IMG/VR virus record: IMGVR_UViG_3300017917_002605
Span: 110,471-168,911 of that record
DNA: 58,441 bases
Origin: a virus
Taxonomy: Duplodnaviria; Heunggongvirae; Uroviricota; Caudoviricetes
Direction: 5' to 3' (one strand)
Positions within the stretch are counted from its first letter, which is position 1. Each line of letters begins with the position of its first letter. A model generated the notes under the pieces. That model did not search any database. It had not been told where the DNA came from and saw only the letters and a program-made list of their open reading frames with translations. Shown one piece after another: positions 1 to 58,441 of the stretch. The translations under genes were made by a program, and so were the position numbers.

Positions 1-2448
1 AGACACCACTGTTGTATTGTTGATTACCACAGGTTGTGCAGCATCAGCCACTTGTTTTCTCTGTTGAACACCTACATCATTTGATGCGCTTGCAACCATG
101 GCACCAGTTGGTGATTTTTGTGGTGGTGGTTGTGGAACAGGTTGTGATTTACCAGTTGATACATCAGATGCCTTACCGTCTTTACCTGCGACCAAAACTG
201 GTTGACCAGGATTAACCGGGTTATCCGGTGTTGGCATAGAACCTGTAGCTTGTACGTGCCAATCTTCATTAGGAATAGGTCTGGTCAAACCAAACTTTTC
301 CAACCATCCAGTTGGCCTATCACGTGGTCCTGCAAGAGCGTTGATACCAGCTTCACCTTTTGAATTGATATCGATGGCTTCACCAGTTAAGTGTTTGCTG
401 CCTTTGCCTTTACCCAAAGGAGGCATAGGTTCAGCAACCATCTTTCTTGCTGCAGCTTCATTGCCACCAACTTGAGCAAGTTTTGCATCCCACAATTCTT
501 TTTGTTTTTCATTACTGCGTACACCAGAAGTAACCATCAACTTCTTACCGGTTTCTGCCTGGAACGCAGCCGCCATTTTGGCAACTCTTTCTTCAAGTGT
601 AGATTTGAAACTTGAAATATCTACACCAGAATTTTGTTTTGTCACAACAGCGGAAAGTGCAGGTACTTTACCGGAAGCAACTTCTTCTTTCTTTGGTGTT
701 GTTGGTGCAGCTGCCACTTGTGTGGTTGGAGGTTTCACTGCTTGTGGTGCAACCTGGCCCATACCTTCACGAATCAAAGCAACAACAGTTTGTGCTCTAC
801 CTTTAACTTGTTTGTACCACTGACTGTCAGTTAATTCATCGGCAGCCTTTTGGAAATCTCCAGCGGCAAGTGCAGCAGCGGTATTCTTAAATTTCTTATA
901 CCATCCACCACCCATGTTGAATGCAAGGTCGATAAGTGCAGCACGACCTTTTTCATTTGCTTTGTCGTACCCTGGTGATTTCTCGGCCATCTTTTTGTGA
1001 TGTTCATAGTCTTTTGCAAACAGAGCATCAATCTCCTGCATTGTGAATTCTCTATCCCATTCTGGAGGCAAAGTTTTTCCATCACCAATCAGATGACCAA
1101 CACCGACAGTCCATAGTCCAAGTGAATCTTTGTATGGTCTTGTTCTTACACCTTCGTGTTTTTTAATCATGGCCATAATGGACTTGTCATCACCACTAAT
1201 TGAAGGCGCCTTAACTTCTTTTGTTGGTGCCTCAGGTTTTCCAGCAGGAGGTTGTTGCTTAGTTACTTTTTCTGCCTTCTGTTTTTCCATTGTCTCACGC
1301 ATTTCTGCGGCAGACACTTCACCCAATCCCATACGAGAACGAACAATTTCATCTCGACCGGTGTATTGTGCGGCCTTTTCTTGTTCCTCGGTACGTCTAA
1401 TTTCTTCTTCGGTGTATTTCGGATACATCGATTTGGCTTGTTCTGCCGTAGGACCACCTTGTCCACCACGGCCGCCACCGGCACCAACTTCTTTTTGTTT
1501 TGCAGCTGCCGCAGCATCAATTTGTTGTTGTACTGTTTTGCCGGCATCTTTTGCGTCAACATTTATTTGTGATTTGCCTGTGTCTTTAGGCATTTCTAAT
1601 TCTTTTGGTTTTTCCTCTTTTCGCTTTATAGGAATACCAAAGAAATCCATTACACTATAGAACTTGTCTGAGACAAACTTACCAACTTCACCAAAGAAAC
1701 TCTTGACTGATTCCCATAGTGGTTCCAAAAATTCACCAACCTTACCAATAGCCTTGGTCAGGTTTTCTAAAGTGAAAGTATCTTTAATCCAGTCTAAGAA
1801 TTCACCAGACTTTTCTTTAATTGTTTCCCAAAGTTTGCCGCCAACAATCCATTCGTCCCATGCGGAAACGATATCGTCCCATAGACCTTGAAAGAATTCG
1901 ATGAGATTCAATGCACCATACACCGCAAGAATCAAAACGTTGGGGTCAGCCAACATCTTAATGAGACTTGCCCACCAAGTTGTTTTGGTTTTCACACCTT
2001 TAGTGGTGTCTTTCCTTGCGGTTGGTTTTCCTGCTTTATCGACACGTTCTGGTGTACGTTTCTCTTTTTCTTTTTCACGTTGAACACCTAGTGCTTCTTC
2101 TCTCTCGCCAGCTTTTAGAAAATGTGCATCTGCACCCAAAGCAGGTTTCAATTCTTTTGCTTTGGTTATCTTAACAATGTTCTGACGAATAACGTTGAAA
2201 TCACGACTCATGCCTGCCATGGTCATGGAGTTTTTAGTCAGAATCGATAAGTCGGCCGATATATCGGACAGATGTTCTTTTTGGTCAGACAGTTGTTCAG
2301 GTTGTTGTGTAACCTTTTCAACCTTGGTTTCTTTTGCGGGTTTCTTGCTACCAAATACTTTTTCACCAACTGCACCAAGAAGACTTGTTTTCTGTGTCTT
2401 CTTTTTTGGACCAAATTCTTTTTTGATTGCGTCAAGTAGTTTTGCCAT
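1..2448 (-). CDS. Tape-measure/gp29-like tail protein with T4-type (GH24) lysozyme and M15 Zn-peptidase domains; 3' end runs off the window (>=816 aa; not in ORF track)
   Basis: Hand translation from ATG 2448 (TAATG overlap with the stop of 2448..5237): MAKLLDAIKKEFGPKKK..., open to base 1. Contains MIKKHEGVRTRPYKDSLGLWTVGVGHLIG (E-x8-D-x5-T triad at 1155/1128/1110) and TSGVRS...SKHLTGEAID...EDWH (H-x6-D at 393/372; ExxH at 267-256). Confidence 0.85.
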   Translation of the reverse strand, partial: MAKLLDAIKKEFGPKKKTQKTSLLGAVGEKVFGSKKPAKETKVEKVTQQPEQLSDQKEHLSDISADLSILTKNSMTMAGMSRDFNVIRQNIVKITKAKELKPALGADAHFLKAGEREEALGVQREKEKEKRTPERVDKAGKPTARKDTTKGVKTKTTWWASLIKMLADPNVLILAVYGALNLIEFFQGLWDDIVSAWDEWIVGGKLWETIKEKSGEFLDWIKDTFTLENLTKAIGKVGEFLEPLWESVKSFFGEVGKFVSDKFYSVMDFFGIPIKRKEEKPKELEMPKDTGKSQINVDAKDAGKTVQQQIDAAAAAKQKEVGAGGGRGGQGGPTAEQAKSMYPKYTEEEIRRTEEQEKAAQYTGRDEIVRSRMGLGEVSAAEMRETMEKQKAEKVTKQQPPAGKPEAPTKEVKAPSISGDDKSIMAMIKKHEGVRTRPYKDSLGLWTVGVGHLIGDGKTLPPEWDREFTMQEIDALFAKDYEHHKKMAEKSPGYDKANEKGRAALIDLAFNMGGGWYKKFKNTAAALAAGDFQKAADELTDSQWYKQVKGRAQTVVALIREGMGQVAPQAVKPPTTQVAAAPTTPKKEEVASGKVPALSAVVTKQNSGVDISSFKSTLEERVAKMAAAFQAETGKKLMVTSGVRSNEKQKELWDAKLAQVGGNEAAARKMVAEPMPPLGKGKGSKHLTGEAIDINSKGEAGINALAGPRDRPTGWLEKFGLTRPIPNEDWHVQATGSMPTPDNPVNPGQPVLVAGKDGKASDVSTGKSQPVPQPPPQKSPTGAMVASASNDVGVQQRKQVADAAQPVVINNTTVVS

Positions 2449-5237
2449 TATGCCATCACCATTTCAGCAAACACTTCATCAACAACGCTAGCAGTTTCTT
2501 TCTTATCATCTGTTGTTGCGGTGTTGTTAGATGTACTTGAGTTGTTATTGATAACTGTTGGTTCGTTAGCAGACATTTCTAGTCTTTGTTGTTCAGCAAC
2601 TTCAGCAGACGCCAAGGACAAATCAGAACCAGAAGTTGTCGAACTTGAAGGTTCGGAAACAGTTGATGGTGTTGCCGCAAGACTTGCCGCTGACGAACTT
2701 GCCCCACCGCCTGAAGTTGCCGAAGGTGCAGCAGAAGTAGATGATTCACCACCAGAAGGAATTATTGCCGCAGACTCTGGAACAGCGCTAGGAGAAGTTG
2801 CCGAGGTGGATGATGCGCCACCACCTTCTGTGAAGATACTTTTAGCATCCGTATCTGATAGGGAAGCCACCAGTGATGGTGCCTGGTCCATGCCCATGCC
2901 GGCGGCAACTTTACCGAAAGTCTTTAATTGTTCCGCAGGAGTTTTTGCGGCACCCATTTCTGCACCGGCAGATTCCATTGCTTGTCTTGTTGGACCACCT
3001 GTACCCATACCAAAAAGTTTCGTCAGTCTGTCATTAAGATTTGCAGCTGCGCCTTTTTGTTCTGGTGTTTGTGCTACCTGTTGTTCCAATTCTTTAGAAA
3101 TGGTATTCACAGGCACAGGTTTTTCACCGGCCTTTGCCAATGTTTGAACACGCATTCTTTCGAAGTCACCAGCAGCAATCAGAGCAGTTGTGATATCGTT
3201 ATCCATTTCTGCAATCTTTTCTGGTGGTGCACCGTCAGCAATTGCTTTCTCTTTTGCTTTTTTAATTTTTCTAACAAGACTTATGGTTTCATCACGTTTC
3301 TTTTCATAGTAAGATGCTTGTTCAACCAAAGACTTGTCTTTTTCACCAACAAGGTCCATCTTTGTTGGCATCTTTTGGTCTGCTGCCGCAACAGCTTCTG
3401 TAGATTGTTTTGTTGGTGTTTGTTCTTGTTCTTTACCAATATCTGCTGGTGTTGCCGGTGTTGTTTTCTCTGGTTTAGATTCTGTCGATTCTTTTTTGGT
3501 GGCCGCATCCATTGCTTTATCAGCAGCTGCCGAAGGAGAAACTTCTTTCTTCTCTGGTTGTGCAGAAACTTCAGGTGCCGCAGATTTTGGATTAGATTTG
3601 AATGGATACCAAGGACCAATACTTCCTAATTCCCATGGTCCTTTCTTAACTTCCATGCCATCAAAGATGGTTATTCTTTTGCCACCCAACAAAGCAGGCA
3701 AATCAACTGAAATTGCTGGTATAGTAAAACCTATTGCGGGTATTGTTGGCAGTTTTATTTCAGGAATACCAACGTTGTTCACCACCCAATCTTTAATTGT
3801 GGTAACAACTTTACTGATACTATCAATCACAGGGTTGATGTACTCACCAACCGTATTGAACAGTGTTCTTATTGATTCTTTATCGAATAAACCAAAGGTT
3901 AGGAAATCAACAATACCACCAAGGCCTGCAATGATTGCTTCTTTTAGGTCTCCCGTTTCTTGCCATGCTTTCCATCCGTCAATCAGACCATTGACCAACG
4001 AGGCAACCAATGTACCAATAACGAATACTTTACCTAAAACTTTTAGTAGGTTGGATGGTTTAAAGATGAATCGTAAAGCTTTGAATAGACCATCTTTCAC
4101 CCAATTGATAATGGTACCAATGAAGTCTTTGATGTTGAAACCACCACCATCAGAAGATTTTTCTGAACCTTTAATTGGTGATGTGTTTGATTTTTCTTTA
4201 CTCTTTAATTTTGCACGTTCAGCTTCTAACGCAGCTTCACGTTCATCCGCCTTCAAGAAATACATGTCGGCACCGGTCGCAGCTTTCTTAGAATCGTCTT
4301 TGCCTTCGACCTTGCTTTTGCCTTTCTCTAATACACTGTTGGTAATTTTGATTACGTTCTGACGAATGACATTAATATCTCTGCTCATTCCAGCCCAAGT
4401 CATTGAGTTCTTGGCTAAAATGGAAATGTCATTTCTAATGTCACCTAATTCTTCACCACCGATGCCTTCAGGTGCAGGCGAAACAGAACTGGTCATATCG
4501 CCAGGTTGTTTTAGTGCATTGTATCCTTTACCGAATACTTTCTCACCAACAGCGCCCATCAGTCCAGAACCAAATGCGTTTCTTGGGTCCAGTTTTTCTT
4601 TTAGTCGTTCTTTTGTTGCAACTGCTATACCACCAAAAGTGCCGGCGCCTTCATCGGTTGCTTTTCTATACAGTTGTGCAAGTCTGGTTCCTGAACCGTA
4701 ATCTTTTCTACCAGAAGAAACGTCAGCGCCAGATTTAACACGGTCACTTTCTTTTTTCTGCTTTTGTTCCTCATTCTTTACAGTCTGAGGTTCTTCTGTT
4801 GGTTCAGGTGCAGTTGATTTTTGTTTTTCACGTTCAATCTTTTCTTTACGTGCTTCTAGTGCGGAACCACGTAGCGGTTTACCTATTTTGTCAAGGTATT
4901 CCGGTGGAACAACTTCTTCTGGCACAGGTTCCTGTTTTACAAGTTCCAATGCCTTCGATGTTACTGCTTTTTCAGCAGCATCAAATGCGGCCATTTCTTG
5001 AGGCGTTGTACCTAAGATATCCGCTTCAGATTTTTGAACTAATGCTTGTTGTTCTGCTTCCGTTACTTCTTCTTTAGGAGAAAGTAGAGCATTCAGTTTT
5101 TCAGCAATTTCTTTCTTTGCAGAACGACCGGCTTTTCCTGTTTTAGGATTAACTACCGCCCATGCGGCACCCATCCAACGATATGTGGTGCCTTCAAAGG
5201 TCACTTCAGCGTTTAGTTCTGGTTTAAAATCTGCCAT
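2448..5237 (-). CDS. Tape-measure/baseplate hub gp29-like protein (929 aa)
   Basis: Long Ala/Lys/Glu/Ser-rich ORF with a Trp/Phe amphipathic segment (FIGTIINWVKDGLFKALRFIF...DGWKAWQETG); lies downstream of gp26/gp51; paralogous to 1..2448. Confidence 0.65.
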   Translation of the reverse strand: MADFKPELNAEVTFEGTTYRWMGAAWAVVNPKTGKAGRSAKKEIAEKLNALLSPKEEVTEAEQQALVQKSEADILGTTPQEMAAFDAAEKAVTSKALELVKQEPVPEEVVPPEYLDKIGKPLRGSALEARKEKIEREKQKSTAPEPTEEPQTVKNEEQKQKKESDRVKSGADVSSGRKDYGSGTRLAQLYRKATDEGAGTFGGIAVATKERLKEKLDPRNAFGSGLMGAVGEKVFGKGYNALKQPGDMTSSVSPAPEGIGGEELGDIRNDISILAKNSMTWAGMSRDINVIRQNVIKITNSVLEKGKSKVEGKDDSKKAATGADMYFLKADEREAALEAERAKLKSKEKSNTSPIKGSEKSSDGGGFNIKDFIGTIINWVKDGLFKALRFIFKPSNLLKVLGKVFVIGTLVASLVNGLIDGWKAWQETGDLKEAIIAGLGGIVDFLTFGLFDKESIRTLFNTVGEYINPVIDSISKVVTTIKDWVVNNVGIPEIKLPTIPAIGFTIPAISVDLPALLGGKRITIFDGMEVKKGPWELGSIGPWYPFKSNPKSAAPEVSAQPEKKEVSPSAAADKAMDAATKKESTESKPEKTTPATPADIGKEQEQTPTKQSTEAVAAADQKMPTKMDLVGEKDKSLVEQASYYEKKRDETISLVRKIKKAKEKAIADGAPPEKIAEMDNDITTALIAAGDFERMRVQTLAKAGEKPVPVNTISKELEQQVAQTPEQKGAAANLNDRLTKLFGMGTGGPTRQAMESAGAEMGAAKTPAEQLKTFGKVAAGMGMDQAPSLVASLSDTDAKSIFTEGGGASSTSATSPSAVPESAAIIPSGGESSTSAAPSATSGGGASSSAASLAATPSTVSEPSSSTTSGSDLSLASAEVAEQQRLEMSANEPTVINNNSSTSNNTATTDDKKETASVVDEVFAEMVMA

Positions 5238-5383
5238 TATCGTCTAGACTTTGCTGTTTGTTTTTGTAACTGAATTCTCTCTTTTTCTTCCTGAAGATAT
5301 TTCACTAATAACTCTATGTAAATTGTACGTTCCCAAGGTAACATATTTTCCAATTCTGTCAGACTATACTTGTGATGTTGCAT
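5237..5383 (-). CDS. gp51: gp51-like baseplate hub assembly protein (48 aa from ATG; probably made as a -1 frameshift extension of gp26)
   Basis: Hand translation MQHHKYSLTELENMLPWERTIYIELLVKYLQEEKERIQLQKQTAKSRR*; the M.PWER motif is typical of the short gp51 of T4-like phages; frame is open upstream to 5458 with no SD before the ATG. Confidence 0.8.
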   Translation of the reverse strand: MQHHKYSLTELENMLPWERTIYIELLVKYLQEEKERIQLQKQTAKSRR

Positions 5384-5433
5384 CAGAGCAAAATTGGTTT
5401 GATAGTAATTACTCAGAGTATCATAACGGAAGC

Positions 5434-6168
5434 TTATACGAAAAAATTTTGCAGTCCTTTAATTGTAATCTTTTCTTCATAACCACACTTTGGACACTTG
5501 AACGGAACGTCTGCCTTAATTTCAGGCATAGTGTCAAAAAATTGTTTGATTTTCTCCAAGTCTTTTTGTTGGAGACTATCAATGAATTCTTCTAGTTCTT
5601 CACGTGTGTTGTCTTTTGCATAGTAAATGTTATCACTGTCATACACGTAGTCCAAACAATCAATTAGAACGTTCAAAAGAATCTCATCTTCTGTCTTGTT
5701 CTCATATTTTTCTGCCATTTCAAATGTTGGGTATTTTAAAACAATACCTAGATTTGGTGTCAGTTGAATCTTGTTTGTGTGTTCAGGATTCATCGTTGGT
5801 TCAATCTTTGTCAGATTCAAATCATATTCAAAGATACCAATACATTTCTTTTCTTCACCAGTTTCTTCATCTTTAACGTTGTTGTTGCACTTATAACGCA
5901 TTTCAACAACTTCTTCAACAGACCTTGCACGTAGATTCATAAACAAGTATTCAAGGTCAAAAGTTGGAAGACTTTCGATATTGATATCATCCAGAATACA
6001 GTTCTTTAGAACCTGACGAATGGTTTGAATCGTTTCTTTGGTGTCATCTGATTGTGACGCCATCATAAACAACTTTTGTTCCTTTACTAAGAAAGGACGG
6101 AATTTAATTTTCTTCTTGTTTGAAGGCAAGGTCACTTCATACACAGGCACATCAAGTTTAGGTAACAT
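5434..6168 (-). CDS. gp26: Baseplate hub subunit / assembly chaperone gp26
   Basis: N-terminus LPKLDVPVYEVTLPS...KFRPFLVKEQK, LRARSVEE, C-terminal CPKCG; characteristic of the gp26 family. Confidence 0.85.
   Translation of the reverse strand: MLPKLDVPVYEVTLPSNKKKIKFRPFLVKEQKLFMMASQSDDTKETIQTIRQVLKNCILDDINIESLPTFDLEYLFMNLRARSVEEVVEMRYKCNNNVKDEETGEEKKCIGIFEYDLNLTKIEPTMNPEHTNKIQLTPNLGIVLKYPTFEMAEKYENKTEDEILLNVLIDCLDYVYDSDNIYYAKDNTREELEEFIDSLQQKDLEKIKQFFDTMPEIKADVPFKCPKCGYEEKITIKGLQNFFV
5440..5446 (-). other. Candidate -1 programmed frameshift heptamer T TTT TTC
   Basis: gp26 ends CAA AAT TTT TTC GTA TAA; -1 slip gives TTT TTT CGT ATA AGC TTC..., in frame with gp51. Confidence 0.65.
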
Positions 6169-6184
6169 AATTTCTCCAAATTAA

Positions 6185-6979
6185 TTAAAATAATATTCTA
6201 TTGAATGCACGACCAACGGTACCACCGATGGTGTTTCCAAACAACTGAGAACCTTTCGATAGTAGATTGTTGGCAATAGAACCTCCAAAGATAGAAGTTG
6301 CTGCGGCACCCAAATCGTATCCACCTTTGTAAACCACTTTATAATTGGTATACGCAAATGATATAGACAAACGATGGAAACCTTCTTCACCCCAACTCAA
6401 TGGTTGAGGAGAGATACCTACTGGAAAAGCTTCAATTAATTCCACAGCATAAATTTGTTTGATAAACTCATCATACTGAATAATCTTAATATTAGTTAGG
6501 TAACGGGTTTCGTTATCTGCTGGAAATCTAACGTTCCAGGTATCGGATGGGTGAATGCATTCCATCCATTGGTCAAACAATTTTCTTTCGTAAAATTCAT
6601 TGGTACACAAGAACGTAAGATTGATATCGTTGAATTGTGACGCATATGGAATTTTACTGATTGGTCCGTAAATTTTACGGTCAGCAGTCTGTAGTGTTCT
6701 ACCAGGCAATTCAGCAGCTTCACACTGTAATGCCAAATAACGTGACATTGCAGGATTGGAAGATGTAGATGCTGGATTTGCACCTAATCCACCAAAGATG
6801 GAGTTGGTAATATCTGTAACTGCGCCAGTCACGGAACCAATGATGTTGTCGATAACTGAGTTTCCAACAAATTTGTTTACTGCCGATGGAATGGGCAAGA
6901 CCACCTCAAAACGGTTGTTTTTGGCAAAACCGTCTTTGATTTTGGCATTAGCCAAGAATTCATTTGGTGAAAATGGCAT
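6185..6979 (-). CDS. gp54: Baseplate tail-tube initiator gp54-like (gp19 fold); likely start ATG 6979 (MPFSPNEF)
   Basis: FAKNNRFEV, LQCEAAELPGRTL, YGPISKIPY, F...FDQWME and final 'LSISFAY' pattern of the T4 gp19/gp54 family; TAATG coupling to gp2 fixes the start (ORF-track start 7066 overlaps gp2). Confidence 0.75.
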   Translation of the reverse strand: MPFSPNEFLANAKIKDGFAKNNRFEVVLPIPSAVNKFVGNSVIDNIIGSVTGAVTDITNSIFGGLGANPASTSSNPAMSRYLALQCEAAELPGRTLQTADRKIYGPISKIPYASQFNDINLTFLCTNEFYERKLFDQWMECIHPSDTWNVRFPADNETRYLTNIKIIQYDEFIKQIYAVELIEAFPVGISPQPLSWGEEGFHRLSISFAYTNYKVVYKGGYDLGAAATSIFGGSIANNLLSKGSQLFGNTIGGTVGRAFNRILF

Positions 6980-7575
6980 TAGAATTTTTTCCTTGAATCT
7001 GACCAAACTCTGCTTGCACTGGCACCAGAGAAGTTGTGTACAGGTAATAAAGCCGCAATATCCCACTCACTTGCATCTATTTCCACAAAACGTGACTGTA
7101 TGTGAGAATATAGATATCTTTTGATGCAGGCCTGCAACTCATAGACCTTAGAAGCGGAGGCTAACAATTGATAACTTAAACGTAATCTTGTCGTTGAATC
7201 GTATTTGGAATTGTTGGCGTACTCACTCAATTTGTTCAAAAGAATAATTCTGTCTTTAGGATGAATGTAGTGTAAGTTTAAACCTAAAAATCCATTTGGA
7301 TACATTTCGATTGGTATCACTAAAGGGAATCGGTCAAAATACGGCAAAACATCTTTGTATTTTGCATCATATACGAAATAAAACATTCTACCAATGGCAT
7401 TTGCATCGACCTTAGTGCCATCCAATCTGGACTTGTCAGACAACAGATTTTTACGTGCGTTTGCCTGTCCAATGTTTTTAAATTTTTGAATGAGCCAATC
7501 TCTGGACTTGGCACTTCTAGGTGCAAATCCTTCTTTGGATAGTTGTTCTTGAATACGGTCTATTAGATACGGCAT
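6979..7575 (-). CDS. gp2: DNA end protector protein gp2
   Basis: GRMFYFVYDAKYKDVLPYFDRFPLV and GFLGLNLHY motifs. Confidence 0.9.
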   Translation of the reverse strand: MPYLIDRIQEQLSKEGFAPRSAKSRDWLIQKFKNIGQANARKNLLSDKSRLDGTKVDANAIGRMFYFVYDAKYKDVLPYFDRFPLVIPIEMYPNGFLGLNLHYIHPKDRIILLNKLSEYANNSKYDSTTRLRLSYQLLASASKVYELQACIKRYLYSHIQSRFVEIDASEWDIAALLPVHNFSGASASRVWSDSRKKF

Positions 7576-7581
7576 ATGTTC

Positions 7582-7589
7582 TATTTATC
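7582..7589 (-). promoter_or_regulatory. T4-type late promoter (GATAAATA)
   Basis: Variant of TATAAATA just upstream of the gp2 ATG. Confidence 0.6.
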
Positions 7590-7646
7590 TCACCATCTTA
7601 ACCTGGTTTTTAACTATCGGACTGTATAAGTATTGGTGTTCCGGTT

Positions 7647-8096
7647 TCAAGTTAATCCAAGTTCATCTTCAGTGATGATTTGAAACTTCCATCCATGTTC
7701 CTGACAGAATTCGTCAGCGGCTTTCCATTTCATCTGATTCACGGCGTAAGTTGCCGCTTCCTCTAGAAACCTCTTTGTTTTTCTCTTTTGTGTTGGTTTC
7801 TGAGTCTGTTTCTTTGGTTTGACCTCAATTACGTAGGTCATCACAGTACCATCTTTCCTTTTCATCTTTGCAACAAAGTCGGGAAAGTATCTGTGTTTTC
7901 GTCCATCCACAGGCGATATATACGGGATTACCAATTCTTCACTTGCCCACCATAGAACGGATGGGTCACGGTCGAAGTGTTTCATCAATTTAAGTTCCCA
8001 TGAGGAACGGTAGATGATGTTTTTCGCATCACCCTTATACTTAGAGGGGTTTGTGGGAGTAAATATTCCCTTGTACGTTTTATTGCCGAAAGACAT
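7647..8096 (-). CDS. gp4: Head completion nuclease gp4 (TnsA-N-like)
   Basis: NPSKYKGD, YRSSWE, WWASEE, HRYFPDF, IEVKP motifs. Confidence 0.92.
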   Translation of the reverse strand: MSFGNKTYKGIFTPTNPSKYKGDAKNIIYRSSWELKLMKHFDRDPSVLWWASEELVIPYISPVDGRKHRYFPDFVAKMKRKDGTVMTYVIEVKPKKQTQKPTQKRKTKRFLEEAATYAVNQMKWKAADEFCQEHGWKFQIITEDELGLT

Positions 8097-8103
8097 ATAA
8101 ATA
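8096..8103 (+). promoter_or_regulatory. T4 late promoter TATAAATA
   Basis: Exact consensus at the strand switch, upstream of gp48. Confidence 0.75.
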
Positions 8104-8127
8104 TGTATAAATTTCTACAGGAAAAAC

Positions 8128-9456
8128 ATGGCACTTTTCTCTCTAACAGACATTAGTTTTGGTTCCAAAAACAGTGTATTGAGTGGTCCTTTATCAGCAC
8201 TATTTCAATCTCCGTTCAGTACCTCGTCTTTACGATATCCAATTGACGTTGGTAGTTACGATAAGGGACACTATATGTTGTTCCATATTAACGTACAGAA
8301 GAAAACCGCATTTGACGGTATCGACAAGTACAACGGCGCTGATGCTCTAAATCTGATGGCAAACGCCGATATTCTTTCATCAATTAAAGGTCAATTGTCG
8401 GCACCAGGTTCCATCGGTGGAATGATTGGTGAGGTTAGTTCTGCAATCTCTAACGGTATTTCTGCTGCTACTAATGCTGTGAGTAAAGCTGTCAATGAGG
8501 TGGTTGGTGGAATTAAAAGTGGTATCAACGACCTAACGAATTCATTAGGCCTAGGTAATTTAGGCATCGGCAAGGCAATCGATAAGTTTAGTTTGGGAAT
8601 GCAATTTGGTTCTTCTACACCGGTCAACACAAGTCCTTTGCGTACCACAAAAAGAACCGCAACAACAATTGCATTGTACATGCCAGATACGTTGGTATTT
8701 AACTATTCACACGGTTTTGATACACCTTCCATGACAGAGGCAATGGGTGGTATTGGTCAAGCAGGCCAGGCCGCAAAATCAGTTTATGATGCCGTAAAGA
8801 ATGCACCAGAAGGACAAAAGGTTTCTTCTGCTAAAGAAAACTTAAAACCATTTGCAACAGAAGCTGCTGGTGGCCTTGCAGGTAAATTGATGGCCGCTGG
8901 TGGTGGTAATTCCGAATCTACCAAAAAGATTATCATGGCTTCACAGGGTATTGTGACCAACCCACAACTTGAAGTCATTTACTCAACAACAAACCTAAGA
9001 CAATTCTCATTTGAATTCATGTTCTATCCTCGTTCACAAGCCGAGGCAAAACAAGTAATGAGCATCATTGAAGAATTTAGATTTCATGCTGCACCTGAAC
9101 TAGATGGTTCTGGTGGTGGACGTTATTTGATTCCACCATCAGAATTTGACATTGAGTTTCATATGAACGGTGCACCAAACCCTAACATTCCTAAAATTTC
9201 AACTTGTGTGTTGACTGCAATTGATTTGGATTATGCACCAAATGGATGGTCAGCATATGAAGTTCCAGGACAAGTCAGGGCACAAACTGGCGGCTCAGGT
9301 ACACCTACCGCTGTTCGTATGACACTACAGTTCCAGGAAACTCAGATGATTACAAAAGAAATGATTCGTCCAAACTACAGAAGCGAGGGCAATCCAAGAA
9401 GTGTTCTGGAACAATTCATGGGTGCAGGTTCTCGCAAAAACGATGGTGGTTACTAA
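8128..9456 (+). CDS. gp48: Baseplate tail-tube cap gp48
   Basis: LRYP.D, IALYMP, NPQLEVIY...LRQFSFEFMFYPRS..EA, PNIPKISTCVL, MTLQFQE motifs. Confidence 0.85.
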   Translation: MALFSLTDISFGSKNSVLSGPLSALFQSPFSTSSLRYPIDVGSYDKGHYMLFHINVQKKTAFDGIDKYNGADALNLMANADILSSIKGQLSAPGSIGGMIGEVSSAISNGISAATNAVSKAVNEVVGGIKSGINDLTNSLGLGNLGIGKAIDKFSLGMQFGSSTPVNTSPLRTTKRTATTIALYMPDTLVFNYSHGFDTPSMTEAMGGIGQAGQAAKSVYDAVKNAPEGQKVSSAKENLKPFATEAAGGLAGKLMAAGGGNSESTKKIIMASQGIVTNPQLEVIYSTTNLRQFSFEFMFYPRSQAEAKQVMSIIEEFRFHAAPELDGSGGGRYLIPPSEFDIEFHMNGAPNPNIPKISTCVLTAIDLDYAPNGWSAYEVPGQVRAQTGGSGTPTAVRMTLQFQETQMITKEMIRPNYRSEGNPRSVLEQFMGAGSRKNDGGY

Positions 9457-10094
9457 TGGCTAAATTTTTCGATAAGTTCCCAAAAGAACTTTATACATTA
9501 GAAGAAAAACCACAATCTTTGGATTCTGTTACAAACATTTGTACCAGAATGGCTTTTGGTCAAGATTTCAAAGAGAATGCTGCAACTTATTATGAGTATG
9601 ACATACAAGAAGGTGAAAAACCTGAATTGATTGCTCACAAATTGTATGGTTCACCAGAACAACATTGGATTGTTTTGATGATGAATGATATTATTGACCC
9701 ATACTACGATTGGCCTATGAGTCAATCTGTTTTCAACGAATACATCAATACAAAATATTCAGAACAAGCTCAAGCAAATAATACCACAGGTATAAAATGG
9801 GCTGCAAACAATGTAAAGTCTTATTACATCAACGAAAAGAGAAGTGTTGTAGGTTCAAACGTTGTTACTGAAGAAAGCAGTGAAGTTGATTATGACACAT
9901 GGGTTGCAACTGATATTAGTTTGGATGATATAACTTTGGATGACGGAACAAAAATTATTATTGAGGTAAAGAAAACATCTAAAACTTATTTTGAATATGA
10001 AAATGAGTTGAACGAAAGTAAACGAAAAATTAAACTTGTTCGACCTGGCCTGGCAGGCTCACTAAACAAAGAATTTAAGAAGGTTATTAGTTAA
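9456..10094 (+). CDS. gp53: Baseplate wedge subunit gp53 (LysM-like)
   Basis: YDIQEGEKPELIAHKLYGSPEQHWIVLMMNDIIDPYYDWPMS; YFEYE..LNE.KRKIK. Confidence 0.9.
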   Translation: MAKFFDKFPKELYTLEEKPQSLDSVTNICTRMAFGQDFKENAATYYEYDIQEGEKPELIAHKLYGSPEQHWIVLMMNDIIDPYYDWPMSQSVFNEYINTKYSEQAQANNTTGIKWAANNVKSYYINEKRSVVGSNVVTEESSEVDYDTWVATDISLDDITLDDGTKIIIEVKKTSKTYFEYENELNESKRKIKLVRPGLAGSLNKEFKKVIS

Positions 10095-11410
10095 TGGCAA
10101 TCGGTGATACCCTTAGTTATGCAATAGGCGATTTACTATTGATAACTAAAACGGCTACTGTTGACCTCCGTGATATGATGGAGGAACTGAACATTTACGA
10201 TAACTTGTTTCTGCCTGCAATGTCAGGAAACATTGTTGTTCGTGATGCAGTTGGTTTGGCCAAGCGTTTGAAATTTGACGGCACAGAATATATCAAAATT
10301 GATATCACCAAAGACGGTGATAACATGCGAATTGAGAAAACATTCCGTGTTTTTAAACTGTCAAACAAACGTGACCAGAACAGCACCTCTGAAATTTTTG
10401 TTTTACACTTTTGTTCCGAAGAAGTATTGTTTTCTGAACAAAAGAAAATAAACCAAGCATACGAAGACACATATAGCAATATTGCTCGTTCAATACTTGT
10501 TGATTACCTTGAAGTACCTTCACATAAGTTTATGGATGGTTTTCAAGACGAATCGTATGGTATCAAAAAAGTAAACATACCAAATCTAAAACCTTTTGCT
10601 GCAATAGATTGGTGTGTTCGCCGTGCATTGGACATATATGATGCACCTAGTTTTGTATTCTTTGAGAACAGATATGGTTTTAACCTTTGCAGTTTGTATT
10701 CTTTGATTGAACAAGAACCTATTGGTACAATTAACTTTGGTATGAAAAACTTTGGTGATGATATTGGTGTTGACTTTTTTGGTGCTCGTTCAAGTAACGT
10801 AATCAAAAACTTTGATGCCACTGAAGCAATTAAGTCTGGTTTGTTGGCCAGTAAATTTAAGGGTTTTGACCCAGTTACCAGAACATACTACAACAAAGAA
10901 ATTAACTTTGCTGAACTGTATGAAGGTCGACCACACCTAAACAAATACCCCTTTATTACAATGAATAAGAATCGTGATGGTAATTTACCAACACAGGAGT
11001 TTGATTCTAAACAGGCGGTTACACCTATGCAAAGTAACCAAAATTTGAGTAAATACGCACAATCAAAAGACCCATATCTACAAACAGACGATATGGAAAA
11101 TTACGAATTACAACGTAAAGGTATTTTTGCAAACTTGATGAACAGACGAATCAACATTGTTATGCCTGGTTCTGCTATGTGGACTTCAGGTCGAGTTGTT
11201 GAATTGGATTATCCAAGACGTTCTGCTCGTTCAACAAATGACGATAGTATTTTAGACGATAGATTATCTGGCAAGTATTTGATTGTTGCAACAAGACATA
11301 AGTTTGGTTTTAAGATGTATGAAACAATTATGGAAGTTGCAACTGACTCCAGTATGGAACCAAACCTTTACAATGATTCTGCTGAACAAGGATTGATTTT
11401 AAATGACTAA
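10094..11410 (+). CDS. Putative baseplate hub protein (gp27-like)
   Basis: Position between gp53 and gp5; ELNIYDNLF...SGNIVVRDA, FVFFENRYGF, SGKYLIVATRH motifs typical of hub/gp27-like proteins. Confidence 0.6.
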   Translation: MAIGDTLSYAIGDLLLITKTATVDLRDMMEELNIYDNLFLPAMSGNIVVRDAVGLAKRLKFDGTEYIKIDITKDGDNMRIEKTFRVFKLSNKRDQNSTSEIFVLHFCSEEVLFSEQKKINQAYEDTYSNIARSILVDYLEVPSHKFMDGFQDESYGIKKVNIPNLKPFAAIDWCVRRALDIYDAPSFVFFENRYGFNLCSLYSLIEQEPIGTINFGMKNFGDDIGVDFFGARSSNVIKNFDATEAIKSGLLASKFKGFDPVTRTYYNKEINFAELYEGRPHLNKYPFITMNKNRDGNLPTQEFDSKQAVTPMQSNQNLSKYAQSKDPYLQTDDMENYELQRKGIFANLMNRRINIVMPGSAMWTSGRVVELDYPRRSARSTNDDSILDDRLSGKYLIVATRHKFGFKMYETIMEVATDSSMEPNLYNDSAEQGLILND

Positions 11411-12458
11411 TGAACACTCAGCTGAAATTAAACGTGGCGAATTTGTTTGGTGGACCGGTGTAGTTGAAGATAAAAGTGACCCATTAAAATTAGGCCGTTG
11501 CAAAGTTAGAATTTTTGGTTGGCATCCTGAACAAAAAGAACAAATGCCAACATTTAACTTGCCTTGGTCGCAAGTTATGTTACCAACAAACAATACAGAA
11601 GTCTATGCACCAAAAAATGGTGACATGGTTGTTGGTTTCTTTATGGACGGAAGTGTTGGTCAACAACCAGTTATTATGGGTGTAATGCCTGCGATTCCAT
11701 TAACACAAGGTAATGCAGAGTATCCTTTCAGTGATTCTAGAACAGAAGAAGAATTGTTGAAGTCTCCTAGACCACCAAAAGAAAAAGAATATAAAACCGA
11801 TGGCACTGGCATCAAACTGACCGAAGAAGATACCGCATCATTGTATCCTTTGAATCTAGATGAACCAACTACCTCTAGACTGGCAAGAAATGATGAAGAC
11901 AGTATTGTTAAAACTTTTATCGAAGAACGAAAAAAGAATGTTGTAAAAGAAGTGCCTGTTGCTGAAGGTGAAGTTTGGTCTGAACCAGAAACAAAATATA
12001 AAACTGAATATCCATGGAACAACGCAATGGAATCAGAATCTGGTCACATACTAGAATTTGATGATACTTACGAAGCAGAACGAATTCATCTTGCTCATAG
12101 AAATGGTTCTTTTCAGGAATGGTTTCCTGACGGTGATAAAGTTGAAAAAGTTACCAAAGATAACTACACGATTATTATGGGTAACGACAAAGTTTATATT
12201 ATGGGCAAAGTCAATATCACCGTACAAGGTGATGCTGATGTGTATGTCAAAAAGAGTGTTCAAATGAAAGTTGATGGTTCCGTTACTGCTGTAATCGGTG
12301 GTGACGTAAAGGCCACAATTGGTGGCAGTGTTACTGCTGATATTAGTGGTGATGTAACAGAAACTGTTGGTGGTGCCAGAAATGTGAATGTTTCTGGAGA
12401 CTATAACATCACCGCTGGTAATTTCAAAGTCAGTGCTGGTACAATTAATCTGAACTAA
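11403..12458 (+). CDS. gp5: Baseplate central spike gp5 (OB-fold + beta-helix; no lysozyme domain)
   Basis: WWTGVVED..DPLKLGRCKVRIFGWH, VVGFFMDG; ESESGH.LEFDDT...ERI...H; C-terminal V.G.V 8-residue repeats. Confidence 0.9.
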   Translation: MTNEHSAEIKRGEFVWWTGVVEDKSDPLKLGRCKVRIFGWHPEQKEQMPTFNLPWSQVMLPTNNTEVYAPKNGDMVVGFFMDGSVGQQPVIMGVMPAIPLTQGNAEYPFSDSRTEEELLKSPRPPKEKEYKTDGTGIKLTEEDTASLYPLNLDEPTTSRLARNDEDSIVKTFIEERKKNVVKEVPVAEGEVWSEPETKYKTEYPWNNAMESESGHILEFDDTYEAERIHLAHRNGSFQEWFPDGDKVEKVTKDNYTIIMGNDKVYIMGKVNITVQGDADVYVKKSVQMKVDGSVTAVIGGDVKATIGGSVTADISGDVTETVGGARNVNVSGDYNITAGNFKVSAGTINLN

Positions 12459-12459
12459 C

Positions 12460-12999
12460 ATGTCTTTTCTTCTAACTCCAGTTTGGACAACACATGTCAG
12501 TAACTATCCAACGGCACCAGATGACCCAACATCAATGATGCCAGATGCGCTTTATATGTCTGATGTTATGGCTCACGAAATATCTTGGGTGGATGCAGGT
12601 GAATTGAATCCCGAAACTTCAGCACCGGCGGTGGTTGATAAAATTAAATTGACCATGACTCCGACAAATGAAGGTATAACAGTATCAGAAGGATTGCCTG
12701 CAAAAATAACAGGAATGTATGTTGGTCCTTTGTTTCCAAATCAAACACTTAAATATGTACCGAAAGGTAAATCTGACTTAACTGTTACTCCGACCGTTGT
12801 TGGTTCTTTTGAGTTGTTACCACAAAAAGATACAATTGAACTGTTTGAATTTAAACCAGACACAAGTTCTGTTACAGTTACGGTTAAAGCTGAAGCATAT
12901 GAGTTGGAAGTATTGATTGCTGAATCTACATTTACAGGTAAAGTGTTCAATAATTACACCGCTGGTAGAAATTCAATAAGAAACTTTTTTGGAACATAA
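12460..12999 (+). CDS. Hypothetical protein between gp5 and PAAR (position of T4 5.1)
   Basis: Coupled ORF of 179 aa; synteny only. Confidence 0.55.
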   Translation: MSFLLTPVWTTHVSNYPTAPDDPTSMMPDALYMSDVMAHEISWVDAGELNPETSAPAVVDKIKLTMTPTNEGITVSEGLPAKITGMYVGPLFPNQTLKYVPKGKSDLTVTPTVVGSFELLPQKDTIELFEFKPDTSSVTVTVKAEAYELEVLIAESTFTGKVFNNYTAGRNSIRNFFGT

Positions 13000-13001
13000 A
13001 A

Positions 13002-13286
13002 ATGCCAGGTATTGCAAGATTGGGAGATGAATGCACAGGACACGGTTGTTTTGGTCCAAGAGTTAATGATGCTGCTTCTGGAAATGTATTCATAAACGGA
13101 AAAGGCGCACATCGTCAAGGTGACCATTGGATTACACATTGTTGCGGACCATCGTGCCATGACAGTGTTTTGTCTGGCGGTTCTGGCTCCGTTTTTGTAA
13201 ATGGTAAACCCTTAGGAAGAATCGGAGACCCTATTGCTTGCGGTTCAGCAGTATCTTCTGGTTCCGGTAACGTTTTCGCAGGTTGA
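13002..13286 (+). CDS. gp5.4: PAAR spike-tip protein (gp5.4-like)
   Basis: IARLGD.CTGH, VFINGKGAHRQGD, VFVNGKPLGRIGD.IACGS; Cys/His metal ligands. Confidence 0.93.
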   Translation: MPGIARLGDECTGHGCFGPRVNDAASGNVFINGKGAHRQGDHWITHCCGPSCHDSVLSGGSGSVFVNGKPLGRIGDPIACGSAVSSGSGNVFAG

Positions 13287-13293
13287 ATAAATA
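13286..13293 (+). promoter_or_regulatory. Late promoter (AATAAATA)
   Basis: Directly upstream of the gp25 ATG. Confidence 0.6.
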
Positions 13294-13297
13294 GAAG

Positions 13298-13690
13298 ATG
13301 GCACAAAACGCAAGAACATACAGAGATTTGGATTTGAATTTTAACATTCATCCAATCACAAAAGATATCAACAAAAATGTTGGTGAGATGGCTGTTGTCG
13401 GCGCAATTAAAAATTTATTGTTGACTAATCACTATGAACGTCCATTCAATCCAGAATTAGGTTCAAATGTAAGACGTTTGTTGTTTGAACCAGCGGATAC
13501 TATTACTGCTGCCATACTTGAGCGTGCTATAAGAGAAGCTCTTTCAAACTGGGACCCACGTGTGACAGTTAAAGCAAGTAATGTTTTTCCACAACCTGAT
13601 GAAAACGCATATCAAGTTAGATTAGAGTTGTATATTGCAAACCGAACAGAACCAATGAATATCACTTTCATGCTTGAAAGAATACGATAA
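13298..13690 (+). CDS. gp25: Baseplate wedge subunit gp25
   Basis: YRDLDLNF..HP, IKNLLLTNHYERPFNPELGS, WDPRV. Confidence 0.93.
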   Translation: MAQNARTYRDLDLNFNIHPITKDINKNVGEMAVVGAIKNLLLTNHYERPFNPELGSNVRRLLFEPADTITAAILERAIREALSNWDPRVTVKASNVFPQPDENAYQVRLELYIANRTEPMNITFMLERIR

Positions 13691-15729
13691 TGGCACAGAG
13701 AACAAGAATTACAGAACTTGATTTTGACCAAATCAAGACAAATTTAAAAGACTTTTTAAGAAGTCAGGACCAGTTTACCGATTACGATTTCGAAGGTTCT
13801 GGTCTGTCTATATTGTTGGATGTTTTGGCATACAACACGCACTATAATGCGTACTATCTTAACATGGTTGCAAACGAAGCTTTTATCGACACCGCCATTT
13901 TGCGTGACTCTGTGGTATCACACGCCAAAGCACTAGGTTACACACCATTCTCAACCACTGCTCCTGTTGCTATTGTTAATGTCACCGTTGAAACAAACAC
14001 TTTTGATACTGGTACTTTAACCATTCCAAAAGGTTATTATTTTATGTCAAACCTTGTTGATGGAAAATCATACAAGTATGTGACATTGGAAGACCACACC
14101 GTTTCTAAAACTGGAACAAAATTTGTTTTTGAAAACATTAAAATTTACGAAGGTATATTAACAACCTATCGTTTTACTCAAGATGATTCTAATAACCCAA
14201 AACAAATCATAATTCTTCCTAACGGAAACATTGATACTTCTACCATTGCTGTATCTGTGCAAGCAGTTTCTTCCAACACATCTGTTGTTCCGTATCAAAG
14301 AGCCGCTGATGTATTGGATTTGACTTCTGATTCTGAAGTGTTTTTTGTACAAGAAGGTCGTGGAGGAAGTTATCAACTTTATTTCGGCAATGGCGTTTTA
14401 GGTAAAAAACTTGAAGACGGTTCAACTGTAATTGTTACGTATGTTCTGACAAACTCAACCGCTTCTAACGGAGTTGATACATTTAAAGCGTTATCTTTGA
14501 TTGGTGGTTATTCTGCAATCAGTACCACCACTGTTTCACCTGCCGCCGGCGGTGCAAACAAAGAAACTTCTGATGAAATAAAAACAAATGCACCACTACA
14601 ATATGCATCACAAAATCGTTTGGTTTCTTTGTCTGATTATGAATCATATCTAAAGAAAAATTATCCAGCGGTAGATTCTTTATCTGTTTGGGGTGGTGAA
14701 GATGAAATTCCTAAAGTTTACGGTAAAGTATTCATATCATTAAAACCAAAAACAAATTTCTTCTTATCTGAAGCAGAGAAGACACGTATTGTTGAAGAAA
14801 TTTTAAAACCAAAATCTGTTGTTGCAATTGATGCTGTAATTCGTGACCCTGAGTATTTGTATCTACAGGTTAAATCTAAAGTCAGTTATGACCCAAAGAA
14901 AACCACAAGAAATGGTGACGGTATCAAAAACGCAATTAGAAATTCTGTAATTTCTTATAAAAACGTAAACTTAGATAAATTCGGTTCAACGTTCGTTCTC
15001 TCTAAATTGCAAGATTCTATTGACTCTAGTGATGCATCCATCATTGGTTCTGAAGCCACGTTAAGATTGGAGAAAAGAATTTCTCCAACAATAAACGCAA
15101 GCAAAAACTATACAGTCAATTTCTATACAACACTACACCGTGGAACTTCAACAAACAAATTAGTTTGTTCTGAATTTACCGCATATGATGTACTTGGAAA
15201 TATTAGAACATGTATCATTGAAGAAGTGCCAGAATCTTTCACTGGAATTCAATCCATCACTGTTGACAATCCAGGTTACAAGTATTTAAATCCAACAGTA
15301 ACAATTACCGGCGATGGTGTTGGTGCAGAAGCTGTTGCAAAAGTTGTAAATGGAAAAATACAATCTATAACACTGACAAAACGTGGAACTGGTTACTCAA
15401 CTGCTGTAGTTAATATTACTGATGAACGTGGAGTCGGTGCTTCTGCCACTGCGGTTGTTGATGCACAGTATGGAGATTTGCGATTGGTTTATTTTGACCA
15501 AAACGCAGAGCGCCAAGTTATTAGTGATAAAATTGGTACTATTGATTATATTAACGGAATCATACAGTTAAATAACTTAAAGGTATTGTCTGTCGTTGCA
15601 GCTGATGGTCTAATTCGTTTTAGTATTGAGGCACAAAAAGGCATTATTAAATCACAAAGAAATGTGATTCTTTCGTTTGATGAAACAGACCCTGCCGCTA
15701 TTGCAACTGAACTAGAAATTTACAGTTAA
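13690..15729 (+). CDS. gp6: Baseplate wedge subunit gp6
   Basis: ELDFDQIKTNLKDFL, DYDFEGSGLSILLDVLAYNTHY, SVVSHAKALGY, QNRLVSLSDY. Confidence 0.93.
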   Translation: MAQRTRITELDFDQIKTNLKDFLRSQDQFTDYDFEGSGLSILLDVLAYNTHYNAYYLNMVANEAFIDTAILRDSVVSHAKALGYTPFSTTAPVAIVNVTVETNTFDTGTLTIPKGYYFMSNLVDGKSYKYVTLEDHTVSKTGTKFVFENIKIYEGILTTYRFTQDDSNNPKQIIILPNGNIDTSTIAVSVQAVSSNTSVVPYQRAADVLDLTSDSEVFFVQEGRGGSYQLYFGNGVLGKKLEDGSTVIVTYVLTNSTASNGVDTFKALSLIGGYSAISTTTVSPAAGGANKETSDEIKTNAPLQYASQNRLVSLSDYESYLKKNYPAVDSLSVWGGEDEIPKVYGKVFISLKPKTNFFLSEAEKTRIVEEILKPKSVVAIDAVIRDPEYLYLQVKSKVSYDPKKTTRNGDGIKNAIRNSVISYKNVNLDKFGSTFVLSKLQDSIDSSDASIIGSEATLRLEKRISPTINASKNYTVNFYTTLHRGTSTNKLVCSEFTAYDVLGNIRTCIIEEVPESFTGIQSITVDNPGYKYLNPTVTITGDGVGAEAVAKVVNGKIQSITLTKRGTGYSTAVVNITDERGVGASATAVVDAQYGDLRLVYFDQNAERQVISDKIGTIDYINGIIQLNNLKVLSVVAADGLIRFSIEAQKGIIKSQRNVILSFDETDPAAIATELEIYS

Positions 15730-18296
15730 TGAGCACCAATCTGAAAACTTCACTACAGGTATCTCAACATTTACCTGAATTTGTTAGGGACGAAAACCCG
15801 AAGTTTATTGCTTTCCTTGAAGCATATTACGAATTCATGGAACAACAAACAGGATTTGATGTTACAACTAAATCAAAATTGTTAAGATATGTTGCTGACC
15901 CTGATGAATCTATAAATGATTTTGAAAAGAGTTTCTTTGAAACATACATGACATTGATTCCACGCAATGCTGTGTTGGACAAAGCAACAATGGTAAAAAA
16001 CATATTGCCGTTGTATAAAGCAAAAGGAACACCAAAAGCCTTTGAATTCTTATTCAGAATTCTTTTCAATGAACCTGTAGAAGTTTTGATGCCGAAGAAT
16101 GATATCTTGCGTGCTTCTTCGGGTAAATGGGTTGTTGAAAATCAACTGCGTTTGTTAAAAGGTTCCATCTATTCAAAGAATATTGGTGATGGCGTTACTA
16201 AAACATTCTTGATGGCACAGTCTGCCAAGTTAGAAGATGTTATTGTTTACATAAATGACGTAGAAACTATTGATTTTACAATTCAACCAGAATACAAAAA
16301 AATAAATTTTAATGTTGCACCACCTGACGGTTCTGTTATTAAAATTTATTTTAAGAAAACAGATTTAATTATTGGCAACAGTAGAGAATTGGTTGGTCAA
16401 GTTTCTGGCGCAAGAGCAATTATTGAAAAGGCAACTCTTGATAATGTTCTTGGTCTAGATGTTATTTCTGTTTTCATCAACGCCAAAACATTAATAGGTT
16501 CTTTCCAAAACGGTGAAGAAACGGTTTGTAATATGCTTTTGGATGATGGAACATCCATACCGTATTATGCAAAAACCCTTTCGTCCGTAAAAAGTATTAT
16601 AGTGTCAGAAGGTGGTGCAGGATATAACGTTCGTGACCCTGTTATAATCACCGGTGGCGGCGGAACAATTACCGCTGCTGCAATTATCGATAAGGTTTTC
16701 CGTGGTCTCATCAATCGTGTTATTGTTAACTATGGCGGCGCAGGATTCCAAGATGGTGGAGTTATTGAGGTATCTGCGCCAGCTAATGCTATTTTGCAAT
16801 TGGCAATATCTTCTGTTGATACATCTGGTAACGTATCAGCAAATTCTTTGCATGTCTATTATGACACGATTGGTGATTACGGAAATACCGTTATTTCTTC
16901 TTCGGATTATGGATTTCCGTCAGCCATTTCGGAGAATGTAAACACTGTAATTGCTGATGCTTTGACTCCAAAATATTATAAAGATATTGGACCAATCACA
17001 TCAGTTGAAGTTTTAAGTTCTTTAGCTCCGTTAGATGCTGTTCCTATTTTGAATGCAGTAGGCGCTCTAGGTTTAAACGATGACACAAACGGTGCCGTAA
17101 TCAACACATATGGTTCTATAGGTAGACTTAGAATTGATGAACCAGGATTAGGATATGAAATCGGTGATGAATTGATTTTCACCAATAAACCTATGAATTT
17201 TGGTCTTGGTGCGGCAGCAATGGTAACAAGTGTTTCCGCCAATGGTAGAATTTTGAAAGTTGATTTGCAACCACCGAGAATTACAGGTACTGCAAACATA
17301 TCCTCACCTTCCAATGTAACAATTATTGGTACAGGAACAAACTTTACCGGCGAATTGCGTGTTGGTGACAGGATTATGATTAATTCTGAATCCAGATATG
17401 TTAATGCAATTCATTCTTCTACATCATTGAATGTAAATTCAAACTTTGTTTACGCAACAACAAACAAAGCAATTGGTGTTTATAATAGAAGAATTATTGG
17501 TGGTCAAGGTTACACAATGGATGCTTTGCCAACGATTACAGTTGAATCCGCAAACGGAACAAACGCAGTCATAACCGCTGTCACAATTATGGGTGATGGT
17601 GAAAGTCTGAATCCAAAAGGTAACACACAACCTGGTCAGATTGAAAGTATTTTGGTTGTATCTGGTGGTGAAGGTTATGTTGCGCCTCCATCAGTTGATT
17701 TGACCACACGTGGCGATGGCACTGCAACCGCAAATGCAATATTGAAAACACCATACGTTACTTTACCAGGAAGATGGACAACTTCCGATGGTATTCTTTC
17801 CGCCGCTGACCGAAGACTACAAGGTAGGGATTACTATCACGACTATTCTTATGTTCTATCCGCACAGATAGAATTTTCTAAGTATAAAGATATAGTTAAA
17901 AAACTTCTACATCCTTCTGGTATGTCGTTCTATGGCGAATATGCTAAGTTGGATGAAATTTTAACAACGGTTGATAAGTCCAATATTGTTGTTAATAACG
18001 AACTTGCCGGTACTGTTAACGTTGTATCTGGTGAGAACATAATTTATGGTACAAATACAAAATTTGTACTGGCCAACACCTTGTATCTGATTCAACCAGG
18101 TTCAAATGTTGCCGTTAATTCTGAGATTCGCACGGTAAATAGCATTATAGATAATACTACGATTACTGTTACTGAAGCGTTCTCATACAATGCAAACGTA
18201 CAATCACTTGTAGTAATTTCTGTACCATACAACGGACTAGGAACAGAAGATTTCTTGGAAATTACAACCGAAAACGATTTAGTAATTAGAGTATAA
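15729..18296 (+). CDS. gp7: Baseplate wedge initiator gp7-like
   Basis: LPEFVRDENPKFIAFLEAYYEFM, LYKAKGT..AFEFLFRILF, YYHDYSYVL, VKKLLHPSG; follows gp6. Confidence 0.8.
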   Translation: MSTNLKTSLQVSQHLPEFVRDENPKFIAFLEAYYEFMEQQTGFDVTTKSKLLRYVADPDESINDFEKSFFETYMTLIPRNAVLDKATMVKNILPLYKAKGTPKAFEFLFRILFNEPVEVLMPKNDILRASSGKWVVENQLRLLKGSIYSKNIGDGVTKTFLMAQSAKLEDVIVYINDVETIDFTIQPEYKKINFNVAPPDGSVIKIYFKKTDLIIGNSRELVGQVSGARAIIEKATLDNVLGLDVISVFINAKTLIGSFQNGEETVCNMLLDDGTSIPYYAKTLSSVKSIIVSEGGAGYNVRDPVIITGGGGTITAAAIIDKVFRGLINRVIVNYGGAGFQDGGVIEVSAPANAILQLAISSVDTSGNVSANSLHVYYDTIGDYGNTVISSSDYGFPSAISENVNTVIADALTPKYYKDIGPITSVEVLSSLAPLDAVPILNAVGALGLNDDTNGAVINTYGSIGRLRIDEPGLGYEIGDELIFTNKPMNFGLGAAAMVTSVSANGRILKVDLQPPRITGTANISSPSNVTIIGTGTNFTGELRVGDRIMINSESRYVNAIHSSTSLNVNSNFVYATTNKAIGVYNRRIIGGQGYTMDALPTITVESANGTNAVITAVTIMGDGESLNPKGNTQPGQIESILVVSGGEGYVAPPSVDLTTRGDGTATANAILKTPYVTLPGRWTTSDGILSAADRRLQGRDYYHDYSYVLSAQIEFSKYKDIVKKLLHPSGMSFYGEYAKLDEILTTVDKSNIVVNNELAGTVNVVSGENIIYGTNTKFVLANTLYLIQPGSNVAVNSEIRTVNSIIDNTTITVTEAFSYNANVQSLVVISVPYNGLGTEDFLEITTENDLVIRV

Positions 18297-18307
18297 CAGG
18301 ACAAAGA

Positions 18308-20233
18308 ATGTCAACAATTAAAATTACACAATTACCAATTTTAACATCACCAGATGCGAATACCCAAAACACGGTATTTGTTGTCGTTGATAAGAGTAGT
18401 GGTGTTGCAACCACAAAACAATTATCTCTGGCAAATCTTGAAATTGCTGTTGATGATACCGCTGTCCTGGCTTATGCTCATGCCAACGGCGCATACAATA
18501 CCGCAAACGCCGCATACACTCAAGCAAACATTGCAACACCAGCTTTCGCACAAGCTAATACAGCAAACAGTACTGCAAACGCTGCTTTGGTTCTTGCGAC
18601 AACTGCAAACACTGTTGCCAATTTAGGATTTAATCTTGCAAACGCAGCGAATACATTGGCAACTTCAGGATTTAATTTAGCTAACGTTGCCAATACAACC
18701 GCAACATTGGCACTAGGCATTGCAAACACCGCAAATATTGTTTCTGCTGCAGCTTTCAACCAAGCAAATATTGCAACACCAGCATTTAATCGTGCTAACG
18801 ATGCATATGTTCATGCAAACTCAGCATACAATCTTGCAAACAGTATTGTTATTACAGCAAACGTTGCATACTCCGACCAAATTTACGCACAGGCAAATTC
18901 TGCTTATAACGTTGCAAACTTGGCTGTACAGTCATCAAACGTTGCACAAACAATAGCTTTATCTGCTTACAGTCAAGCAAACGTGGCAACAATCAATGCT
19001 GATTTTGCAATCGCAACAATTAACACTGTTTTTGCACAAGTAAACACAAATTCCAACACAATTCAAACCGTTTGGAACCACGCAAACTCTGCTTATGATT
19101 TTGCAAATAATACTTCAAATACTGTAATAAATGTTTCAACACATGCAAACTCTGCTTATGATTTTGCAAATACTTTATCATTAACGTTAAGTACTCAGTT
19201 TATTACAAACGCATCAAACACCGCAAATTCTGCAAATGTAACAGCACATGCAGCATATGACACCGCAAATACCGCAACTCAGGCCGCAGCTCTTGCTTTA
19301 CTAAACAGCACTTCTGGTGGTAACACAGCAAACGTTGCTCTAGTTAATGCAAATGCATCTTTCAATTTGGCTAATACAGTAAATGCACAAGTTATCATTG
19401 CAAACACAACCGCAAACTTTGCAAATAGTTTAGCTTCAACCGCAAACGTCACTGCAACCAACGCTTTGGCCACAGGACAAGGTGCTTTTGCTCTTGCAAA
19501 CGTTGTTAATGCCGTTGCACTATCCGCAAACACGACCGCCATTGCCGCATATAATCAAGCAAACGTGGCAACCAGTAATGCTGACACAGCATATATTCAT
19601 GCAAACTCTGCTTACAATTTGGCGAACAGTTTGAATGTTACATTGACAAGTACAGTAGTAACATTGTCAAATACATCTGCCGAAGCAAATATTGCCAACA
19701 TTACATCCAGAGCTGCATTTACTAAAGCCAATTTGGCATACGATACTGCAAATACTGCTTTGGCTTTAGGTTCTCTTGCTGTCACACTAGAATCTTCCGC
19801 AAACCTATCTTTACAGAGAGCTAATGCGGCATTTGACCAAGCTAATACTGCAAATGCTATGGCTTTTGGTGCTTATTCCACTGCAAATACCGCAAGACAA
19901 GAAAATAACGCAACATTCGATAGACTGACCGTTGCATGGAATTCTGCCAATACCACAGCTAACAATTTGGTTTCTACAAATTCCAACGTTGCAAATTTAA
20001 CGATTACTGTAAGTTCTGTATATAATCTTGCTAATACCAATGCCAACGGAATTGCAAACCTGGCAAATTCTATTGTATATGTTGGAACTGCGCCTGCAAA
20101 TAACAAAGGCACAACCGGTGATACAAAAGGTATGGTTTATTTGGCCAACGATTACTTCTATTTCTGTACCACAAACTATGTTGATGGTACTGCAAATATT
20201 TGGAGTAGAATTGCTGCAACTGACGCTTGGTAA
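18308..20233 (+). CDS. Ala/Asn/Thr-rich heptad-repeat fibre protein (641 aa)
   Basis: Dozens of A-[Y/F/L/N]-x-x-A-N-x heptads between an N-terminal KITQLP segment and a C-terminal GDTKG...YFYFC...W.R domain. Confidence 0.75.
   Translation: MSTIKITQLPILTSPDANTQNTVFVVVDKSSGVATTKQLSLANLEIAVDDTAVLAYAHANGAYNTANAAYTQANIATPAFAQANTANSTANAALVLATTANTVANLGFNLANAANTLATSGFNLANVANTTATLALGIANTANIVSAAAFNQANIATPAFNRANDAYVHANSAYNLANSIVITANVAYSDQIYAQANSAYNVANLAVQSSNVAQTIALSAYSQANVATINADFAIATINTVFAQVNTNSNTIQTVWNHANSAYDFANNTSNTVINVSTHANSAYDFANTLSLTLSTQFITNASNTANSANVTAHAAYDTANTATQAAALALLNSTSGGNTANVALVNANASFNLANTVNAQVIIANTTANFANSLASTANVTATNALATGQGAFALANVVNAVALSANTTAIAAYNQANVATSNADTAYIHANSAYNLANSLNVTLTSTVVTLSNTSAEANIANITSRAAFTKANLAYDTANTALALGSLAVTLESSANLSLQRANAAFDQANTANAMAFGAYSTANTARQENNATFDRLTVAWNSANTTANNLVSTNSNVANLTITVSSVYNLANTNANGIANLANSIVYVGTAPANNKGTTGDTKGMVYLANDYFYFCTTNYVDGTANIWSRIAATDAW
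19082..19172 (+). repeat. 28-bp exact direct repeat (GCAAACTCTGCTTATGATTTTGCAAATA) at 19082 and 19145
   Basis: Read directly; offset 63 bp = three heptads. Confidence 0.9.
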
Positions 20234-20238
20234 TCAGA

Positions 20239-20246
20239 GATAAATA
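20239..20246 (+). promoter_or_regulatory. Late promoter (GATAAATA)
   Basis: Upstream of gp8. Confidence 0.6.
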
Positions 20247-20252
20247 AACACT

Positions 20253-21797
20253 ATGGCATCATTTATTTCTAAAAAGTTATCGTTCAATAACGCAGAACAA
20301 TTCAAAGAATCGTTCTATGAACCGGAACCAACAACCATTGGTTACGTATTTTTAGGCAACCACATTGCTTGGCCTAATGAGGATGCAGTTCCAACAATTC
20401 AAGATACAATTGTTTACCAAAAAGAAATTTGGGACAACATGTATGCTGCCAAGAAATTAACAGGCAACGATGTTGAACTTGTTATTCCAAGAAATACATG
20501 GGAAGCAAACGTAAAATATCGTGCCTTTGATGATACCATTACGCAAGAAGAGCTGTTGTCTGCTAACACCAGTCAAGGATTGAAGCCTTGTTATGTCATC
20601 ACATCACAAAGAAACGTTTACTTGTGTTTATCTAACAACGTTTCTTCAAACTCTACAGTGGAACCTACTGGCGACTATAATTCGGCAAACGGATTTATTA
20701 GAACATCTGATGGTTATTTGTGGACTTACATGTACAACATTAAGCCAACAAATAAGTTCTTAGCGAATGTTTGGATTCCTGCTCCTGTTTCAACATCAAA
20801 ATTGGATTACAACGTCAATCCTGTTGGTGTTGTTGACGGTGCTATTGCTGAAATTATTGTAACGAATCCTGGTTCAGGATACGCAACTTCCAATATTAAT
20901 GCATTTGCGTATTCTACTGCAACAAATCAAATTAGACTTGAAAATATTACCAATGTTTCTGCAAACATGGCAGTTTCAGGTTTTGGTATTGCGCCTCTTG
21001 CATATATTACGGGTATTAGCAATACCACAAACACCATTACTATTTCTAGTAGCACCATCAGTCCAGGTGGCGGCACAGGAAACGTAATAACCATTTCGAC
21101 CCGAGCTGTAGTTTCTGGTGATGGCTCAGGTTGTTTGGCAACAGTTTCACTAAATCAAGATACAGTTTTTAAGATTGTACCAACATCTTATGGTTCAAGA
21201 TACACCCACGGTAATGTAAAAATCTTTGGTTCAGGAACTGGAGCTACTGCAAGAGTTATTATTGGTCCAAAGTTTGGTCACGGATACAATCCTGCAAAAG
21301 AACTTGGTGCATCAAACGTAATGATTTCTACTAAAATTGGACAAATCGATTCAACTGAAGGTGGATTAATTTCTACAGGTACCACGTTCCGACAGTATGG
21401 CCTTATGAGGGACCCGTATAAATATGGTTCAACAATAGTAGCAAACAATTCAACATCAAATAGTGTGATTTCTCAGACTACAGATTTAACTGTTGTTTCT
21501 GGTTCTTCTTATGAAATTGATGAGTTTGTTTACCAAGGTTCAGCAAATAACGCAACATTTAAGGGCTTTATTAACTCACAATCTACAAATATAGTTCGAT
21601 TGACCAAAGTTGAGGGTGCTGTCACCTTGGGTGGCGCATTGATTGGAGCTAATTCTTCAACAAGTCGAGCAGTGGTAAAAGTTGATAATCCAGAATTTCA
21701 ACCGTATTCGGGTGATATTCTTTACGTAGAAAACATAACAAAAGCACAAAGAGCAGAAGGACAAGCAGAAAACATCCGCTTTGTCATTAAATTCTAA
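20253..21797 (+). CDS. gp8: Baseplate wedge subunit gp8
   Basis: NNAEQFKESF, YVFLG..IAW, VYLCLSNN, DGYLWTYMY, GHGYNPAKELGA, LYVEN...QAENIRFVIKF. Confidence 0.88.
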   Translation: MASFISKKLSFNNAEQFKESFYEPEPTTIGYVFLGNHIAWPNEDAVPTIQDTIVYQKEIWDNMYAAKKLTGNDVELVIPRNTWEANVKYRAFDDTITQEELLSANTSQGLKPCYVITSQRNVYLCLSNNVSSNSTVEPTGDYNSANGFIRTSDGYLWTYMYNIKPTNKFLANVWIPAPVSTSKLDYNVNPVGVVDGAIAEIIVTNPGSGYATSNINAFAYSTATNQIRLENITNVSANMAVSGFGIAPLAYITGISNTTNTITISSSTISPGGGTGNVITISTRAVVSGDGSGCLATVSLNQDTVFKIVPTSYGSRYTHGNVKIFGSGTGATARVIIGPKFGHGYNPAKELGASNVMISTKIGQIDSTEGGLISTGTTFRQYGLMRDPYKYGSTIVANNSTSNSVISQTTDLTVVSGSSYEIDEFVYQGSANNATFKGFINSQSTNIVRLTKVEGAVTLGGALIGANSSTSRAVVKVDNPEFQPYSGDILYVENITKAQRAEGQAENIRFVIKF

Positions 21798-21810
21798 AAG
21801 GTAAGTTTGA

Positions 21811-24800
21811 ATGGCACTTGATACCAATTTTAATACAAATCCATATTATGATGATTTCGATGAAACCAAAAAGTTTCTTCGAACCCTTTTTAAACCAGGT
21901 TTTGCAGTTCAAGCTCGTGAACTGACCCAAGTACAAACACAACTACAGAATCAAATTGGTAAATTTGGTTCGCACGTTTTCCAAAACGGCAGTTTGGTTC
22001 TTGGTGGACAAACTGCTTTACAAGACGCAACTTATCTAAAAATTGATAGCACATATCTTGGTGATTCAGTAAATTATGCTGATTTCCAAGATAAAACAAT
22101 TCTTTCTGCTGACGAAAGCAAACGTGCCGAAGTTATTCTTGCCGTTCCTGTAGAGGGTTCAGACCCAATTACTTTGATGGTAAAACAAATTTATGGTAAT
22201 CCTTTTGTTGCAGGTGATACCATAAAGACAGACGTTTCAGACACCACTTTTGCTACTATTCAAGATGTTGGTGAAGGACAAGTATTTTCTGTTAATGAAG
22301 GTACATTCTTCTATGAAGGATTCTTCATTACCAATGCACAACAAATCGTACCTACTGAAAAATATAGCAACACAACAGCAAATGTTCGTGTTGGTTTTGA
22401 AATTTCAGAATCTTTTGTAACTGCTGCATCCGACACATCACTTCTTGACCCAGCTCAAGATGCCTCCAATTATCAAGCACCAGGTGCTGATAGATTTAAA
22501 ATTGATTTGGTACTTTCAACCAGAGCATTAGATTCTACTGACGATGAGCGATTCATTGAAATGGCTCGTGTTGAAAACGGTGTTCTTGTAAAAGTCGTTA
22601 AGTATCCAATTTACTCTGCACTTGAAGACACATTAGCTCGCCGTACCTATGACGAATCAGGCAATTACACTGTTCGTCCTTTTACGATTGCGTTAGAAAC
22701 AAATTCTGCTAATACCGCACAGACAAACGTATTGTTGTCTCCTGGTAAAGCTTACGTTTTTGGTTATGAATTTGAAACTACAGGCACAACAACTGTAACT
22801 GTAGATAAACCAAGAACATATGTTGATGTTTCTAACCAAAGAATTACTGCTGACTATGGTAACTTTGTTTACACAACAAATCACCGTGGTTCTTTCCCTA
22901 TCGATAGTTTGAAGACTGTTGACCTACATTGCGTACAAAATGGTAGTATCAACCTCACTTCAACTGCAACTTACACCAATACAAAAATTGGTACAGCTCG
23001 TGTTAAATCTATCGAATATGAAACCACAGGTAGTTCTTCCAACACAGGTTCCAATGTATATCGTACTTACTTGTTTGATGTAAACGTAGGTTCTATTACA
23101 GGCAATGTCGGCACCACTGGTGGTGTTTCAACATCCAATACCACACACGTTCAATTGTCAAACACCGCAGTAAGTTATTTCAGCACAGTAAATGATGCAT
23201 ATAAGGGTGCTAAGTTCCGTATTACTGCCGGTCCTGGTTTAGGAAATCAAGTTAAGACCATCACTGGTTTCAACGCAACAACACAGTTTGTTTCTTTGAA
23301 TGAACCTCTAACTGTTGCTCCTCAAGCAAACACACAATTTGCTATTGACTTCGAATTTAATGACCTTGAGTGTCTTTCTGTTGCAAATGCGACCAACCAG
23401 GCAATTATTTCTTCTTCAAATATTGACGTTCGTTCAAAAGATTTGGCGACCGCTTTTGAAGATGTTTTCTTATCTGAAGTCACCAACGAATCTCAAATTT
23501 TCCCACTAGGACAAAATTACGTTGTTCCTGGCCGCACAGGTGATATTTCTCTGTCTTACAAAAGACTGTTTGAAAACCAGGCTTTTGCTGGCAATCAAAC
23601 CACATTCACCCTAGGCTCTGGTGAAGCTATTGCTTCTGCTTCATCTGAGTCTTCAATTAACCAAGCGTATTACATCAGTGTAACTAACAGAAGAACATCT
23701 ACTGCTTACGCAAACGGTGAAATTGTTCGTGCATCCAATGTTTCTATTGATTCTGGTACCGCAACAATTACAGTATCTGGTGCGGCCGATATGTTGGCTA
23801 ACGTTATTGCAGTAATTGATGTAACAAATCCTTCTGCAAAAACCAAAACTTTCCGTTTGGCAAACAACACAGTACAAACAACTTCTGCACCAGATTTCAT
23901 TAATGTGTTTGGTAACAATGCAGTTAATGTTTACACTCAAAACTGCCAAACACATATTGCCAACACTTTTGTTGTTAAGACTCCAGATACACCACAATCT
24001 CTATTCGTTTCAGACGTTTATTCTCTGAATACAGTACTTGATTTCCGTGGTCTTGAAGTTACTGAAGCGAACAAATCTAGTGCTGTTAATATCACATCAC
24101 GTTATACTTTAGTGAATGGTCAAAAAGATTCATATTATGACCACGCATATATCAAATTGAAACCTGGTCAATTGCCACCTGATGGTCCGTTGTTGGTTAC
24201 TTACGACAGATTTATTTCTGCTGATGCTGGTGGTTTTTTTACCGCAGACTCTTACGTAAATGGCGGTTTCGAATATGGTAACATTCCTAAATTCACATCA
24301 CCAACAACTGGTTTTGAATACAATTTAAGAGATTGTTTGGATTTCCGTCCTGTTCGTGCTGACGGTTCTTCTACTGTATCTTTCTACACCACAAAAAATC
24401 CTAAAACACCAGAAAACGGTTCAGACATTATTGTTGATTATTCTTACTATCTACCACGTATCGATAAAGTGGTTTTGAATAAGAATCGTACATTTGAAGT
24501 TGTTAAGGGCATTCCAAACCTAAGACCAAAAGAACCAGAAGACAAGTCTGAAGCAATGACAATGTTTGTTCTTGCTTGCCCGCCATATATTTCTGATGTT
24601 TCTGAAATTCAAGTTTCTGCAATCGACCATAAACGTTACACAATGCGTGATATTGGTGCATTAGAAAAACGTATTTCTAATCTAGAATATTACACTTCTT
24701 TGTCACAACTTGAACAAACAACTTTGACTAAACAAGATTTGACTATTCTTGACAGTCAAAATTTACCACGATTTAAAAATGGTATTGTTGTAGATGCTTT

Positions 24801-27800
24801 CTCTGGCCACTCTGTTGGTGATGTATTCAATGAAGAATATCGTGCCGCTATTGACCCAGTGAAGAAAGAAATGCGTCCGACATTTAACGTGTCTTCACAT
24901 TTATTCACCTTCGATGCAAACAACTCTGTTGGTGTTAAGCGTACTGGTCCAGTTCTTGGTTTGAACTATACCGAAAGGTCTTTCATTAACCAGTCAATGG
25001 CATCTAAAGCAATAAATGTAAACCCATTTAACGTTATCAACTTTGTTGGTAAAGTCAAATTGACTCCAAGCTCTGATGTTTGGGTTGATACTTCCAGAAA
25101 ACCAGATGTTGTTGTTAATACAGGTGGTGAACAAGATGTTTGGAACAGATTGATTGGTAACCAATCTAATTGGAGTTATGAGTTTGGTTCTTGGGAAACA
25201 AAATGGACAGGAACTTCAACTTCCACTCAACGTGAATATGAACAAACATTTGCTTACGGCGTACCACGCCGTGTTCTAGACCGAACTGTTACCACCGCAA
25301 CAGGTACTTCTTCACGCCAAGTTATTGCTAGTCGTGTGACAACCACAACAGTTACCAAAAATCTTGGTGACCGTGTTGTTGATATGTCTGTAATCCCTTA
25401 CATGAGAAACACCACATTCTCTATTCGTGGTGCTGCATTCAAACCAGACACCAAATTGTGGTGTTTCCTTGATGGTGTCGATGTTACTGGTTGTATCACT
25501 CACACCGACCGAATTTATCTAAAACAATCCGCTGCAGGATATAAATTCCCTGCTGACGGAGAAAATCGTTACGGTATTGGTGAAAATGTAAGAATCGTTG
25601 ACGGCAGAACCGGTAACACATTAGCAACCCGTCAAATTTATGACATTGCTAATAATATGATTGAAATGAACACCTTTAGAAATACTTCGGGTGTTAACAT
25701 CAACGATTCATCAAACATCTTTGTTGTTGGTGTCACAAGCGGCGTCAACGTTGCAGTTCAATCATACGAACATTATCTTGGTTATTCTGCCGGTGCTACC
25801 GCAAACACAATCACATTATGGGAAAACGCTGTTGGTTCAAACAACATTGGCAGCATTGTTGGTGATGTTATTCACGTTCGTGATACTACATCTTCACCAT
25901 ATCGTTATCAAACTAAGACTATTGCATCTTACAATGTGTCCACAAGAGTTGTTACAATCAGTGGAACATGGGATTGGATTCCTACAACAAATGACCATTA
26001 CTCATTAGGCAATCCAAAAACTTCTAGATATGGAACTTTTGCTGGTGGTTTCTATTTGCCAGGTTCAAAGTTTAGAACCGGCGAAAAACGTTTCATGTTG
26101 ATTGATAATGCAACAGGAGATATTCCTTCATCCAGAACAAACGGTGATGCAACCTTTACTTCTCAGGGTACATTAAAAACAACTGAAGCAACAATTGTTT
26201 CTTCTATTGTTCCAACGATTGAACGTTCTGTAACAACACAAACTCAACCTGCGGCTCAAACGCTTTCTGTTTCTGAACCTAGAGTTGTTGGTTATTGGGA
26301 CCCATTGGCACAAACATTCTTGGTTGAACCTACAAATAACCCACAAGGTGTGTTTGTTACCAAAATTCGTTTGTGTTTCAAAACTAAAGATAACACGATT
26401 CCAGTCACTGTTCAAATTAGACCAACAGTTAATGGTTATCCACATTCATCAATAGTTTATCCATTGGCTTCTAAGTCTCTGACTCCTGACCTTGTTAAAA
26501 TTACAGACAATCCTAGTTTAGAAGACCCAACAAAATACACTGAATTTGTATTTGATTCTCCAGTTTGCTTGCAACCGGGTGAACACTCATTCGTTGTTCT
26601 TGCAAATTCCAAAAATTACGAATTGTATGTTGGTGAAATAGGTAAAACCGATTTGGTGACTGCTCGCCAAATTTCCGACCAACCATATGGCGGTTCATTG
26701 TTTATTTCACAAAACGGTTCTACTTGGACTGCGGACCAATCATCCGACATTATGTTCCGTGTGTTTGTTGCCGAATATGACACAAACTCAGTTGGAGTTG
26801 CATATTTCAATGTTGATTATCCATCATCCAACACTGTATTTGACCTGGTTCGTTTAGGCACAACAGAATCTGTTGTTGCCAATACTGGTATAACTTACGA
26901 AATAAATTCTACTCGTTTGGATGATGGAACTCTAACCGGATTTGATTTCATTACGCCAAATGAATCCACTTCTTTAGAAGATGGATTTGGTCGCCGTATT
27001 TTGGTGACTGGTGCAAACACCAGCTTTAATGTTAAAGTAACGATGGAAACATCTAATCGTTCCATTACACCAACATTAGACACCACACGATTGAACATCA
27101 TTACTGTTGAAAACATCATCAACAATATGGGACTATCCAATAATGATATCATCGTAACAAACGGCGGAACAGGTTATGTGAACGTAAACAACGTTTCAAT
27201 TACCTTCTCTGGTGGTGGCGGTACAGGTGCCGCTGCGGTTGCTAACGTAACTTCTAACGGTACTATTGACCGAATCTTTGTGACAAATGCTGGTTCTGGT
27301 TATATTACCAACCCAACAATCACAATCTCTACTTTGGCTGGTCCAGGTTCTGGTGCAACCGCAATCGTTAACGGTGAAACCAGTAAGTCTGGTGGTAACG
27401 GACAAGTTCGTTATGTAACTCGCCGTGTGACATTGAATGATGGTTTCGATTCTGGTGATTTGCGTGTATATCTGACCGCATACAAACCACAAGGTGCTCA
27501 GATTTATGTTTACTACAAAGTATTGTCTAAATCTGACCCTGATGAATTCGACAACAAGAACTACCAGTTGATGACACAACTTGGTGATGCAAACTTTACT
27601 TCACTAAGTCAGACAGACTATCGTGAATTGACTTTTGCTCCTGGTGTCAATGGTGTGGCAAACAACGCTGTAACATACACCTCTGGTTCTACCGCATATA
27701 ACAGCTTTAAGACTTTTGCGATTAAGATTGTTCTTGCTGGTACCGATACTGTGTCTGTTCCTAAGATTCGTGATTTCCGTGCGATTGCACTTCCTTCTGG

Positions 27801-27807
27801 AGCTTAA
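21811..27807 (+). CDS. Large baseplate-associated structural protein, VrlC/DUF4815-like (1998 aa)
   Basis: NFNTNPYYDDFD, LFKPGFAVQARELTQ.Q, APGADRFKI, LARRTYDESGNY, YTMRDIGALEKRI..LEYYTSL, PLAQTF, PKIRDFRAIAL. Confidence 0.8.
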   Translation: MALDTNFNTNPYYDDFDETKKFLRTLFKPGFAVQARELTQVQTQLQNQIGKFGSHVFQNGSLVLGGQTALQDATYLKIDSTYLGDSVNYADFQDKTILSADESKRAEVILAVPVEGSDPITLMVKQIYGNPFVAGDTIKTDVSDTTFATIQDVGEGQVFSVNEGTFFYEGFFITNAQQIVPTEKYSNTTANVRVGFEISESFVTAASDTSLLDPAQDASNYQAPGADRFKIDLVLSTRALDSTDDERFIEMARVENGVLVKVVKYPIYSALEDTLARRTYDESGNYTVRPFTIALETNSANTAQTNVLLSPGKAYVFGYEFETTGTTTVTVDKPRTYVDVSNQRITADYGNFVYTTNHRGSFPIDSLKTVDLHCVQNGSINLTSTATYTNTKIGTARVKSIEYETTGSSSNTGSNVYRTYLFDVNVGSITGNVGTTGGVSTSNTTHVQLSNTAVSYFSTVNDAYKGAKFRITAGPGLGNQVKTITGFNATTQFVSLNEPLTVAPQANTQFAIDFEFNDLECLSVANATNQAIISSSNIDVRSKDLATAFEDVFLSEVTNESQIFPLGQNYVVPGRTGDISLSYKRLFENQAFAGNQTTFTLGSGEAIASASSESSINQAYYISVTNRRTSTAYANGEIVRASNVSIDSGTATITVSGAADMLANVIAVIDVTNPSAKTKTFRLANNTVQTTSAPDFINVFGNNAVNVYTQNCQTHIANTFVVKTPDTPQSLFVSDVYSLNTVLDFRGLEVTEANKSSAVNITSRYTLVNGQKDSYYDHAYIKLKPGQLPPDGPLLVTYDRFISADAGGFFTADSYVNGGFEYGNIPKFTSPTTGFEYNLRDCLDFRPVRADGSSTVSFYTTKNPKTPENGSDIIVDYSYYLPRIDKVVLNKNRTFEVVKGIPNLRPKEPEDKSEAMTMFVLACPPYISDVSEIQVSAIDHKRYTMRDIGALEKRISNLEYYTSLSQLEQTTLTKQDLTILDSQNLPRFKNGIVVDAFSGHSVGDVFNEEYRAAIDPVKKEMRPTFNVSSHLFTFDANNSVGVKRTGPVLGLNYTERSFINQSMASKAINVNPFNVINFVGKVKLTPSSDVWVDTSRKPDVVVNTGGEQDVWNRLIGNQSNWSYEFGSWETKWTGTSTSTQREYEQTFAYGVPRRVLDRTVTTATGTSSRQVIASRVTTTTVTKNLGDRVVDMSVIPYMRNTTFSIRGAAFKPDTKLWCFLDGVDVTGCITHTDRIYLKQSAAGYKFPADGENRYGIGENVRIVDGRTGNTLATRQIYDIANNMIEMNTFRNTSGVNINDSSNIFVVGVTSGVNVAVQSYEHYLGYSAGATANTITLWENAVGSNNIGSIVGDVIHVRDTTSSPYRYQTKTIASYNVSTRVVTISGTWDWIPTTNDHYSLGNPKTSRYGTFAGGFYLPGSKFRTGEKRFMLIDNATGDIPSSRTNGDATFTSQGTLKTTEATIVSSIVPTIERSVTTQTQPAAQTLSVSEPRVVGYWDPLAQTFLVEPTNNPQGVFVTKIRLCFKTKDNTIPVTVQIRPTVNGYPHSSIVYPLASKSLTPDLVKITDNPSLEDPTKYTEFVFDSPVCLQPGEHSFVVLANSKNYELYVGEIGKTDLVTARQISDQPYGGSLFISQNGSTWTADQSSDIMFRVFVAEYDTNSVGVAYFNVDYPSSNTVFDLVRLGTTESVVANTGITYEINSTRLDDGTLTGFDFITPNESTSLEDGFGRRILVTGANTSFNVKVTMETSNRSITPTLDTTRLNIITVENIINNMGLSNNDIIVTNGGTGYVNVNNVSITFSGGGGTGAAAVANVTSNGTIDRIFVTNAGSGYITNPTITISTLAGPGSGATAIVNGETSKSGGNGQVRYVTRRVTLNDGFDSGDLRVYLTAYKPQGAQIYVYYKVLSKSDPDEFDNKNYQLMTQLGDANFTSLSQTDYRELTFAPGVNGVANNAVTYTSGSTAYNSFKTFAIKIVLAGTDTVSVPKIRDFRAIALPSGA

Positions 27808-27810
27808 TAG

Positions 27811-28041
27811 ATGGGTGATTTAGTTCAAATTCCTGAAACTTCTCTAGTTCGTGATGTGCATTCCAAGGCACTTCTAAATACAGACAGAACAGGATTACAA
27901 GAATACTATATGAAACGTGAGATTGCTAAAAGGCAAAACACCGCTCATATAGAAACAAAACAAAGATTAGATGTTATCGAAAACGAAATGCAAGAAATTA
28001 AAACTTTGCTACGTGAGTTGTTGCAAGTAAGGGGTAGTTAA
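27811..28041 (+). CDS. Hypothetical protein (76 aa)
   Basis: Coupled ORF; LVRD..SKALLNTD followed by a short coiled coil. Confidence 0.65.
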   Translation: MGDLVQIPETSLVRDVHSKALLNTDRTGLQEYYMKREIAKRQNTAHIETKQRLDVIENEMQEIKTLLRELLQVRGS

Positions 28042-28757
28042 TGGCAAACGTAATTAGTCAATTAACTACCGCCAATACCTTCAATCATTGGTTGATTGCA
28101 TCGCAACAATTGATTGCGACCGCCAACCTATTGACTGAAGGTAACGGCAGTACTTTTTATGCAAACACCAAACTTGAAATTGGTGGTTCCGCATCGCAAT
28201 TAAACGTTACTACATCCGCTGGTATCAATACTCTGTGGGCAAATACTGTTACCGCAGGAAATATTCGAATCACAGGTAACGTAACGGAAACATTGAATAT
28301 TTCCTCAGATACCAACATTGGTGGAAATCTTGCCGTTTCTGGCGACACAACGATAACAGGCAATCTTACCGTTTCTGGAAATTTGACGTTAGACACAATA
28401 GGCTTTGATGACCTATCAGTTTCTGGTTCCGGCGTCTTCGGTAATAACCTGGTTGTCTTGGGTAACACTTCTATTGGTGGTGACACCACCATCAGTGGCA
28501 ACTTGAATGTTTCAGGTAACATCAATCTAGATGAAATCGGATTCAATGACTTAAACGTTAGTGGTACGGCAAATGTAAGTAACAACTTATTTGTTTACGG
28601 TACAACTAATCTTACCGGCAACGTAACTTCACAAAACGTAGAAGTTCAACAAGTATTGACAGCGAATGTTTTTGCCGGCAATGCAAACACGCAAATTTAT
28701 AATTCTATCACTCAGACACAAGCTGATTCTTTGGCCTTCGCAATTGCTCTAGGATGA
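28041..28757 (+). CDS. Fibre shaft protein with GN(L/I)xVSG beta-repeats, C-terminal ALAIALG
   Basis: TF..W N-terminus; internal 29-aa duplication at 28341 and 28479. Confidence 0.7.
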   Translation: MANVISQLTTANTFNHWLIASQQLIATANLLTEGNGSTFYANTKLEIGGSASQLNVTTSAGINTLWANTVTAGNIRITGNVTETLNISSDTNIGGNLAVSGDTTITGNLTVSGNLTLDTIGFDDLSVSGSGVFGNNLVVLGNTSIGGDTTISGNLNVSGNINLDEIGFNDLNVSGTANVSNNLFVYGTTNLTGNVTSQNVEVQQVLTANVFAGNANTQIYNSITQTQADSLAFAIALG

Positions 28758-28765
28758 TATAAATA
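28758..28765 (+). promoter_or_regulatory. T4 late promoter TATAAATA (block 1 of the receptor-binding array)
   Basis: Exact consensus upstream of 28789. Confidence 0.75.
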
Positions 28766-28788
28766 GATTATCAAGGGATACTAATTAA

Positions 28789-29115
28789 ATGGCAAACACT
28801 TTTAAATCAAACGTTGCAGCAAACATTGTGACCTCCGGAAATACGGTTTATACCTGTCCTGCGGCAACTCAAACCACATTGATTGGTTTGACACTATCAA
28901 ACAAATCTGCTGGAACATTGACAGCAAACGTATTTCTAACTCGTTCAGGTACGGATTATTCTTTAATATCTAATGCGCCTATCCTCACTGGGTCTACCTT
29001 AGTTCCAATCGGTGGTGACCAAAAAGTTGTTTTACAGGCATCAGATGGTTTAAAAGTCACCACAAGTGCCAATGGCTCACTAGATGTTATTGCTTCATTA
29101 CTTGAAATTGCTTAA
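28789..29115 (+). CDS. Small beta-rich virion protein (MANTFK... type)
   Basis: 108 aa, VYTCP...TTLIGLTLSN, VPIGGDQKVVL; follows an AIALG-terminated gene. Confidence 0.65.
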   Translation: MANTFKSNVAANIVTSGNTVYTCPAATQTTLIGLTLSNKSAGTLTANVFLTRSGTDYSLISNAPILTGSTLVPIGGDQKVVLQASDGLKVTTSANGSLDVIASLLEIA

Positions 29116-29124
29116 GGATAAAAT

Positions 29125-29340
29125 ATGGCCTTAACTAGAGTACAAGGTGGTATTTGGGGTGCAGGTGGAAGTGCTAATACAGCATTTCAGACCGGCGTTG
29201 CCATGATGGAAAACGCAAATACCGTTTATAACAGTTATACATTGACAACAAATAATAACGCAATGTCTGTTGGTCCTATTACCATTTTAGAAGGTAAAGC
29301 AATTACAGTACCTACAGGCCAAAGTTGGGTGGTTCTATAA
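29125..29340 (+). CDS. Fibre adaptor-like protein A1 (71 aa)
   Basis: C-terminal N-A...T-L-T-T..N-A.S.G-P-I-T-I......T-V.....W.V-L domain shared with 36002..36424. Confidence 0.65.
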   Translation: MALTRVQGGIWGAGGSANTAFQTGVAMMENANTVYNSYTLTTNNNAMSVGPITILEGKAITVPTGQSWVVL

Positions 29341-29341
29341 G

Positions 29342-29893
29342 ATGGCACTAATTAATACAACAACTACGGGTGTAAGAGGCACCACACTTTTTGCTGACGG
29401 CACTGGTGATTTGAGCATTCAACAGAACGGCGTCACAATTAATAAGGTTACAAAAAATCCAGCTTTTTCGTCATATTTGGGTTCAAATCAAACACCAACC
29501 GAAGGCGTACTAACAAAGATACAATTTAATGTAAAATCTTTTGACACTGAAGGATGTTACGATACAACAAATTATCGTTTTGTTCCAAACGTTGCTGGTT
29601 ATTACTATTTTAGTTTGATGTTAAGTGTTGTATCACTAACTTCAGGTAGAGTTATGGCTTTCCAACCTAGAATTTATAAAAATGGTTCGGCGGTTTCCAT
29701 ATACGAACATAACATGACCATGTCTTCAGACCAAATTGGATTGACAAACTTTTGGTTTGGATACTGTAATGGTTTGTCGGATTATATCGAGGCATACGGA
29801 TACATCAATGATGTTAATTCTGCAAGCACAGGAACGTTTCAAAGTGGTGAAACTAGATGTTTGTTTTCAGGATTTTTAGTAAAGGCGGTATAA
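29342..29893 (+). CDS. Receptor-binding tip, family A (C1q/TNF-like jelly roll)
   Basis: PAFSSYL..NQ......TKIQFN..SFD...YDTTNYRFVPNVAGYYYF; C-terminal FSGFLV. Confidence 0.7.
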   Translation: MALINTTTTGVRGTTLFADGTGDLSIQQNGVTINKVTKNPAFSSYLGSNQTPTEGVLTKIQFNVKSFDTEGCYDTTNYRFVPNVAGYYYFSLMLSVVSLTSGRVMAFQPRIYKNGSAVSIYEHNMTMSSDQIGLTNFWFGYCNGLSDYIEAYGYINDVNSASTGTFQSGETRCLFSGFLVKAV

Positions 29894-29894
29894 T

Positions 29895-30071
29895 ATGAAT
29901 TTGTTGGAAAAAATTATTTCTTTATATCCGGAATTAGAAACATTTAATTTTGCTTCCGGAATAATTACGTTACAAAACGATAGTGACGGAAAAGGCGACT
30001 ACATAGCCAAATGGGAACACCCAACACTTGCACAACCAACAAAGGAACAGTTAGATGCCATTAGTTCTTAA
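29895..30071 (+). CDS. Cognate chaperone type a (XkdW-like, 58 aa; not in ORF track)
   Basis: Hand translation MNLLEKIISLYPELETFNFASGIITLQNDSDGKGDYIAKWEHPTLAQPTKEQLDAISS*. Confidence 0.8.
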   Translation: MNLLEKIISLYPELETFNFASGIITLQNDSDGKGDYIAKWEHPTLAQPTKEQLDAISS

Positions 30072-30573
30072 CGGTACAGGTACAGTAACAGGTTTGGCAG
30101 CTGGTGGATTGCCAGATGCAACCATTACTCAGTCCGAATTGGTTTCTGGTATTGCGGGAAATGGTCCTGTTTTTGCTAGTGGTTCGACAGGTTTGACAAG
30201 TATTTCGGCCACAACTTGGACAGCATATACAAATTTTTCTGAAAGCCAATTCGATACAATTAATGGATTTAACAGAACAACTGGAAGATATCAACCAAAC
30301 GTTGCTGGTTATTATTGGGTACAAGGTATAGTAGATTGTGGATATTCTGGTGTAACGTCTACTGCTATTTACGCTTCTATTTTTAAAAATGGAAATAACT
30401 ATAGAGGTGGCACTGCTGGCCAGTATGCGTCAGGAGCATATCCTGCCATCCTTTGCACAAGTGTTGTTTATTTAAATGGCACAACAGATTATATTCAAGT
30501 TTATTGTTACACTTTGCAGTCGATAAGCAACACATCTGGTTCACTTATGGCTTGTATGATTAGGAGTGCATAA
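30055..30573 (+). CDS. Receptor-binding tip, family A (C1q-like)
   Basis: GPVF...., FDT..GFN..TGRYQPNVAGYYWV, VVYLNGTTDYIQVY. Confidence 0.7.
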   Translation: MPLVLNGTGTVTGLAAGGLPDATITQSELVSGIAGNGPVFASGSTGLTSISATTWTAYTNFSESQFDTINGFNRTTGRYQPNVAGYYWVQGIVDCGYSGVTSTAIYASIFKNGNNYRGGTAGQYASGAYPAILCTSVVYLNGTTDYIQVYCYTLQSISNTSGSLMACMIRSA

Positions 30574-30746
30574 TGCATTTGGTAGAAAAAATTAGAAAAG
30601 TATATCCAGAACTAAAAGATACTGATTTTTTTTCAATCATTATTGTTCAAGATGACAGTGATGGCAATGGTCCTTATATCAAACAGTGGAATCACCCAAC
30701 ACTACCAAGACCAACACAAGAACAACTAGACGCAGTTACAGAATAA
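30573..30746 (+). CDS. Cognate chaperone type a (57 aa; not in ORF track)
   Basis: MHLVEKIRKVYPELKDTDFFSIIIVQDDSDGNGPYIKQWNHPTLPRPTQEQLDAVTE*; TAATG coupling. Confidence 0.8.
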   Translation: MHLVEKIRKVYPELKDTDFFSIIIVQDDSDGNGPYIKQWNHPTLPRPTQEQLDAVTE

Positions 30747-30756
30747 GGCATAACAA

Positions 30757-31872
30757 ATGAGTGTAATTTATAGTGGAACAGGCATAACATTTGATGATGG
30801 TTCTGTGCAAACTAATAGTTGGACAGGATTCAAAAATCGTATCATCAATGGTGATATGAGAATTGACCAGAGGAACAACGGTTCATCAGTTTCTATCACT
30901 CTTGGAACAAGTAATGGTTTTGTTGTTGATAGATGGCGTTTTCAAAATGCTGGTGGTAGTTCTAGTGTTTTTTCTGCACAGAGAGTTACTGATGCGCCAG
31001 CTGGATTCACTAACTCTTTAAAAGTTACCACAACAACTGCCGCATCAACTCAGGCGGCCGATTCGAAACATCTGTGGTTACCTATCGAAGGATTTGATAC
31101 TGCCGATTTAGATTTTGGTACCGCATCAGCTAAAACTGTAACTTTGTCTTTTTGGGTCAAAAGTTCTAAAACAGGTAATTTTGGTGCAGCTATATCTAAT
31201 GACGGCGCCGCCAGAGCATATAGTTTTCTTTACAACATATCTCAAGCAGATACTTGGGAATATAAAACTGTAACTATTCCTGGTGATACTGTTGCGCCGG
31301 CTTGGTCTAAAAATAATTTTACAGGTATGCGTGTCAACTTCAACATTGGTTCTGGTTCAAATTATACTACAGTACCAAATCAATGGGGTGCTGGTCCCGA
31401 CCGTGGTGCAAATGGACAAATTACTTTACTAGATACATTAAATGCAACATGGCAGATTACTGGTGTACAATTGGAACGTGGAAGTCAAGCATCAAGTTTT
31501 GAATATCGTCCTTATGGAACTGAGTTGGCGTTATGCCAAAGATATTACTGGCGAATTTCTGGATTTTCTGGTCCTTCCGGTTATCCTTCAGTTGGTTCTG
31601 GAACACTCAGAGCTTCAAATATTGCTCGTTTATATGTTAAATTTCCAGTTTCTATGAGAAGCGCTCCAACACTCAATTTTTCTGGTTCTATTAGTGGTAC
31701 AAGCGGAGTTGTAGAAAATACTGTATCATCAATATACGGACAGTATGCTTCAACAGAAACTTCTTTGTTTGATTTGTTGTTTAGTGCCACCACATTTACA
31801 ACAGGATATGGCGTAACTGTATTTGTTAATAATGCATCTACAAATTATGTAGAGGCTTCAGCGGAGTTATAA
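30757..31872 (+). CDS. Receptor-binding tip, family B (carbohydrate-binding-module-like)
   Basis: [14 protein letters not shown] ... [10 protein letters not shown] ... WQITGVQLE ... ELALCQRYY ... C-terminal SAEL. Confidence 0.72.
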
Positions 31873-31873
31873 A

Positions 31874-32050
31874 ATGGAATATAAACTTCAACCTCCTTTT
31901 AGAATTGGTGAAGAAAGTGGTGGCGTAATACGTAAAAGTGATGGCGCTTGTATACCCTTTGACCCAGCCAACACCGATTATCAAGAATACCTAAAGTGGC
32001 TTGCTGAAGGTAACGAACCACTTCCTGCGGATGAACCACCGAGCGAATAA
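31874..32050 (+). CDS. Cognate chaperone type b (58 aa; not in ORF track)
   Basis: [58 protein letters not shown]. Confidence 0.8.
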
Positions 32051-32053
32051 ATA
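32046..32053 (+). promoter_or_regulatory. Late promoter (AATAAATA), block 2
   Basis: Upstream of 32059. Confidence 0.6.
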
Positions 32054-32058
32054 AAAAC

Positions 32059-33219
32059 ATGGCATACTTAGGAAATAACTCATTACCTTTTGACCCAACC
32101 AGAACCGCAGCACAACCCCGTGATGCGGAAAGATTCTCTGGTAACGGTTCAACGGTCAATTTCACATTATCACGTACAGTAAATAATCCTACTGATGTTG
32201 AAGTATTTGTTGAAAACGTTCAGCAAGAACCAATTGTTGCTTACAATATTGTTGGTACTACACTATCATTTACCGAAGCACCACCATCCGGTTCACAAAA
32301 CATCTATGTAATTTACCGTGCATTTAATACTGGTGCTCAAGTTTATGTGCCAGACGGTTCTATTACATACGCTAAGTTGGCTAACAACCTAAAGTTGTTC
32401 ACGAGCGACAACTTAACACCAAACGGCAACAATTCAGTATTCACACTTTCTGATACTCCACCGGATGCAAACACTGTTATCGTATCTGTTGATGGTATTG
32501 TTCAGAGAGCACCAGTTCATTACACTGTTTCTGGACAAACAATTACATTCACATCTCCACCACCAGCTGGTTCAAATGTGCATGTTCGTCACCTTGGTAT
32601 TAGAACAACGGAAACATTGACTGCTATTGCAGCCAATACTTTTATTCCTCAGCCAACAATCAGTTCACCAACAATAACTGGAACAACAACAATTTCAGGT
32701 TTGTTGCCTGCGGCCGCAAACACCACTCAAATTGGTTCTTCAACACAACCATTTGCTGTTGGTCATTTCAATGGTATTAAGTTTCCAGGAACACAATCGG
32801 CAAGTGCTGACGCAAATACACTAGATGATTATGAGGAAGGTACTTGGACTCCAAGTATTCAAGGAAACGCTGCTGCCGGCACGGTCACTTATGGTGCATT
32901 AAGATATGGTTATTACACAAAAGTAGGTAGAAAAGTAACTGTAGGTGGAAGGATAGATTATTCAAATTTCACTGGAGCCTCTGGTTATTTACTCATAAAT
33001 GGACTCCCATTTACATCATTAGGTTCATTAGAATTTATTGGCACATTTATGACAGAGAATTTGGTTTATCCTACCAGCAGTAATTATTGTGTTACTTACA
33101 TATCTGCATCCGCATTTGTTATTCCTTGGGGAATAAGAGATAATGGAGCTTGGCAAACATTTCCTGTTACAGACACGGCCGCAAATATAATTTTTACAAT
33201 CACTTATTTTACAAGTTAA
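32059..33219 (+). CDS. Fibre/tip protein, family C, with two N-terminal G(N/D)G..F...PP.G modules
   Basis: MAYLGN start; two FSGNGSTVNFTL/LTPNGNNSVFTL modules; ADANTLDDYEEGTWTP followed by a variable tip. Confidence 0.72.
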   Translation: MAYLGNNSLPFDPTRTAAQPRDAERFSGNGSTVNFTLSRTVNNPTDVEVFVENVQQEPIVAYNIVGTTLSFTEAPPSGSQNIYVIYRAFNTGAQVYVPDGSITYAKLANNLKLFTSDNLTPNGNNSVFTLSDTPPDANTVIVSVDGIVQRAPVHYTVSGQTITFTSPPPAGSNVHVRHLGIRTTETLTAIAANTFIPQPTISSPTITGTTTISGLLPAAANTTQIGSSTQPFAVGHFNGIKFPGTQSASADANTLDDYEEGTWTPSIQGNAAAGTVTYGALRYGYYTKVGRKVTVGGRIDYSNFTGASGYLLINGLPFTSLGSLEFIGTFMTENLVYPTSSNYCVTYISASAFVIPWGIRDNGAWQTFPVTDTAANIIFTITYFTS

Positions 33220-33223
33220 TAAT

Positions 33224-33481
33224 ATGAGTTTAACAAAAGAAACACTAATTGATAAAATTGAAGTTGTGGAAAACGGCACTGTACAAGTGCGTCAAGTTAC
33301 ACGCATCATGGAAGACGGTAATCAACTATCACAATCTTTTCACCGTTGGACCATTTCTCCAGGTCAAGATTATTCCGACCAACCAGATAATGTCAAAGCA
33401 ATTTGCCAAGTAACGCATACTCCAGAAGTTGTTGCTGCATATCAAGCAAAACTGGAAGAAATTAATCTAAGAGCTGAATAA
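33224..33481 (+). CDS. Cognate chaperone type c (85 aa)
   Basis: IDKIEVVE.G.VQVRQVTRIMED....S..HRWTI.PGQDYSDQ; near-identical to 37873..38127. Confidence 0.75.
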   Translation: MSLTKETLIDKIEVVENGTVQVRQVTRIMEDGNQLSQSFHRWTISPGQDYSDQPDNVKAICQVTHTPEVVAAYQAKLEEINLRAE

Positions 33482-34548
33482 TGGGAATTCAAACAGCACA
33501 ACAAGCACTAGAAAATGAATTAGGTGCATCACCATTTGGTTTTAAAAACATCATAATGAATGGTGATATGTCCGTTAATCAACGAGGCAACACTTCAATA
33601 ACTGTTGGTTCGGGTCAGGCAAACGGCCAAGCTGCATTTCTTACAGACAGATGGCGTTGCTGGTCAGCAGCCAACGGTAATACCTTAGCTGCAACATTTG
33701 AACAAGTTACTGATGCTCCCGAAGGTTTCAAGTACAGTGTAAGAGCAACACCTACTGTCACAGGAACACCCAACAGTCAATTTTATTCTTTTATTTGGCA
33801 AGGCGTAGAGTATAATAATATTCGAAGACTGAAGTGGGGTACTGGACAAGCTTTACCTTTGACTTTATCTTTTTGGGTTAAATCTTCATCGACAGGCACA
33901 TTTTCTGCAATTGTAACCAACAACGGTAATAATGGCATGTCATTTAAAATTTGGCGTGCCACATATACAGTTAATCAATCAAATACTTGGGAATATAAAA
34001 CAATAAGTATTGTTGGTGATACGGATTCCACTTGGTTAAATGCCACTTCGGATAATGGTGTAGGATTATTTGTTGGATTAACTCTGGGTGGTACAACCGG
34101 TATTACTACACCTGTTAATACATGGGATAATACTGCTGCTTATAATCGTGTTGGTGACTTCAATTTCTTCTCATCAACAAGCAATACTTGGCAAGTTACC
34201 GGCATTCAATTAGAAATAGGCCGAGAAGCTACGCCTTTTGATTTTAGACCATATTCAACTGAGTTGTCTCTTTGTGAGAGATATTATGAGGTTTGTGTTG
34301 GTGGTTGGCGTGGTTATGGATATGGTTTTATTGGTGCTGCTGGTGTAAATTTTAGGCAGAAAAAAAGAGCAACGCCAACTGTAACCTTTGTATCTTTTAA
34401 TGCTTCGGAAAATACAGACGGTAGTAATGCGTATTCAGCAAACATTACTGTAAATGGATTTGAGGCTAGATGTGCCTTAACCTCTGGCGGCGGCGCACCA
34501 AATTTTGGTTCTTTTTCTGCAACATATAAATCAGAGATTGAGTTATGA
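33481..34548 (+). CDS. Receptor-binding tip, family B
   Basis: [45 protein letters not shown]-terminal EIEL. Confidence 0.72.
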
Positions 34549-34700
34549 TGTATAAATTAACAGAAAACACAAAAGAAATTATTCGTTTGGTCGACAAAGC
34601 GACTATTCCTTTCGATTCAGAAAACACCGATTACCAAGAATACCTAAAGTGGCTTGCTGAAGGTAACACTCCTGAACCTGCGGACGAACCTACTAAATAA
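34545..34700 (+). CDS. Cognate chaperone type b (51 aa; not in ORF track)
   Basis: [51 protein letters not shown]; ATGA overlap. Confidence 0.8.
34692..34699 (+). promoter_or_regulatory. Late promoter (ACTAAATA), block 3
   Basis: Upstream of 34707. Confidence 0.55.
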
Positions 34701-34706
34701 AACATC

Positions 34707-35771
34707 ATGCCATTAAGTAGAATTAAATCAAATTCAATTAGTAATCCAGTATCTTTAACACAACCTGTTATTGATGGTGCAGGTTACTCTCAGTACCAGT
34801 ATAGAAATAAAATCATCAACGGTGATTTTTCTGTTTGGCAACGTGGTACGTCCGGAAGTTTAGTTGGTGGTCCAGGATATGTTTCTGCTGACCGCTGGAA
34901 AATTTATGTAAACTCTAGCACAACCATGACTTTATCCAGGCAAACATTTACTCCTGGACAAACTGAAGTTCCTGGTAATCCAACTTACTATGCCAGATTT
35001 GACTGGTTGGGTACCGGTGCTTCTCAATTTTTTAGTTTTGAACAAGCAATTGAAGGTGTTCATCACGGTGCTGGCGATTATTTGACCATATCATTTTACG
35101 CTAGAACCGAACAAGGTGATGACATGACTTTAGCTGTCACACAAAAATTTGGTACTGGTGGTTCTTCTGATGTAACTGTGACAAATACTCCTCTTTCTAT
35201 TGATACAACTTGGAAAAAATTTGTTGTAACTGTTGCTGTGCCTTCTATTTCCGGCAAAACAATTGGCACAGATAATCATTTACTGGTTACTTGGTTTAGA
35301 AGCGGCACACTAAATTCTTATTTGGATATTGCAGATGTGCAGGTAGAAGTTGGTCAAGTTGCTACTCCTTTTGAGCGTAGACCTCCAGCACTTGAATTGG
35401 CTTTGTGTCAAAGATATTTTTATAGTGTTACATTACCAAGAGATACTAACCTTTTTTATCCAGCAGTTGTATATGTTGGTGCCACTGGGACATTGATTCA
35501 GGCTCTGCCGGTGACATTATTAATGCGAACAACTCCAACCGCTTCTACCATTATAGGAACAGCAAAACCAACATTCATTCGATATGACTACGGCACAAGT
35601 TCTCAACAAACCATAACGTCCATTTTTGCTACTGTTCGTTCAACTTCTGGAACTTATTGGATGGAAGTCCAATATGTAGCCGTTGGTTCTTGGGGTTCAG
35701 CAGGACACTCAGGTGTTGTTTCATGGGACACAGGAACTAGCAGTGTAATTACTCTTTCTGCGGAATTATAA
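34707..35771 (+). CDS. Receptor-binding tip, family B (divergent)
   Basis: [43 protein letters not shown]-terminal SAEL. Confidence 0.72.
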   Translation: MPLSRIKSNSISNPVSLTQPVIDGAGYSQYQYRNKIINGDFSVWQRGTSGSLVGGPGYVSADRWKIYVNSSTTMTLSRQTFTPGQTEVPGNPTYYARFDWLGTGASQFFSFEQAIEGVHHGAGDYLTISFYARTEQGDDMTLAVTQKFGTGGSSDVTVTNTPLSIDTTWKKFVVTVAVPSISGKTIGTDNHLLVTWFRSGTLNSYLDIADVQVEVGQVATPFERRPPALELALCQRYFYSVTLPRDTNLFYPAVVYVGATGTLIQALPVTLLMRTTPTASTIIGTAKPTFIRYDYGTSSQQTITSIFATVRSTSGTYWMEVQYVAVGSWGSAGHSGVVSWDTGTSSVITLSAEL

Positions 35772-35772
35772 T

Positions 35773-35991
35773 ATGGAACAAAAAATTAACGTTTATAAAC
35801 TAATCGACAGTATGAAAGATACCATTTATAGAACAAATGATAACGCTTGCATACCTATTGAACCTAGAAATATAGATTACGTCTTTTTTAAAATTGAAAT
35901 GGAAAAAGGTTTGGCTGAATTACAAGATGTTACAGGCACAGTTATGACTAGAGAACAATGCCTTGATTTTATCTCCAAATTACCAAACTAA
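35773..35991 (+). CDS. Cognate chaperone type b (divergent, 72 aa)
   Basis: IYRTNDNACIPIEPRNIDY aligns with [18 protein letters not shown]. Confidence 0.7.
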   Translation: MEQKINVYKLIDSMKDTIYRTNDNACIPIEPRNIDYVFFKIEMEKGLAELQDVTGTVMTREQCLDFISKLPN

Positions 35992-35994
35992 ATA
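35987..35994 (+). promoter_or_regulatory. Late promoter (ACTAAATA), block 4
   Basis: Upstream of 36002. Confidence 0.55.
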
Positions 35995-36001
35995 AAAGAC
36001 T

Positions 36002-36424
36002 ATGGCATATCTTGGTAACCAACAAATAAACGGAACCTTTAATTCCCAGTTCTTTTCTGGTGATGGTTCCACAACAGAATTCACGTTACAGTATTCAACT
36101 GGTAACGAAGCTTCCGTATTGGTCTTCATCACTGGTGTTAAACAGCAGACCACTACCTATGCATTGATTAACGGTAAGATTGTTTTTACTGAAGCGCCAC
36201 CAGCTGGATACAATAACATTGAATTGGTTTATCTTGGTGACCGTGTTCAAGTTAATCCTTACCTAAGTGCAGATTCACAAGGTATTATCAGACTTAACGC
36301 AAGCGTATTGACAGAAAACGTGACAATTACAACCGGTTATAATGCATCTTCTGCCGGTCCATTGACCATTGCAAATAACGTTGTTGTAACAATCGCAAAC
36401 AACTCTACTTGGACGGTGTTCTAA
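36002..36424 (+). CDS. Fibre adaptor-like protein A2 (140 aa)
   Basis: MAYLGN + one FSGDGSTTEFTL...FTEAPPAG module (as 32059) + C-terminal domain shared with 29125. Confidence 0.7.
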   Translation: MAYLGNQQINGTFNSQFFSGDGSTTEFTLQYSTGNEASVLVFITGVKQQTTTYALINGKIVFTEAPPAGYNNIELVYLGDRVQVNPYLSADSQGIIRLNASVLTENVTITTGYNASSAGPLTIANNVVVTIANNSTWTVF

Positions 36425-37080
36425 TGGCAGGCACAATTATTGCAGATTACATCCGTGCGGATGCTAACAAATTAAGTTTGAATGTAGGCAATACTACTTT
36501 TGCCACAATTAATTCTTCAGGTTTTTTCAGTAACACCGGTGTTCAAATTATTGACCAAAATGGTCAAGTTGGTGCATTATCTGTAGGTACCAACCAATTA
36601 CAAACTGGTGCTGTTACACAAACAAAAATTGGTTCTAATGTTGCTGGAACAGGCCCAATTTTTATAACATCAATGGGTGCGGCACAAACTTTAACAAGTG
36701 CTGTTTGGACTAAAGTTGCCTTTGATACAGAAAGTGTTGATTCACATAACTGTTATAACACTTCTCTTTATAGATTTACGCCGACTGTTGCCGGTTATTA
36801 TCAATTCACATTACAATTCACAGCTGGTACAGGTAATATTCAAGCAGTTCAAAGCGGACTTTATAAAAACGGAAGTGCAATTGCATGGAACGTAAATTAT
36901 TTAATGTCTGTAAGTTATGGAGATGATTTAACATCTTCTTTGACAAAATTGGTTTATATGAATGGTACTACAGACTATATTGAACCTTATGGCTATGTGG
37001 TTGACGCTTCTGCCGGTAGTGATGTTATATTTTCAAGCATATATTCTCATTTTGAAGGTTTCTTGGCAAGGGCTGCATAA
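36424..37080 (+). CDS. Receptor-binding tip, family A (C1q-like); likely start ATG 36424
   Basis: TAATG coupling; WTKVAFDTESVDSHNCYNTSLYRFTPTVAGYYQF; VYMNGTTDYIE; FEGFLAR. Confidence 0.72.
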   Translation: MAGTIIADYIRADANKLSLNVGNTTFATINSSGFFSNTGVQIIDQNGQVGALSVGTNQLQTGAVTQTKIGSNVAGTGPIFITSMGAAQTLTSAVWTKVAFDTESVDSHNCYNTSLYRFTPTVAGYYQFTLQFTAGTGNIQAVQSGLYKNGSAIAWNVNYLMSVSYGDDLTSSLTKLVYMNGTTDYIEPYGYVVDASAGSDVIFSSIYSHFEGFLARAA

Positions 37081-37256
37081 TGAATTTAACGCAAAAAATT
37101 TTAAAAATATATCCTGAATTGTCACAAAAAGATTTTTCTGGAAAAGTTATTGAATTGCGAAATGATTTGGACGGAAAAGGTGATTACATCGCCAAATGGG
37201 AACATCCTACATATCCTAGACCAACGCAAGAACAATTAGATAGTGTGGAAGAATAA
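37080..37256 (+). CDS. Cognate chaperone type a (58 aa; not in ORF track)
   Basis: MNLTQKILKIYPELSQKDFSGKVIELRNDLDGKGDYIAKWEHPTYPRPTQEQLDSVEE*. Confidence 0.8.
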   Translation: MNLTQKILKIYPELSQKDFSGKVIELRNDLDGKGDYIAKWEHPTYPRPTQEQLDSVEE

Positions 37257-37259
37257 CAC

Positions 37260-37856
37260 ATGGCAGGCATTTTAAAAGTCGATAGAGTACAATCAGATTC
37301 CAATTTGGCATTTCAAATTGGTTCTTCTAATGTTGCCTATTTTAATACCACCGGTTTGAACATAACTGGCGGTGAAATTATTGCTGGTGGTTCCACTCTG
37401 AGAACATCTGGTGGCATGTTATATGCAAACAGTGGTATTGCTTTTCCTGGAACACATGTTGCAAGTGCTGACCCAAATACTTTAGATGATTATGAAGAAG
37501 GTACTTGGACTCCAACAACAATAAGTTTAAACAATATTAGTAGTATAACAATAAGTTATGCCTCTTATATTAAAGTAGGAAGATTAGTTCATTGTTCGAT
37601 GTATGGTACCGCTGCAGTAACTTCCACTTCCACCAATACCTATTTTGGTTTTTCTTTACCGTTTGTTGCAGTAAACAACACAGTCGCACCATCTGGGACA
37701 TTTAATTTTGCTGGCGCAACAAATAATTTAGGAACAGTGATTGATTGGTCAGGTTCCACCAATGATTATTTTGGTATTTGGGTGCCTTCGGCGAATATGT
37801 TGAATAACGGCACATTAAGTTGGCAATTAGGATTTACCTATCCAACAGTTTCTTAA
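37260..37856 (+). CDS. Receptor-binding tip, family C
   Basis: GIAFPGT..SADPNTLDDYEEGTWTP; Y.KVGR.V; paralogue of the C-terminal half of 32059. Confidence 0.72.
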   Translation: MAGILKVDRVQSDSNLAFQIGSSNVAYFNTTGLNITGGEIIAGGSTLRTSGGMLYANSGIAFPGTHVASADPNTLDDYEEGTWTPTTISLNNISSITISYASYIKVGRLVHCSMYGTAAVTSTSTNTYFGFSLPFVAVNNTVAPSGTFNFAGATNNLGTVIDWSGSTNDYFGIWVPSANMLNNGTLSWQLGFTYPTVS

Positions 37857-37872
37857 TTTATGGTAGAAAAAA

Positions 37873-38127
37873 ATGAGTTTATCTAAAGAAATCAGTATCG
37901 ATAAAATCGAAGTTGTTGAACCTGGTATTGTTCAGGTTCGTCAAGTAACACGTATTATGGAAGATGATAATCTACTATCTTCTTCTTATCATCGTTGGAC
38001 TATTGCTCCCGGCCAAGATTATTCTGACCAATCAGATAACGTCAAAGCAATTTGCCAAGTAGTTCATACACCACAAGTTATTGCTGCATATCAAGCAAAA
38101 TTGGAAGAAAGCACATTAGGAAAATAA
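37873..38127 (+). CDS. Cognate chaperone type c (84 aa)
   Basis: Paralogue of 33224..33481. Confidence 0.75.
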   Translation: MSLSKEISIDKIEVVEPGIVQVRQVTRIMEDDNLLSSSYHRWTIAPGQDYSDQSDNVKAICQVVHTPQVIAAYQAKLEESTLGK

Positions 38128-38128
38128 C

Positions 38129-39274
38129 ATGGCAGGTACAATTGTAGTTGACCGAATTGAGTCTGATGGAAGTTATGCTTCCACAATTAATGTTGCCTCA
38201 AAGGTAAATTTTACTGGTGGTGTTCAAGTTGGCGGCCAAGATGCCACATTTGGTGGTATGCGTAATCGTATCATCAATGGTGATATGAGAATTGACCAAA
38301 GGAACGTTGGAGTAACCACTACTCCAGCTGATTTTGCTTTCATTACAGATAGATGGCAAGTTCGTCAAAGTACAGCTTCAAAAATGTCGGCTGGTCAAAG
38401 CACAGTAGTTCCCGTAGGTTTTTCTAATTCTTTAGCAATAACTTCTCTTTCATCATACACCGTTTTATCTAGTGATATTTACACAGTTAGACAACAGATT
38501 GAAGGTTTTAATACTTCAGATTTTGGTTGGGGTACCGCAAATGCAAAACCTGTCACCTTGTCTTTTTGGGTACGTTCTTCATTAACAGGAACTTTTGGTG
38601 GTTCTGCATTGAATAATGGTAACAATAGAAGTTATGTTTTTTCTTATACAATAAATCAAGCAGATACCTGGGAATATAAAACAATAATTATTCCTGGAGA
38701 CACTACAGGAACCTGGCAAACAAACAACCAACGTGGAGTTCAAATATCTTTTGGATTAGGTGTAGGTTCTACACAATCGGGTACAGCAGGCGCCTGGTCT
38801 TCTAATAATTATGCTTCCGTAACTGGTGCTGTTAGTTTGGTTGGAACAAACGCAGCTACTTGGTATTTAACTGGTGTCCAATTAGAATTAGGTTCTGTAG
38901 CAACATCTTTTGAAATGAGACCATATGGAGCCGAATTAGCTTTGTGTCAAAGATACTATTCAAAATCTTATAATATTAACGTTAAACCAGGAACAGTATC
39001 TTCTTATGCTGGTGTGCTGGCTGTGGTTCCTTATTCTACAGGTTTGCAATATACAACTTGGATTATTCAATTTAAACAAACCATGAGAACTGCTCCAACT
39101 GTTTTAGTGTATAGTCCTGAAACAGGAGCATCTGGTAACTGTTATAATGGCGCAGGAGATGTTGCAGCAGGAGCATCAAGTATTGGTGAATCTGGTTGTT
39201 TTGCTAGAAATACGGCCAGTGCAAGCACTGGATATTTTGCTTATATTCAATATACAGCTGAAGCGGAGTTATGA
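38129..39274 (+). CDS. Receptor-binding tip, family B
   Basis: [44 protein letters not shown]-terminal EAEL. Confidence 0.72.
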
Positions 39275-39423
39275 TGTATAAATTAGATTCAGAACCAAAT
39301 GTTGTTATACGTTTAAAAGATAAAGCCTGTATTCCTTTTGACCCAGCAAACACCGACTATCAAGAATATTTGAAGTGGTTGGAACAAGGAAACACTCCTG
39401 AACCGGCAGACCCAATAGAATAA
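39271..39423 (+). CDS. Cognate chaperone type b (50 aa; not in ORF track)
   Basis: [50 protein letters not shown]. Confidence 0.8.
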
Positions 39424-39435
39424 TTGAACTCTGCC

Positions 39436-39461
39436 AAACCCCACCAAGTGTGGGGTTTTTT
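39436..39461 (+). terminator. Rho-independent terminator closing the receptor-binding array
   Basis: AAACCCCAC-caagt-GTGGGGTTT followed by further T residues. Confidence 0.85.
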
Positions 39462-39481
39462 ATTATTGCATACCCAAAAAG

Positions 39482-39489
39482 ACTAAATA
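39482..39489 (+). promoter_or_regulatory. Late promoter (ACTAAATA)
   Basis: After the terminator; followed by SD AAGGAG and a TTG start at 39510. Confidence 0.65.
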
Positions 39490-39509
39490 GACAATAAAAG
39501 GAGTTTATT

Positions 39510-39842
39510 TTGGCAGAATTTGTAGAGCTAACCTTAGAACAAGGAGCTACATTTACAACAACAATTAACGTGAATGAGAATGACGGTACACCAAAGGACC
39601 TGTCATCCTATACTGCACGTTCTCAAATGCGTAAATCTTATTACGCAACAACCGCCAAAGACTTCACATTAACAAAAACCAATGCAGTCGGTGGTGAACT
39701 AACCATGTCCATGACTGCTGCAAATACCGCAAATCTAACTCCAGGTAGATATGTTTATGATGTTGAAATTGAAGATACCGGTGGTACGGTAACCCGCATT
39801 TTTGAGGGTATCGTTGTGGTTATGCCAGGCGTAACACGATAA
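39510..39842 (+). CDS. Ig-like virion protein (BppU N-terminal-like)
   Basis: LTLEQGATF..., DLSSYTARSQMRK, LTPGRYVYDVEI, RIFEG.V.V.PGVT. Confidence 0.6.
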   Translation: MAEFVELTLEQGATFTTTINVNENDGTPKDLSSYTARSQMRKSYYATTAKDFTLTKTNAVGGELTMSMTAANTANLTPGRYVYDVEIEDTGGTVTRIFEGIVVVMPGVTR

Positions 39843-40078
39843 TGTCCATCAAAGTCACAATCACACCTGCACCAGCCGGACCTTCTGTTAAAATTAAACA
39901 GAATAAGTCGACCGCTACGGTGTTAAACTTTGTGCCAAAACCAACAATTGATTCGTTGTCTCAAATTACACAAATTGACACAACAGGAGCAGTAGATGGT
40001 GCCACCATGGTGTACGATGCGGCAACAGATAAATACATAATCAAAATTCTACCCAACGTTAGAGGGGGACTATTCTAA
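39842..40078 (+). CDS. Hypothetical virion protein ending GGLF
   Basis: Coupled 78-aa ORF; DGATMVYDA.TDKY motif. Confidence 0.6.
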   Translation: MSIKVTITPAPAGPSVKIKQNKSTATVLNFVPKPTIDSLSQITQIDTTGAVDGATMVYDAATDKYIIKILPNVRGGLF

Positions 40079-41698
40079 ATGTCAAACACAGTTATTCAAA
40101 TTAAGTATTCTAATGCGACTAGCACACCGCCGTCCCTTAACGTTGGTGAATTAGCGTATTCTTTTACTTCCGATAAATTATTTGTTGGTAATACTACCAA
40201 CGCCGTACTTGCAATAGGTGGCAAATACTATGTTGACCTTATTGACGGTGCAACATCAGCAAACACACCATCTACAATTGTAAAACGTGATGCACTTGGT
40301 GGTTTTACTGCCACACACGTTTATGCATCTTTGTATGGTAATGCAAATACCGCAACAACTTTACAAACTGCCAGAACTATTAGTTTCTCTGGTGATGTTG
40401 ATGCAGTATCAAATACGTTTAACGGTTCAGGTGATATCAGTTTCAACCTTGAGTTGACCAACACTGGTGTTGTTGCAGGCACATATGGTGGTGCAACTTC
40501 TGTACCTTATTTCGTTGTTGATGCTGATGGTCGTATTACTTCTGCTGGTAACAATAATATCTCTACCGCACTATCTATTGCAGGCGATACTGGTACAGAT
40601 TCAGTTTCTCTATTAACCGACACCTTAACTTTTGAAGGTGGCGATGGTATTACTTCCGCAGTCACCAACAACAAAGCATCTTTTGCTGTTGATAACACAG
40701 TCATCAGAACTACTGGTGGTCAAACTATTTCTGGTGATATTGCAATTACTGGTAACTTGGTTGTTTCCGGTAACACAATCACTCAAGACGTAGAAAACAT
40801 CCGTACAGAAGATGCATTGATTGAGCTTGCTGCTAACAATGCTTCCAACTCAATCGATATCGGTTTCTTTGGTACATACGTAAATGGTGGTACAAAATAT
40901 ACCACATTCATGCGTGACTCCACCGATGGTAACTTTAAGATTCTTGTCGATGGTACTGAGAAACCAAACACAGCAAACTCAGTAAACGTTGCATCGTTCA
41001 CAAGAGGCACTTTAGATGCCAACTTGACCGGTGGTACAATTTCTGGTCTTTCAACAGACCTTGCAGTTGCTGACGGTGGTACAGGTAAATCTTCATTCAC
41101 CGGTGGTGCAATTATTATCGGTAATGGTTCTGGTGCTCTTGCTGAATTGGCAAACACAGGTACCGCAGGAACATACGGTTCTGCATCCTACATTCCAGTA
41201 ATCACTACTGATGCTTATGGACGTGTTTCTGGTATAAGCAATACCCAAGTTTCTATTGATGCAGCTCGTGTAACATCAGGTACTTTACCTATCGCCCGTG
41301 GCGGTACAAATCAAACATCGTTCACTGCTGGTCAAGCAATTGTATTTAATGGTACAAGTCTTGCTTCACGTGCCAACTTAACACAGACAATTACTGGTGG
41401 TTTGGCAACATCCAACACCATCACCTCATTGACTTTTGACCCAATCACTGGTGGTATTACTGCTTATACCGCAGAAAAGATTGCAATCGATACTTCACAA
41501 ATTGCTTCTGGTACTCTACCAGTAACAAGAGGTGGTACCGGTGCAAGTACATTTGCTATCAAAGGTGTTATTGTCTCTGACCAGTCTTCAACAACTGGTG
41601 CTTTGAGTGCATTGACTTCTTCCACCGAAGGTCACCTATTGACAATTAACTCCTCAGGTGCACCTGTATTTGCTCACCTGTCTGGAGGAACATTCTAA
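40079..41698 (+). CDS. Tail fibre-like protein with Mtd-N-like N-terminus, ending GGTF
   Basis: IQIKYS....P.SL.VGELAYS....KLFVG; repeated GTYG....P..TVD..GRIT and GTLP..RGGTG shaft motifs. Confidence 0.7.
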   Translation: MSNTVIQIKYSNATSTPPSLNVGELAYSFTSDKLFVGNTTNAVLAIGGKYYVDLIDGATSANTPSTIVKRDALGGFTATHVYASLYGNANTATTLQTARTISFSGDVDAVSNTFNGSGDISFNLELTNTGVVAGTYGGATSVPYFVVDADGRITSAGNNNISTALSIAGDTGTDSVSLLTDTLTFEGGDGITSAVTNNKASFAVDNTVIRTTGGQTISGDIAITGNLVVSGNTITQDVENIRTEDALIELAANNASNSIDIGFFGTYVNGGTKYTTFMRDSTDGNFKILVDGTEKPNTANSVNVASFTRGTLDANLTGGTISGLSTDLAVADGGTGKSSFTGGAIIIGNGSGALAELANTGTAGTYGSASYIPVITTDAYGRVSGISNTQVSIDAARVTSGTLPIARGGTNQTSFTAGQAIVFNGTSLASRANLTQTITGGLATSNTITSLTFDPITGGITAYTAEKIAIDTSQIASGTLPVTRGGTGASTFAIKGVIVSDQSSTTGALSALTSSTEGHLLTINSSGAPVFAHLSGGTF

Positions 41699-41720
41699 AT
41701 TATTATGAAAGGGGTTTATT

Positions 41721-42311
41721 ATGGATGTGAATTTTGTAAATGCATACACTGAGGTACTAACAGAAAACTTTGATGCGGTCATCAAGCAAAATATGTTGCT
41801 TCAGGCCAAATTAAAAGTCAATGAGAAAGAATCGAAAGTAAAGGACGAACTACAGGCAAGATTACAAGAAGTTCTAAATGAAAAAAAAGAACTTGAAAAT
41901 AAAATTGAAATCTTAAATGCAACTGTAGTTCGTACTGAAAATATTCGATATAAGGCAAACGAAACAGACTCTCTATCTGCTGAAAAAACTAGAATACAAC
42001 AAGCTCTCAATGAAACCATGAGAGAAGTTGAAAATCTAAAAAAAGAAATTGAAACCAAATCAAAACAAAATAAAGAAGTTTTGAAAGAAAAAGATGGTGA
42101 AATTTCTAGATTGAATGATTATATTAAAACCCTTGAGGAAATGTTACCAACTTCTAAGTTGCGTAAAGTAAATCCTGAAGCGGCAGCAGCAAGAAAGCCT
42201 GAGCCTATTACTGTTAGTGTAACTGACGAAGTTGTTGAAAATGTCGTTATAGAACAAACCCCTGATGAAACCATAAATAAAGTACAGGTTCAATCTGGTG
42301 GCACGTTCTAA
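41721..42311 (+). CDS. Coiled-coil protein ending GGTF
   Basis: FVNAY..VL start, long E/K heptad region. Confidence 0.65.
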   Translation: MDVNFVNAYTEVLTENFDAVIKQNMLLQAKLKVNEKESKVKDELQARLQEVLNEKKELENKIEILNATVVRTENIRYKANETDSLSAEKTRIQQALNETMREVENLKKEIETKSKQNKEVLKEKDGEISRLNDYIKTLEEMLPTSKLRKVNPEAAAARKPEPITVSVTDEVVENVVIEQTPDETINKVQVQSGGTF

Positions 42312-42314
42312 TAA

Positions 42315-43013
42315 ATGGCAAATACAACAATACAGTTAAAATATTCGGTAGCAAGTGGCAATACACCAGTAGCATTAGCTAATGGTGAAATTGCCATTAA
42401 TGGTGCCGATGGTAAACTGTACTATCGCACACCTTCAGGAACGATTCAATCAATCGTTACCTATCCTGGACCGGCTGGATTAAACAAAGAAGTTCAATTC
42501 AACGATGCTGGTACAGCGGGTGCCAATGCACAATTTACATTTGATAAATCTACTGGTACTTTAACAACCAAGATTTTATCAATAACTGTTGCAAACGGCA
42601 CTTCGCCAATATCTGTAACTTCAAATACTTTAGTAACAAATTTAAATGCTGACTTGTTAGATGGTCAGCATTTAACATACTTTGGTACTGCGGCTAACAC
42701 TCAAGCCGCATTTGATAAAGCAAATAGTGCTGGTACAGCAGCAAATACAGACTATACTTTTATAAACACTACTCCAGGAACATACGGTAGTGCAAACGTT
42801 ATTCCTGTTGTTACACTGACTGCAAATGGTCGTGTATCATCAATAACAAATACCAATATTCAAACGGCTAGCACAACACAAGCTGGTGTGGTTCAATTAA
42901 ATGATACTTACACATCAACTTCAACAACTCAAGCCGCAACTGCAAATTCAGTTAAAAACGCATATCAAGCCGCTGTAGATGCAGCTACCGCAATGGCTAT
43001 TGCTCTAGGATAA
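42315..43013 (+). CDS. Short fibre (Mtd-N-like N-terminus, NADLLDG, C-terminal AMAIALG); occupies the whisker/wac position before gp13
   Basis: IQLKYS..SGNTP..L.NGEIAIN..DGKLYY; NLNADLLDGQH. Confidence 0.65.
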   Translation: MANTTIQLKYSVASGNTPVALANGEIAINGADGKLYYRTPSGTIQSIVTYPGPAGLNKEVQFNDAGTAGANAQFTFDKSTGTLTTKILSITVANGTSPISVTSNTLVTNLNADLLDGQHLTYFGTAANTQAAFDKANSAGTAANTDYTFINTTPGTYGSANVIPVVTLTANGRVSSITNTNIQTASTTQAGVVQLNDTYTSTSTTQAATANSVKNAYQAAVDAATAMAIALG

Positions 43014-43016
43014 ATA
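43009..43016 (+). promoter_or_regulatory. Late promoter (GATAAATA)
   Basis: Upstream of gp13. Confidence 0.6.
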
Positions 43017-43023
43017 TTCAACT

Positions 43024-43980
43024 ATGGCTATACCTACCACAAGAGCACAATTTAAAGACTACTGCCTACGAAAGTTAGGTCATCCTGTATTGGAAATTAA
43101 CGTGGATGATGACCAAGTTGAAGACCGTATTGATGAGGCACTAGCATTCTTCCACGATTACCATTGGGATGGTGTGGAAAAGATTTTTATGAAACACCAA
43201 ATCACACAGACGGATATTGACCGTGGTTGGATTTGGGTTCCAGACCCAGTGATGTTTGTCACTGGTGTTTTCCCATTTGACGAATCGAACTCCTCTATTA
43301 ACATGTTCGATTTACGATATCAGTTAAGACTGCATGATTTGTATGACTTTACTTCTGTATCTTATGTGTCATATGAAATCACTATGCAACACTTAACAAC
43401 ATTGAATTTGTTGTTCTCAGGTAAACCACAATTCAGATTCAACAAGCACAATAATAAGTTGATGCTTGACATTGACTGGACACGTGACCTTCGTCCTGGC
43501 CAGTATGTTGTGGTTGAATGTTATCGTAAGATGGCACCAGATACCAAGGCACTATCTGGCACTTTTAATCTAGTCTCAGGTAACACAACTGTTCTTGGTA
43601 CAAACACAAGAATGGACCAAGAATTTGTTGAAGGTGATTATATTGTAATGAGTACAGGTGAATCATTGCGTGTCAATAAGATTAAATCACCAACAGAAAT
43701 GACCGTGACTTATGCACCAAACACATCAGACGCTGCTGCAACCGGTGAAATCGCTGGTTCAACGGACGTTTGGAATGACCGTTTTCTAAAAGCATTTGCC
43801 ACTGCTAAAATCAAACAACAGTGGGGCACCAACATGAAAAAGTTTGGTGGCATTCAATTGCCTGGTGGCGTCACACTAAACGGCAAAGAAATTTACGATG
43901 AAGCGGTTGAAGAAATTGAGAAGTTGGAAGAAATGATGTTCAACTACAACTCTCTGCCATCCGAAATTTTTGTTGGATAA
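43024..43980 (+). CDS. gp13: Neck protein gp13
   Basis: YCLRKLGHPVLEINVDDDQVEDRIDEAL; KQQWGTNMKKFGGIQLPGGVTLNG. Confidence 0.93.
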   Translation: MAIPTTRAQFKDYCLRKLGHPVLEINVDDDQVEDRIDEALAFFHDYHWDGVEKIFMKHQITQTDIDRGWIWVPDPVMFVTGVFPFDESNSSINMFDLRYQLRLHDLYDFTSVSYVSYEITMQHLTTLNLLFSGKPQFRFNKHNNKLMLDIDWTRDLRPGQYVVVECYRKMAPDTKALSGTFNLVSGNTTVLGTNTRMDQEFVEGDYIVMSTGESLRVNKIKSPTEMTVTYAPNTSDAAATGEIAGSTDVWNDRFLKAFATAKIKQQWGTNMKKFGGIQLPGGVTLNGKEIYDEAVEEIEKLEEMMFNYNSLPSEIFVG

Positions 43981-43983
43981 TAG

Positions 43984-44916
43984 ATGCCTACAAATTTTTA
44001 TTTCAATAACTTTCCATTAGGTCAAGTTACACAAGAACAATTACTTGTTGAAGACCTTGTTATTGAAGCCATGCAAATTCATGGTATGGATGTGTATTAT
44101 CTTCCTCGAGCAACACGTGATGAAGTTGATATGCTTTATGGTGAAGATACCTTAAAGGTTTACAATAAAGCATATCATATTGAAATGTACTTGGAAAACG
44201 TGACAGGTATGGACGGTGAACAAGACTTCATTTCTAAATTTGGTTTAGAAATTCGTGATGAAGTCACTATGTTAATGTCTCGCCGCAGATTTAAATATGT
44301 GACAAAAGGAACAAATATTATTAGACCAAACGAAGGTGATTTGGTTTATATCCCTTTGTTACAAAACTTTTTTGAGATTACATTTGTAGAACATGAAAAC
44401 AATCAAGCGATGTTCTATACACTTGGACGTGGCCGTGGCGGAAACGTTTATGTGTATGCAATGCGTATGAAACAGTTTGTTTTCTCTGAAGAAATTATTC
44501 AAACTGGTATTAGTGAAATTGATGACCAAATTCGTGACTCTTACCAGAGAACTCGTATTGTGTTGACTGATGCTGGTGCTCAAGGTATATACGAACAAGA
44601 TGAAATAGTTTTCCAATCCACAGACGGAACTTTGGCAAACGCTTCTGCTTCCGCAGTTGTCTATTCTGTAACTCCTACTGGTGTTATGGATGTTATTCGT
44701 TTAAGTGGAGAATGGAAAACTGGAAATATCGCAATCGGCAATACAACCAATGCACGTTGGGCAGTTGTTTCTATACCTGATGGTATTAACAATGAATCTC
44801 CAACCAGCCCATTTGATAACAATGTATTTGAAGATATTGTCGATAACACAAGAATTGAAACAGAATCAGATGCAATTTTGGATTGGTCTGAACGCAACCC
44901 ATTTGGTGAAGCATAA
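43984..44916 (+). CDS. gp14: Neck protein gp14
   Basis: EQLLVEDLVIEAMQIHGMDVYYLPR, FISKFGLEIRDE, RPNEGDLVY, DWSERNPFGE. Confidence 0.93.
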   Translation: MPTNFYFNNFPLGQVTQEQLLVEDLVIEAMQIHGMDVYYLPRATRDEVDMLYGEDTLKVYNKAYHIEMYLENVTGMDGEQDFISKFGLEIRDEVTMLMSRRRFKYVTKGTNIIRPNEGDLVYIPLLQNFFEITFVEHENNQAMFYTLGRGRGGNVYVYAMRMKQFVFSEEIIQTGISEIDDQIRDSYQRTRIVLTDAGAQGIYEQDEIVFQSTDGTLANASASAVVYSVTPTGVMDVIRLSGEWKTGNIAIGNTTNARWAVVSIPDGINNESPTSPFDNNVFEDIVDNTRIETESDAILDWSERNPFGEA

Positions 44917-45917
44917 TGTTAGGTAATAAACATTTTTACAATAGAACAATCAGAAAGATTGTGGTTGCTTTTGGTACTTTGTTCAATGACTTGTACTTGG
45001 TTCGTTACACAAAATCTGGTGACGAAAGAGAAAAAATTAAGGTACCATTAAATTATGGACCAAAAGAAAAGTATATCACCAGAATTACATCTGACCCAAC
45101 ATTAACAAAATCTGTTGCGGTCACTGTACCAAGGATGTCTTTTGAGTTGACCAGCATTTCATATGATGCTTCACGTAAACAACAAAGTACACTACAAAAC
45201 TTTGCCGCAGGTACTGGTGGTGCAATTAATAAACAATACGCCCCTATACCGTACAATTACGAATTTACATTATCAATCTATGTGAGAAACACAGAAGACG
45301 GTACACAAATACTGGAACAGATTCTTCCTTTCTTTACTCCAGATTTCACCGTGTCTGTAAACTTCATTCGTGAAATGGGTAAACCTTATGATTTACCTAT
45401 CATGTTGAATGACGTTTCAACAGAGATTGATTATGAAGGCGATATGTTAAATACCCGCCTTATCATTTGGACTTTAACTTTTACTGCCAAGTCGTTTATT
45501 TTCCCTGCTGTCAGAACTGCCAACACAGGTATTATCGAGACTGCCAATACAAATATGCATATCGACCTTTCTACACCTACAGTGCAGAAAGTTGGTTTGA
45601 ATACAGCAAATGGTTCTGGTTATCTAATGCCTGGTGAAGTGTTGCGTGTGGCTGACAAAGGTATTGTTGGCACGGTTGACTATTTCAGCAGACAATCACC
45701 AACATCAACATTGGTGGCAACAGACTTAAATAGATTGTTATCTATTGGTGATGTGGTTCGTGGAGACAACAGTAGAGCTTATTATCCTGTGTCTTCATTA
45801 GACCAAAATGCCATGAAAGTTGTGATTGTCAAGGTTGAGCCAGACCCAAACACAGCAGGACCTGATGATGAATTTGGTTTTGCGGAAACAATTACAGAAT
45901 TTCCCGATACATTATGA
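44916..45917 (+). CDS. gp15: Tail sheath stabilizer/completion protein gp15
   Basis: HFYNRTIRKIVVAFGTLFND, KVPLNYGPKEK, QILEQILPFFTPDF. Confidence 0.93.
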   Translation: MLGNKHFYNRTIRKIVVAFGTLFNDLYLVRYTKSGDEREKIKVPLNYGPKEKYITRITSDPTLTKSVAVTVPRMSFELTSISYDASRKQQSTLQNFAAGTGGAINKQYAPIPYNYEFTLSIYVRNTEDGTQILEQILPFFTPDFTVSVNFIREMGKPYDLPIMLNDVSTEIDYEGDMLNTRLIIWTLTFTAKSFIFPAVRTANTGIIETANTNMHIDLSTPTVQKVGLNTANGSGYLMPGEVLRVADKGIVGTVDYFSRQSPTSTLVATDLNRLLSIGDVVRGDNSRAYYPVSSLDQNAMKVVIVKVEPDPNTAGPDDEFGFAETITEFPDTL

Positions 45918-46324
45918 AAAAGATGGAAGAAAAATTAGCAGATATTTTTGACGTTGAACCTATTGTACAAAAACCAGAGGTTCAAACTGAAGTTCTGCCA
46001 GCAGTTATTGAAGAAACTGTAAATAACGATACCGAAACAGATTTTGAGTTTGCTCGTAATAATATGAAAGAACTCATTAGAAAAGGTAATCAAGCAGTAG
46101 ATAACATTCTTGAAGTGGCAAAAGCCACCGACCACCCAAGAGCTTTTGAAGTTGTTGCCACACTGATTAATTCTGTTGCTTCAATGAATAAAGATTTGAT
46201 GGATATTCGAAAGAAAAAACAAGACCTTACTGGTGAAAAGAAAACTCAACAGATTAACGTAGATAAGGCGGTGTTTGTTGGTTCCACTACAGACCTAATT
46301 CGACAAATCAAGGAAAATAAATAA
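45914..46324 (+). CDS. gp16: Terminase small subunit gp16
   Basis: DFEFARNN, HPRAFEVVATL, VFVGSTTDL. Confidence 0.9.
   Translation: MKKMEEKLADIFDVEPIVQKPEVQTEVLPAVIEETVNNDTETDFEFARNNMKELIRKGNQAVDNILEVAKATDHPRAFEVVATLINSVASMNKDLMDIRKKKQDLTGEKKTQQINVDKAVFVGSTTDLIRQIKENK
46316..46323 (+). promoter_or_regulatory. Late promoter (AATAAATA) upstream of dps
   Basis: Overlaps the gp16 stop. Confidence 0.55.
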
Positions 46325-46328
46325 AATT

Positions 46329-46763
46329 ATGGAAACCTTAATCCAACAACTTAAAGTAATTCTTGGTACAAATTTTCATTTCTACCAAAAAACACAGTGC
46401 TTTCATTGGAATATAGAAGGCGCAGACTTTGTACAATATCACGAATATCTTGGTGATTTGTATGGTGCCGTTTATGCAAACCACGACACTATTGCCGAAA
46501 AGATTAGAATGTTAAAAGCTTACGCTCCAACAGGCATGAATCGTTTAATAGAACTTTCTGATATTGAGGACGTAGATAACATTCCTGATGCTCGCACTAT
46601 GTTCTCTATTTTAGAACGTGATAATGACCGTCTAATTTTCCACATTCGTGCAGGTATTGTTGCGGCCGATAATGCTAATGAACCTGCAATTTCAAACTAC
46701 TTACAAGATTTGTTAGACCAACATGCAAAACACGGTTGGTTCCTAAGAAGCATCAACAAGTAA
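46329..46763 (+). CDS. dps: Dps-family ferritin-like DNA protection protein
   Basis: HWNIEG..F...H...LY......DTIAEKIR ferroxidase signature; C-terminal H.KH.WFL. Confidence 0.88.
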   Translation: METLIQQLKVILGTNFHFYQKTQCFHWNIEGADFVQYHEYLGDLYGAVYANHDTIAEKIRMLKAYAPTGMNRLIELSDIEDVDNIPDARTMFSILERDNDRLIFHIRAGIVAADNANEPAISNYLQDLLDQHAKHGWFLRSINK

Positions 46764-46769
46764 TTATTA

Positions 46770-48404
46770 ATGAGTAGTGATGGATATCTTGGTAATTCTA
46801 GTTTAAAAAGGGTAGGAGAGGTAATCTCCTACACCGAAGAACAGGCAATTGAACTTGCAAAATGTATTGATGACCCTGTTTACTTTATCAAGAATTACGT
46901 AAAGATTGTTAACGTGGATAGGGGTCTTGTCCCCTTTGAGATGTGGCCATTCCAAGAGGATATGGTTAACACGTTTCATCAAAATCGTTTCTCAATCGCA
47001 AAGATGCCCCGACAGGTTGGTAAAACTACCACTGCTGCGGGTTATATGCTTTGGTGCGCTCTGTTCCAAGAGAACTACAACATTGCCATTTTGGCCAACA
47101 AAGGTTCTTTGGCACGTGAAATTCTTGGACGTATTCAGTATGCATATGAATACCTGCCAAAGTGGTTGCAACAAGGCATCGTTACCTGGAACAAAGGTAA
47201 CATTGAACTAGAAAACGGTTCAAAGATTAATGCATACGCAACATCTGCCGCTGGTGTTCGTGGTGGTTCTTACAACCTAATTTTCCTTGACGAATTCGCA
47301 TTCGTGCCTAAGAACATGGCCGATGAATTCTTCACATCTACTTACCCTGTTATCTCCTCAGGTAAGACAACCAAAGTTATTATTGTTTCAACTCCTTTTG
47401 GTCTAAACCACTTCTATAAGATGTGGGTTGATGCAACCGAAGGCCGTTCACTGTACAAACCCTGTGAAGTTCACTGGTCAATGGTACCAGGTCGTGATGA
47501 AAAGTGGAAAGAAGAAACGATTCGTAACACCAGTGAAGAACAGTTTAGACAAGAATTTGAAACTGAATTCATTGGTTCTTCTGCAACTCTCATTTCTGGT
47601 TCTAAACTAAGAAGTCTTGCTTTTAGAAACCCATTGTCCTCAAATGAAGGTTTTGATATATATGAGGAACCACAAAAAGGACACTTCTACGTACTAAACG
47701 TTGACTGTGCCGAAGGTGTGTTAAAAGATTACTCAGCAATCTCGGTAGTTGATGTTACTGAGATTCCGTATAAACTGGTTGCAAAATTCAGAAAAAACGA
47801 CCTGCCTCTATTACTATTTCCTAACTTTATCTTCCAGATAGGTATGAAATACAACGAGGCATTTGTATTGGTTGAAACCAATAACATAGGACAACAGGTA
47901 GCAGACATTCTACACTATGACCTAGAATATGAAAACATCTTTAAATTGGAACATCATTCAATTAAAGGTCAACATATTTCATCAGGTTTCAAACGTTCAA
48001 TTTCCTTAGGTTTAAAAACTACGATATCAGTAAAGAAAATAGGTTGTGCCAACCTTAAAACTTTGATTGAAAATGATAAGTTACTGATACCGGATTTCGA
48101 TACTATTGCCGAACTGAATACTTTTGTGAGGGTTAAAAACTCTTATGAAGCCGAAGAAGGTAATAATGATGACTTGGTGATGACCCTTGTTATGTTTGCA
48201 TGGTTGACGGCACAGACGTTCTTTAAAGAGAACTCAAATACCGATATTAGAGAGAGATTGGTTCAGGAACAAAAAGATTTGTTTGATGAAAACCTGCTTC
48301 CTTTCGGTTTATATGATGATGGAACGAAAGAAGAAGTAACTGTGGAAGATGGAGATGCATGGTCTTCTTCCAATTTTAATGGTTATTTCCCATCAACTTT
48401 CTAA
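46770..48404 (+). CDS. gp17: Terminase large subunit gp17
   Basis: Walker A MPRQVGKT, Walker B LIFLDEFAF, STPFGLNHFY, nuclease DCAEG...DYS and DDLVM. Confidence 0.97.
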   Translation: MSSDGYLGNSSLKRVGEVISYTEEQAIELAKCIDDPVYFIKNYVKIVNVDRGLVPFEMWPFQEDMVNTFHQNRFSIAKMPRQVGKTTTAAGYMLWCALFQENYNIAILANKGSLAREILGRIQYAYEYLPKWLQQGIVTWNKGNIELENGSKINAYATSAAGVRGGSYNLIFLDEFAFVPKNMADEFFTSTYPVISSGKTTKVIIVSTPFGLNHFYKMWVDATEGRSLYKPCEVHWSMVPGRDEKWKEETIRNTSEEQFRQEFETEFIGSSATLISGSKLRSLAFRNPLSSNEGFDIYEEPQKGHFYVLNVDCAEGVLKDYSAISVVDVTEIPYKLVAKFRKNDLPLLLFPNFIFQIGMKYNEAFVLVETNNIGQQVADILHYDLEYENIFKLEHHSIKGQHISSGFKRSISLGLKTTISVKKIGCANLKTLIENDKLLIPDFDTIAELNTFVRVKNSYEAEEGNNDDLVMTLVMFAWLTAQTFFKENSNTDIRERLVQEQKDLFDENLLPFGLYDDGTKEEVTVEDGDAWSSSNFNGYFPSTF

Positions 48405-48407
48405 TTT

Positions 48408-48415
48408 ACTAAATA
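48408..48415 (+). promoter_or_regulatory. Late promoter (ACTAAATA)
   Basis: Upstream of gp18 (SD AAGGAG). Confidence 0.65.
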
Positions 48416-48456
48416 AAACATAAGATTTGACCCCTATAAACTAAAGGAGAAATCAA

Positions 48457-50358
48457 ATGGGATTTCAATTATCACCAGGTGTAGTCACATCAGAAATTGA
48501 TTTGACCACCATTATTCCTGCGGTAGCTACCTCTATTGGTGCTGTTGCTGGTAAGTTTGGTTGGGGACCTGTAAACGTTGTTACTTCTATTTCTGACGAA
48601 GTACGTTTGGTAGACCGTTTCGGTAAACCAGATGCAAGTAACTATGAATACTGGTTCTCTGCTGCAAACTTTCTAGCTTATGCAAACAATCTACGTGTAG
48701 TTCGTGCCGCAAACACAACATCCACACTAAACGCTACAGCAAATGGTAACGGCGTTCTTATTGAGAGCGAAGACGATTACGAAGCAAACCACTCCAGCGG
48801 TGTTACAACTTATGGTGTTGCTGCTGCTCGTTGGCCAGGTGCAATCGGTAACTCTTTAAAAGTTTCCATCTGCCCTAACGGTGCCGCTTTCGCATCTAAT
48901 CTAACCACACAATCTACCTCTGTTGTTGCAAACGCAGCAAACGTTGGTGCAACTACTGTTGATTTGTCTGCTGATACATCTGCATACTTGGTTGCTGGCG
49001 ATTATGTTTCTTTTGACGCTGGTACAACTTATATTAAAGTTGCCACTGTTAATACTGGTAACGTTGTTCTTTCTTCTGCTCTTACTGCTAACGTTGCAGC
49101 TAACACTTCTATCCTACGTAAGTGGGAATATGCAAACGAATTCACTGCTGCACCAAGCACTTCTGATTACGTTGCAAATCTAGGTGGCGCTGACGATGAA
49201 CTACACGTAATCGTTATTGACGAAGACGGTTTATTCACTGGTACTCCAGGTACAATCGTTGAAAAATATGAATTTGCTTCTAAGGCATCTGATGCTAAAG
49301 ACGCACAAGGCAATACCTCTTACTACAAGAACCAACTTGAACAAAAGTCCAAGTATGTTTGGTGGTTGTCTCACCCAACTGGTGCAACCAACTGGGGTAC
49401 TTCTGCTGCTGGTAAGACTTTCACCGCTGTTAACAAGGTAACTACTGTTTCTCTTGCTGGTGGTGCTGAAGGTGATATCGGTCAACAAGAATTGATTGCC
49501 GCTTACGACAAGTTTGCTAACGCTGACACAGTAGATATTTCTCTATTGATTGCTGGTCCAGCTACCGCAACTATTGTTAACTATCTAATCGATAACATTG
49601 CTCTAGTACGTAAAGATTGCGTAGTGTTCGCATCTCCTCCAAAGGCAGCTGTTGTTGATAACGTAGGCAATGAAGTTACAGATTCTGTTGCTTTCCGTGA
49701 TTCTCTAACATCTTCTTCTTACTCTGTTCTAGATAGCAACTGGAAATACCAGTATGACAAGTATGCTGACGTATATCGTTGGGTACCTTGCAACGCTGAT
49801 ATCGCTGGTCTATGCGCTCGTACAGATGCTGAACGTGACCCATGGTTCTCTCCGGGTGGTCTAAACCGTGGTATTCTAAAGAACGTTGTTCGTCTAGCTT
49901 ACAATCCAGTTAAGTCTGAACGTGATGACTTGTATGTTAAAGGTATCAACCCTGTTGTATCCTTCGCTGGTGAAGGCACAGTTCTATTTGGTGACAAGAC
50001 TATGCAGGCTAAACCTTCTGCATTCGACCGTATCAACGTTCGCCGTCTGTTCATCGTTCTAGAGAAAGCAATTGCTCGTGCTGCTCGTTACTCTCTATTC
50101 GAATTTAACGATGCATTTACCCGTGCTCAGTTTGTCTCCATTGTTGAACCGTTCCTACGTGATATTCAAGGTCGCCGTGGTATTACTGATTTCCGTGTTG
50201 TCTGTGATGAGACTAACAACACCGGTGAGGTAATAGATAGCAACCGCTTCGTGGGCGACATTTACATTAAACCTGCTCGTTCTATTAACTTCATTCAGTT
50301 GAACTTCGTTGCTGTTCGCACCGGCGTAAGTTTTGATGAAGTCGTAGGCAAGTTCTAA
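48457..50358 (+). CDS. gp18: Tail sheath protein gp18
   Basis: FQLSPGVVTSEIDLT, F.WGPV, WFSPGGLNRG, SAFDRINVRRLF, IYIKPARSINFIQLNF. Confidence 0.97.
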   Translation: MGFQLSPGVVTSEIDLTTIIPAVATSIGAVAGKFGWGPVNVVTSISDEVRLVDRFGKPDASNYEYWFSAANFLAYANNLRVVRAANTTSTLNATANGNGVLIESEDDYEANHSSGVTTYGVAAARWPGAIGNSLKVSICPNGAAFASNLTTQSTSVVANAANVGATTVDLSADTSAYLVAGDYVSFDAGTTYIKVATVNTGNVVLSSALTANVAANTSILRKWEYANEFTAAPSTSDYVANLGGADDELHVIVIDEDGLFTGTPGTIVEKYEFASKASDAKDAQGNTSYYKNQLEQKSKYVWWLSHPTGATNWGTSAAGKTFTAVNKVTTVSLAGGAEGDIGQQELIAAYDKFANADTVDISLLIAGPATATIVNYLIDNIALVRKDCVVFASPPKAAVVDNVGNEVTDSVAFRDSLTSSSYSVLDSNWKYQYDKYADVYRWVPCNADIAGLCARTDAERDPWFSPGGLNRGILKNVVRLAYNPVKSERDDLYVKGINPVVSFAGEGTVLFGDKTMQAKPSAFDRINVRRLFIVLEKAIARAARYSLFEFNDAFTRAQFVSIVEPFLRDIQGRRGITDFRVVCDETNNTGEVIDSNRFVGDIYIKPARSINFIQLNFVAVRTGVSFDEVVGKF

Positions 50359-50364
50359 TAAATA
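50357..50364 (+). promoter_or_regulatory. Late promoter (AATAAATA)
   Basis: Upstream of gp19 (SD AGGAG). Confidence 0.6.
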
Positions 50365-50381
50365 GAAAATAGGAGAACAAA

Positions 50382-50927
50382 ATGGCCTTTACAGTAAATG
50401 AATTTCGCTCACAGATGACAGGGGACGGTGCCCGTCCTAACCTGTTTGAAGTGTCTATGCCATTCCCTGGATTCTCAGCTCCAGGAAATGCACAAAGCAA
50501 ACTTACCTTCATGTGTAAGACCGCACAGTTGCCAGGTGCAACTATCGGTGTTGTACCTGTACAATACTTCGGTCGTGAATTGAAGTTTGCTGGTAACCGT
50601 ACCTTCCAAGACTGGACAATCACCATCATTAACGATGAAGATTTCTCAGTACGTAACGCTTTCGAGCGTTGGATGGTCGGTATTAATTCCCACGTTGCAA
50701 ACGTTCGTAACCCAGCAGCATTGACTCCTGGTAGTTACGTAACTGATGCTACAGTAAGACAATACGGTAAAACCGGTAACGTAATTAAATCTTACAAGTT
50801 CGTTGGTTTATTCCCTACTGACATTGCACCAATCGATGTTGACTGGGGTTCTAACGATACTATTGAAGAATTTACCGTTACATTGTCCTACCAGTGGTGG
50901 GAAGACGCTACAAATAACGTGGTATAA
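50382..50927 (+). CDS. gp19: Tail tube protein gp19
   Basis: GARPNLFEV, CKTAQLPG, GRELKFAGNRTF.DWTITI.NDEDF, IEEFTVTLSYQWW. Confidence 0.97.
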   Translation: MAFTVNEFRSQMTGDGARPNLFEVSMPFPGFSAPGNAQSKLTFMCKTAQLPGATIGVVPVQYFGRELKFAGNRTFQDWTITIINDEDFSVRNAFERWMVGINSHVANVRNPAALTPGSYVTDATVRQYGKTGNVIKSYKFVGLFPTDIAPIDVDWGSNDTIEEFTVTLSYQWWEDATNNVV

Positions 50928-50933
50928 GTATAG

Positions 50934-50955
50934 AGGGGAGAGTAATCTCCCCTTT
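50934..50955 (+). terminator. Stem-loop after gp19 (AGGGGAGA-GTAA-TCTCCCCT, GNRA loop)
   Basis: 8-bp stem followed by a short, interrupted T-tract; terminator or mRNA-stabilising hairpin. Confidence 0.65.
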
Positions 50956-50981
50956 ATAACTTTTCAATTTAGGATGGATTG

Positions 50982-52631
50982 ATGGCGATAAAACTTTTCG
51001 GCTTTACTTTAGGTAAACAAGATATTGTTCAGGTACAATCACCTGAGCAACCTTCTTTCACGTTACCAACAGAAGCCCTTGATGATGGTGCAGTCACCAT
51101 CACGCAAAATGCCCATTACGGAACATACGTAGATTTAGAAGGCTCAGTTCGCAATGAACTAGAGCTTATTACTCGTTACCGTGAAATGGCGAATCACCCT
51201 GAGTGTGAGAATGCTATTACAGAAATTGTTGATGAAGCAATCACACATGATGATGACGGTACAGTTGTCGATATCGTATTAGACAAACTGAAACAACCCG
51301 ATACAATTAAAAAGAAAATCAAAGAAGAATATGATAACATTCTTCGCATGATGAATTTTAACAACCTTGCTGATGATATCTTCAAGCGTTGGTACATTGA
51401 CGGCAGAATTTACTATCATGTTGTTGTCAATGAGAAGAATCCCAAAGAGGGCATTCAAGAATTACGTTACGTTGACCCAAGAAAAATCCGTAAAGTCCGT
51501 GAAATCAAAAAGGACAGAGACCCAAAAACTGGTGCGGATATTATCAAGTCTATCGCTGAATATTACATGTACAGCGACCGTGGTCAAACAACACAAGGTT
51601 ATACGGCGTCAGTTAATTCTGGTTTAAGAATTGCACCAGAAGCCATTATTAACGTTAACTCAGGTTTAATGGATGCAAAGAATACCTTTGTTATCTCTTA
51701 CCTGCATAAAGCAATCAAACCCCTTAATCAGTTACGTATGATTGAGGACGCTATTGTTATCTATCGACTATCACGTGCTCCTGAACGCCGTATATTCTAT
51801 ATTGACGTAGGTAACTTGCCTAAAGGTAAGGCAGAACAATATCTGCGTGACATTATGATTAAGTATCGTAACAAGATGGTTTACGATGCCAATACTGGTG
51901 AACTGCGTGATGACCGTAAACACATGTCTATGTTGGAAGACTTCTGGTTGCCTCGTCGTGAAGGTGGTAAAGGTACAGAAATCACAACGTTGCCTGCTGG
52001 TCAGAACCTAGGTGAACTGGAAGACGTTAAGTATTTCCAAAAGAAACTGTATCAATCTTTGTCTGTTCCATATTCACGTTTGGAACCACAAGGAGGCGGC
52101 CTGGTTGGTCTAGGTAGAACAACTGAGGTCACACGTGATGAACTTAAATTTGATAAGTTTATCAATCGAATCCGTAATAAATTCTCTCAAGTATTCGACC
52201 ATGCACTGAAGATTCAATTGGTTCTCAAGGGTATTTGTACCCAAGAAGAATGGGAAGAATTCCGTGAATTTATCTATTACGACTTCAAGAAAGACAACAA
52301 TTTTGCCGAATTGAAACAAACAGAGTTGTTGATGAATAGATTACAGACCGTTGCTCAAGTTGACCCATTTGTTGGTCGTTACTTCTCACAAGAGTGGGTA
52401 AAACGCAACGTGTTAAAACTGACCGATGAAGAAATTGAACAAATGGACGAACAAATTGAAAAAGAAGGTCCAGTTGTTCCTGTTGGTCAAGAACCACCCC
52501 CACAACCAGAAGCTGATGCTGAACAATATCCTCCAGAAGATAACGTATCTGATGAAGAAGGTTCTGAGACACAAACTCCAGAACTTGATGCCGAGGTAAA
52601 TAAATACAGCACACTACTAAATAAAAAATAA
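50982..52631 (+). CDS. gp20: Portal protein gp20
   Basis: KLFGF, YREMA.HPE, RWYIDGR, LRMIEDAIVIYRLSRAPERR.FYIDVGNLPK.KAEQY, EDFWLPRREGGKGTEITTLP. Confidence 0.97.
   Translation: MAIKLFGFTLGKQDIVQVQSPEQPSFTLPTEALDDGAVTITQNAHYGTYVDLEGSVRNELELITRYREMANHPECENAITEIVDEAITHDDDGTVVDIVLDKLKQPDTIKKKIKEEYDNILRMMNFNNLADDIFKRWYIDGRIYYHVVVNEKNPKEGIQELRYVDPRKIRKVREIKKDRDPKTGADIIKSIAEYYMYSDRGQTTQGYTASVNSGLRIAPEAIINVNSGLMDAKNTFVISYLHKAIKPLNQLRMIEDAIVIYRLSRAPERRIFYIDVGNLPKGKAEQYLRDIMIKYRNKMVYDANTGELRDDRKHMSMLEDFWLPRREGGKGTEITTLPAGQNLGELEDVKYFQKKLYQSLSVPYSRLEPQGGGLVGLGRTTEVTRDELKFDKFINRIRNKFSQVFDHALKIQLVLKGICTQEEWEEFREFIYYDFKKDNNFAELKQTELLMNRLQTVAQVDPFVGRYFSQEWVKRNVLKLTDEEIEQMDEQIEKEGPVVPVGQEPPPQPEADAEQYPPEDNVSDEEGSETQTPELDAEVNKYSTLLNKK
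52616..52623 (+). promoter_or_regulatory. Late promoter (ACTAAATA)
   Basis: Upstream of the prohead core genes. Confidence 0.55.
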
Positions 52632-52640
52632 GGAGTTATT

Positions 52641-52823
52641 ATGACAGACCAAGTAAGACAATTTATTGACTTAGTTGCAGCTGGTGAAAATGCACAAGCT
52701 AAAGAAGCTATTTCTGAACTTCTATCTGCACGTGCTTTTGAAACATTAGAGGCCAAAAAACAAGAAATGGCATCTACACTTTTTAACGGCAAACCAGCCG
52801 AGGAACAAGTTACAGAAGAATGA
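52641..52823 (+). CDS. Prohead core protein (gp67-like)
   Basis: 60 aa acidic helical protein immediately after the portal, SD AGGAG; synteny. Confidence 0.6.
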   Translation: MTDQVRQFIDLVAAGENAQAKEAISELLSARAFETLEAKKQEMASTLFNGKPAEEQVTEE

Positions 52824-53545
52824 AGTCTTTACAAGATTTTAAATCGACCACAATATCAGAGGCTGAAGAAAAAGACCGCCGCCAGTTTGATATGCTGGTA
52901 CGTGCTGGTCTTGCCAATAAGGCACAGTTGCAACGCATTCACAAAATCTTAGATAAGATGGGTGAAGAACGTCCTGTTTTCAATAATGCCGATAGAATGA
53001 TTCTGCAAAACCTTTTTAATAAAATGGTTGATTTGATTTCTAATCATCCTCAGATTACCACCAAAGTTAGACAAGTGGTACGTGAAGATGAAGAATTTGA
53101 AAATGAAATTCTTGCCGAAGAACCAGAACAATTAGATGAAGTTACATCTTTACCTTCTGACCCGCCTGCTGTTCTTGTTTTAAAACGTAAAGCAATTAGA
53201 TTGTATCCTAATGGTATGAGAATTGCTTTATATCATAACGACAGATTAAATAAAATTTTTAGTGTACCTTATGGAACTTCAGAATCTTCTCCTATCCAAG
53301 CAGAAGAAACTATACATGAATCCGTAATGGACCACCTACATAAAATTGTTGCCGAAAAACAAGCACGTTCAGTTAAGTTTGCCAATGGACAAACACGCAA
53401 AGTGGATGGTTATACCGCATCCGCCATCGTTCAAGTGCATAAAGCACTAAACGATGAGAATAAGAAAAAGATTGCAGATATGGTACACAAATCTCCAGAA
53501 CACTTTGAAAAAGTGGCAAAATTTGCTTTCAGTAAAGTAAAATGA
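52820..53545 (+). CDS. Hypothetical, probable internal head/core protein (241 aa)
   Basis: Within the head operon; several (I/L)xE putative gp21 cleavage sites. Confidence 0.55.
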   Translation: MKSLQDFKSTTISEAEEKDRRQFDMLVRAGLANKAQLQRIHKILDKMGEERPVFNNADRMILQNLFNKMVDLISNHPQITTKVRQVVREDEEFENEILAEEPEQLDEVTSLPSDPPAVLVLKRKAIRLYPNGMRIALYHNDRLNKIFSVPYGTSESSPIQAEETIHESVMDHLHKIVAEKQARSVKFANGQTRKVDGYTASAIVQVHKALNDENKKKIADMVHKSPEHFEKVAKFAFSKVK

Positions 53546-53982
53546 ATTTAATTAATTTAATAGCTGAAGGTAGATTGGTTGAAGCAAAAGAGTTAATCTA
53601 TGCTCAATTAAATCAAATTGCTGGACAAAAATTTGAACAACTAAAACCTATTGTGGCAGAATCACAATATGAAGAAGTTGAGGTGTTGGACGAAGCAAAA
53701 GGTGGTAACGTTGTAAAAATGGGTAGAGTGCAGAAAATTCGCCGCAGAATTCGCCGAAATAAAAAAGGCAAAATCATAGTACAACGAAATGTTCGCCGCT
53801 CTGCTATTAAAGGTTATAGATTATCTGGCAGCAAAGTAGTAAGAATTTCTGCCCAAGAACGAATAAACAAAACAAGAAAACTCAAAAGGTATTGGAAGAC
53901 TAAGGGTAGAGCAAGACTTACCCGCACGTTGATGAAACGTAGAATGTCTATGCAACGCCGTAAAGGAATGGGAATAAAATAA
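53542..53982 (+). CDS. Prohead core protein (gp68-like), very basic C-terminal part
   Basis: Acidic N-terminus, LDE|A, then Arg/Lys-rich (KIRRRIRR, KRRMSMQRRKGMG). Confidence 0.65.
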   Translation: MNLINLIAEGRLVEAKELIYAQLNQIAGQKFEQLKPIVAESQYEEVEVLDEAKGGNVVKMGRVQKIRRRIRRNKKGKIIVQRNVRRSAIKGYRLSGSKVVRISAQERINKTRKLKRYWKTKGRARLTRTLMKRRMSMQRRKGMGIK

Positions 53983-53983
53983 C

Positions 53984-54337
53984 ATGTCATACGAAGTCGT
54001 AAAATCTCTAAGAGGTTCTACCATCATCCGTGCTGAGGGTGCTGGTACATATACCATCACGCTTGCGGATATGTCCACCAATACCTCTATCGAAACAGTT
54101 ACATCAGCATCATTAAAAAGATTGAATTGGACAACAAACGGTTCAATCACTATTGCTAGAAACGGCACAACTGTGTTGTCTCTTTTTGGTAACGGTGAAA
54201 TGCGTTTGGATGAATATGGTGCTGCATTAGGCAATACTGCAACAGGCAACGTTGTTGTTACTATTGCATCAGGTGGTTCTATTGTTATGGATGTGTCCAA
54301 AGTAGCAACATATTCACAAGACTTAGGTAGAATCTAA
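53984..54337 (+). CDS. Hypothetical protein (117 aa)
   Basis: Beta-rich ORF coupled to gp21 by TAATG. Confidence 0.6.
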   Translation: MSYEVVKSLRGSTIIRAEGAGTYTITLADMSTNTSIETVTSASLKRLNWTTNGSITIARNGTTVLSLFGNGEMRLDEYGAALGNTATGNVVVTIASGGSIVMDVSKVATYSQDLGRI

Positions 54338-54987
54338 TGAAATTAATCACAGAAACCGTTGAAGAAGTCAAGTATTTGACTGAAGCAACCGAATCAGGTA
54401 AAAAGAGTTTATTCATCGAAGGTCCATTTTTGGTAGCGGAAGAACCTAACCGTAATCGCCGCATGTACAGACTTGAACCTTTGAAAGAAGAAGTCGAACG
54501 TTACTCAAGAGAATACATTGAAACAAATCGTGCTCTTGGTGAACTAGGACATCCAGATACCCCATCAATTAATCTAGAACGTGTATCACACAAGATTGTT
54601 TCTTTGAGACAAGAAGGTAACCGTTTTATTGGTAAGGCTCAAATTCTTGACACACCTTACGGTAATATTGTAAAGAGTTTTATTGAATCAGGTGTCAATC
54701 TAGGTGTTTCATCTAGAGGCATGGGTTCTTTAACTCAGGGTGAAGGCGGCATTAATATTGTTCAGGATGATTTCCGTCTTGCAACAGCCGCCGATATTGT
54801 TGCTGACCCATCAGCGCCAGGTGCTTTTGTAAATGGCATCATGGAGAATAAAGAATGGGTATTTGTTGAAGGTCGATACGTAGAGGTCGATATTGATAAA
54901 GCTAAACAACAAATCCGTCGAGCATCATCAAAACAACTTGAGGAAGTTGCGATTAAATTATTCAGTAATTTCCTCTCAAAACTTTAA
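54337..54987 (+). CDS. gp21: Prohead protease gp21
   Basis: ALGELGHP, NLERVSHKI, GVSSRGMGS, ADIVADPSAPGAFV. Confidence 0.96.
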   Translation: MKLITETVEEVKYLTEATESGKKSLFIEGPFLVAEEPNRNRRMYRLEPLKEEVERYSREYIETNRALGELGHPDTPSINLERVSHKIVSLRQEGNRFIGKAQILDTPYGNIVKSFIESGVNLGVSSRGMGSLTQGEGGINIVQDDFRLATAADIVADPSAPGAFVNGIMENKEWVFVEGRYVEVDIDKAKQQIRRASSKQLEEVAIKLFSNFLSKL

Positions 54988-54990
54988 TTT

Positions 54991-54998
54991 ACTAAATA
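54991..54998 (+). promoter_or_regulatory. Late promoter (ACTAAATA)
   Basis: Upstream of gp22 (SD AAGGAG). Confidence 0.65.
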
Positions 54999-55022
54999 AG
55001 CAATCATTAAAGGAGAACCCTA

Positions 55023-56012
55023 ATGGCACAAAACAAATTATTTGAAGCAGCAGCTGAAATTCTTGCAGGCAGCAAGAAGTCCGCTGGTGCTGACCCAATG
55101 CCTAAGGCGGATGAAACACCAGTAGATTTGGGCGGACCTACTCCAACAAATAGTAAGCCTGATGACGATTCTAACAAAATCGATACTACTAAAGCCGCTA
55201 AGAGCGCCACTGCCCCAACAACAAAACCTTCCGATGCGTCACCTGACACACAAAATCACCCACAGGGTGGTCAGAAGACCATGAAGGAAGATATCGATGC
55301 ATTGTTCGCTGATGACAGCACAATCTCTGAAGAATTCAAGGGTAAAGTTGCTACAATTTTTGAAGCACGTGTTACCGACCGAGTTCAGCAGATTGAAGAA
55401 GAAACCGAAGCTCGTTACGCTTCTATGCTTGAAGAAGCAGTTGAATCAGTTAAAACTGATTTGACCGAGAAAGTAAACGACTATCTTTCTTATGTTGTAG
55501 AACAATGGATTGCCGACAATGAAATCGCTATCGAGTCCGGCCTACGTGCTGAGTTGACCGAAGAATTCATTGCTGGCCTACGTAACCTATTTGCAGAACA
55601 CTACATTGATGTTCCTGCCGAAAAGGTCGACTTGGTTGAAGAACTAGCTACTAAGGTAGAAGATTTGGAAAACCAGTTGAACGAAGAAATCGAACGTGGT
55701 ATTGAAACCAAGAAAGCCTTGGTAGAATCCCGTAAGGTTGAAATTACTCGCACAGTATGTGAAGGTTTGACCGAAACTCAAGTTGAAAAAATCAAGTCAC
55801 TTGCAGAGAGTGTTGATTTCTCCACAGAGGATGAATACAAAGAAAAACTTGAGACCATTCGTGAAAACTACTTCCCTTCTACTGCCAAAAAGGCATCAGA
55901 AGAACAACTACATGAGCAAGTAGAAGACGGCACTGAAGGTCAAAAGACCGTAGTTGCTGACCCATTTGTTGCGTCAGTAATGCAAGCTATTACCAAAACC
56001 AAACCAATCTAA
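55023..56012 (+). CDS. gp22: Prohead scaffold gp22
   Basis: SEEFKGKVATIFEA, YLSYVVEQW..NE.AIE.G...E.TEEF..GL..LF.EHY. Confidence 0.93.
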   Translation: MAQNKLFEAAAEILAGSKKSAGADPMPKADETPVDLGGPTPTNSKPDDDSNKIDTTKAAKSATAPTTKPSDASPDTQNHPQGGQKTMKEDIDALFADDSTISEEFKGKVATIFEARVTDRVQQIEEETEARYASMLEEAVESVKTDLTEKVNDYLSYVVEQWIADNEIAIESGLRAELTEEFIAGLRNLFAEHYIDVPAEKVDLVEELATKVEDLENQLNEEIERGIETKKALVESRKVEITRTVCEGLTETQVEKIKSLAESVDFSTEDEYKEKLETIRENYFPSTAKKASEEQLHEQVEDGTEGQKTVVADPFVASVMQAITKTKPI

Positions 56013-56032
56013 TCGATTAGGAGATTAAAAAC

Positions 56033-57364
56033 ATGTATTTAACCGAAGAAATTCAAAAAACCTGGGCACCGGTTCTTGACCACCCAGACCTTCCTGCAAT
56101 CGCTGACCCTTATCGTAAGGCCGTTACAGCAATGGTATTGGAAAATACCAAGCAGGCTATGATTAAAGAAGGTCAAATCATCGCTGAAGCATCCCCAACC
56201 AACTCTGCTGGTACTGGTGGTTTCTCTGGTGGTGCAACCGCTACTGGTCCAGTTGCTGGTTTCGACCCAATTCTTATCTCTCTAGTTCGCCGTTCATTGC
56301 CTAACCTAATCGCATACGACATTTGCGGTGTTCAGCCAATGACTGGTCCTACTGGTCTTATCTTCGCAATGCGTACCAAGTACGGTACTCAAGCTGGTGA
56401 CGAAGCATTCTACAACGAAGCAAACACTGTACACGCTGGTGCTGCTGGTGGTTCTCAAGCCGCTCTAGCAATCGGTTCTGCTGCAGCTAATACTTTCGTT
56501 GCTAACGCTCAAGCTGGTGGTGCTATGACTACTGCTGCTGCAGAAGCTCTAGGTACTTCTGGTTCTCCAGCATTCAACGAAATGGCCTTCTCTATCGAAA
56601 AGGTTACCGTTACTGCTAACACACGTGCATTGAAGGCAGAATACTCTATGGAATTGGCACAAGACTTGAAAGCAGTTCATGGTCTTGACGCTGAAACCGA
56701 ATTGGCAAACATTTTGTCTGCTGAAATTCTTGCTGAAATCAACCGTGAAGTTGTTCGTACTATCTACCGTGTTGCTAAGACCGGTGCTCAAATCGGTACT
56801 ACAACCGCTGGTACTTTCGACCTAGACACCGACTCTAACGGTCGTTGGATGGTTGAAAAAGTTAAGGGTCTTGCTTTCCAAATCGAACGTGAAGCAAACG
56901 CTATTGCCAAGACCACCCGTCGTGGTAAGGGTAACATTATGATTGTGTCTTCTGACGTAGCTTCTGCTCTTGCAATGGCTGGTCTTCTAGACTATCAATC
57001 TGCCCTAAACTCTCAAGTTAACCTAACCGTTGACGATACTGGTAACACCTTTGCTGGTACTCTATTCGGTCGTATCAAGGTTTACATTGACCCATACTTC
57101 CCAGTTGGTCAAACTTCTGAGTTTGCTGTTGTTGGTTACAAGGGTACCAACGCTTATGACGCTGGTATGTTCTACTGCCCATACGTTCCTCTACAAATGG
57201 TTCGTGCAGTTGACACTGGTTCCTTCCAGCCAAAGATTGGCTTCAAGACTCGTTACGGTCTAGTTGCTAACCCATTCGCTGAAGGTACTAACCAAGGTTC
57301 TGGTGCTCTAAACGCACAAACCAACAACTACTATCGTGCATTCAAGATTGCTAACCTAATGTAA
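56033..57364 (+). CDS. gp23: Major capsid protein gp23
   Basis: FDPILISLVRRSLPNLIAYDICGVQPMTGPTGLIFAMR, RALKAEYSMELAQDLKAVHGLDAE, QPKIGFKTRYG. Confidence 0.98.
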   Translation: MYLTEEIQKTWAPVLDHPDLPAIADPYRKAVTAMVLENTKQAMIKEGQIIAEASPTNSAGTGGFSGGATATGPVAGFDPILISLVRRSLPNLIAYDICGVQPMTGPTGLIFAMRTKYGTQAGDEAFYNEANTVHAGAAGGSQAALAIGSAAANTFVANAQAGGAMTTAAAEALGTSGSPAFNEMAFSIEKVTVTANTRALKAEYSMELAQDLKAVHGLDAETELANILSAEILAEINREVVRTIYRVAKTGAQIGTTTAGTFDLDTDSNGRWMVEKVKGLAFQIEREANAIAKTTRRGKGNIMIVSSDVASALAMAGLLDYQSALNSQVNLTVDDTGNTFAGTLFGRIKVYIDPYFPVGQTSEFAVVGYKGTNAYDAGMFYCPYVPLQMVRAVDTGSFQPKIGFKTRYGLVANPFAEGTNQGSGALNAQTNNYYRAFKIANLM

Positions 57365-57392
57365 TCAAGAAATCACCGTAGAGTGATAACTT

Positions 57393-57421
57393 AAAGAGAC
57401 TCCTTCGGGAGTCTCTTTTTT
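57393..57421 (+). terminator. Rho-independent terminator with C(UUCG)G tetraloop
   Basis: AAAGAGACTCC-TTCG-GGAGTCTCTTT + T run; typical T4-like terminator after gp23. Confidence 0.92.
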
Positions 57422-57428
57422 ATTGGAG

Positions 57429-57436
57429 CATAAATA
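57429..57436 (+). promoter_or_regulatory. Late promoter (CATAAATA)
   Basis: Upstream of gp3. Confidence 0.6.
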
Positions 57437-57444
57437 ATACCACT

Positions 57445-57975
57445 ATGACTGTACTAGAACGCACACCAAAAAACGTCAATTTTCTGCAACCGAATAAGTT
57501 TCAGTTGAACTTTTCTCGTTTGCCGAATATGCAGTACTTTTGCCAGTCAGTAAATATACCTGGTGTATCTTTGGCAGAAGTGCCACGTAACACACCATTT
57601 GTTGATATCTACTCGCCTGGTGAAAAACTAATCTATGAAATCCTGAACGTCACATTCATTGTTGATGAACATCTACAATCATGGATTGAACTACATGATT
57701 GGATGCGAGCAATGACATTCCCTACCGAGTTTGAAGAATACAAAGACTTATCAAAGTTGTCTAAGTTTTCAAACAAGGCAATGCCACAATTCTCTGACGG
57801 ACAACTAACTGTACTTTCCAATCAAAACACACCAACATTCCGATTCAAGTTTGTTGATTGTTTCCCTATTTCAATTTCGTCAATCGTATTTTCATCTACC
57901 GATTCCCCAGAAACGGTAATGACGGCAGACGCATCTTTCAGATTTTCCTATTACGATATTGACAAAGTAATTTGA
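57445..57975 (+). CDS. gp3: Tail tube terminator/completion protein gp3
   Basis: NFLQPNKF, YFCQSVNIPG, FIVDE.L..W.E...W, F.F.DCFPISIS; gp23-gp3-uvsY order. Confidence 0.85.
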   Translation: MTVLERTPKNVNFLQPNKFQLNFSRLPNMQYFCQSVNIPGVSLAEVPRNTPFVDIYSPGEKLIYEILNVTFIVDEHLQSWIELHDWMRAMTFPTEFEEYKDLSKLSKFSNKAMPQFSDGQLTVLSNQNTPTFRFKFVDCFPISISSIVFSSTDSPETVMTADASFRFSYYDIDKVI

Positions 57976-57987
57976 TTGTGATAAACT
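57959..57987 (+). promoter_or_regulatory. Host sigma70-type promoter upstream of uvsY
   Basis: TTGACA (57959-64), 17-bp spacer, extended -10 TGa-TAAACT (57979-87); SD AAGGAGG at 57993-57999. Confidence 0.7.
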
Positions 57988-58006
57988 CCTATAAGGAGGT
58001 TTTGTA

Positions 58007-58441
58007 ATGACTAAACTTGATGAACTTTTAGAAATGTGGCGTAAAGACGCCGATATTGACCGTACCGAACCAGGTAAGGCACTGCTTGATATTCCCAAAC
58101 TTCACAGCAAGTATTTGAATATTTTGTCAAATCACAGACTGCTTTCAAAACAGGCAGAATTCAAATTCAATCAGATGAAGAAGGTAAAATGGGAATACTA
58201 CACAGGTAAATTAGATGATGATGAATTGAAGAAACGTGGTTGGGAACCATTTCCATTTGTGCTCAAATCCGACATTACTACATATCTTGATAGTGATGAG
58301 GATTTAAATCGCTTTCTTGCACAGAAAGTAATGCATGATGAAATCGTTGATGTATGTCAGAGCATTCTTAAAGAATTGAATTCTCGCACTTTCCAATTAC
58401 GTGACTTTATAGCATGGGAAAGATTCATTCAAGGTGTCTGA
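58007..58441 (+). CDS. uvsY: Recombination mediator UvsY
   Basis: WRKDADID, IPKLHSKYL, KWEYYTGK, ELNSRTFQLRDFIAWERFIQG. Confidence 0.93.
   Translation: MTKLDELLEMWRKDADIDRTEPGKALLDIPKLHSKYLNILSNHRLLSKQAEFKFNQMKKVKWEYYTGKLDDDELKKRGWEPFPFVLKSDITTYLDSDEDLNRFLAQKVMHDEIVDVCQSILKELNSRTFQLRDFIAWERFIQGV

Follow-up and report, generated by a model that had tools for sequence, protein, structure and literature searches.

In the contractile-tailed phages P2 (gpE / gpE+E') and Mu (gp41/42), a -1 shift takes place at the end of a chaperone gene that lies upstream of the tape measure gene. In gene 10A/10B of phage T7 a -1 shift takes place on the heptamer G_GUU_UUC, a U-rich site of a late gene at which tRNA-Phe slips from UUC to UUU. 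The lambda-type frameshift, which has been described by Levin et al. 1993 and by Xu, Hendrix and Duda (2004, 2013, 2014), yields a short and a long tail protein, gpG and gpGT, with a common N-terminal part. For T4-like phages, Vladimirov, Gautam and Davidson (Virology 2022, 566:9-15, pmid 34826709) are reported to have identified gp26 and gp51 as the tail assembly chaperones (TACs). This study is cited by the PRFect (PMC10274946) and Adele (PMC12846349) papers; one of the two cites it for a short and a long form of the TAC in T4-like phages and the other for poly-T slip signals in the TAC-N genes of these phages, and the Adele paper in addition alludes to the precedent of T7 gene 10. Since GenBank record NC_049493 also lists both gp26 and gp51 as 'tape measure protein assembly chaperone', the idea that these proteins form a chaperone pair is not new. 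No direct experimental proof of the long protein, for the phage studied here or for any relative, was found in the literature.

The DNA analysed here (the window) is a stretch of 58,441 nucleotides from the IMG/VR record IMGVR_UViG_3300017917_002605. The phage is an uncultured T4-like one and the window carries homologues of the T4-type structural genes gp4, gp2, gp54-like, gp48, gp53, gp5, gp25, gp6, gp8, gp15, gp17, gp18, gp19 and gp20. Within this set gp26 is found in the hub/tube module, where the order is gp2, a gp54-like gene with a tube fold, gp26, the small gp51 ORF in the -1 frame and a gene of 929 amino acids; coordinates, frames and motifs of the gp26/gp51 locus all refer to a reading of the minus strand. 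The gp54-like gene (6185..6979, minus strand), which is of the baseplate tail tube initiator type and lies directly upstream of gp26, matches phrog_45 (tail tube, E 1.4e-33) and weakly the Pfam family Phage_TTP_2, and its orthologue in the record of phage Mosig is annotated as 'baseplate tail tube initiator'. It likely starts at ATG 6979, which shares one base with the gp2 stop (TAATG). The gene of 929 amino acids (2448..5237, minus strand), coupled to the -1 frame by another TAATG, is called tape-measure-like from its position, size and composition only; Pfam and PHROG searches gave no significant match for it, and neither did a comparison with T4 gp29. The order tube fold, gp26, gp51, tape measure that was given in a preliminary description of this DNA thus holds, with the identity of its last member being positional only.

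The frame-0 product of gp26 (5434..6168, minus strand, starting at 6168 and stopping at 5434) has 244 amino acids and a mass of 28.8 kDa. It matches PF12322 (T4_baseplate) over residues 8-243 with 212.7 bits and E 6.9e-63, the gathering cut-off of this family being 24.5 bits, and phrog_150 with E 2.7e-68. It consists of an N-terminal TAC fold (approximately residues 1-90) and an extra domain after this fold, and four cysteines, C94, C109, C225 and C228, resemble a zinc-ribbon set.

For the structural comparison two AF2 models, one of the window gp26 (pLDDT 94.4) and one of a fusion (90.4), were searched against 48,161 chains. With both models the top three chains were 2ob9 (the HK97 TAC), 3klu (YqbN) and 3fgx, at moderate Z scores of 6.7-7.7 overall and of 7.1-7.5 for the window gp26; the alignments covered 83-85 residues of 96-119 with an rmsd of 3.6-4.2. 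From their gene context we take 3klu and 3fgx to be TACs as well. The next rows reached Z 4.5 with the window gp26, apart from 5ir0_B, and at most 5.2 with the fusion model, these being unrelated helical matches to its extension. The chain 5ir0_B, ORF19 of a Vibrio PICI-like element, scored Z 6.0 with the window gp26 and 4.7 with the fusion model. When the Phage_TAC Pfam families were searched against residues 1-100 of the window gp26, of P0006 and of T4 gp51, none matched at E values up to 10, and the relation of gp26 to Phage_TAC, as suggested by the models, would be visible at the level of the fold only.

At its 3' end gp26 reads CAA AAT TTT TTC GTA TAA, giving the C-terminus GLQNFFV, and contains the slippery heptamer T_TTT_TTC in X_XXY_YYZ phase at 5440..5446, the proposed site of the -1 shift. 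The frame-0 stop TAA (5434..5436) follows one sense codon past the heptamer, whereas the -1 frame is shut by a TAA at 5459..5461, four codons upstream. A Shine-Dalgarno-like AGGA at 5455..5458, 8 nt 5' of the heptamer, is a possible stimulator, and distant relatives carry an RRGGN motif at the same spacing; as AGGA overlaps the conserved glycine codon of the G-x-x-x-F-F motif, its conservation is inseparable from protein constraint and its role unproven. No conserved stimulatory RNA structure was found 3' of the site (z-score -0.55; the consensus fold of -5.6 kcal/mol begins only about 38 nt downstream), and the efficiency of frameshifting is therefore probably low. The motif TTTTTTC by itself is not above chance, with 19 occurrences in the window against 34 expected, so that the case for the site has to rest on its conservation in relatives.

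From the heptamer onwards the -1 frame reads FFRISFRYDTLSNYYQTNFAL-M... and ends with the TAA at 5239-5237, an extension of 69 codons plus stop (5237..5446, minus strand; the TAC-C or 'T' part). The joined protein of 241 + 69 = 310 amino acids would have a mass of 37.0 kDa. The translated extension matches phrog_634 over residues 2-65 with E 6.1e-27. In a tblastn search it found 569 phage records, 506 of which cover at least 80% of the query, and among the matches listed all alignments except one begin at its residue 1. The first ATG, GTG or TTG in the extension is ATG 5383, the start of a 48-amino-acid ORF (5237..5383, minus strand) that databases call gp51, 'baseplate hub assembly catalyst', and neither GGAG nor AGGA occurs within the 30 nt upstream of it. 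The heptamer, the closed -1 frame upstream, the AGGA, the lack of a Shine-Dalgarno sequence at the gp51 ATG and the lengths of 310 and 244 amino acids had all been given in the preliminary description and were found again in the sequence.

The site was compared in 89 related loci, which span cyanophages, a pelagiphage and phages of the phiM12, KVP40 and Aeromonas 65 types. In 88 of them the heptamer is T_TTT_TTC, and in the remaining one, phiM19, it is T_TTT_TTT within a run of seven T. The pattern recurs in Mosig, P-SSM2, P-TIM40, P-HM1, Milchi, a KVP40-type Vibrio phage, Aeromonas 65, Ps15, OLIVR5, AS-zj, Sf-CH8, S-RIM2, Syn10 and ACG-2014d as well as, with the longer run, in phiM19. All 79 readable IMG/VR relatives (gp26 identity 64-79%) have T_TTT_TTC exactly 9 nt ahead of the gp26 stop, and their -1 frame is open for 65-69 codons wherever the contig includes its stop. 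The spacing to the frame-0 stop is unchanged in 86 of the 89 loci. Upstream of the heptamer the -1 frame of the relatives is open for only 0-23 codons, and in 84 of 89 loci this part has no start codon. Among the C-termini of 133 full-length gp26 cluster representatives, 101 consist of FF plus 0-3 residues and about 22 end in SFLx, which would be consistent with a T_TTT_TTR slip site. In the Ackermannviridae phage Se-G a homologous -1 extension is kept, and G_ATT_TTC replaces the canonical heptamer.

Ahead of the T run the codon has the form NNT throughout, whichever amino acid it encodes (N, S, D or A). After TTC comes GTC, GTT, GCC, GCT, GGC or GTA, which gives V, A or G when read in frame 0 but in every case arginine (CGN) in frame -1. 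Across 41 unique sequences, the column entropy at the three codon positions is 0.28/0.20/0.98 for frame 0 in the part upstream of the heptamer; for frame -1, over the 56 nt from the heptamer to the ATG, it is 0.20/0.09/0.67. The periodicity of variability thus follows frame 0 precisely up to the heptamer and frame -1 from there on. Judged from this pattern, the 19 codons preceding the ATG are under purifying selection in the -1 frame, and alignment A4 shows N13, Y15, N18 and F19 to be invariant, all of them upstream of M22. Missing conservation of the heptamer or of the coding potential ahead of the ATG, as well as independent initiation at ATG 5383, had been named beforehand as what would speak against a frameshift; the heptamer and the protein sequence turned out to be conserved, the latter with variable third positions of the -1 frame, and the ATG itself did not, so that all three outcomes favour a frameshift.

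The comparison with T4 points in the same direction. T4 gp26 and T4 gp51 each match PF12322, gp51 over its residues 1-201 (E 3.9e-52), and residues 200-246 of T4 gp51 align to the -1 product beginning at the slip site (BLASTP, E 1e-6). T4 gp51 therefore has the fused architecture in a single frame, a gp26-like domain followed by a homologous C-terminal extension, and relatives carry a precomputed match to Gp51_C (PF28602). As a negative control, the gp26 genes of T4, Lazarus and Aes508, in which gp51 is a separate full-length gene, lack the T run, the FF codons of T4 gp26 being TTC TTT with no slippery run. From these alignments we propose that the long form encoded in the window would be the counterpart of T4 gp51.

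Taken as a whole, gp26 is in all likelihood a tail (hub and tape-measure) assembly chaperone, a single gene yielding two forms of it by a -1 shift. The majority of ribosomes would stop at TAA 5436-5434 and release the short form of 244 amino acids (TAC-N, the analogue of gpG). In a minority, tRNA-Phe on TTT TTC of the heptamer (5446-5440) would slip back by one base, and these ribosomes would continue with CGT ATA AGC... in the -1 frame, adding 67 residues to give the long form of 310 amino acids (TAC-NC, the analogue of gpGT). The shift itself is presumed to be ribosomal and of low efficiency. As in lambda, the short form may coat the tape-measure protein and the extension may recruit a tube or hub component.

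The same two proteins would arise if RNA polymerase added one U in the U6 run, so that a fraction of the mRNAs joins gp26 and the extension in-frame; protein outcome and biology would be identical and the recoding step alone would differ. The site is indeed a homopolymer, which in phiM19 has grown to seven T, a run of six by itself does not exclude polymerase slippage, and the search for an RNA stimulator was negative. However, bacterial RNA polymerase as a rule requires runs of about 8-9 to slip during elongation, and the run here is exactly six T followed by C in 88 of 89 loci and seven in one. It always stands in X_XXY_YYZ phase, although the conserved FF dipeptide also constrains this phase, and T7 gene 10 offers a precedent among phages for a slip of tRNA-Phe on UUUC. 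In addition, the 'other mechanism' of Vladimirov et al. is rendered as two separate genes in the PRFect paper (PMC10274946). We therefore regard a transcriptional origin of the shift as improbable. Even less can be said for an error in the homopolymer during sequencing or assembly, by which the true gene would be one continuous ORF of 310 amino acids. In-frame fusions of about 300 amino acids do occur among metagenomic gene calls, but the examined ones, P0012 and P0017, come from pilon-polished nanopore contigs with four or seven T replacing the six, and the genes next to them are fragmented, whereas 89 independent assemblies and isolate genomes share T6 and the frame-0 stop, and the best 150 cluster representatives are nearly all 230-250 amino acids long and terminate at the slip site. 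Such an error is scarcely credible.

It could also be argued that no recoding takes place and that ribosomes re-initiate at ATG 5383, 50 nt past the gp26 stop, to make the 48-amino-acid 'gp51'. The window has this ATG, products of 48 amino acids are annotated in many phage records, and the ORF alone still matches phrog_634 with E 1.4e-17. Against this, the ATG has no Shine-Dalgarno sequence, the selection in the -1 frame and the invariant residues extend over the 19 codons ahead of it, the homology to T4 gp51 starts at the slip site, and the very phages with a separate full-length gp51 gene have lost the T run. The ATG itself is missing or displaced in many relatives: its equivalent is V or I in P-HM1, ACG-2014d and the loci L007, L046 and L085, and the first ATG of Aeromonas 65, AS-zj and ACG-2014d comes only at codon 33-35, beyond the conserved core. 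In Syn10 and ACG-2014d the small ORF has no annotation at all. The 48-amino-acid ORF is thus probably not a separate gene, and re-initiation as the source of gp51 appears very improbable.

The proposed frameshift in gp26 resembles that of lambda gpG/gpGT in many respects. There are two overlapping ORFs between the tube-fold and the tape-measure genes, an X_XXY_YYZ heptamer near the end of the first one that needs no RNA stimulator, a common N-terminal part of the short and long forms and a TAC fold (Z 7.1-7.7 with the HK97 TAC). Both parts are homologous to T4 gp51, and the N-terminus of gp26 has a TAC fold; this bears out the earlier reading of gp26/gp51 as a G/T pair and makes it likely that the analogy is one of homology. 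The window differs from lambda in its heptamer, T_TTT_TTC instead of G_GGA_AAG, in a chaperone that is about 100 amino acids longer than gpG and has an extra domain with zinc-ribbon-like cysteines, and in matching none of the Phage_TAC Pfam families at the level of sequence. To the TACs of P2 and Mu, which are much smaller proteins, a sequence relation is undetectable. T7 gene 10A/10B encodes a capsid protein rather than a chaperone and differs in the P-site codon; it bears mainly on the G_ATT_TTC variant of Se-G.

Less likely, the recoding departs from the textbook slip of two tandem tRNAs, or the long form has a role that lambda gpGT lacks. The Se-G site would fit slippage of tRNA-Phe in the A site only, or slippage of the polymerase, as the true shared mechanism. 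By T4 genetics, gp26 and gp51 belong to hub assembly, not to tube initiation (PMC3004832), a further difference from lambda, and the extension may accordingly dock the tape-measure complex on hub or tube-initiator proteins instead of the major tube protein.

With the T4-like TAC-N/TAC-NC system, as it is reported, the window shares the family (PF12322 and Gp51_C), the short and long forms and the poly-T signal, and there is no difference of principle. All of these features, together with the separate genes that T4 itself has for the two forms, were reproduced independently here. The window contributes an uncultured member whose ORFs would be annotated separately. Real and deeply conserved as the slip signal is, its principle was already published in 2022 for T4-like phages, and the window is a good unannotated example rather than a discovery. 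The practical value lies in annotation, the extension being present in 569 public phage records; those that were opened have a 'baseplate hub assembly catalyst' of 26-57 amino acids or nothing annotated, and a joined CDS in none. Very probably two proteins, one short and one long, come from the gp26 locus through a -1 slip on the conserved TTTTTTC. The rule known from lambda for long-tailed phages, a short and a long tail chaperone encoded at a single locus, would thereby extend to the T4-type phages, and the enigmatic 'hub assembly catalyst' gp51 of T4 would find an explanation.

The closest named relatives of this uncultured T4-like phage are Kyanoviridae cyanophages and the Pelagibacter phage Mosig, and the plus strand of the 58-kb window carries homologues of gp48, gp53, gp5, gp25, gp6, gp8, gp15, gp17, gp18, gp19 and gp20. 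The minus strand encodes gp4 (head closure, 7647-8096), gp2 (DNA end protector, 6979-7575), a gp54-like gene with a tube fold (6185-6979), gp26 (244 aa, 5434-6168; PF12322, 212.7 bits), a small ORF that opens with ATG 5383 (5383-5237) and matches phrog_634, 'baseplate hub assembly catalyst', and a 929-aa tape-measure-like gene (2448-5237) which is coupled to the small ORF by TAATG. Of the candidate starts of the gp54-like gene, ATG 6979 is the most likely one; it overlaps the gp2 stop as TAATG (6977-6981, minus strand), with the same one-base overlap in Mosig, and is preferred to the GTG 7066 given by the ORF finder. A second large ORF (1-2448, minus strand; more than 816 aa), TAATG-coupled after the 929-aa gene, extends past the edge of the window. 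The 929-aa protein had no match to PF25671 and a best E value against T4 gp29 of only 0.14. Besides the TTTTTTC at the end of gp26, a further one in X_XXY_YYZ phase is found at 36522-36528 (plus strand), inside an ORF of 223 aa with a TTG start (36409-37080).

The preliminary description had proposed that gp26 is joined to a gp51-like extension by a -1 frameshift. The site was correct on re-reading: gp26 ends CAA AAT TTT TTC GTA TAA, so that T_TTT_TTC, in X_XXY_YYZ phase, occupies 5446-5440, AGGA lies 8 nt 5' of the heptamer, and the -1 frame is shut by TAA at 5461-5459 and thereafter open for 69 codons (5237-5446, minus strand). ATG 5383 has indeed no Shine-Dalgarno sequence and is the first start codon of the -1 frame, 50 nt past the gp26 stop. 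The predicted lengths also stand, with 310 aa (37.0 kDa) for the fusion, or long form, versus 244 aa (28.8 kDa) for gp26 alone, the short form. On its own the heptamer carries little weight; TTTTTTC was observed 19 times in the window versus 34 expected. It is the comparison with relatives that decides the case.

A close set of 80 IMG/VR loci was compared, in which gp26 is 64–79% identical. T_TTT_TTC stands exactly 9 nt ahead of the gp26 stop in all 79 readable loci, and the -1 frame is open for 65–69 codons wherever the contig extends to its stop. When a uniform script was applied, 89 loci had the site, reading TTTTTTC in 88 and TTTTTTT in one. The same arrangement is present in Mosig, P-SSM2, P-TIM40, P-HM1, Sf-CH8, S-RIM2, Syn10 and ACG-2014d, as well as in Pseudomonas phage Milchi, a KVP40-type Vibrio phage, Aeromonas phages 65 and AS-zj, Stenotrophomonas phage Ps15, Agrobacterium phage OLIVR5 and, with T_TTT_TTT as the site, Sinorhizobium phage phiM19. 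In the GenBank records of Syn10 (L099) and ACG-2014d (L101) the extension ORF is unannotated, leaving an apparent gap of 190 nt between gp26 and the next gene.

The codon ahead of the T run is always NNT while its residue differs (N, S, D, A), and the codon after TTC (GTC, GTT, GCC, GCT, GGC or GTA) reads V, A or G in frame 0 and always Arg in frame -1. Among 41 unique close sequences, column entropy by codon position was 0.28/0.20/0.98 for frame 0 upstream of the heptamer and 0.20/0.09/0.67 for frame -1 over the 56 nt from the heptamer to the ATG. Extension residues N13, Y15, N18 and F19, all ahead of the Met, proved invariant.

A tblastn search with the 69-aa product of the -1 frame yielded 569 phage records, 506 of them with at least 80% query coverage; among the matches listed, all alignments but one begin at residue 1, and most cross gp26 and gp51 features. 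The gp26 family has 4920 members in a 50%-identity clustered library, and nearly all of the best 150 of these are 230–250 aa long and end at the slip site. The C-terminus is FF plus 0–3 residues in 101 of the 133 full-length representatives from these 150, and SFLx in about 22; judged from the proteins, the SFLx ends would correspond to T_TTT_TTR.

Salmonella phage Se-G (Ackermannviridae) has a -1 frame past gp26 whose homology to the extension is clear (DFHLIFEIDLLSYF vs FFRLIFRYDTLGNYY; L089:3220-3290), at a site, GAG ATT TTC ATT TAA, with four T only and no canonical X_XXY_YYZ. This could reflect independent initiation in this phage, or slippage of tRNA-Phe in the A site only, of the kind seen at T7 G_GUU_UUC.

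T4 gp26 and gp51 are listed as hub assembly chaperones which are absent from the virion (PMC3004832; PMC9024508). The gp26 family model covers residues 1-201 of the 249-aa T4 gp51 (E 3.9e-52), and residues 200-246 of that protein align with the -1 product of the window from the slip site on (E 1e-6), a link that is also found through matches to phrog_634 and phrog_150. Because of the family-model match and the extension alignment, T4 gp26 is the counterpart of the short form and T4 gp51 that of the long form, in one frame. Genes 26 and 51 of T4 are divergent, and therefore no shift is possible there. T4 gp26 retains the C-terminal G-L-x-x-F-F motif; since its FF codons are TTC TTT and the corresponding gp26 site in Acinetobacter phage Lazarus is TTT GTT, the slippery run is retained solely where it is needed. 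Aeromonas phage Aes508 is likewise of the two-gene type. A tree of 18 gp26-type domains gives no date for the duplication behind T4 gp26 and gp51: the two T4-type clades sit on long branches that join each other, and the backbone lacks resolution.

The heptamer is very probably read by a ribosomal -1 slip, in which tRNA-Phe would move back on UUU UUC. A downstream RNA stimulator is not supported, as single-sequence folding gave a z of -0.55 and RNAalifold on 15 relatives only a weak helix from about 38 nt downstream (-5.6 kcal/mol, one covarying pair); lambda G/GT likewise has no conserved downstream RNA structure. Because such a structure is missing, the slip efficiency is probably a few per cent. 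An RRGGN motif upstream of the heptamer is a possible counterpart of the Shine-Dalgarno-like stimulator of dnaX, a role that is unproven because the motif overlaps a conserved Gly codon. Slippage of the polymerase on U6 would result in the same protein, and we consider it unlikely.

Independent initiation of the small ORF at its ATG is poorly supported and highly improbable, as the Met of the extension is dispensable: it is replaced by V or I in several loci, and the first ATG comes only at codon 33–35, beyond the conserved core, in Aeromonas 65, AS-zj and ACG-2014d. Least probable of all, and again poorly supported, is that the frame break is an assembly error. The two in-frame fusions traced among metagenomic proteins lie on nanopore/pilon contigs with indels in the T run and were set aside as evidence for or against. 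In these contigs, L096 and L097 (ENA; 4001-4900 in each), apparent gp26-gp51 fusions of 299 aa stem from seven-T and four-T runs replacing the six-T run, and neighbours such as gp32 are also split.

By analogy with lambda, coating of the tape measure would fall to the short form and recruitment of a tube or hub protein to the extension, roles which fit the T4 literature on hub assembly chaperones. Complex prediction from alignments A3 and A4, pairing the extension (69 aa) with gp19, the major tube protein, scored 0.00 and yielded no verdict, which weighs neither for nor against contact between the two.

AlphaFold models of P0006, a metagenomic (Tara) in-frame fusion (pLDDT 90.4), and of the window gp26 (pLDDT 94.4) were compared exhaustively with 48,161 PDB chains. 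The top three matches were common to both models, namely the HK97 tail assembly chaperone 2ob9, the B. subtilis prophage protein YqbN 3klu, and 3fgx (Z 6.7–7.7, 83–85 residues aligned, all onto residues 1-90). The next row for the window gp26 was 5ir0 (ORF19 of a Vibrio PICI-like element, function unknown; Z 6.0, and 4.7 with the fusion model), the others reaching at most 5.2 with the fusion model and 4.5 with the window gp26. Foldseek against the PDB returned none at E 0.001, with 2ob9 present merely as a weak row; sequence searches gave no match to the Phage_TAC Pfam families, no solved relative in the PDB and no named relative in NCBIfam. The remainder of gp26 is modelled as an extra alpha/beta domain, and the extension in the fusion model as three helices. 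The alpha/beta domain carries four cysteines (94, 109, 225 and 228; KC..KKC and CPKC) that are widely spaced and resemble a split zinc ribbon. The same pattern occurs in T4 gp26 and gp51, and metal binding by these chaperones is apparently undiscussed in the literature examined.

The gp26-gp51 frameshift is thus a sound finding, yet one that is already known. The existence and gist of the study by Vladimirov, Gautam and Davidson (Virology 2022, 566:9-15) are borne out by papers citing it: where the Adele paper cites it, it is for poly-T -1 signals in TAC-N genes (encoding the short form of the tail assembly chaperone) of T4-like phages, and where PRFect does, for a short gene plus a fused long gene instead of frameshifting in some of these phages. 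In addition, gp26 and gp51 are already named 'tape measure protein assembly chaperone' in GenBank NC_049493, and Pfam now includes a Gp51_C family. Nanopore/pilon contigs with T-run errors can mimic or hide recoding sites. The remaining use of the finding lies in the correction of annotations and in a direct test of the long form.

Follow-up and report, generated by a model that had tools for sequence, protein, structure and literature searches.

Why should a T4-like phage carry nine receptor-binding genes in a row, each with its own small gene directly behind it? We ask this of an uncultured T4-like water phage, using a window of 58,441 nucleotides (positions 110,471 to 168,911 of IMG/VR virus record IMGVR_UViG_3300017917_002605), and all coordinates below are positions in that window.

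Layout and genomic setting of the array

Between positions 28789 and 39423 there are nine receptor-binding-type head genes, nine partner genes, two adaptors and one gene for a 108-aa protein. The heads comprise three that are C1q-like (A), four that are CBM4/22-like (B) and two that are reovirus-sigma1/adenovirus-knob-like (C), and each is followed by a partner gene of 50–85 aa that belongs to Pfam XkdW (a), phrog_20370 (b) or phrog_6228 (c). A previous sequence-only reading of this DNA placed the nine tip genes and the nine small downstream genes correctly, all on the plus strand and tightly packed or overlapping, and the length of 50–58 aa that it gave for six partners is right. It omitted three genes inside the array that are neither tip nor partner, namely pre1 (28789–29115), which is the island's first gene and encodes the 108-aa homologue of HTVC100P gp41 ('virion structural protein'), and the two adaptors pre2 (29125–29340, 71 aa) and X (36002–36424, 140 aa). 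In HMM searches across the full 168.9-kb genome, all 18 head and partner genes turn up in the array alone.

The left border of the island is a 1998-aa VrlC-like baseplate protein (21811–27807, plus strand; phrog_358 and Pfam DUF4815), and a conserved gene for a 238-aa repeat-rich fibre-like protein (28041–28757, plus strand) stands directly 5′ of the island. A conserved right border is formed by post1 (110 aa, LtfC-like beta sandwich) and post2 (78 aa), together at 39510–40078 on the plus strand, and gp13/gp14-like neck genes are situated at 43024–44916. The VrlC-like border is kept in 16 relatives while the content of the island differs among them. For pelagimyophages and cyanomyophages a hypervariable island of fibre genes, which lies between a VrlC-like gene and the neck genes and varies among relatives that are syntenic elsewhere, has been described under the name host-recognition cluster (HRC; Zaragoza-Solas et al. 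2020, PMC7029224), and, judging from its position between the VrlC-like and neck genes, its fibre genes and its lack of synteny in the 16 relatives, the locus is this known cluster. The stretch studied here differs in being a heads-only array in which glycosyltransferases are absent, and the HRC paper does not describe head and partner cassettes, adaptors or partner families.

Both bounds proposed for the array are present: the T4-late-promoter-like sequence TATAAATA (28758–28765, plus strand), 24 nt upstream of pre1, and an intrinsic-terminator-like hairpin with a 9-bp stem and a subsequent T run (39436–39458, plus strand). However, the promoter call for TATAAATA is one of position only, because the window contains no excess of the motif (3 found, 3.4 expected). 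Another late-promoter-like motif, ATAAATA (32047–32053, plus strand), is immediately 5′ of C1. Since all the genes between the late-promoter-like site and the one terminator are co-oriented, they are probably all made late in infection.

Head folds, partner families and their pairing

The A heads are A1 (29342–29893, 183 aa), A2 (30055–30573, 172 aa) and A3 (36424–37080, 218 aa, N-terminus MAGTIIADYIRAD). A1 and A3 score 25.2 and 29.3 bits against Pfam C1q (PF00386, gathering cut-off 23.7 bits), in agreement with the C1q-like assignment made earlier; A2 has no Pfam match, but is homologous to A1 and A3 and is 38% identical over its whole length to a C1q-annotated protein in MW202796 (E 1e-22). 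The four B heads, B1 (30757–31872, 371 aa, ending in ..AEL), B2 (33481–34548, 355 aa), the divergent B3 (34707–35771, 354 aa) and B4 (38129–39274, 381 aa), align with the C-terminal ~310 residues of the tail-fibre family phrog_4492 (E 1e-41 to 1e-59). The B1 model (pLDDT 85), a jelly roll with a second beta domain, resembles the CBM4/CBM22/CBM16 structures 3jxs, 2y64 and 4bj0 in Foldseek (E ~2e-6, TM on the target 0.69–0.72); no Pfam CBM model matches B1–B4, and the kinship suggested by the model is one of fold likeness only. C1 (32059–33219, 386 aa) and C2 (37260–37856, 198 aa, N-terminus MAGILKVDRVQSD) do have in common the LDDYEEGTWTP head by which family C had been defined, the C1 head being placed by alignment. 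The C2 model (pLDDT 71 overall, ~64–93 per 10-residue block in the head) may have the beta-barrel head fold of trimeric viral fibres, given its Foldseek matches to reovirus sigma1/sigmaC, the adenovirus knob and the TP901-1 RBP head (E 2e-4 to 1e-2, TM 0.40–0.48), and in P-SCSP1u a homologue of the C-type head is part of a tail fibre that has been verified in the virion (PMC10575957). The Pfam C1q matches and these Foldseek likenesses back the view that the nine genes encode receptor-binding-type heads. By Pfam, no tip contains an S74 intramolecular chaperone domain.

Among the partners, a1 (29895–30071, 58 aa, its 3′ end overlapping the A2 start by 17 nt), a2 (30573–30746, 57 aa) and a3 (37080–37256, 58 aa) exceed the Pfam XkdW threshold (PF09636, gathering cut-off 24.6 bits) with 29.1, 43.0 and 30.4 bits respectively; there is also a weak phmmer match to PDB 2HG7 (E 0.018), and all three weakly match phrog_8746 'tail fiber assembly protein' (E 1e-4 to 0.07). 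The match to phrog_20370 is strong for b1 (31874–32050, 58 aa, E 3e-13), b2 (34545–34700, 51 aa) and b4 (39271–39423, 50 aa) and weak (E 0.0045) for the divergent b3 (35773–35991, 72 aa), which has a longer C-terminus, and phrog_6228 is matched by both c1 (33224–33481, 85 aa, E 5e-19) and c2 (37873–38127, 84 aa). No relation among the three families is detectable. XkdW is the only Pfam match of the a partners, b and c have none, and the known fibre-chaperone families compared (lambda/Mu/P2 Tfa Caudo_TAP, T4 gp38, gp57A and Peptidase_S74) are matched by no partner.

The family of the partner follows that of the tip in all nine cases (chance odds 1/1260), just as had been noticed from the sequence, and the rule extends beyond this phage. 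Of 240 independent IMG/VR loci, 221 have a family-matched gene just in front of the partner (a after A in 74/80, b after B in 75/80, c after C in 72/80) and none has a cross-matched one, which indicates that these are genuine small genes with family specificity; this position directly after the head gene is also that of a fibre chaperone. Median gaps between head and partner in these loci are −4 nt (a), 0 nt (b) and +45 nt (c). Cultured phages have such pairs too, C with c in HTVC142P, S-CAM4 and P-SCSP1u, and A with a and B with b in MEP401 and HTVC100P. Over 60 or more distinct sequences per family, the a partners are 50–67 aa long (most 53–59), the b partners 47–61 aa with five outliers of 101–145, and the c partners 78–89 aa with one of 103. 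The specificity holds at the level of the family but not tip by tip, as paralogous partners within the array are 57–80% identical where their heads are 25–41% identical. Nor is a partner universally needed, because two tips of 427 and 476 aa in a relative, L009, have no partner gene.

A comparison with L009 gives 82% identity for pre1, ~70% for X (which is similarly close to its L019 counterpart) and 60–96% for the partners, against 21–42% for the heads. Over their first 30 residues the tips are 57–77% identical in five of the seven pairs compared and 30–37% in the other two. By these alignments, the heads diverge fast while the N-terminal starts, adaptors and partners are conserved.

Proposed docking, assembly and display of the heads

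Both pre2 and X are closed at the C-terminus by a motif of ~45 residues (..TTG.N..S.GP.TI..G..VT...G..W.V[LF]), which we call the dock motif, and X has in addition a T7-gp17-N-like start (MAYLGN..). At more than 400 IMG/VR loci the dock motif is found at the extreme C-terminus of proteins of 53–2017 aa, with runs of short tip genes then following. C1 lacks the motif but comes with an anchor of its own, a domain of the T7 gp17 N-terminal type, with repeats that score 24.9 bits against Pfam Phage_T7_tail, slightly below the cut-off. The three tips after X (A3, C2 and B4) have the N-terminal motif MAG.I..D.I..D in common, and the pattern MAG/S.I..D.[IV]..[DA] covers these three and all three tips after X in L009. 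N-termini in the first block are distinct, position-specific and kept between phages. We infer from this arrangement that the tips dock on the adaptors.

We favour, as the rather probable explanation, that the distal HRC of this myophage, whose kin are pelagi-, cyano- and methylo-myophages, is built from adaptors, short heads and fold-specific small partners. In such a structure pre2 and X would offer the dock motif and C1 would be self-anchored by its T7 gp17 N-type domain, and each of the nine heads would combine a conserved N-terminal 'address' peptide with a fast-evolving receptor-binding head of a C1q/TNF-like, CBM4/22-like or sigma1/adenovirus-knob-like fold. The partner, translationally coupled and fold-specific, would most likely grip the head at its conserved base and aid its folding or trimerisation, in the role either of a chaperone for fibre assembly or of a permanently bound subunit. 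Several different heads would probably be displayed on the virion by way of the adaptors.

Binding was predicted for one of the three pair types, C2 with c2, from alignments made for this analysis. Three copies of C2(55–198) with c2 score 0.77, compared with 0.00 for the best of three controls, on a scale whose mark is reached by 58/80 solved complexes and 2/110 mismatched pairs; in the model the pLDDT of the partner is at least 85 and contact agreement between runs is at least 81%. The predicted c2 interface takes in two parts of the head, its family-defining EEGTW(T) stretch and its LPF motif. Conserved head positions are over-represented in it (9/25 versus 16/119, p 0.011), and conserved partner residues show no such enrichment (p 0.90). 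Thus one tip and its partner are predicted to bind.

In this model c2 lies, with high confidence, at the side and base of the folded C2 trimer, against one protomer and touching its neighbour, a placement as compatible with a retained subunit as with a chaperone. T2/S16 gp38 and lambda/Mu Tfa can stay on their fibres. It is conceivable, although somewhat unlikely, that the small proteins are permanent virion subunits, collars or caps at the head base that lend the head stability or connect it with the shaft, rather than transient chaperones. Their conservation, greater than that of the heads, is consistent with this, as are XkdW-like mutations in Bacillus phages Sam46/Sam112, which alter plaque type and leave adsorption unchanged (PMC8190038). 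The heads in relatives that have no partner gene argue the other way, and in the closest experimental precedent, the fibre-chaperone pairs of marine Alteromonas phages, a transient role is proposed for the helper (PMC10579305).

The address peptide common to the tips after X, here and in L009, together with the range of 3 to 4 tips after an X-type adaptor in relatives, could also mean that the heads are alternatives, which compete for one dock so that each virion or fibre receives a random subset and the progeny are mixed, a form of bet-hedging. We regard this as unlikely: the distinct and conserved N-termini of the first block suggest separate sites, and a trimeric adaptor could hold several tips simultaneously. 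That the majority of cassettes form a recombination reservoir, silent or in weak use, with few active at once and with partner and address stretches as homology anchors for head swaps between coinfecting phages, would suit the nucleotide repeats between cassettes (mainly in partner genes, 69–82% over 87–266 nt, and in conserved head motifs), the wholly different islands of relatives and the occurrence of the same cassettes in podoviruses and myoviruses, but is quite improbable given 18 intact ORFs of one orientation in a late operon, with family-invariant residues kept and Shine-Dalgarno-like sequences mostly present, and given that the ORFs of the region include no gene for a recombinase, an invertase or a DGR.

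Relation to known systems

The array has several partial counterparts. Nine heads had been called unusually many for a T4-like phage; the number stands, but its rarity was overstated, as related IMG/VR contigs carry 5–10 partner genes. The cultured Methylophilales phage Melnitz (Melnitz-3; MZ577098), which is T4-like, has, between the same borders of the island, about five tip and partner pairs, one of them C with c. In Synechococcus phage S-H34 about ten fibre-like genes stand in a row. By gene content, multi-head arrays thus recur in related phages. The Melnitz pairs are fewer and mostly of other families, and its description is silent on them (PMC9004378). A large set of heads does not necessarily imply a broad host range, because Melnitz lysed only two of three OM43 strains tested and no SAR11 strain (PMC9004378).

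In Alteromonas phages A5/V22 a fibre gene is likewise followed by a dedicated helper, which may cap the fibre, and the two are swapped as a unit across marine podo- and myoviruses (Gonzalez-Serrano et al. 2023, PMC10579305). The likeness is one of description; those phages have one pair each and chaperones resembling intramolecular chaperone domains, whereas here there are nine pairs with partners from three families of 50–85 aa. In PBSX, xkdW follows the fibre-like gene xkdV. The partners a1–a3 belong to the same family (PF09636; PDB 2HG7) but consist of only its ~57-residue core, and the strict link of XkdW to C1q-like heads is seen here, in aquatic phages only. The function of XkdW itself is unknown (PMC8190038). 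In their description of marine metaviromic islands, Mizuno et al. (2014, PMC3909814) listed C1q-domain, carbohydrate-binding-domain and XkdW genes among the genes for host recognition that under-recruit in pelagiphage-like contigs, as separate gene types and with no pairing rules or arrays. CBA120 TSP1–4, G7C gp63.1/gp66 and Klebsiella PhiK64-1 also have several RBPs side by side, probably adaptor-mounted, but theirs are large enzymatic tailspikes, whereas the heads here are small, lectin-like and individually accompanied by a small partner gene; no tip or adaptor has a Pfam or PHROG match to T4 gp10-like N-terminal attachment domains of the CBA120/G7C type.

More widely, and tentatively, aquatic phages may have in common a three-part code for branched multi-headed fibres, made up of a C-terminal dock on proteins of shaft or adaptor type, a short N-terminal address on heads with genes of their own and a fold-specific mini-partner on an invariant base motif such as EEGTW(T), with about three heads per adaptor as the typical number and the kit moving freely between podoviruses and T4-like myoviruses. 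We consider such a code possible rather than probable; if it is true, cassette content could reveal the host range of these abundant uncultured phages.

Heads and partner genes in the array

The array lies at 28789-39423 on the + strand of the window, itself the final 58.4 kb of a 168.9 kb record with direct terminal repeats, within a T4-like structural module comprising gp6-, gp7- and gp8-like wedge proteins and a 1998-aa phrog_358/DUF4815 protein and, further along, gp13/gp14-like neck proteins, a gp15-like sheath stabiliser, the large terminase and the sheath. The terminase shares ~57% identity with its counterparts in Pelagibacter phage HTVC008M and Synechococcus phage S-PM2. The array genes overlap slightly or stand a few bases apart, in the order pre1 (108 aa), pre2 (71 aa), A1+a1, A2+a2, B1+b1, C1+c1, B2+b2, B3+b3, X (140 aa), A3+a3, C2+c2, B4+b4, where capitals denote head (tip) genes of three fold families and small letters the partner genes directly after them. 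The sequence-only reading had the cassettes right but omitted pre1, pre2 and X.

Assignment to families is straightforward. A1 and A3 pass the Pfam C1q threshold and A2 is their homologue; B1-B4 match phrog_4492 (tail-fibre) over the C-terminal ~310 residues (E 1e-41 to 1e-59), and C1 and C2 share a head that begins at LDDYEEGTWTP. On the partner side a1-a3 pass the Pfam XkdW threshold, phrog_20370 is matched strongly by b1, b2 and b4 and weakly by b3, and c1 and c2 match phrog_6228. HMMs of all six families, run against the whole genome, recover exactly these 18 genes and no others. With three, four and two family members, 1260 partner orders are possible, of which only one matches at 9/9 positions, and it is the order found. 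The earlier claim that each of the nine heads is followed by a small gene of the matching family is confirmed, and the sizes given for six of the partners (50-58 aa) also hold. Profile-profile comparison with hhalign among the three partner families gave probabilities below 1%, and so provides no evidence that a, b and c form one superfamily.

Paralogues within the window are 57-80% identical among partners (b3 ~40%) and 25-41% among heads, and nucleotide repeats between cassettes fall mostly in partner genes and where the heads carry conserved motifs. Relative to L009, the closest relative having a similar array, identity is 82% for pre1, ~70% for pre2 and X, 60-96% for the partners and 21-42% for the heads; the first 30 residues of the tips are 57-77% identical in five of seven pairs and 30-37% in the other two. 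A nucleotide search with the array against 50,697 phage records gave no match.

The motif TATAAATA lies 24 nt upstream of pre1 and ATAAATA directly upstream of C1, and a hairpin with a 9-bp stem and T run follows b4. Neither motif is enriched, their counts equalling chance expectation, so that only their location upstream of genes suggests promoters. The last 17 nt of a1 (30055-30071) are also the first of A2, X and A3 meet in a common TAATG, and the first 4 nt of b2 and of b4 lie within the ends of B2 and B4, respectively. Translational coupling is tight across the whole array. The B family ends in ..AEL or ..IEL, with E and L invariant in 59 sequences (window sites 31860-31876, 34536-34547 and 39262-39273). 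The last codons of B1 and B4 (GCGGAGTT) double as a GGAG Shine-Dalgarno for the partner gene, and the same bases may therefore be under double constraint. Programmed switching was set aside because the ORFs of the region include no invertase, recombinase or DGR gene.

Fibre-like genes also occur outside the array. One (42315-43013) encodes a 232-aa protein containing a Pfam Phage_fiber_2 repeat; another (18308-20233) encodes a protein of 641 aa that matches no PHROG. The full fibre set of the phage exceeds the nine heads.

Pairing and island content in other phages

The same pairing is seen beyond this phage. Taking from IMG/VR the best 80 of more than 500 confirmed relatives per partner family, found via family alignments, we scored the family of the ORF ending just upstream, which was A for partner a in 74/80 loci (median gap -4 nt), B for partner b in 75/80 (0 nt) and C for partner c in 72/80 (+45 nt). 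Cross-family pairs numbered zero in the 3 x 80 loci; the remainder are truncated or unassigned. As the nearest relatives of the window's partners these loci are not fully independent, although the contigs they lie on are many and vary widely in size. Partner lengths are tightly kept (a, 50-67 aa, mostly 53-59; b, 47-61 aa plus five longer outliers; c, 78-89 aa plus one of 103), and we therefore regard these small ORFs as real genes. C+c occurs in cultured Pelagibacter phage HTVC142P, Synechococcus phage S-CAM4 and Prochlorococcus phage P-SCSP1u; an adaptor, A+a and B+b occur together in Methylophilales phage MEP401, Pelagibacter phage HTVC100P and the uncultured virome contig MW202796.

Other arrangements are also present. 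In L009 (14400-17122), two tips of 427 and 476 aa downstream of the X adaptor lack a partner gene; their C-termini instead carry heptad sequence resembling a coiled coil, which may be a built-in trimerisation aid in place of a partner. A fourth tip family (ending ..IMEIAA/V) in L019:12493-14497 and L265 (Melnitz-3):10260-11383 is followed by a partner family of ~90-100 aa (MI.KH[DE]AI...) ending ..KYPKPS in L019 and ..WPEKP in Melnitz, whose member is annotated 'tail assembly chaperone'. In L008, L014 and L015 tips are followed by small genes of yet other families (MAHFAK..., MN.DEIAKNF...).

Sixteen relatives have the left island borders in common (gp8, the 1998-aa protein, a 76-aa protein, a 238-aa protein and mostly also pre1), with post1 as right border where the contig extends there, and post2 and a 539-aa protein each in some only. 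The island content between these borders is wholly different among the 16, its size ranging from ~3.8 kb to >10 kb. A host-recognition cluster has been described for pelagi- and cyanomyophages (PMC7029224), and the window's island is this cluster. For post1 (39510-39842, 110 aa) the PHROG match is phrog_3304 'L-shaped tail fiber protein assembly', and Pfam gives a weak match to an LtfC-like beta sandwich; post1 closes the island wherever the contig reaches the right end (4/16 relatives and Melnitz-3).

Nine tips had been called unusually many for a T4-like phage. This holds against cultured phages, as the b or c partner queries match at two places at most in any genome among the cultured records, but not within the uncultured group, where one record (G005, IMGVR_UViG_3300009182_000063, ~40050-55284) has seven b, two a and one c within 15 kb; nine is thus high relative to cultured phages and typical of this uncultured group. 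With at least ten partner genes in those 15 kb, the G005 array is larger than the window's. Three other records have four b, two a and one c (G004), five b, no a and one c (G001), and three b, two a and one c (G002). Cultured Melnitz-3 has in the same island about five tip-plus-small-gene pairs, one being C+c and the others from other families, with two of the small genes annotated tail assembly chaperones, and in S-H34 about ten fibre-like genes stand in a row.

Head folds and the predicted C2-c2 contact

By Pfam the A heads are C1q/TNF-like. For B1 the model (pLDDT 85) shows a jelly roll spanning residues ~25-245, closest to CBM4-2, CBM22 and CBM16 (Foldseek E ~2e-6, TM on target ~0.7), followed by a second beta domain. 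The C2 head, in a weaker model overall (pLDDT 71), resembles reovirus sigma1/sigmaC heads, adenovirus fibre knobs and the TP901-1 receptor-binding protein head. A C-type head is also carried by the tail-fibre protein of P-SCSP1u, a fibre identified by cryo-EM with its distal part unresolved (PMC10575957). A PDB sequence search with B1, C1 and c1 gave nothing meaningful. All three head folds are typical of the receptor-binding ends of viral fibres, and receptor-binding heads with cognate partners, as first proposed, are well supported.

Complex prediction with three copies of C2 residues 55-198 and one c2, using our own alignments, supports binding of c2 to C2. The score is 0.77 against 0.00 for the best control, a mark reached by 58/80 solved complexes and 2/110 mismatched pairs, this calibration being only rough because of our own alignments and the use of a trimer. 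Partner pLDDT is at least 85 and contacts common to the runs at least 81%. The predicted interface comprises C2 residues 79-86 (EEGTW(T) of the family motif), Y103, 132-136 (LPF), 165-169 and the C-terminus, and c2 residues 10-21 and 35-45 (YHRWTI). Conserved head positions are enriched there (9/25 vs 16/119, p 0.011); conserved partner positions are not (p 0.90). Such a grip on the head motif would explain both why the family motif is invariant while the remaining head drifts, and why partner specificity is at the level of the family.

A role for the partners in superinfection exclusion or receptor masking was set aside, as no signal peptide was apparent to the eye and the contact is predicted at the conserved head base rather than the variable surface. 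The partners are putative chaperones, and the nine heads may be present on one virion.

Adaptors, proposed addresses and possible exchange of heads

The adaptors pre2 and X have a ~45-residue C-terminal motif in common, and in MW202796 and MEP401 the fibre proteins encoded upstream of A+a and B+b also terminate in it. Searching IMG/VR with the motif gave more than 400 loci; in the 80 retrieved its usual place is the C-terminal end of a protein (53 to 2017 aa), with runs of short tip genes downstream, many with partners. The window and two relatives (L266, L272) have three tips between the 140-aa X-type adaptor and conserved post1, and two others (L270, L273) have four. Tips after X all start MAG/S.I..D.[IV]..[DA], in the window and L009 alike, and the N-termini of X and C1 have a T7-gp17-N-like segment with Pfam scores just under cut-off. 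From gene order and conservation we infer that the adaptor motif would be a dock for separately encoded heads and the tip N-terminal peptides their addresses. In the podovirus HTVC100P, gp40 (267 aa; L007:2631-3434) joins an X-like N-terminus and an A-type C1q head in one protein, so adaptor and head can be fused or split.

Genes for C1q, carbohydrate-binding and XkdW proteins were already listed in marine metaviromic islands (PMC3909814), and cognate fibre-chaperone modules are known to be common to different phage families (PMC10579305). The host-recognition island and the fibre-plus-chaperone modules are of known kinds; what is new is the strict linkage of three mini-partner families to their heads, the proposed grammar of docks and addresses, and the grip on the family motif that the model predicts. 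The design recurs, and this array is a large instance of it, not a unique case. Most fibre genes of uncultured aquatic phages are annotated hypothetical, and head-plus-partner pairs give a simple sequence rule for spotting receptor-binding proteins among them. Three hitherto unstudied families of mini-proteins, with over 500 IMG/VR relatives apiece, gain a testable role, among them XkdW, which to our knowledge has no function assigned so far. The conserved address and dock elements suggest a way in which heads could pass between phage types in nature, and they mark cut points for single-head binding tests on candidate hosts in the laboratory.

Follow-up and report, generated by a model that had tools for sequence, protein, structure and literature searches.

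A stub domain followed by three tip genes: probably a common multi-tip tail fiber joint in aquatic phages

The stretch of DNA analyzed here, referred to as the window, comprises 58,441 nt (positions 110,471–168,911 of IMGVR_UViG_3300017917_002605, a genome of 168,911 bp) from a marine, T4-like phage. It carries an array of fiber genes in which two stub proteins, encoded at 29125 and 36002, end in a common domain of approximately 45 residues (C-dom), and each stub gene is followed by exactly three cassettes of a tip gene and a small ORF; both points had been made in an earlier note on this DNA and were borne out. A stub with three tips is probably a common multi-tip tail fiber joint in aquatic phages. 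The C-dom system occurs in podoviruses and myoviruses, and the hosts are aquatic bacteria. The interpretation that we favor, with moderate confidence, is that the array encodes modular fibers built on this conserved joint, with the N-terminal modules (N-modules) of the tips docking onto the stub C-dom and the three tips displayed together. The features of the array are as follows.

28758..28765, + strand: canonical T4-type late promoter motif TATAAATA, 23 nt 5' of ATG 28789
28789..29115, + strand: conserved small protein (108 aa) with no assigned role, preceding stub 1; matches phrog_1276 and phrog_26609
29125..29340, + strand: stub 1 (71 aa), Gly-rich disordered N-terminal part and C-dom
29342..30071, + strand: tip 1, C1q-like head (Pfam), alpha-type N-module MALINTTTTGV; with XkdW-like protein at 29895–30071
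30055..30746, + strand: tip 2, A family, N-terminus MPLVLNGTGTVTGLAAGGLPDA; with XkdW-like protein at 30573–30746
30757..32050, + strand: tip 3, B family, gamma-type N-module; with small protein cB at 31874–32050
32046..32053, + strand: AATAAATA motif at the 31874 stop codon, which it overlaps, 5 nt 5' of ATG 32059; kept in relatives L003 and L007
32059..33481, + strand: fiber with two tandem putative anchor domains and a C-type head; with small protein cC at 33224–33481
33481..35991, + strand: two more tips of family B (33481, 34707) and their small proteins (34545, 35773)
34692..34699, + strand: ACTAAATA motif, 7 nt before ATG 34707
35987..35994, + strand: ACTAAATA motif, 7 nt before ATG 36002; kept in L003, L005, and L007
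36002..36424, + strand: stub 2 (140 aa), putative β-sandwich anchor and divergent C-dom
36424..37256, + strand: MAG tip 1, C1q-like head; with XkdW-like protein at 37080–37256
37260..38127, + strand: MAG tip 2, C-type head; with small protein cC at 37873–38127
38129..39423, + strand: MAG tip 3, B-type head; with small protein cB at 39271–39423
39436..39468, + strand: intrinsic terminator, hairpin with T-tail, at the end of the array

The C-doms of the two stubs (residues 30–71 of 29125 and 99–140 of 36002) are 36% identical (E 6e-5), and both are rows of the 61-sequence C-dom profile (A1), whose consensus is EN..TV...YT.TT.KNAMSVGPITI.SG.TVTVPSG.RWV[VI][LV]. Both also carry the family motif N..Y(T/S)....N..S.GP.T......T(V/I).....W..., 29125 being a mainstream member and 36002 a divergent one (...YNASSAGPLTI...NNSTWTVF). 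The stubs match the ends of much longer profiles, namely positions 994–1043 of 1044 in phrog_34255 (29125, E 5.8e-9) and positions 3185–3318 of 3319 in phrog_5342 (36002, E 6.4e-12). Both terminate in ...W(V/T)V(L/F)-stop, and the next gene, separated by +1 and −1 nt, respectively, starts with an N-module. AlphaFold2 (AF2) modeling with 142 sequences yielded a stand-alone C-dom (pLDDT 91–96) that follows a Gly-rich disordered linker and folds as a monomer rather than as the core of an obligate trimer. There is no entry for this family in Pfam or NCBIfam, and comparison of the confident model with the PDB gave no Foldseek match and no solved chain at Z≥2 in VIA-align.

The remainders of the stubs differ. 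Stub 1, with its C-dom at approximately residues 27–71 (nt 29203–29337), has no recognizable anchor domain. The putative anchor of stub 2 (approximately residues 11–79) was modeled by AF2 as a β-sandwich with a pLDDT of about 70; PF03906 gave E 0.0049, and Foldseek weakly matched the N-terminal domains of T7 gp17 (7boz, E about 0.08) and CBA120 TSP4. Two tandem copies of this domain (residues 1–86 and 114–182) are fused directly to the head of 32059, which has no C-dom and whose PF03906 score (24.9 bits) falls just under the cut-off of 25.2; the earlier note had overlooked that this protein bears such domains.

The cassettes after 29125 are 29342 with 29895 and 30055 with 30573 (both family A) and 30757 with 31874 (family B), and those after 36002 are 36424 with 37080 (A), 37260 with 37873 (C), and 38129 with 39271 (B). 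For the first of the tips after 36002, the start is ATG 36424, in a TAATG overlap with the stop codon of the stub, rather than the previously listed TTG 36409. Pfam C1q (PF00386) scored 25.2 bits for 29342 and 29.3 bits for 36424, compared with a gathering cut-off of 23.7, and 30055 is placed in the C1q family only via BLAST to these two proteins. For XkdW (PF09636), 29895 scored 29.1 bits against a gathering cut-off of 24.6, and 30573 and 37080 are 57–61% identical to it. The B-family tip 30757 matches phrog_4492 (tail fiber, E 1.5e-57). The pairing of head family with small-ORF family is strict in all nine tip–small ORF cassettes of the array and is also seen in 32059 (C-type head) with 33224; the small ORFs are putative chaperones of the heads. 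Homologues of the small protein 28789 are present in 13 stub-bearing loci, in which its adjacency to the stub is not constant.

The architecture is not private to the window phage. At E≤1e-3, the C-dom profile retrieved 9,416 protein clusters, and with the stricter limit of E≤1e-10 it retrieved 5,781. Among the 150 best-matching proteins (46–1,534 aa), 148 end with the C-dom, nearly all as W-x-x-x-COOH. The C-dom is the sole part common to the stubs, whose N-terminal and central parts are unrelated. Rare proteins (P0002 and P0003) have internal tandem C-dom repeats, which means that a free C terminus is not absolutely required. We assembled a set of about 85 junctions from 85 viral loci, approximately 70 of them non-redundant, together with the two junctions of the window. 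The C-dom lies at the extreme C terminus in all of these. In nearly every case, the ORF that follows, after a gap of −16 to +36 nt, has a Gly/Ser/Thr-rich N-module at its start. Tips were counted in the 38 loci with sufficient flank: 23 have three tips per stub and 12 have two, with single loci having zero, one, and five. Plug classes alpha, beta, and gamma occur together in 17 arrays, and only 1 of 34 arrays repeats a plug class, compared with 19 expected (minimum of 10 in 5,000 shuffles). Block 1 of the window deviates from the usual alpha–beta–gamma set in having an alpha and two gamma-like plugs, the N-module of 30757 falling into cluster 11 of the plug clustering.

The starts of the tips after 29125 are MALINTT, MPLVLNG, and MSVIYSG. 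Those after 36002 share their first 13 residues, and their motif, MAG.[IL]..D.[IV]..D, has exactly three matches when the 168,911-bp genome is translated in all six frames, all at these N termini, in agreement with what had been noted before. In relatives L002, L003, L005, L006, and L007, the first 30–70 residues of the tips are kept by position, whereas heads and putative chaperones are replaced; the recombination boundary lies just after the N-module. Such conservation of the N-module alongside head swapping supports a docking joint. Across 67 junctions, N-modules co-vary with the C-dom of the stub (Mantel r 0.38, reached in 0 of 500 permutations), which, the genes being adjacent and linked, could partly mirror co-inheritance; the corresponding value for N-modules and residues 60–160 of their own protein, i.e., the head, is 0.02. 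The earlier note had proposed that the N terminus addresses a tip to a given adaptor. The relatives and the co-variation suggest that the tip N termini serve for attachment to the stub encoded upstream, as does the finding of MAG-type starts only after divergent, 36002-type C-doms. Related delta-type starts, such as that of P-SSP7 gene 41 (MSRIIVDAIRNS) and MAYGTINTDKLVG, are preceded by mainstream C-doms, however, and this type of motif is therefore not entirely exclusive.

Taken at the level of sequence and models, these data fit a joint in which the proximal stub would present an autonomous C-dom at its free carboxy end, while the distal receptor-binding tips, made as separate products, would plug onto it with their first 30–45 residues. 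The heads at their C termini, from the C1q-like A, B, or C families, would fold with the cognate small protein encoded immediately downstream. The window would hold two orthogonal joints, one formed by 29125 with its tips and the other by 36002 with the MAG tips. Each stub would most likely display its three different tips simultaneously, giving a three-pronged fiber that could widen or secure host recognition, and recombination just after the N-module would allow heads to be exchanged.

The layout can also be recognized in the model cyanophage P-SSP7. P-SSP7 gp17 (tail fiber gene 36) terminates in a C-dom like the window stubs and is followed by a gene 37–39 cassette and gene 41, i.e., small fiber genes with a partner of about 96 aa directly after gp17 (Schwartz and Lindell 2017, PMC5520035). 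Gene 37 starts with MPITLNGSGTVSGISAGGLPDG, close to the MPLVLNGTGTVTGLAAGGLPDA start of 30055; the three P-SSP7 heads are paralogues of one family, whereas those of the window come from different families. Genes 37 and 38 are the sites of mutations by which host resistance is overcome (PMC5520035), and such tips thus act in host recognition. The same study contains neither a docking domain nor a plug rule, and its authors point out that a structural role lacks direct evidence. Published structures of T7-like podoviruses such as P-SSP7 show a fiber site only for the gp17 N terminus, at the adaptor–nozzle fiber docks (PMC10575957; bioRxiv 10.64898/2026.08.19.745834), and the latest cryo-EM work does not yet resolve the distal fiber (bioRxiv 10.64898/2026.08.19.745834).

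The earlier note had also considered that particles might carry alternative tips as a form of bet-hedging. In such a model, the three tips would compete for a single stub socket, with one tip per fiber or particle and a mixed population as the result. In its favor, a homotrimeric stub has three identical C-doms, the shared first 13 residues of the MAG tips would suit a common socket, and the two tips scored in 12 of 38 loci indicate that the number is not rigid. Interchangeable plugs, however, predict repeats and free numbers, and three tips in 23 of 38 loci, together with the near absence of repeats and the retention of an individual N-module at each position across relatives, argue against this. 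Because arrays so rarely repeat a plug class, we regard bet-hedging by alternative tips as unlikely. Simultaneous display has a difficulty of its own: the three C-doms of a homotrimeric stub, being identical, do not in themselves account for how each of three plug classes finds its one place.

Alternatively, rather than forming three homotrimeric tips on separate sockets, one chain each of alpha, beta, and gamma could co-fold as one heterotrimeric stalk on the stub and splay into three different heads. This would account for the exact number of three tips and for there being one per class, as well as for the similar length and pattern of the plugs and the three retained paralogues of P-SSP7. 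We know of no obligate heterotrimeric receptor-binding fiber tip in a tailed phage, and a text search of the literature on heterotrimeric tail fibers found no description of such a tip; we consider the possibility quite unlikely. The arrangement would resemble the A/B/C design of C1q.

Phage fibers commonly have C-terminal folding nuclei, and the C-dom, nearly always terminal, might be a mere foldon-like capping element of short independent fibers, with the tips (two of which, 33481 and 34707, lack their own stub, none lying directly before them) attaching elsewhere on the baseplate or tail via their N-modules and synteny reflecting general clustering of fiber genes. We find this unlikely: 29125 has little beyond its C-dom and would be a fiber with no shaft, the C-dom is modeled as a monomer, the recombination boundary lies after the N-module and not between genes, and in P-SSP7 genes 37 and 38 affect recognition even though the only fiber site described is that of the gp17 N terminus (PMC10575957; PMC5520035). 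As for tips 33481 and 34707, their N termini (MGIQTA... and MPLSRIK...) are kept in relatives with exchanged heads.

Docking of several tips on one carrier, as favored here, resembles known adaptor or branched systems of receptor-binding proteins (RBPs) in coliphages and Klebsiella phages, i.e., the adaptor gp37 of K1-5/SP6, which carries two tailspikes, G7C gp66/gp63.1, and KP32/K11/KP34, with a branching domain and a conserved N-terminal peptide (PMC6872550; PMC13352976). In these, a virion-anchored primary protein bears the docking element, as predicted for the window, and, as in the window, secondary RBPs have their own genes with a conserved N-terminal peptide and exchanged C-terminal parts, and several specificities are possible per virion. 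The window differs in that its putative docking element lies at the extreme C terminus of the stub, three tips of three different plug classes make up the usual load, and the heads are small lectin- or C1q-like domains with partner proteins rather than depolymerase tailspikes. No T4gp10-like branching domain was detected in the docking element, either by Pfam at E≤0.1 or as a fold match in the PDB. Based on the predicted docking, the window system is a variant of the anchor/adaptor and docking-peptide RBP systems. In the T4 long tail fiber, gp34, gp35, gp36, and gp37 are joined end to end, and T2 and S16 carry a gp38 adhesin at the tip of gp37. As proposed for the window, separate products meet end to end and the distal piece sets specificity and needs chaperones. 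T4 joints are one-to-one whereas those of the window are one-to-three, gp38-type adhesins have a different fold, and no sequence relation between the T4 joints and the window was found. Many RBPs per virion are also carried via N-terminal hubs, namely the XD hubs of CBA120 TSP4/TSP2 and the hyperbranched fibers of phiKp24 and phiK64-1 (PMC9700779; PMC6872550). Apart from the weak match of the 36002 anchor to the TSP4 N terminus, these differ from the window in being N-terminal, multidomain elements of large tailspikes, compared with a C-terminal domain of 45 aa.

Host recognition is poorly understood in marine cyanophages, pelagiphages, and their relatives. The P-SSP7 host-range genes 37–39 have not been assigned to any part of the virion, and a common joint would give them a concrete structural role. 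If true, the joint and the three-plug rule would predict receptor-binding tip ORFs and recombination sites in thousands of uncultured phage genomes and would offer a defined head-swap boundary for host-range studies of environmental phages. Being a large family outside Pfam and NCBIfam, the C-dom deserves a family entry and a structure.

Concerning transcription, four late promoters had been proposed to split the array into four blocks, a division that comes from motifs. The site at 28758 is indeed canonical, and ATAAATA is kept there in L003, L005, and L007. The other three (32046, 34692, and 35987) are NTAAATA motifs that overlap upstream stop codons only 5–7 nt before an ATG and are conserved in relatives. 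It is quite possible, although we do not favor it, that these are not separate promoters and that one late transcription unit runs from the 28758 promoter to the 39436 terminator, the internal motifs being by-products of TAA stops in A-rich spacers. Only the 28758 site is both canonical and normally spaced, and the array has no clear intergenic terminator other than the hairpin at 39436–39468, which fits a single unit. Conservation of the sites argues against it, as does the 34692-equivalent site of L002, L006, and L007, where GATAAATA is free of a stop codon. Genome-wide, moreover, TAAATA is the top hexamer 15–29 nt before ATGs (10/83 occurrences) and the sole non-Shine–Dalgarno hexamer among the top ten at 4–8 nt (9/83). 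A further CTAAATA lies at 39483, after the terminator, and both it and the hairpin are kept in L002, L003, and L006.

The array is best read as an anchor/adaptor system with docking peptides, in which a stub, a short protein ending in a C-terminal domain of ~45 aa (C-dom), is followed by tips, putative receptor-binding proteins with an N-terminal plug (N-module) and a C-terminal head. The IMG/VR record holding the window (bases 110,471–168,911) is complete, at 168,911 bp with terminal repeats. Its gene content marks the phage as a T4-like myovirus, with recognizable genes for the baseplate hub and wedge, the sheath, and the terminase, whose large subunit is ~57% identical to its counterparts in Pelagibacter phage HTVC008M and Synechococcus phage S-PM2. 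The array lies in a run of fiber genes on the plus strand, immediately past the baseplate genes, and a megablast search of the array against the cultured-phage collection returned no matches. All-against-all BLAST of the array proteins agrees with the head families A, B, and C proposed in the earlier note, a sequence-only reading of this DNA.

Head types in the array (numbers are gene starts, plus strand)
29342, 30055, and 36424: A-type heads, C1q-like
30757, 33481, 34707, and 38129: B-type heads, phrog_4492 tail fiber
37260 and the C-terminal half of 32059: C-type heads, from the all-against-all BLAST

The small proteins encoded after the heads fall into families specific to each head type, in all nine cassettes of tip and small ORF, plus 32059 with 33224. 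The small proteins after A-type heads belong to the XkdW family (PF09636), and the small ORFs in general are putative chaperones. Three cassettes are seen after each of the two stubs, 29125 (71 aa) and 36002 (140 aa), and the stubs do share the C-terminal domain ascribed to them, their last 42 residues being 36% identical (E = 6e-5). The 29125 stub is without an anchor domain. Between the two sets lies a third trio of heads, in which 33481 and 34707 are preceded by 32059. This protein had not been recognized as anchor-bearing; it opens with two tandem copies of the 36002 N-terminal domain (BLAST) and is thus an anchor-bearing fiber with a fused head. A stub–tip fusion hiding an internal C-dom was also considered for 32059 on the basis of a relative's partial profile match, but was rejected because 32059 as it stands in the window does not show the motif. 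In an unrelated uncultured phage (L040, 8147–10966), heads B, A, and C and the same three partner families lie behind one 138-aa stub, so head-plus-partner cassettes circulate widely as units.

The four late promoters assigned to the array in the earlier note are of two kinds. The one at 28758, TATAAATA, is canonical and normally spaced, the only such motif of the four, whereas those at 32046, 34692, and 35987 read NTAAATA, lie 5–7 nt before an ATG, and overlap stop codons, and both the spacing and the overlap leave doubt that they are true promoters. Against this doubt, relatives keep the three motifs, in one case without overlap with the stop codon, and TAAATA is frequent at set distances from ATGs genome-wide: of the ten commonest hexamers 4–8 nt before ATGs, it alone is not of Shine-Dalgarno type (9/83 copies), and it is the top hexamer 15–29 nt before them. 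Nine genes have [AC]TAAATA ending 4–8 nt before the ATG.

Genes with a close [AC]TAAATA, and the array terminator
6979, minus strand
13298, 20253, 32059, 34707, 36002, 43024, 46329, and 57445
39436–39468: conserved terminator closing the array, with CTAAATA following

This pattern suggests a late promoter class yielding leaderless or near-leaderless mRNAs. Firing of T4 late promoters serves as the model for the internal motifs, and if the three fire in that way, leaderless or nearly leaderless mRNAs would result.

The layout of one adaptor with three tips is present as proposed, but its C-dom is not private to the window phage. IMG/VR, scanned with 29125, yielded 250 relatives, and at every one of the ~85 junctions (85 fetched viral loci and the two of the window) the C-dom runs to the final residue of its ORF, the ORFs being 50–690 aa long. 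A profile of 61 sequences, searched against 1.84 billion cluster representatives, matched 9,416 proteins at E ≤ 1e-3, of which 5,781 reach E ≤ 1e-10; the domain is terminal in 148 of the 150 top proteins, nearly all of which end in W-x-x-x-COOH. PHROG profiles likewise place it at the extreme end of giant fiber proteins. N-terminally, the carriers show no fewer than five unrelated architectures, which makes the C-dom their common denominator, and in many the 36002-type beta-sandwich anchor is present, singly or in several copies. Two rare proteins contain three tandem C-dom-like units, all internal in P0002 (329 aa) and with the last unit C-terminal in P0003 (304 aa), so that the domain can also act as a repeated shaft unit. 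Several cultured phages have the C-dom at a protein end.

Cultured phages with a terminal C-dom
P-SSP7 gp17 and S-SBP1 gp40
Fibers of Methylophilales phages
"Hypothetical" ORFs of the T4-like cyanophages S-CAM7, S-T4, S-N03, and P-TIM68

In P-TIM68 (5743–8209), a 131-aa stub with the C-dom is followed by a 559-aa tip with a gamma-type plug (see below) and a small protein of the cC family; all three are annotated as hypothetical. Pfam and NCBIfam hold no family for the C-dom, a text search of open-access papers found no description of it or of a three-plug rule, and no further C-dom or MAG plug was found elsewhere in the 169-kb genome. The only PDB sequence match, to phage Mu gp47 (9ki1_H; 20 residues, E = 0.04), is weak and was judged to be due to chance.

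With a 142-sequence alignment, AlphaFold2 predicts residues ~27–71 of 29125 as a stand-alone domain (pLDDT 91–96) past a disordered Gly-rich linker. A deep alignment is required, as the C-dom of 36002 modeled on a shallow one has pLDDT <45. Neither Foldseek nor VIA-align/VIA-wide found a solved counterpart of the model in the PDB, which for so small a domain is no proof of a new fold. Prediction of a complex of three C-doms and three N-modules, with custom alignments, scored 0.01 and counts neither for nor against binding.

The ORF after the C-dom is usually coupled to it (gap −16 to +36 nt) and almost always begins with a Gly/Ser/Thr-rich module of ~35–45 residues. An N-module HMM built from one alignment (A2) was too heterogeneous and missed 30055 and 38129; plugs were instead scored by anchored pairwise comparison with bona fide plugs, with a threshold set from control ORFs upstream (their 99th percentile). 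Of 38 non-redundant loci, each continuing for 4.5 kb or more downstream, 23 have three plug-bearing tips, 12 have two (several of these being undercounts), and one each has none, one, and five; the five-tip locus contains both arrays of a close relative. Clustering of 99 tip N-termini gave four recurrent classes.

Plug classes
alpha: M-A-x-I-I-N-A-D-T-S..DTSG.L.LQ
beta: M-S-x-I-L-x-G-S-T-S-G-S-V-T-L..PAVAGT..LTLP
gamma: M-S-x-I-L-D-G-S-N-G-V-T-F
delta (smaller): M-A-Y-G-T-I-N-T-D, together with the MAG starts

Alpha and beta comprise 24 tips apiece, from 24 different arrays in each case, and 17 arrays have exactly alpha, beta, and gamma. A class is repeated in one of 34 mainstream arrays, whereas label shuffling (5,000 trials) yields 19 such arrays on average and 10 at the least; small clusters were merged into gamma partly by eye, of which the alpha and beta result is independent.

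The plug also follows the stub. Across 67 junctions, C-dom similarity predicts similarity of the next N-module (Spearman 0.38, reached by 0 of 500 permutations), whereas the N-module has no predictive value for residues 60–160 of its own protein (0.02). Hence, the recombination boundary lies just past the plug and not at the gene border. Five related phage contigs keep the layout, with stub 2 (36002) 71–77% identical; three tips follow its homologue in 4/4 complete loci and the 29125 homologue in 2/2. In these relatives, the first 30–70 residues of each tip are conserved by position, and head and small partner are swapped for unrelated ones. The motif MAG.[IL]..D.[IV]..D, described earlier as confined to the second set of tips, is matched exactly three times when the whole genome is translated in six frames, each time at the N-terminus of a tip (36424, 37260, and 38129), the first of which begins at ATG 36424 and not at TTG 36409. 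MAG-type plugs occur exclusively behind the divergent 36002-type C-dom, so that the window contains two distinct stub–plug pairs, as put forward in the earlier note, although this is one evolutionary event and statistically weak. In two relatives (L002:2621–3415 and L006:3422–4315), a 264–297-aa ORF is inserted immediately upstream of the stub-2 homologue; it carries a NUMOD3 motif (E = 1.2e-9) and probably encodes a homing endonuclease. The ORF of the stub homologue has ATT, not ATG, at the conserved start in both.

Anchor/adaptor systems with docking peptides are established for K1-5/SP6 gp37, G7C, and KP32-type phages (PMC6872550; PMC13352976). Compared with these, the docking domain here is terminal and absent from Pfam and NCBIfam, and the load consists of three non-equivalent tips. 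We infer that the plug binds the C-dom, and infer the stoichiometry likewise. Because plug classes almost never repeat, the three tips would occupy three different places on the stub and be displayed together; the data argue for such simultaneous display even though identical C-doms give no account of class sorting. The same near absence of repeats argues against mixed particles with alternative tips, as envisaged in the earlier note. A bolder possibility than simultaneous display on the stub is a heterotrimeric alpha/beta/gamma stalk.

In P-SSP7, genes 37–39 are described as three paralogues forming a cassette immediately 3' of the tail fiber gene; genes 37 and 38 are the sites of mutations by which the phage overcomes host resistance, and by the authors' own statement a structural role lacks direct evidence (PMC5520035). 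The proposed joint would put these three at the end of gp17. In both the P-SCSP1u cryo-EM structure and a 2026 P-SSP7 study, the fiber is resolved solely at its N-terminal ~117 residues and not distally (PMC10575957; bioRxiv 10.64898/2026.08.19.745834).

Homologues of the 108-aa protein before stub 1 (29125), at 28789–29115 (phrog_1276), are present in 13 loci that have a stub, in phages not otherwise related and at distances of up to 7.5 kb from it; the protein may be another conserved component of the fiber system. The first gene past the terminator, at 39510–39842, has a weak, sub-threshold match to an LtfC-like beta-sandwich domain (PF23926, E = 0.0023) and is kept after the array in relatives.
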